A program made the translations under genes and the position numbers. A stretch of DNA of 18,421 nucleotides from Promethearchaeota archaeon (GTDB lineage Archaea > Asgardarchaeota > Lokiarchaeia > Sigyniarchaeales > SOKP01): assembly GCA_016930515.1 (NCBI GenBank), contig JAFGGO010000176.1, forward strand, positions 1-18,421, in the 5' to 3' direction. Position 1 is the first letter of the stretch, and the number at the start of each line of letters is the position of its first letter. The notes under the pieces were generated by a model. That model ran no database searches and had not been told where the DNA came from. It was given only the letters and a program-made list of their open reading frames with translations. Below, piece by piece: positions 1 to 18,421 of the stretch.

Positions 1-252
1 AATATAAAAATTAATAATAACTACGAGACGACAAAAAACGCAATAGTTACCTTGACAAAGATAAATCACCAGAATGTTCTTTCAATTTTTTCAGAATTAA
101 CCCATGATGCAAACTGGACGACGCGATTTCAATTAGTAAAAGCTCTCTCGACTATAAATTCCGAAGATGCTAAAGAACTGCTAGAAGAATTATCAAACGA
201 CTCAGACATTGATGTCAGAGAAACTGCTCAAAAAGCGTTATCAAAACGATAA
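1..252 (+). CDS. HEAT/PBS-lyase-type repeat protein, 3' part only (gene starts left of the window)
   Basis: The frame is open from base 1 (NIKINNNYETTKNAIVTL...), so the TTG at 52 is probably not the start. Two HEAT-like units are visible: LTHDANWTTRFQLVKALSTI and LSNDSDIDVRETAQKAL. Confidence 0.8.
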   Translation, partial: NIKINNNYETTKNAIVTLTKINHQNVLSIFSELTHDANWTTRFQLVKALSTINSEDAKELLEELSNDSDIDVRETAQKALSKR

Positions 253-325
253 AATTACAAAATTTATATTGCTATACTTTTTTATATATTTACATCAATT
301 TTACAATTAATTTACGGGTTATAAC

Positions 326-589
326 TTGAGAAGAACTTTCACGCCAGGACGATGGAATTATTCGCAGAGGGCGAAAAAGTGGGTATTTGTAAGTTTATTG
401 AAAGACGGAAAAAGAAGCTACAAGTATCAAATTGATGCTCCAGATGAATTCGTTAAATTACACTTGGAACTAAAGCGACTAAACGATCTACAAGCAGAAA
501 CGATCGATCAAGAAGAGAATATGAAACTATTCGAAGAGATGAAAAAAATAGCACATCGTATGCAAAATATGGGTGTTGATGATCGTTGA
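326..589 (+). CDS. Small hypothetical protein (87 aa); aromatic/basic beta-rich N-half and charged helical C-half
   Basis: ORF with a TTG start about 40 nt downstream of TATA-like TTTATATA (281-288). Composition is protein-like. No family recognised. Confidence 0.65.
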   Translation: MRRTFTPGRWNYSQRAKKWVFVSLLKDGKRSYKYQIDAPDEFVKLHLELKRLNDLQAETIDQEENMKLFEEMKKIAHRMQNMGVDDR

Positions 590-624
590 TAAAAAAAAGA
601 TTATAAAAAAAAAACTTGTGAGAA

Positions 625-1302
625 ATGATGGACTTATTTGAATATCGGGAATTCTTCACAAAAAAACAGATTGTAAGGGTAGATAGTCTTTGCGGAAGAA
701 TCATACGGGGAGTTAACCCTGATGATTTTGAAACTCTCACGGACGATCCAGATCGCAAGCTCGTCATGCTAATGGGTCCCGATGGCTTGCAAAAATTATT
801 AGGGAAAGAATCCTACGATATGCTCGTAGAAATAGGATATGAAAAAGAATACATCCAGAGAAAATTAAACGAAGGAAATGAATTCAAGCTCGTCGTGTTT
901 AAAGAGGGTGGAGAAGCTATTATCGCCACATGGGATAATGTAATTAATTTAGTATCAAAAACATACCCAAACATATCTAATAAAATAAAGGATCAAATTG
1001 ACGATTTGAAAAGCACGAGCTTTGAGAGGATTGAAGAAGAAGCGGGGTTTGATTTTAGCAAGATTGATAAAATCGGTAAGACCGATCCACGATTCATGAC
1101 CCATGAACGATATCTTGAGAGTCCTAATACACTAATCGCAGCGAGAGCTTTTCTTTACTTTACGGTACATCTTAGAGAGCTCTTTTCTGGAGATGGATAT
1201 ACTTATACCACCGATGGAAAAAGAGGACTCACGGAATACATCGTGCCTAATAAAAGAATCAGCGATCTTGGAGAACATGTCATAATAGACATCCAATTTT
1301 AA
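625..1302 (+). CDS. Hypothetical cytoplasmic protein (225 aa), possibly of NAD-glycohydrolase/ADP-ribosyltransferase-like fold
   Basis: Long ORF followed by a T-rich tract (about 1311-1328). Motifs GRIIRG, VMLMGPDGL, FKLVVF, ATWD and LFSGDGYT..G..GLTEYIV. The CDS is solid; the fold is an inference only. Confidence 0.8.
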   Translation: MMDLFEYREFFTKKQIVRVDSLCGRIIRGVNPDDFETLTDDPDRKLVMLMGPDGLQKLLGKESYDMLVEIGYEKEYIQRKLNEGNEFKLVVFKEGGEAIIATWDNVINLVSKTYPNISNKIKDQIDDLKSTSFERIEEEAGFDFSKIDKIGKTDPRFMTHERYLESPNTLIAARAFLYFTVHLRELFSGDGYTYTTDGKRGLTEYIVPNKRISDLGEHVIIDIQF

Positions 1303-1427
1303 TGAAACAGTATTTTATTGTATTTTTAATGAAACCCCCCAGATTATTTTCGTATTGTAATTCGTTTCTAGCTTTTATATTTCTAAAGTAGAAGATTTAA
1401 GTTGTTTCCCCTCATTATAAACATACT

Positions 1428-2231
1428 ATGAAAATAGCCGTTTCTGGAAAGGGAGGTGTCGGAAAAACCTCGATTGCGGGGTCTCTAGCTCGATTGTTTG
1501 CTAAGGACGGTTTTAAAGTATTAGCTATAGATAATGATTCGGCCATGAATTTGAGTTATACTCTAGGTATAGATCCTAAAATCAAGGAAACGCTCGTGCC
1601 CATATCAGAAATGAAGAATCTCGTAAACGAGCGAGTGAGCGTTCCGGGAGCGCCTTCTGGAGTGTACAATATCACGCCAGAAGTATCAGACATTCCTGAC
1701 AAGTACAAGGTCGAAGGACCCGATGGTTTACAGCTTTTGGTCCTTGGAAGCATCGAAGAACCAGCAACGGGATGTCTCTGTCCTCAGAACGCCTTAATAC
1801 GAACGCTCTTATATAATCTTTTTGTAAAGCGCGACGAGGTTGTTGTGGTCGATTTCGAAGCGGGACTTGAACACTTAGGAAGAGGCACGGCCAAGGGAAT
1901 TGATGTAATGCTGGTAATTACTGAACCTTCACAAAAATCTCTGGATCTTTGTAAGAAGATCATTGACTTATCAAAGAAATTGGGGATTGTTAATATCTAC
2001 TTGATCGCAAATAAGGTTAACAGCAACGATCAATTAAGGATAGTTAACAATCGAATTCGAGATTGGGATGTTCCCCTTTTTCACTCCATTCCTTTTGATT
2101 CCAGCATTGGAGAAGCAGACTTGAGCGGATCATCTCCGTTAGATTACTGTCCAAACTCAAAAGCCGTGGAATCCATTAAAGATCTTTATTCTAAATTAAA
2201 AAGGTTGAAAAAAGAATTATTCGATCTCTAA
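1428..2231 (+). CDS. cooC: CooC/AcsF-family nickel-insertion ATPase (CO dehydrogenase/acetyl-CoA synthase maturation)
   Basis: Deviant Walker A GKGGVGKT, the Ni-binding CxC motif GCLCP, and DFEAGLEHLGRGTAKGID, all characteristic of CooC within the MinD/ParA (SIMIBI) class. Confidence 0.92.
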   Translation: MKIAVSGKGGVGKTSIAGSLARLFAKDGFKVLAIDNDSAMNLSYTLGIDPKIKETLVPISEMKNLVNERVSVPGAPSGVYNITPEVSDIPDKYKVEGPDGLQLLVLGSIEEPATGCLCPQNALIRTLLYNLFVKRDEVVVVDFEAGLEHLGRGTAKGIDVMLVITEPSQKSLDLCKKIIDLSKKLGIVNIYLIANKVNSNDQLRIVNNRIRDWDVPLFHSIPFDSSIGEADLSGSSPLDYCPNSKAVESIKDLYSKLKRLKKELFDL

Positions 2232-2340
2232 AGACATTATATTGATTGAATAAGAGACCGGTCAATTTATCTAATCTCAATTATATAATAAGATGTGATT
2301 TGGAATAATCGAGGATTATGATTTCAAAAGAAGTGTCTTT

Positions 2341-2589
2341 TTATATCACATCGGCAAGATCTAAATCTTGTTCATCTGCAATCTCCTTCCATTGGTCGAT
2401 TGCTTCAAGGGCTTCTTGCTCGTTCATTTGTTCAATTGCGTAACCAGCATGTATGATGACATATTTTCCAATTTCAGGATCTTGAATGAGCGCAATAACG
2501 ACTTCCTGCTTGATACCATCAAAATCAACCAATGCAGTTTTCTTCTCCTGATTTATTTTGAGAATTTTTCCGGGAATTGCAAGGCACAT
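2341..2589 (-). CDS. hypC: [NiFe]-hydrogenase maturation chaperone HypC/HupF
   Basis: N-terminal MCLAIPG with the conserved Cys2, ALVDFDG, and GKYVIIHAGYAI; 82 aa. Confidence 0.97.
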   Translation of the reverse strand: MCLAIPGKILKINQEKKTALVDFDGIKQEVVIALIQDPEIGKYVIIHAGYAIEQMNEQEALEAIDQWKEIADEQDLDLADVI

Positions 2590-2676
2590 GTTACTTTAGT
2601 TAAAAATTATTTCAATAAATAAAATAAAATTCGAATCCAATTAAAATTAATGATTAGATATAATGTCTTGAAAGAT

Positions 2677-3525
2677 TCAAGGAGAATAATAATCAATAAT
2701 ATCGTCTAAGGAGGAACATATAGCGTTTTTAGACAGAAATTCAACCCTTTCCTTGAGGCTTTTCAATTCTTTTAAAAGATGCTCGTACGCAGAAGAAAAT
2801 TCGGGAATTCTCAGCAAAAAATCGTTCGCCTTCGATATGAGAGATTTCATTTCGTATCCCTCTAAATCAATATCCTCGCGCCCATCAAGACCAGCGATAT
2901 TATTAACCAAGTTCTTAACCATTTCCTTAAGATTTCCTGAAAACCAAGATCCAATCGAATAATAACGATTTTCAGTGCCTTGTTTAATGGTAGGTTTTAA
3001 TTCAAGATATTTATTAACGGTTATAATCGATCTCAAGTTCTTATAAAGTCGAGAGGAGGTCCAATAATATACTTTTGGAGAAACATTATAATCTTCTCCC
3101 GTAAAGGAGAACATTAATTTATTAGTGTTTTCAAATTTACCAAAAGGTACAAATATAAAATCTACTTTAAAACCATCCTCCCAACTTTGTTCAGCATATA
3201 AGTTATTAAGGGCGTGAACCCGATCATTTGAATGCTTGAAAATATCAAATCGTATTTTGTTGTTCGATGGATTATAGATGTAAAATATCATCCCTTTAAA
3301 TCCAATCAATCCTAATTCTAGCGTAAAGTAGGTATATTTCAAGGTGTTCTTTTTTTTTTTAGAAAGATCTAAAAACACGATTTCTGCTCGAGAATCATTA
3401 ATGTTTTTAATTGCAATTTTCGAAAGCTGTTTTTTCTTGAAAGTCACGCGTACCAAAAAATGCGAGAAATTAACGAGGAATTTTGAAAACCATGGTGGAT
3501 CGTCTTCCAACTGATATGGAAACAT
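2677..3525 (-). CDS. Hypothetical protein (282 aa)
   Basis: A 282-codon ORF in very AT-rich DNA is unlikely by chance. No signal peptide, TM segment or recognisable motif. Confidence 0.75.
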   Translation of the reverse strand: MFPYQLEDDPPWFSKFLVNFSHFLVRVTFKKKQLSKIAIKNINDSRAEIVFLDLSKKKKNTLKYTYFTLELGLIGFKGMIFYIYNPSNNKIRFDIFKHSNDRVHALNNLYAEQSWEDGFKVDFIFVPFGKFENTNKLMFSFTGEDYNVSPKVYYWTSSRLYKNLRSIITVNKYLELKPTIKQGTENRYYSIGSWFSGNLKEMVKNLVNNIAGLDGREDIDLEGYEMKSLISKANDFLLRIPEFSSAYEHLLKELKSLKERVEFLSKNAICSSLDDIIDYYSP

Positions 3526-3694
3526 GAATTTAGCTCTTTTTATGGTTTTAAAAAACGAATTAGATTCTATTTAATTGGATTTAATTAATACAAATAAAAA
3601 AAAATCACATTCCTATATATATATTTTTACATCTCTGTAAAATTGTTGAAAATATTAAAAAATATGAGGTTGATTTAATGAATGTACTTTCACA

Positions 3695-4186
3695 CTAATT
3701 GAGAGGTTTTAAATCTCTACTCATCATTGAATAGATGCATTCACAATGTTCACTATGTTCACATTCTGGACACGCTCGTAATATATCCTCATCAGAAACC
3801 TCTAAAATGACGTTTAAATCTTCATAAAATCCTTCAAATAAAGAAGTGGTATTGTAGGCATTGATTAATTGAACTTGGTAATTTTTCAAGAAGGTATGGA
3901 GCGCAATATCTAATTTTTTCTTGTATAAGGAAGCGTCATCGTCAATTTCTATAATAAAGGATACTAAAATCGGATTTTTTTCGAAAATTAGTACCTTCAA
4001 GTTGCTCATTTCGATAGTTCTCACGCCATCTTGACCAATATTTTTAGAAAATAAATCTATTGCTTGAACAAAGCAACCTACTAATTCCTTACCCTCTTCG
4101 ATTTGCTCGCAAAACTGCTCGTAAACAGCTGAAAAAAGCGTTATACCGCTCGCAAGATGTATAACGGAAACCATTTTAATCGTCAA
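3695..4186 (-). CDS. Longin-like domain protein with C-terminal Cys/His-rich tail
   Basis: Longin beta-beta-alpha-beta-beta-beta-alpha-alpha pattern: MVSVIHLASGITLFS / LVGCFVQAIDLFSKNI / VRTIEMSNLKVLIFEKNPILVSFII / LDIALHTFLKNY / LFEGFYEDL. Tail CPECEHSEHCEC. GGGTGG lies just upstream of the TTG start. Confidence 0.75.
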   Translation of the reverse strand: MTIKMVSVIHLASGITLFSAVYEQFCEQIEEGKELVGCFVQAIDLFSKNIGQDGVRTIEMSNLKVLIFEKNPILVSFIIEIDDDASLYKKKLDIALHTFLKNYQVQLINAYNTTSLFEGFYEDLNVILEVSDEDILRACPECEHSEHCECIYSMMSRDLKPLN

Positions 4187-4862
4187 AAACCACCCGTATT
4201 AACTATTATCAAGCACTATATTATTTCAATGCGAAAATCGTGCCAAAGAACGCTAATTAGAATACTCTGTAAAATAAGTTAAATTTTTCGATCATAAAGT
4301 AATGATGAATTCTAAAAATTAATCGTATGAGATTAAGAACACGCTATTTGCTAGAATAAATCTTGAAATAATTATAGAATAGTTGGTAATAGTAGAAGCT
4401 TTTTTATTCCTCACAATAGGTGATTTAATAACCACATCAAAATCTTCTAAATAAAGATTATCGTATATAATATGATTGGTTTTATCATAATCGATATAAT
4501 GTTTGATTTGAATGTGTGTTTTTTTCTTTAATTGTTCTAGCAAATTTCTATATTAAATTGGATGTTTTAAGTTAATATTCTATCTCCAACAATTATTATA
4601 AATCTACTGATAATAAAAAATAAGAACAAAAGGAGCAAATCATTCTTCTTTTTTTGGAAAAAAAACAGAAAATCCCATAAAAACATTTAACTTTTCAAAG
4701 TTTTCGTGATTTTTCTGTGGAATAAAAGTTTTTATATAAGTCCTTTTATACCATATTTATATAAATTTATTAAAAAGAGCGCTCAAGAATAAAAATCTCA
4801 GATAAAATTCTTAAACTGGGCTATTTAACCAGTTTTATAATAGTAATTATATTAACTATCAT

Positions 4863-5057
4863 ATGGATCACGGAATTTCCCTTCACGCAAAATCAAGCAT
4901 TTGAAGCATCTCTTTTTCAAACTATATACCAACAATAATTGGTAGCACAGAAGGAGGAGGGGCCCCTGAATACGAGATCCACGCTCTTTTTGCAATAAAC
5001 ACCCTCTCGATCGTTTGTGTTATTTATGTCATTAAGCGCAATAAGTTTTTAAAATAA
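4863..5057 (+). pseudogene. Remnant of an IPGY/Loki-CTERM-type anchored surface protein gene (C-terminal sorting tail only)
   Basis: Manual translation from ATG 4863 gives MDHGISLHAKSSI*SISFSNYIPTIIGSTEGGGAPEYEIHALFAINTLSIVCVIYVIKRNKFLK*, with an in-frame TGA at 4902-4904. TEGGGAPEYE + hydrophobic + KRNK aligns with SEGGGIPGYE/TEGGGIPGYE + TM + KRKR in the downstream paralogues. Not in the ORF track. Confidence 0.7.
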
Positions 5058-5209
5058 TAATGTAAGAACAAACTCTAATTTTTTTAATAATATTTTGAAA
5101 TTTCTAATTATTGAAAAAGCAATCTAAAACTAATTCAAGGAGTCAAGAGAAATGTGGTTCCATTTTTGATTTCAATTAAGATTCTTGTATAAATCTTGGA
5201 ATGCGGGTT

Positions 5210-5224
5210 GAAAAACTTTAAATA
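5210..5224 (+). promoter_or_regulatory. Archaeal BRE/TATA promoter for surface protein 1
   Basis: GAAAAAC followed by TTTAAATA (5217-5224), about 50-65 nt upstream of the start. The AT-rich background limits certainty. Confidence 0.45.
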
Positions 5225-5288
5225 CAAATAACTACAATAAATGAAAATCAATAAAATTTAACAATACAATGTTAAGATGAGAACAATA

Positions 5289-6182
5289 ATGAATAAAAAA
5301 AGAACAATTTCAATGAGTTTAATCGTATTAATTAGTGTACTTTTTATAGCATCTTCTATTACCACCGTGCAAGCGGCACCTGGCGATCAAGGCGTCGATG
5401 TGATAACAGAAGGATCGATATACTATTTTGAAACCGTTTCCTCGGATTCATCGCGAACCAGGCGATATTGGGGGGGTTCAGAAACGCTTGAAAGTACATC
5501 TAGTGATACTTCAAGATCTGCCCATTCTTTAAACATTACCGAGGTAAACGCGACAGAGGGACGGATAAGATATAGAATAAGGACCAATGCTATTAGTGGT
5601 ATAGCTACTGCATATAACACGACTAAATGGGGCTATGCATTGATCTATGACGATGATGATAACGATAACCTGATGGAAAGTTTCACGTTTTTAGCAGACT
5701 CCTGGTCTATAATCGCTGGATCCTGGGAAAATTGGACAGAAAACATTGAAGATCTCCAACAAGATTTAGAAGACGCAAAAGCAGACGTGAGTTCGTTCGA
5801 TTACTCGTTGAACGTGAACGCTAATGGGCAAAAAGTAAGCTTAACCCTTGAATATCAGATGGAGGATATATTTTCATCGGGCACTCTAGGATCCGTGATA
5901 TACGACATGAAAGAGACATATTCAATGGACTATAACAACTTTGTCTTGAGCAGTAGGGAAGCGACCGAACAAAAATCGCTTAATACCATCGTAAACCAGG
6001 AATATATAGAAGACGAGAACGAAATAATCACAATAAGCTCTTCCTCACGAACATACACGGGACCAACAACATCCGAAGGGGGGGGAATTCCTGGATACGA
6101 GCTGTACGCTTTATTAACTATTAGCGCCGTTTCAATAATTGGTGTTGCTATTATTTTCAAACGCAAGAGAATGTCGATCTAA
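5289..6182 (+). CDS. Secreted surface (glyco)protein with IPGY-TM-basic (Loki-CTERM-like) sorting tail, paralogue 1
   Basis: Signal peptide MNKKRTIS...TTVQA/APGDQG; start placed at MNKK (5289) by analogy with the paralogues, alternative 5277. Many N-x-S/T sequons, acidic loop YDDDDNDNLME, C-terminus GGGIPGYELYALLTISAVSIIGVAIIFKRKR. Confidence 0.9.
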   Translation: MNKKRTISMSLIVLISVLFIASSITTVQAAPGDQGVDVITEGSIYYFETVSSDSSRTRRYWGGSETLESTSSDTSRSAHSLNITEVNATEGRIRYRIRTNAISGIATAYNTTKWGYALIYDDDDNDNLMESFTFLADSWSIIAGSWENWTENIEDLQQDLEDAKADVSSFDYSLNVNANGQKVSLTLEYQMEDIFSSGTLGSVIYDMKETYSMDYNNFVLSSREATEQKSLNTIVNQEYIEDENEIITISSSSRTYTGPTTSEGGGIPGYELYALLTISAVSIIGVAIIFKRKRMSI

Positions 6183-6216
6183 AATACATTAGAAAGAAAA
6201 AAATCTATTTTAATCA

Positions 6217-6232
6217 TTTTTTTTAATTTTTT
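6217..6232 (+). terminator. Oligo-T archaeal terminator after paralogue 1
   Basis: TTTTTTTTAATTTTTT about 35 nt after the stop. The same TTTTTTTAAT follows the remnant (5079-5088) and paralogue 3 (8540-8549). Confidence 0.5.
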
Positions 6233-6569
6233 ACTTGGTGATAATGATCTTTTATAAATTTACCCTTCAATCGAGAATACTATTTAATAGTTGATCATAC
6301 AATCGTGATTCGTGAATAAGTTATCTCATTACTTTCAAATTGTCAAAATTTCTTGATTTTCTCTTTCTTTTTCCATCAATAGTATTAACTTTAATTAAAG
6401 AATATTTACTCTAAATAACTAATCTAATTGTGAAATTACATCTAATAATAAAAAAATGATATTTTTAATTTCATCCAATAGACTGGTATTTGTGAGATAT
6501 AGCTTATAAGATATCATAAAAAAAGTTGCGTGAATAATTCTTCTTCCTTTTTTTAAAATAACAAGATGG

Positions 6570-6583
6570 CAAACCTTTATATG
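6570..6583 (+). promoter_or_regulatory. Archaeal BRE/TATA promoter for paralogues 2 and 3
   Basis: CAAACC followed by TTTATATG (6576-6583), about 75 nt upstream of ATG 6658. Confidence 0.4.
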
Positions 6584-6657
6584 CTTTTGAGAGATCAATA
6601 GAAATTAACTTAATCTAATCAATACAATAATCATTTATCTTATAAGTTGAAATCTCA

Positions 6658-7572
6658 ATGAATAAAAAAACGATATTATTAGTTGGATTAATCAGTTTGA
6701 TGAATGTATTCTTGCTTTCCTCTTCGGTACCTGTTGTTATTGCAGCCCCAGGAGATCAAGGGCTTGACATCGTGCAACAAGGAGATTATTACGAGTTTAC
6801 TACGACTATAACTTCAACATCAAAAGGTCAAAACTATAAAACTGGAGAAATTACCTCGTCCTCAATAATTGAGTCTGAGAGTATTTCTTTAAATATCACA
6901 TTAGTAAACAAGACTATGGGAATGATACAATATTACAATCAAGATTCTTATGATGGGGACTTTGAGGTTGTCTTAAATACTTCCATGCTGGGATATGATT
7001 TAAGTTATTACGACGAGGACGACGACGGTTTAGTGGAGCGTTATGATTTTCACTTGGATTTCGATTATAATAAAGTAATTGCTGGAACGTGGGAAAATTA
7101 TTTTGGTTTATCAAGCGCCTTCGTTATAGATCTGGAATACGCTAAAGGTAATCTGAGTGCTTTCGATTACTCGCTTGAAGTTGACGAAATAGTGCAAAAA
7201 ATCACTATAGAAGTTGAATATCAAGAGGAATATTACTATTGGTATTCATCATCTTCCATTTATAACGAATCGGTGGTCTACGATGTGAAACGTTCGTATG
7301 TACTTGAATACGATAATTTTGTGTTTAGTGGATTAGAATGGATTGGGCAATATTCAATCAATAGGATAGCAAACGCTACCTACTTGGAAGATAACGACGA
7401 AACAATCTTATATAGCAGTTATACTAGAAGTGTTACGACGAGAAAAGGAGCAGAAGGGGGAGCAATTCCAGGATACGATCTTTTTACCACGCTAGGATTG
7501 ACCATCATAGCTGTTTTTGGCCTTGTCTATTTATTCAAGCGTAAGAGATTACCGCTAGATTGTCACATATGA
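6658..7572 (+). CDS. Secreted surface (glyco)protein with IPGY-TM-basic tail, paralogue 2
   Basis: Signal peptide then AAPGDQGLD; DxDxDG loop DEDDDGLVE; sequons NIT, NKT, NTS, NLS, NES, NAT; tail GGAIPGYDLFTTLGLTIIAVFGLVYLFKRKR. Confidence 0.92.
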   Translation: MNKKTILLVGLISLMNVFLLSSSVPVVIAAPGDQGLDIVQQGDYYEFTTTITSTSKGQNYKTGEITSSSIIESESISLNITLVNKTMGMIQYYNQDSYDGDFEVVLNTSMLGYDLSYYDEDDDGLVERYDFHLDFDYNKVIAGTWENYFGLSSAFVIDLEYAKGNLSAFDYSLEVDEIVQKITIEVEYQEEYYYWYSSSSIYNESVVYDVKRSYVLEYDNFVFSGLEWIGQYSINRIANATYLEDNDETILYSSYTRSVTTRKGAEGGAIPGYDLFTTLGLTIIAVFGLVYLFKRKRLPLDCHI

Positions 7573-7607
7573 GTAAAAACATTATTTTAAAGGGTGTTAA
7601 AAATAAA

Positions 7608-8522
7608 ATGAATAAAAAATCGATATTAATGATTGTTTTCGTAAGTTTAGTGGGTATATTCTTGCTTTCCTCCTCAATTACTATCGTTCACGCAGCCCTA
7701 GGAGATCAAGGTCTTGATATCCTGCAACAAGGAGATTATTACGAATATGGCACGACAATAACTTCAACATCAAAAGGTCAAAACATAAGAACGGGAGAAA
7801 TTCATTCCTATTCAATGATCAATTCAGGAGAAACTAATGTAAATATCACATTAGTAAACAAAACCACGGGAATGGTGCAATATTATGCACAATCTTCTAG
7901 TGGAGGGTATCCGGGTGTTATTTTAAATACTTCAACATTGGAACTTTCTTTTGATTATGACGACGATGACGAGGACGGGTTAGTGGAACGCTATGATTTT
8001 GAGTTTGGTTTCGTACCAGGACATAGTCCTTCCGTTATAATTGCCGGAACGTGGGAAAATTATACAGCATCGTTATATTCAATTATATTAGAGTTGGAAT
8101 ACGCCAAAGGCAATCTAAGCGCTTTCGATTATTCGCTTGAAATTGACGACACTGAGCAAAAGATCTCTTTAGAAGTTGAATATCAAGAAGAATATTATTA
8201 TTGGCATGTGGATCATCCCATTTACAACGAATCCGTGGTTTACGATGTGAAGCGTTCGTGTGTATTAGACTACGATAACTTTGTAATTAGTCGACAAGAA
8301 CAGGTAACTCAATATTCAATCAACAGGATCGCAAACGCTAGCTATTTGGAAGACAATGACAAAACTATCATGCTTGAATCTTACTCTCAGGTGCTTGCAA
8401 CGAGAAAAGGAACAGAAGGGGGAGGAATTCCTGGATATGAACTTTTTACTCTCGTAGGGTTGACAACCACAGCCATTTTCGGTCTCGTTTATCTCGTCAA
8501 GCGTAAGAGAACATCGATGTAA
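7608..8522 (+). CDS. Secreted surface (glyco)protein with IPGY-TM-basic tail, paralogue 3
   Basis: Start revised from 7560 to ATG 7608 (MNKKSIL). This removes the overlap with paralogue 2, follows GGGTG at 7592-7596, and gives 304 aa like paralogue 2. Tail GGGIPGYELFTLVGLTTTAIFGLVYLVKRKR. Confidence 0.92.
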   Translation: MNKKSILMIVFVSLVGIFLLSSSITIVHAALGDQGLDILQQGDYYEYGTTITSTSKGQNIRTGEIHSYSMINSGETNVNITLVNKTTGMVQYYAQSSSGGYPGVILNTSTLELSFDYDDDDEDGLVERYDFEFGFVPGHSPSVIIAGTWENYTASLYSIILELEYAKGNLSAFDYSLEIDDTEQKISLEVEYQEEYYYWHVDHPIYNESVVYDVKRSCVLDYDNFVISRQEQVTQYSINRIANASYLEDNDKTIMLESYSQVLATRKGTEGGGIPGYELFTLVGLTTTAIFGLVYLVKRKRTSM

Positions 8523-8573
8523 AGAATATTAATAAAACTTTTTTTTAATATTATAACTTTCATATAATATATC

Positions 8574-8597
8574 TTCGTGAAACACAGATTTCACGAA
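8574..8597. repeat. Perfect 9-bp inverted repeat between convergent genes (hairpin or protein-binding site)
   Basis: TTCGTGAAA-cacaga-TTTCACGAA, downstream of the T8 tract at 8539-8546. Confidence 0.6.
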
Positions 8598-8659
8598 TAA
8601 TTTATCTATATTCGATTTAAGCTATATTTTAAACTTGCTTTTCCATATTTCATTCTGAT

Positions 8660-10612
8660 TTATATTAAATTGCTACCACAAGTCCAGCATTTTTCACTCT
8701 TTTCCTTTAGAGCGTTAGCGCAATTTAAGCAATAAAGTGCGTCGCAGTTGGGACAAATATAACTCGGACCAATAATGGGTCCTTTATGAACAATGCAGAT
8801 GAATTTTTGTTTTTCAACCCCAACTTCGGATTCTATATTATCGATTTCTCCCTTTATTTTCACAACAGGTTGGTTTGATATAGGAAGTGCTTTTATGGAA
8901 GATTTAGGTGTTTTTAATCCTTGTTTATGTAATAAAACAGGAAAGTCTGGGGATTTTAGTAAAGAAGTTTTTTTCCTTTTAATTACGAAAATTCCTATCG
9001 ATAAAAACAATACAATTCCAATAATTATCAATGTGATAATCACGATTTTCAAGGGAATATCTTGATCACTGCGACTATCTGGAGTCTCTGGAGTTTCAGG
9101 AATATCATTAATTTGAGTATTACGAACGAGGACTTGTTTTGTTAAAATTGAACTATTATGGTTGATATCGGTAACGATTAAAGTAATATCGAAATAACCT
9201 GAAATTTTAAATTGAAACTCAAACGATGGTGTATCCGCTAAATAAGTATCGTTATAGAACCACTCGTAAGTTAGCGGAGAATTACCTCCACTTCCATTGT
9301 AATTTAACATATACCATTGATCTATCACAAGCCTGTCCTCCGACACATTAAAAGCGTAATCCACTTCTGGAACGGAATCCATCAAAGGGTAATTATCTTG
9401 ATTTACCATAAAGTCGGAACTATTAGAGATATAATATGGACTCATGCCAATACCATTAGTATTGAAACTTCCCGAATAATCGTTCCAATAGTTACCAATA
9501 TTCATATAATCCCAATAGGTTGATGTTTTATTATCTTCGGCGTTTTTAGTATTTTTATAGAAAAAATTATTTGAAATAACATTTCTATCGCTATTATTGA
9601 GAATAAGTCCTACTAGCGCGTTAAAATAAATTAGGTTGTCGGTTATCGTGTTATCACTACATCCTTCAACATAAATTCCGTAATCTTGTAAAAGTGAGAA
9701 CTTGTTGCTAACATTATTGTAAAAAATTGAATTATAATTACAATTTCTTTCCAACCTAATACCCTCTATATGGTTATCGCAAGCATCGTTTACAGCGATA
9801 GTATTGTTGTTACAATCGTAATTCAATAAAATACCGGTAAAGTACATTGAGTGTACATCATTGTAAATTATATAATTTCGAATACATTGATATCGAATAT
9901 AAATTCCAATCTGTTGAGGGGTTTGATCTACCAAATTACTTATATTATTATATTCGATGATATTATCGTCACATTCGTAATCGAGAAAAATGCCATATAA
10001 AGAATTGGAACATATCTCGTTTCCTGAAATGTAATTGAAATCGCTATCATCGCAAAAATAAATACCGCTCATTGTATTGTTAATACAGATATTGTTCGAT
10101 ATTTCATTATCATTTGACAAGCCAAGGGCTACTCCCTGACCTGTATTGTTCACGCAAGTATTATTGAGTATTTGACCGTTTGATACACTTATAAGTTTAA
10201 TTCCTCCGTTGTAATACGGATAAGAACCACTGCTCGAATTGTAAAGCGTGCAGTTTCTCACGATAAAATGCGCGTTGGAATTTATAATTTCAATGCAACT
10301 ACTTGCGTTATTCCCGTTTATCTTCAGGTTTTCGATTACATATGGGTCGCTTTCCGTTCCCGAGCCGTTACACCACGGTTGAAGCACCGCCCAAGCCCAA
10401 TCACGGGAAGGATTAGTATCGTCGATAAATATTGGAGAAGCAGAATTATTATAGTAGGAGAGTTTAGTTGAGTTTTCTGTTAAGAATTTGTGAGAAAATT
10501 TTTTATTTGGCAATAAATTCAATGAAAGTGATAAAAAGAGAATATTAAATAAAAAAAAAATGAGCATAAATCTTTTTCTAAGAGCACAAAATTTATTTTT
10601 ATAAAAAGACAT
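8660..10612 (-). CDS. Single-pass membrane protein: NosD/right-handed beta-helix + PKD-like domain, TM helix, cytoplasmic RING-like Zn finger
   Basis: Hydrophobic N-terminus; GSGTESDPYVIENL then repeated N-x-I-x-x-N / GI-x-L beta-helix coils closing with GNYWNDY...DNYPL; PKD-like GNSPLTYEWF...GYFDITLIVTD; TM IVIITLIIIGIVLFLSIGIFVI then KRKK; C-terminal CIVH..CPNC..CLNC..CWTC. Confidence 0.9.
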   Translation of the reverse strand: MSFYKNKFCALRKRFMLIFFLFNILFLSLSLNLLPNKKFSHKFLTENSTKLSYYNNSASPIFIDDTNPSRDWAWAVLQPWCNGSGTESDPYVIENLKINGNNASSCIEIINSNAHFIVRNCTLYNSSSGSYPYYNGGIKLISVSNGQILNNTCVNNTGQGVALGLSNDNEISNNICINNTMSGIYFCDDSDFNYISGNEICSNSLYGIFLDYECDDNIIEYNNISNLVDQTPQQIGIYIRYQCIRNYIIYNDVHSMYFTGILLNYDCNNNTIAVNDACDNHIEGIRLERNCNYNSIFYNNVSNKFSLLQDYGIYVEGCSDNTITDNLIYFNALVGLILNNSDRNVISNNFFYKNTKNAEDNKTSTYWDYMNIGNYWNDYSGSFNTNGIGMSPYYISNSSDFMVNQDNYPLMDSVPEVDYAFNVSEDRLVIDQWYMLNYNGSGGNSPLTYEWFYNDTYLADTPSFEFQFKISGYFDITLIVTDINHNSSILTKQVLVRNTQINDIPETPETPDSRSDQDIPLKIVIITLIIIGIVLFLSIGIFVIKRKKTSLLKSPDFPVLLHKQGLKTPKSSIKALPISNQPVVKIKGEIDNIESEVGVEKQKFICIVHKGPIIGPSYICPNCDALYCLNCANALKEKSEKCWTCGSNLI

Positions 10613-10800
10613 GGCGAAATTTCAATTCTAGATTTATGTGATGAAGAATTAAATAAAATATACCTATGTAAATTTTATTATTTTAATGTTAGTAGGATCT
10701 ATTATAAGTATTTAAGTGATTCTGACTCTGTTTTAAAAAAACAACAGAATTCCTATTAAGGTAATTATAATAAATCCATCTAGAAATTAATATTAGCAAA

Positions 10801-10817
10801 GAAAAAATCTTTAATTT
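10801..10817 (+). promoter_or_regulatory. Possible BRE/TATA giving a leaderless hypE transcript
   Basis: GAAAAAATC-TTTAATTT ends about 20 nt before ATG 10837; no SD motif in between. Confidence 0.35.
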
Positions 10818-10836
10818 CCCCATCTTTGATATATTC

Positions 10837-11889
10837 ATGGAAGAAAAAAAAGCGAGCGAAAAAATCGTGCGCTTGGCTCACGGTGCTGGTGGCGTCTTAC
10901 AGGAAGAGCTCATTCAATTCATAACGAGTGGAATAGCACAAAAGAGAATTAGAAACGGAATCGGCGTTGAGGAGCTAGACGATGGCGCAACCATACCTCT
11001 GGAAGATTACGATAAGGAGGTTGTAGTTACGGCTGATGGACATACCGTATATCCGCTTTTCTTTCCAGGTGGCGACTTGGGCAAATTAAGCGTGTGTGGC
11101 ACTGTTAACGATTTACTCATGATGGGCGCCGAACCTATCGCTTTAACATCAATCGTAATCATTGAGGAAGGTTTTTCTTTCGAAAATCTGAAAAAAATCA
11201 TAAATTCGTTTAACGAAACCGCTCGAGAGGCAGGTGTGGCGATCATAGCGGGAGATTCTAAAGTCATGCCTCGTGGTACTTTAAACGAAATTATCATGGC
11301 TACCACAGGAATCGGTATCAAGAACAAGAATGTAAAAATTGAGGATAAAAACCTCAAGATCGGGGATAAAATAATCATAACAGGCTCAATTGGTGATCAT
11401 GGTACGGCGTTAATGGCATCGAGGGAGGGATTAAACATCAATACGGATCTCACCTCAGATGTTTCAATCCTGACCGAGCTTAACGAGGCGATAAAGCGGT
11501 TCATTCTTAATAACGATATTCACGCCATGAAAGATCCGACAAGAGGAGGTATAGCATCGGCTTTAAACGATTGGGCACGGAAATCAAATACAAGCATCCT
11601 TATCGAAGAAGTAGAAGTACCCATCAAAAAACAGGTAAATGCTATTTGCGACATGCTAGGACTCGATCCGTACAACATTGCAAGCGAAGGGAGGGCATTA
11701 CTTTCCGTCGATCCAAATCGAGCAGAACAAATCCTCGAAAAAATAAAAGAAACATCGATTGGAAGAGGTGCACGGATAATTGGTACGGTCCAAGCTGACA
11801 ATCCTGGACGAGTATTTTTGAAAACCTCAGTTGGTGGAACCCGCTTCATTGACACTCCCTTAGGGGAACCAATTCCTCGAATTTGTTAA
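10837..11889 (+). CDS. hypE: Hydrogenase maturation carbamoyl dehydratase HypE
   Basis: LAHGAGG, DDGA, LFFPGGDLGKLSVCGTVND, GDSKV, MKDPTRGG, ASEG and the diagnostic C-terminal PRIC. Confidence 0.98.
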   Translation: MEEKKASEKIVRLAHGAGGVLQEELIQFITSGIAQKRIRNGIGVEELDDGATIPLEDYDKEVVVTADGHTVYPLFFPGGDLGKLSVCGTVNDLLMMGAEPIALTSIVIIEEGFSFENLKKIINSFNETAREAGVAIIAGDSKVMPRGTLNEIIMATTGIGIKNKNVKIEDKNLKIGDKIIITGSIGDHGTALMASREGLNINTDLTSDVSILTELNEAIKRFILNNDIHAMKDPTRGGIASALNDWARKSNTSILIEEVEVPIKKQVNAICDMLGLDPYNIASEGRALLSVDPNRAEQILEKIKETSIGRGARIIGTVQADNPGRVFLKTSVGGTRFIDTPLGEPIPRIC

Positions 11890-11941
11890 TAAAACGCTTA
11901 AAATAAGCATATTTAGTATCAAGATTAAAATTGAAAAATAA

Positions 11942-13033
11942 ATGAATGTTCCTGGAACTAATTTTTTAAGAAGCAAGGAATTTACGGATAAGATCGTAAA
12001 AGAAATAAACCAAATCATTGAAGAGATTGGAAAACCCGTAAAGTTCATGCACGTGTGCGGAACTCACGAACACACCATTTCAAAATATGGATTAAGAACG
12101 ATTTTACCCAAACAAGTCGAGATAGTTTCGGGACCGGGCTGTCCCGTGTGCATTTGTCCCGCAGCTGACATCGACAAGGCGGTTGAACTTGGTAAGCGTA
12201 AGGACATGATTATTGCCACATTTGGCGACATGATACGGGTGCCAGCAACTAATATTTCGCTTGCCGAACTCAAGGCTAAAGGTGCAGACATTCGAATAAC
12301 TTACGGCCCACACGACGCCGTTAGGTTAGCTCGAGAGAATCCAAGCAAGGAGGTCGTCTTTTTTGCGATTGGTTTTGAAACTACCGTTCCAACGGTAGGT
12401 TTCGAACTCAAAAACGACCCCCCTCCCAACTTCTCGATCATTTGCGCCCACAAGCTCATTCCCGCTGCTTTAGAGCTTCTTATTAGCCAGTCACAGCTGA
12501 ATATCAACGGTTTTATCTCTCCCGGACATGTTGCAACGATCATCGGATTAGAGCCGTTTAAGATATTTTCAGATGCTTATCATGTACCAAATGTTGTTGC
12601 GGGTTTTGAACCCAACGATGTTCTTTTAAGCATATTAATGCTTTTAAAACAAAAGCGCGATAAAAAGCACGAAACTCTAAATGAATATTCACGCGTTGTT
12701 AAAACCGAAGGAAATATAATCGCACAACAAATAATTGATGAGGTATTTGAACCCGTTTCCTCTCCATGGAGGGGTATCGGAAGGATTCTTGATGGGGGTC
12801 TACAAATAAGAAAAGAATTCGAACAATTTGATGCTGAGAAAAAATTTGATATTAAGATCGAAAAATCAAAAGACATCCCCCCTGGATGTTCTTGCCATCT
12901 CGTAATGATTGGGAAGTTAAGTCCTAGTGAATGTAGCTTGTTTAGAAAGACCTGTACTCCTGTAAATCCCATTGGGCCGTGTATGGTTTCGCAGGAGGGC
13001 ACATGTAGCATTCATTATAAATATAATAAATAA
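11942..13033 (+). CDS. hypD: Hydrogenase maturation scaffold HypD
   Basis: MHVCGTHE, GPGCPVC, GFETT, PGHVA and C-terminal Fe-S cysteines ending in GPCMVSQEGTC. Confidence 0.98.
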   Translation: MNVPGTNFLRSKEFTDKIVKEINQIIEEIGKPVKFMHVCGTHEHTISKYGLRTILPKQVEIVSGPGCPVCICPAADIDKAVELGKRKDMIIATFGDMIRVPATNISLAELKAKGADIRITYGPHDAVRLARENPSKEVVFFAIGFETTVPTVGFELKNDPPPNFSIICAHKLIPAALELLISQSQLNINGFISPGHVATIIGLEPFKIFSDAYHVPNVVAGFEPNDVLLSILMLLKQKRDKKHETLNEYSRVVKTEGNIIAQQIIDEVFEPVSSPWRGIGRILDGGLQIRKEFEQFDAEKKFDIKIEKSKDIPPGCSCHLVMIGKLSPSECSLFRKTCTPVNPIGPCMVSQEGTCSIHYKYNK

Positions 13034-13079
13034 ATTAACGAATATATTAAAAAAAGATTAGAATAATTAGAAGAATACT

Positions 13080-13670
13080 ATGTTTGAAAAAATTCCTTCT
13101 GAAATAATTGATAGAATGAAAGAACTCGAAGAAATAGACCAAATTGATCGAATAAATGGAACTCCCGTTTTAAAACGCTTAAGACAAATACCTTCTGAGA
13201 CTGGAAAATTTTTAGCCATTCAAGCAGCTCTCGCACCAGAAGGTAAATTTATCGAAATCGGTACCAGTGCAGGGTATTCTTCTCTATGGATTGGTCTTGC
13301 TTGCTTGGAAAGAGGTAATTCGCTAATCACATTTGAACTATTGGAAGAAAAAATTGAAATCGCAGTACAAACATTTCAGAAGACCAACATGGAGAAAATA
13401 ATCAATTTAGTTCATGGAGACGCTCGTAAGTTCCTCCCAGAGCATAATAATATTAGTTTTTGCTTTTTAGATGCAGAAAAAGAAGTATATTACGATTTAT
13501 ATGATATGATCGTCCCGAAGTTAGTCAAGGGAGGCATTTTAATCGCAGATAATGCAATAAGTCACGAAAAGGCGCTGCGACCAACGATACAAAAGGCATT
13601 TCAAGACATACGAATCGATGCCGTCGTGGTTCCAATAGGAACAGGCGAATTACTCTGTAGAAAAATATGA
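13080..13670 (+). CDS. Cation-dependent class I SAM O-methyltransferase (CCoAOMT/YrrM-like)
   Basis: IEIGTSAGYS (motif I), GDA, FLDAEK and GGILIADN. Confidence 0.9.
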   Translation: MFEKIPSEIIDRMKELEEIDQIDRINGTPVLKRLRQIPSETGKFLAIQAALAPEGKFIEIGTSAGYSSLWIGLACLERGNSLITFELLEEKIEIAVQTFQKTNMEKIINLVHGDARKFLPEHNNISFCFLDAEKEVYYDLYDMIVPKLVKGGILIADNAISHEKALRPTIQKAFQDIRIDAVVVPIGTGELLCRKI

Positions 13671-13775
13671 TACTATTGAAAGATCTAAAAATTAATAAAA
13701 GGTAGTTTAATCCTACTTAATTTAGATTTTTAATCTAATAAAATTAAAGTTTTTTGAAACCTTATCTCCTAAGAT

Positions 13776-14441
13776 ATGAATTACGATCGAAATCTCATTG
13801 AAAATCAATATCTTGCAATTCTTGCGGAATTTCCAAAGGCAATAACTATAGATAACACTATTTATCACTTAAAAATACCCATTCAGTCAAAAAGCTTTAT
13901 TGAGGTCGATTTTAGGAACTATCCAAAAAAACCAAAACTCCACTTGATTAATTCAACGGGAGAAACATTCAGAAAAATGGATCAAGCCATTTCGTCTTTA
14001 GGGTCATGGAAGACAAAGAACTTCCCTAATGTAGTAAATGTCATAAGAGAAATATTCATCAAGCTATCAAGAAAAGGAATCGTTATTAAAAACGAGTTAT
14101 TACAAGGTATTTTAGCTCTATGTCGAGAGCATCATCCTGAAGAATTTTTGGGACTTTTACGAGTTGAGAATGACATCGTAACAGAATTTATTTTACCACC
14201 TGGCGCTCTCACTTCAAAAACTTCGGGTGTATTTTTTCCCCATAAGATTCCACTCGATTTGACGCTCCAAGGAACGATACATTCACATCCAACGGGGAAT
14301 CCATATCCCTCTAATCAAGATTTAAATGGGATATTCAAATCAATGCGATTTAACTTCATCGTGGGTCATCCGTACGAACTGTGGAATGTAAAATGTTTTG
14401 ATAGAAACGGGAAAGAGCTGGAATTTGAAACAATCTTGTAA
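13776..14441 (+). CDS. JAMM/MPN+ (JAB) metallo-isopeptidase with N-terminal UBC/UEV/RWD-like domain
   Basis: Complete JAMM motif E123...H169-S-H171-x7-S179-x2-D182 (HPEEF...HSHPTGNPYPSNQD), closely resembling archaeal AfJAMM-type proteins. Extra ~100-aa N-domain with VDFRNYPKKP and SLGSW...VVNVIREI. Confidence 0.9.
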   Translation: MNYDRNLIENQYLAILAEFPKAITIDNTIYHLKIPIQSKSFIEVDFRNYPKKPKLHLINSTGETFRKMDQAISSLGSWKTKNFPNVVNVIREIFIKLSRKGIVIKNELLQGILALCREHHPEEFLGLLRVENDIVTEFILPPGALTSKTSGVFFPHKIPLDLTLQGTIHSHPTGNPYPSNQDLNGIFKSMRFNFIVGHPYELWNVKCFDRNGKELEFETIL

Positions 14442-14491
14442 GAAAAAAGACAAATAGGATTGTTGAAGTGGATTAAATCGAATATTGCCAT

Positions 14492-16678
14492 TTACAGGCT
14501 TGATTTACCATCAAATTTTTGTGCCGAAGTACTTTTTTTTATTTGTTTTCGCGCCACAACCACGGTAGAACCAGAAACCAACGCAATTCCTATAATCACG
14601 CCCCCAACGAGATAATAAGCGATAGGGATCGGAACGGTAATCTCAAGGGCATGAGTATAAATTATCGTGTTATTGGCGTAATCCCGCGTAAATAATACGA
14701 ATTGGTAAGAACCAGGAGTTAATTTTCCGAGATCGAATTCGTGCGAGGTTGCATTTTCAAGAATCCCGTTTTTGGATATAATGTAAGCATTTCGATTTAT
14801 TAAAAGCATGGCGCTTTCAATGCCTGATCCATTATCAATCGCGGTTGCGTTCAAGCATAAATCTTGAAATGTTGAAAGAGAAAAATGATTGCACGTGAAA
14901 TCGATAATTTCAGGAGTTGCATTATCTGCAATCGTTGTGAATGAGAAATAGGACGGCACGAGATTGTGTCCCGTGATGGTCACGTTGTAAATTTCGTTAG
15001 ATTTTGGGTACGCCCTGAAGATGGCAACTCCGTTTTCGTCTGCGTAAACCGTTCCATATTTTCCATCGTCGGTTGTGAGGTGAACCCTAGCGTAAGGAAC
15101 AAGTTCTCCTCTATCGTTGCGAATGGTTATCGAAACGAGCTGTCCCTCGGTAACATTTTTTAGGAAGGGATTAGAAGCATAAGAAGGCGTATCCGTATGA
15201 ATATCTACCTCGGGGTCACCTAACAAGCAATAAGTGAGCACGTTCTTGCGCTGATATTGCTGATACATGGAAGTATCTCCTCGAGTAAACACATCTGATG
15301 TCATGTAAGCAACCTTAGAGTCGTATAAGGTCCTTCCTTGTTGAAATTTATAGTCTTCGAAAAACACCTCCCAAAACAACTTGGCGTTTGCCCTGTTGGC
15401 AATTTCGAAGTCGAGGTCGTCTAATACATAATAGGTTACCCTAAGACCGCCTACATAGCCTATAGCGCCAGAAGAATCCAACTTAATCAAGGTTTCTCCA
15501 ATGTTATTATCTTGAGAATCCAAATCGTAAATTGACGTGGTACAAGCGTCGGCATACACTAAAGATGGCATGAAATCGTTTGATGCTGATCCCGCCTGCG
15601 CACTAGTATAAATTCCACTAAGCGTTGCCCCATCGTATGCTGTAGGTCTCCCATGACCGGCGAACAGGACTGTGGAGTAGCCCCTGTTAAATTCCGAAGC
15701 AAAATCAGAATTAGACGTGATTTCTGACACGTTATCCGGAAAATTTACTTGAGTAGTCACATCGAAAGAAGTATTTCGGTACAAGTGAGTGAAATTCATT
15801 TCGAGATCAACGTAATTCTTCCAGATATACTCGGTCAAACGAGCCTCGTCCTCACCGTCTCCGTATTCGTCGTCAGGGTCCGTGCCAACCCTATCAGAAA
15901 TCACCCCTGCGAGAAGCATCCTGTTCATCCATTCGCCCACAACGGGATTTGCCTCGTATTGGATGGTTTTATTTACCATGAGGCCTAATTCAATCGAATT
16001 TCCCGCAGGGAGGCGCCCCACGTATACCTCTGGGATCCAATCGATCTCGTCCACACCATAAGCGTTGTATTTAGAAGATTCTCCGTAGATTCCGTCTCCA
16101 TCCTCGTCCCAAGTACCCGTAAGATCGGCGTAATAATAATCAGTTGGTTTATAAATAGGATCGCCGTAAGATTCGTCCGCAATTCCGTGATCTCTTTCAG
16201 CAGGGTTGTGAACATATCGAATGGGAATCAAGTTGTCTTGCGCGTCTCCGGCTAACAATACCCATCGAATGTGAAAACTTTCGTAAAACTCCTTGATCAT
16301 GTTTCGGATCTTTTCTGGTTTATCCCTTCCCTCGTAAAGCGACCAATTATTGAGAATTATCGTTTTAACTCCTTTTTGGTTTTTCCACTCTTTCAATGGT
16401 TCAAGAGCGTTTATAAATGAAGGAATGTTAGGGGAAACGATTATCATTTCGATGTCGTGATGGTACCAAGTGGCGTTAAGTTCAGTAAAATCGTATTCTG
16501 GTATGAAAGGAGGGTTAAAATCATCTATAAGACCTACTCCCGAAACACTCAAGCTTGATAAATCTAACCTTGATCGATACTGTGAAGATAAACTGAAAGC
16601 AGATAATCCCGTAATTGATCCTAATACCATTAAAATCAATAGGGCACAAATTAAACTCCTTCGAAAGTACATTTTCAT
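14492..16678 (-). CDS. Membrane-anchored extracellular C25 (gingipain-family, clan CD) cysteine peptidase
   Basis: Signal peptide; WVLLAGD, PTDYYYADL, PEVYVGRLP, catalytic His in FAGHG, catalytic Cys in ADAC, GAIGYVG, LLGDP; Ig-like C-terminal domains; TM IAYYLVGGVIIGIALVSGSTVVVA then RKQIKK. Confidence 0.93.
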   Translation of the reverse strand: MKMYFRRSLICALLILMVLGSITGLSAFSLSSQYRSRLDLSSLSVSGVGLIDDFNPPFIPEYDFTELNATWYHHDIEMIIVSPNIPSFINALEPLKEWKNQKGVKTIILNNWSLYEGRDKPEKIRNMIKEFYESFHIRWVLLAGDAQDNLIPIRYVHNPAERDHGIADESYGDPIYKPTDYYYADLTGTWDEDGDGIYGESSKYNAYGVDEIDWIPEVYVGRLPAGNSIELGLMVNKTIQYEANPVVGEWMNRMLLAGVISDRVGTDPDDEYGDGEDEARLTEYIWKNYVDLEMNFTHLYRNTSFDVTTQVNFPDNVSEITSNSDFASEFNRGYSTVLFAGHGRPTAYDGATLSGIYTSAQAGSASNDFMPSLVYADACTTSIYDLDSQDNNIGETLIKLDSSGAIGYVGGLRVTYYVLDDLDFEIANRANAKLFWEVFFEDYKFQQGRTLYDSKVAYMTSDVFTRGDTSMYQQYQRKNVLTYCLLGDPEVDIHTDTPSYASNPFLKNVTEGQLVSITIRNDRGELVPYARVHLTTDDGKYGTVYADENGVAIFRAYPKSNEIYNVTITGHNLVPSYFSFTTIADNATPEIIDFTCNHFSLSTFQDLCLNATAIDNGSGIESAMLLINRNAYIISKNGILENATSHEFDLGKLTPGSYQFVLFTRDYANNTIIYTHALEITVPIPIAYYLVGGVIIGIALVSGSTVVVARKQIKKSTSAQKFDGKSSL

Positions 16679-16896
16679 TTAAAATGACCGTTTGAAGTAT
16701 TATTATATATATTAATGTTATTTAACTAATATCAAATTAAGCTTTTTTCCAGATAAGCCATTTAATATTGTTAATTAAACTATATAAGATGTTCGTATTA
16801 AATAAAATAAATATTATTCACTTAAATTAATAAGAAAGAATAAAATTTTAAATTTAAAATTAGGATCTATTTAAAGCTAAATTAAAAATTAAGGAA

Positions 16897-17550
16897 TTAA
16901 CTTATTTCCACATGTTCGCCAGTGACCATATAGTGTATTTTTTCCGCCATTTTACAGGCGTGATCGCCGCAACGTTCTAAATATCGAGCGACCATCAGGT
17001 AATGAGCGTATGTTGTAATGAATTTAGGATTTTCCATCATAATTGCCACGCATTCTCTAAAAATTGACCAGCGAAGCTCGTCTACTTCGTTATCTCTCGC
17101 TTCTAAGTCTTTTATGTCTTGAATTTGACTTTTATCAAAAGCGACCAGTACCTTTGTTATCATTATCTGTACATGCTCCCACATGTGTTTTAAATTCACT
17201 GGAACTTCGGGTGAGGGAATTTTTGCTAATTCTTCTACAACTTTCGCAATATCTTTTCCATATCGTCCGATTCTTGTTAAATAGGTTATGATTTTAAGTA
17301 TGGTCGCAACTCTCCTTAAATCCTTGGCCATTGGATGATAGAGAGTTAGAAGATGAAGGCTTCTATTTTCGATATCCTCGTCGTATTCGCGTATTTTAGA
17401 TTTTCTCTTTTCAATTGATTTTGCAAGTTTTAAATCTTTTGAAATTAACGCATTCATAGAATCTCCTAACATTTCAAGCGCTAAATTTCCCATTGAGAGA
17501 ACATCTTTTTTTAAAACTCTTATATCATCGTGCATTTTTTCTGTCGCCAA
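16897..17550 (-). CDS. phoU: Phosphate signalling complex protein PhoU
   Basis: Two PhoU repeats (PMAKDLR...LTRIGRY; VARYLERCGDHACKMAEKIHYMVTGE), directly downstream of pstB. TTG start supported by an SD motif. Confidence 0.96.
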   Translation of the reverse strand: MATEKMHDDIRVLKKDVLSMGNLALEMLGDSMNALISKDLKLAKSIEKRKSKIREYDEDIENRSLHLLTLYHPMAKDLRRVATILKIITYLTRIGRYGKDIAKVVEELAKIPSPEVPVNLKHMWEHVQIMITKVLVAFDKSQIQDIKDLEARDNEVDELRWSIFRECVAIMMENPKFITTYAHYLMVARYLERCGDHACKMAEKIHYMVTGEHVEIS

Positions 17551-17556
17551 TTATAT

Positions 17557-17563
17557 TCACCTT
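17557..17563 (-). promoter_or_regulatory. Shine-Dalgarno site (AAGGTGA) for phoU
   Basis: Minus strand AAGGTGA-ATATAA-TTG in the 19-nt pstB-phoU gap. Confidence 0.7.
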
Positions 17564-17569
17564 AAAAAT

Positions 17570-18367
17570 TTATCCAAACCGTCCTGTTATGTAATTTTCT
17601 GTCATTTTTTCGCGTGGTGTTTCAAAAATTTGAACTGTTTTTCCATATTCAATAAGTTCTCCCAGATACATAAAACCCGTATAATCGCTGATTCTGGCAG
17701 CTTGTTGCATATTATGGGTTACAATGATGATGGTGAATTTTTCTTTTAACTCGAGAATAAGTTCTTCAATTTTTTGAGTCGCCATCGGATCGAGAGAAGC
17801 TGTTGGTTCGTCCATCAAGAGTATTTCAGGTTCCACCGCTAAGGCTCTTGCGATGCATAATCTTTGTTGTTGTCCTCCCGAAAGACCCATAGCCGTTTCA
17901 TTCAATCTGTCAACAACCTCTTCCCATAATGCTGCTCTTCTGAGACAATTTTCCGTTATAGAGTTTAAGATTTTTTTTTCGTAAATTCGATGTATTTTTG
18001 GACCATAAGTGAGATTATCGTAAATAGACATTGGAAAAGGATTTGGTTTTTGAAAAATCATTCCAATCTTTTTCCTATTCAATCGAATATCCGCAGTTTT
18101 ACCGTAAAGGTCTTTACCATTGAATAAAACTTTTCCTTCAATCTTACAAGCATCAATGGTATCGTTCATTCGATTAAAACATCTTAATAATGTACTCTTG
18201 CCACATCCAGAGGGTCCAATTATAGCAGTGACACAATTTTTTTTAAATTTCATATTTATATCTTTTAGAGTATGCGCCTCATTATACCATAAATTAACAT
18301 TTTGACATTCTATAACATATTCAGAATCGGAATTTATATCTGGGGTATTAGTTTTTTCTTTTTCCAT
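17570..18367 (-). CDS. pstB: Phosphate ABC transporter ATP-binding protein PstB
   Basis: [66 protein letters not shown]. Start placed at ATG 18367 (MEKEK) because GGTGA lies 4 nt upstream; the ORF-track start 18418 is the alternative. Confidence 0.97.
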
Positions 18368-18421
18368 ATTATCACCCATACTAAATTCTTCATTTTTTTT
18401 TTTTGTTTTAAAAACCATTTA

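Follow-up and report, generated by a model that had tools for sequence, protein, structure and literature searches.

Asgard archaeal surface proteins ending in a putative RING-fold zinc finger, with relatives beside ubiquitin-like conjugation genes

We find that membrane proteins ending in a conserved eight-ligand zinc finger adjoin a cassette of E1, E2, ubiquitin-like (Ubl) and JAB genes in sister genera of the Asgard archaeon studied here, an association that is new. Since these relatives of the finger lie beside ubiquitin-like conjugation genes, the surface protein described below may be a receptor-type ligase. We give a probability of about 50 % to the reading that its finger is an E2-docking (E3-like) module, making it a receptor-type or membrane-anchored ligase. 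The gene lies in the window, by which we mean the whole stretch of DNA analysed: positions 1 to 18,421 (18,421 nucleotides) of contig JAFGGO010000176.1, assembly GCA_016930515.1, from a Promethearchaeota archaeon (Asgardarchaeota; Lokiarchaeia; Sigyniarchaeales; SOKP01).

Architecture and topology of the protein

The finger gene is monocistronic: hypE at 10837 points away from it, and a gene ending at 8522 runs towards it. The public gene call (P0022) has 617 aa and apparently starts at an internal TTG (codon 34), so that the signal anchor would be lost; the ATG at 10612 or the ATG at codon 16 is more likely to be the true start. No close orthologs of the whole 650-aa protein were found, the best matches being 31-35 % identical. 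The features are as follows:

8660..10612, minus strand: whole gene, 650 aa plus stop (translation, no internal stop)
10514..10600, minus strand: N-terminal signal anchor or signal peptide, residues 5-33, K/R upstream (hydrophobicity peak 16-34; AF2 helix 5-33)
9383..10444, minus strand: right-handed parallel beta-helix of NosD/CASH type, residues ~57-410 (Pfam, NCBIfam, AF2, Foldseek)
9122..9358, minus strand: PKD/Ig-like beta-sandwich, residues 419-497 (AF2 strands; Foldseek; weak Pfam)
8969..9121, minus strand: disordered stalk (498-521), TM helix (522-544) and KRKK stop-transfer (545-548) (Kyte-Doolittle; AF2)
8834..8968, minus strand: lysine-rich low-complexity linker, residues 549-593, predicted disordered and cytoplasmic (pLDDT)
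8663..8833, minus strand: conserved 57-aa module, residues 594-650 (paralog alignment, AF2, Foldseek, PDB profile matches)
8678-8797, minus strand: zinc ligands C606, H609, C620, C623, C628, C631, C642 and C645 (sequence)

The initial annotation had proposed a beta-helix/PKD ectodomain, one TM segment and a cytoplasmic finger, and this layout is supported by Pfam, AF2, Foldseek and hydrophobicity. Over residues ~91-381 there are Pfam matches to NosD (E 1.3e-25) and to Beta_helix (E 3.1e-18), and NCBIfam adds a para_beta_helix repeat match. In the full-length AF2 model the beta-helix has a pLDDT >90, and its Foldseek matches comprise NosD (7osf/7o0y, TM 0.61-0.62 on target), AlgG/AlgE epimerases and phage tailspikes. 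The beta-sandwich at residues 419-497 matches the PKD domains of collagenase ColG and PrtV in Foldseek (TM ~0.83 on target); a PKD_4 match at residues 443-487 is sub-threshold in Pfam (E 0.011). The same ectodomain composition, sequon richness and C-terminal membrane anchor are found in archaeal NosD/beta-helix plus PKD surface proteins (e.g. PDB 1l0q, from a surface-layer protein of Methanosarcina, of which it covers the PKD region). Those proteins stop at the anchor, whereas the finger family continues into a conserved zinc finger predicted to be cytoplasmic.

The TM segment reaches a Kyte-Doolittle peak of 3.2 at 523-541 and is modelled as a helix at 522-549, and residues 547-587 have a pLDDT <50. 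The order TM, KRKK, linker of ~55 aa and finger had been claimed, and we measure ~57 residues between KRKK and the finger. The N-terminal hydrophobic segment is also present in paralogs. We count 19 N-glycosylation sequons in the ectodomain, compared to 11.0 +/- 2.7 in shuffles, and 0 in the tail. Among the best 150 of the 1132 library representatives of the family, none has a TM segment downstream of the finger. The distribution of sequons and the TM positions fit an outward ectodomain and a finger that would be cytoplasmic.

Conservation and predicted fold of the finger

The module begins with an acidic-hydrophobic E-S-E-phi-x-phi motif, continues with the CHC6 finger and ends in a tail of 5 residues that includes a conserved hydrophobic position. 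The finger claimed for the last 47 residues, C606-x2-H609-x10-C620-x2-C623-x4-C628-x2-C631-x10-C642-x2-C645, is recovered exactly by a regular expression at 606-645. Its eight ligands (CxxH-x10-CxxC-x4-CxxC-x10-CxxC) are invariant in the 22 paralogs of the genome and also in 152 aligned finger copies drawn from the best 150 of 1132 library representatives; judged from these alignments, the pattern is far beyond chance. The spacing in four pairs is RING-compatible, with a middle spacer of 4 residues, which is the p44/PHD/B-box type; classical RINGs have 2-3.

The best-conserved non-ligand residues are a V at C1+2 (94 %), an L at C6+4 (96 %) and a W at C7+1 (98 %), in both subfamilies; in the window protein these are V608, L635 and W643. 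Mapped by the ligand register, these positions would correspond to the E2-contact register of canonical RINGs, presumably I383, W408 and P417 of c-Cbl. RING E3s usually have R or K as their allosteric linchpin; in the family the position after the last zinc ligand shows no conserved basic residue (E 24 %, G 21 %, N 19 %, D 18 % and K 5 %), and the window protein has G646 there. Residues of the E-S-E-phi-x-phi motif are conserved at 95-100 %, but the motif is modelled at a pLDDT of 56.

AF2 models the module with a pLDDT of 88.5 as a compact strand, strand, helix (E24-26, E33-35, H36-44) in RING order, with the helix falling between ligand pairs 3 and 4. The top Foldseek matches of the finger are almost all RINGs (TRAF3, Bmi1/Ring1B, TRIM, RNF125, gp78, HRD1; probability 0.97-1.0, TM 0.55-0.69), with an rmsd of ~2 A over 45-47 columns against Bmi1, TRIM21, gp78 and the Lassa virus Z protein. 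Profile matches in the PDB are the RINGs of Mdm2/MdmX, RBBP6, RNF4 and p44. The secondary structure of the zinc-free AF2 model and the fold matches suggest a cross-brace zinc geometry.

The finger passes no Pfam cut-off: the best RING-type scores reach 12-17 bits, where the cut-offs stand at 27-30 (zf-RING_5 12.5, zf-C3HC4_4 11.7, zf-C3HC4_3 up to ~17, all sub-threshold). Weak Pfam matches among the 22 members include an ANCHR-like B-box in 16 and TFIIH C1_4 in 8 (E<=0.1, best 8.6e-4). FYVE-like lipid binding was considered and rejected: the finger lacks the WxxD and RRHHCR motifs and only 4 of 22 members have weak FYVE_2 matches.

The C-terminal C4C4 RING of TFIIH p44/Ssl1 (C1_4, PF07975; PDB 1z60, 5o85) has an almost identical ligand spacing. 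C1_4 is the best Pfam match of the window's finger (17.0 bits against a cut-off of 28.9), and p44 and RBBP6 are the PDB matches whose alignments cover nearly the whole finger. The earlier label of a p44/Ssl1-type finger is weakly supported: PF07975 stays below its cut-off, the p44 match in the PDB (E 0.0095) is no better than those of Mdm2/RBBP6, and the vWA domain is absent. Unlike p44, the window protein has CxxH as its first pair, has neither a vWA domain nor a central finger (Pfam upstream finds NosD/Beta_helix and a weak PKD) and is membrane-borne.

The finger family and its genomic neighbours

Nearly all of the 22 paralogs in the genome have the layout ectodomain-TM-finger. Profile scores in this genome are bimodal, with 23 ORFs at E<1e-22, followed by few fragments and then noise. 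In a library of 1.84 billion proteins the finger has 1132 cluster representatives; 110 of the best 150 of these share the layout, most others being short fragments, and across the family a median of 83 aa separates the TM from the finger. Of the 68 genomes of the window's GTDB family (f1), 54 have the finger; among 233 genomes from other families of the phylum it was found in 0. That CxVHKG fingers recur on many Lokiarchaeial membrane proteins as a modular family had been proposed, and is borne out by the paralogs and by this survey of library and genomes. A query with the single finger returned 4 related loci, labelled Promethearchaeota MAGs and, for one, Odinarchaeota. Members carry the public annotation 'NosD/PKD domain-containing protein' only, and because it covers just the ectodomain the family is invisible to annotation-based surveys; our literature searches found no paper describing the finger family.

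The cassette consists of a GTPase-like protein, JAB, a ThiF-E1 and an E2 with HPN and Cys intact. A finger ORF of the family lies <=1.5 kb from the cassette E2 gene in 15 of 30 loci (three genera, g2, g5 and g7), and the cassette-linked finger proteins examined are polytopic membrane proteins that match the alignment of the 22 paralogs with E 1e-12 to 1e-16. In the loci inspected, an 84-88-aa GG-ended Ubl gene sits between the E2 and the finger gene, and this Ubl is nearest, at a sub-threshold level, to the SUMO-like Rad60-SLD. In most cassette-linked relatives the first ligand pair is CxxC, not CxxH, and the membrane part is of another, polytopic kind; in one genome (G317) the slot beside the Ubl holds a finger of the window's own CxxH/ESE subtype. 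A ubiquitin-ligase-like output had been predicted for the window protein, and relatives occupying the E3 slot of the cassette are real genomic support for it.

For comparison, the small soluble RING E3s of Caldiarchaeum/Asgard ubiquitin operons are likewise archaeal RING-fold fingers tied to E1, E2, Ubl and JAB, a tie that for the present family is seen in the cassette of sister genera. The operon E3s are short and soluble, whereas the present finger forms the end of large surface receptors or of polytopic membrane proteins, and its linked cassette also contains a GTPase-like gene and a GG-ended Ubl that is divergent. For a soluble Helarchaeial RING, an E1-E2-RING E3 cascade of Asgard origin is functional in vitro (bioRxiv 10.1101/2023.07.25.550441).

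At the three cassette loci of the window's own genus (L067-L069) there is no finger <=1.5 kb from the E2. The genome itself carries a GTPase-like/JAB/E1/E2/Ubl-type cassette (contig C187), a classical Ub/E1/E2/JAB operon (contig C26) and three E2 genes above the Pfam cut-off. Its E2 genes lie at C187 7422-7964, C26 2275-2802 and C71 26523-26933, and the GG-ended Ubl gene of C187 at 8261-8518. None of its finger genes is on the same contig as an E2 or ubiquitin gene that Pfam detects, and no E2 or Ub gene was found beside the window's finger gene. A helical extension present in 7 paralogs is found again within the C26 operon, as part of a TM-helical-Ubl fusion (BLASTP E 9e-9). The genome also encodes separate vWA-RING proteins (contig C111, 23155-24201). 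When ORFs <=4 kb of all 22 paralogs were clustered, one neighbour family tracked a paralog class: a ~215-230-aa protein that adjoins the long paralogs (finger plus helical extension) and one short paralog on contig C32. The same clustering gave no recurrent neighbour for the short class to which the window's paralog belongs.

Candidate roles and their meaning

In our preferred reading the protein is a type I, probably N-glycosylated surface protein with a carbohydrate-binding-type beta-helix and the PKD domain turned outward. The single TM helix serves as anchor and a flexible lysine-rich linker holds the predicted RING-fold binuclear finger in the cytoplasm. The finger may recruit charged E2~Ubl of the host's own ubiquitin-like conjugation systems to the membrane, where the ligase could tag itself or membrane-protein neighbours. 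Of this scheme, our analysis shows the architecture, the family, the predicted fold and the genomic association of relatives; we infer E2 binding, Ubl transfer, the substrates and any control by the ectodomain.

It is conceivable, though we consider it doubtful, that the RING fold has no ligase role and is an interaction or self-association module that clusters surface proteins or tethers a cytoplasmic partner. The RING folds of TFIIH p44 and many B-boxes are plain protein-binding modules, and the p44 RING binds p34 (vWA domain), not an E2. Such a module would agree with the ANCHR-like B-box and C1_4 being the best sub-threshold Pfam matches, with the 4-residue spacer between pairs 2 and 3 and the unconserved linchpin, as well as with separate vWA-RING proteins in the same genome and neither an E2 nor a Ub gene near the window gene. 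The conserved E1/E2/Ubl/JAB adjacency in three genera is, however, unexpected for a plain scaffold, and the hydrophobic positions in the E2-contact register are 94-98 % conserved.

An improbable alternative makes the protein a cargo or substrate, its tail being a sorting or turnover handle in which the finger or the E-S-E-phi-x-phi motif is read by Ubl, ESCRT or cytoskeletal factors. The motif is highly conserved yet poorly modelled, as a linear docking motif would be, the cassette Ubl leans towards SUMO-like Rad60-SLD and the juxtamembrane linker is lysine-rich. A 45-aa two-zinc RING-fold domain nevertheless exceeds the needs of a linear signal, and the motif might just as well act as a dimerisation strand, of the kind used by dimeric RINGs. 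We regard it as very improbable that ligand pairs 1+2 and pairs 3+4 each make a separate zinc ribbon and that these ribbons bind nucleic acid or stabilise the tail. Weak Pfam DZR and Zn_ribbon_3 matches over the last two pairs (E 0.06-0.07) point that way, but the AF2 model is one compact domain in which a helix instead of a hairpin separates pairs 3 and 4, Foldseek matches it to RING, ZZ and PHD domains of the cross-brace type, and the double zinc ribbon (PF12773) was rejected as an assignment at 14 bits against a cut-off of 27.3. The helix and the Foldseek RING matches uphold the initial claim of a single RING-like domain over two ribbons.

Receptor-type TM RING E3 ligases of eukaryotes (RNF43/ZNRF3; PA-TM-RING, e.g. 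RNF13/GRAIL) form a class reviewed in PMC4021871 and PMC12458338. The window protein has in common with them an ectodomain, a single TM, a disordered juxtamembrane linker and a RING-fold finger predicted to be cytoplasmic, and its organism, like the hosts of TM-RING E3s, possesses genes for E1, E2, Ub-like proteins and JAB. The window protein differs in its ectodomain, where a NosD-type beta-helix and a PKD domain take the place of the PA domain of PA-TM-RING, and in its CHC6 finger, which has a middle spacer of 4 residues and replaces the RING-H2/RING-HC of the class. The likeness to RNF43/ZNRF3 that had been drawn therefore holds for layout and not for descent, because, among the genomes searched, the finger family occurs in a single Asgard family; the TM-RING layout looks independently assembled.

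Tentatively, and at somewhat less than even odds, we hypothesize that the f1 family independently built receptor-type TM ligases for ubiquitin-like proteins. Each genome would then encode dozens of surface proteins whose glycan- or ligand-binding ectodomains are interchangeable and which all signal through one RING tail, served by an E1/E2/JAB cassette dedicated to it and by a GG-ended Ubl of SUMO-like type, with E-S-E-phi-x-phi perhaps SIM-like, for outside-in signalling by conjugation.

RING is the fold that eukaryotes use for ubiquitin attachment, and ubiquitin-type tagging at their membranes underlies receptor down-regulation and ESCRT sorting. Asgard archaea are the closest known prokaryotic relatives of eukaryotes and have Ub, E1, E2, soluble RING and ESCRT genes. 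The tail, the E2 and the Ubl provide a concrete testable set for the coupling of conjugation to the cell surface in Asgard archaea. If the ligase reading is true, membrane-anchored receptor-type ligases would not be a eukaryotic invention; under the tentative hypothesis above, outside-in signalling by protein conjugation would exist in a prokaryote.

Architecture and surroundings of the finger protein

The ORF at 8660-10612 (-) encodes 650 residues in an uninterrupted frame, and its C-terminus reproduces exactly the ligand spacing claimed in the initial annotation, C606-x2-H609-x10-C620-x2-C623-x4-C628-x2-C631-x10-C642-x2-C645. Its other segments are as follows.

N-terminal hydrophobic segment: peak 16-34, AlphaFold2 (AF2) helix 5-33, preceded by a basic N-terminus
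NosD/Beta_helix region, ectodomain: Pfam E 1.3e-25 (NosD) and 3.1e-18 (Beta_helix), NCBIfam parallel beta-helix repeats
PKD-like sandwich, after the beta-helix: sub-threshold Pfam PKD_4
TM segment, strongly hydrophobic: peak 523-541, AF2 helix 522-549, KRKK directly after
Linker: ~57 residues between KRKK and the finger

The full-length AF2 model (mean pLDDT 80.6) arranges the protein as a beta-helix (57-410, pLDDT >90), a beta-sandwich (419-497), a disordered stalk, the TM helix, a disordered stretch (547-587) and the finger. The Foldseek matches of the ectodomain are NosD (7osf, 7o0y), the alginate epimerases AlgG/AlgE, phage tailspikes and polysaccharide lyases; those of the beta-sandwich are collagenase PKD domains. 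Because N-x-S/T sequons are rich in the ectodomain (19, compared to 11.0 +/- 2.7 in shuffles) and absent from the tail, the N-terminal part is most likely outside and glycosylated, with the cysteine-rich finger inside. The receptor-like layout first proposed (beta-helix/PKD ectodomain, one TM, cytoplasmic finger) agrees with Pfam, hydrophobicity, AF2, Foldseek and sequons. P0022, the public call of 617 aa for this gene, apparently starts at an internal TTG and would lose the signal anchor present in all paralogs (10514-10612); the paralogs agree better with a start at the ATG at 10612 or the one at codon 16.

The window also contains the following genes.

5277-8522 (+): three tandem paralogous ~300-aa secreted proteins, convergent with the finger gene, with nothing significant in Pfam and a GG-IPGY-TM-KRKR tail resembling an archaeosortase-type sorting signal
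13776-14441 (+): protein of 221 aa whose JAMM/MPN+ domain is intact (Prok-JAB; AfJAMM 1oi0, E 4e-18) and whose ~100-aa N-terminal domain has a YPKKPK motif reminiscent of E2/UEV/RWD folds
14492-16678 (-): surface protein of 728 aa, anchored by a C-terminal TM and combining a peptidase C25 (gingipain-type) domain (E 3.6e-51) with a CarboxypepD_reg-like domain
10837-13033 and 1428-2231: hypE-like (AIR synthase-related domains), hypD-like (by eye) and CooC/MinD-type ATPase genes, with no evident link to the finger gene

The JAMM gene and the finger gene are on opposite strands, 3.2 kb apart, with hypE, hypD and an O-methyltransferase gene between.

Family and fold of the finger

A six-frame search of the window's own genome (4.0-Mb assembly) found 22 intact finger copies and a few fragments, with a bimodal distribution of HMM scores (E below 1e-22 for 23 ORFs, followed by fragments and finally noise). 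The layout of an N-terminal hydrophobic segment, a large ectodomain, one TM and the finger is near-universal among these paralogs, the finger following the TM by roughly 50-190 aa (mostly 75-110). The ectodomains themselves are diverse, including NosD/beta-helix and PKD repeats, Big_7, SBBP beta-propeller repeats, TSP3, CARDB and TPR. The modular family anticipated in the initial annotation is found. Fifteen of the 22 copies, including the window gene, end 5-9 aa past the finger (mostly 5-6; short class), and the other seven carry roughly 90-115 extra residues (long class).

The conserved unit, aligned on these paralogs as A1, is 57 aa long and consists of an E-S-E-phi-x-phi motif, the finger and a short tail in which a single hydrophobic position is conserved. 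The finger consensus is C-[IV]-V-H-[KR]-G-P-[IV]-x-G-x2,3-[YF]-x-C-P-x-C-x3-Y-C-x2-C-A-x2-L-K-x-K-G-E-x-C-W-x-C. When 1.84 billion cluster representatives were searched with the profile, 1132 proteins matched at E<=1e-3 (543 at E<=1e-10). Among the best 150 of these 1132, the first ligand pair is CxxH throughout, a TM precedes the finger in 110 (median distance 83 aa) and follows it in none, and in 92 the finger lies within 10 residues of the protein end. Named members are annotated only as 'NosD' or 'PKD domain-containing protein [Promethearchaeota archaeon]'. Across 301 sampled genomes of the phylum, the profile (E<=1e-5) matches 54 of the 68 that belong to the window's own GTDB family and none of the 233 from 29 other families, and the closest full-length homologs of the window protein are only 31-35% identical. 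Judged by these sequence comparisons, the finger proteins are a fast-diverging, lineage-specific paralog family.

Two loci of the same genome deserve mention. Contig C157 (22269-31242) holds six family genes or fragments within 9 kb; some lack an ATG upstream of the TM and may be pseudogenes or start at other codons. Contig C48 (44154-44621, -) encodes two tandem small soluble C4C4-finger proteins of 69 and 83 aa. Against the A1 profile these two score E 1.9e-9 and 0.006; they are distant relatives of the family and a possible outgroup for the receptor tails.

No Pfam model matches the finger at its cut-off. The best match of the window copy is TFIIH C1_4, and the 'p44/Ssl1-type' label given initially stands as a likeness that is sub-threshold (17 bits compared to a cut-off of 28.9). 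An ANCHR-like B-box comes next, followed by weak matches to RING, IBR, DZR and zinc-ribbon models; over the 22 paralogs, B-box, C1_4 and RING types are the commonest matches below the cut-off. AF2 on A1 (pLDDT 88.5 overall, >94 for residues 11-57) predicts short strands at 24-26 and 33-35 and a helix at 36-44 between ligand pairs 3 and 4, the strand-strand-helix order of RING/treble-clef domains. In the PDB, the Foldseek matches of this model are nearly all RING domains (among them TRAF3, Bmi1/Ring1B, TRIM37, TRIM21, RNF125, RBBP6, gp78, HRD1, RNF213), with some ZZ and PHD fingers. Probabilities are 0.97-1.0 and TM 0.55-0.69, and several matches have an rmsd of 1.8-2.0 A over 45-47 columns; the E-values are weak (0.01-0.2), as expected with a 57-residue query. 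A PDB sequence profile search gives Mdm2/MdmX, p44, RBBP6 and RNF4 at E 0.005-0.06.

From these models we conclude that the finger is a RING-fold domain of a new sequence family. Its zinc sites most likely form a cross-brace, a ligand pairing deduced from the secondary structure and fold matches of a zinc-free model. The eight ligands could also form two independent zinc ribbons, as the initial annotation had considered, but ribbons would put a hairpin between pairs 3 and 4 where AF2 places a single helix, making this arrangement very improbable.

Finger genes and conjugation cassettes

Of all the comparisons, genomic context was the most informative. In the window's own genome, three E2 genes exceed the Pfam cut-off and several ubiquitin-like genes are present; none of the 22 finger genes lies on a contig with either. 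Two conjugation loci are present.

C26:290-6972: classical Ub operon with a multi-TM RING protein, JAB, E2, E1 and two ~120-aa Ubls
C187:4994-8518 (locus L066 994-4519): second cassette with GTPase-like, JAB, ThiF-type E1, E2 and convergent Ubl genes

The terminal RING-like finger of the C26 multi-TM protein differs from that of the present family. The C26 operon also encodes a 282-aa TM-helical-Ubl fusion, whose middle domain is homologous to the helical extension of the seven long paralogs (BLASTP E 9e-9), and a ~230-aa protein of a neighbour family. Next after each long paralog comes a gene of this neighbour family, whose proteins are ~215-230 aa long. The window gene, of the short class, has no recurrent neighbour.

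The C187 E2 (7422-7964) is divergent with HPN and catalytic Cys intact. The GTPase-like P-loop protein of the cassette gives weak Roc and AAA matches only in Pfam, and its N-terminus is roadblock/longin-like by eye. The convergent Ubl genes encode 84-88 aa ending in GG, GGY or GGF, with Rad60-SLD and ubiquitin matches only below threshold; the C187 copy (85 aa, GGY) is missed by PF00240. Sister genera have 1-4 genes for polytopic membrane RING proteins on the flanks of the cassette.

Family members are linked in conserved fashion to this E1/E2/Ubl/JAB cassette, the CxxH subtype once. The divergent E2 lies within ~2 kb of finger-family genes in four of five sister genomes compared position by position, and a finger ORF lies <=1.5 kb from the E2 in 15 of 30 E2 loci fetched from the GTDB family (genera g2, g5, g7), compared to ~0.4 expected by finger density. 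As these loci share ancestry, the 15 represent conserved synteny, not independent events. The cassette-neighbour finger proteins examined are ~350 aa and polytopic (3-6 predicted TM segments), and their C-terminal finger matches A1 at E 1e-12 to 1e-16 with a CxxC first pair; at two loci (L061, L072) the finger gene points toward the Ubl gene on the same strand. In one other genome (G317) the slot holds a soluble coiled-coil protein instead of a polytopic one, and its finger has all marks of the window's subtype (ESEM-x-I, CIVHRGPIVG, CPNC, YYC, CWSC). Within the window's own genus, none of the three cassette loci examined (L067-L069) has a finger <=1.5 kb from the E2; in the window's genome the gene on the Ubl's far side encodes a CxxCxxCC-domain protein, with no finger there.

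Possible roles of the cytoplasmic tail

Canonical RINGs contact the E2 through three positions: a hydrophobic residue flanked by ligands 1 and 2, a second one within the central helix, and the position that follows ligand 7. At the corresponding columns, which we take from c-Cbl I383, W408 and P417 by ligand register, 152 aligned finger copies have V (94%), L (96%) and W (98%), and these hydrophobics are equally conserved in the polytopic relatives. Many active RINGs also have a basic linchpin after the last ligand. This position is E/G/N/D in the family and G in the window protein, which counts against an E3 reading. A non-catalytic RING-fold module for interaction or clustering, of the p44 or B-box kind, is the main rival, possible though the less likely explanation; that the tail serves as a sorting handle seems improbable.

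A literature search found soluble Asgard RING E3s and eukaryotic transmembrane RING ligases, and no description of the present finger family. The comparison with RNF43/ZNRF3 drawn initially holds for the layout, which the window protein has in common with them, and not for descent. With a probability of about 0.5, we infer that the tail of the window protein docks E2~Ubl and acts as a putative membrane-anchored ligase.
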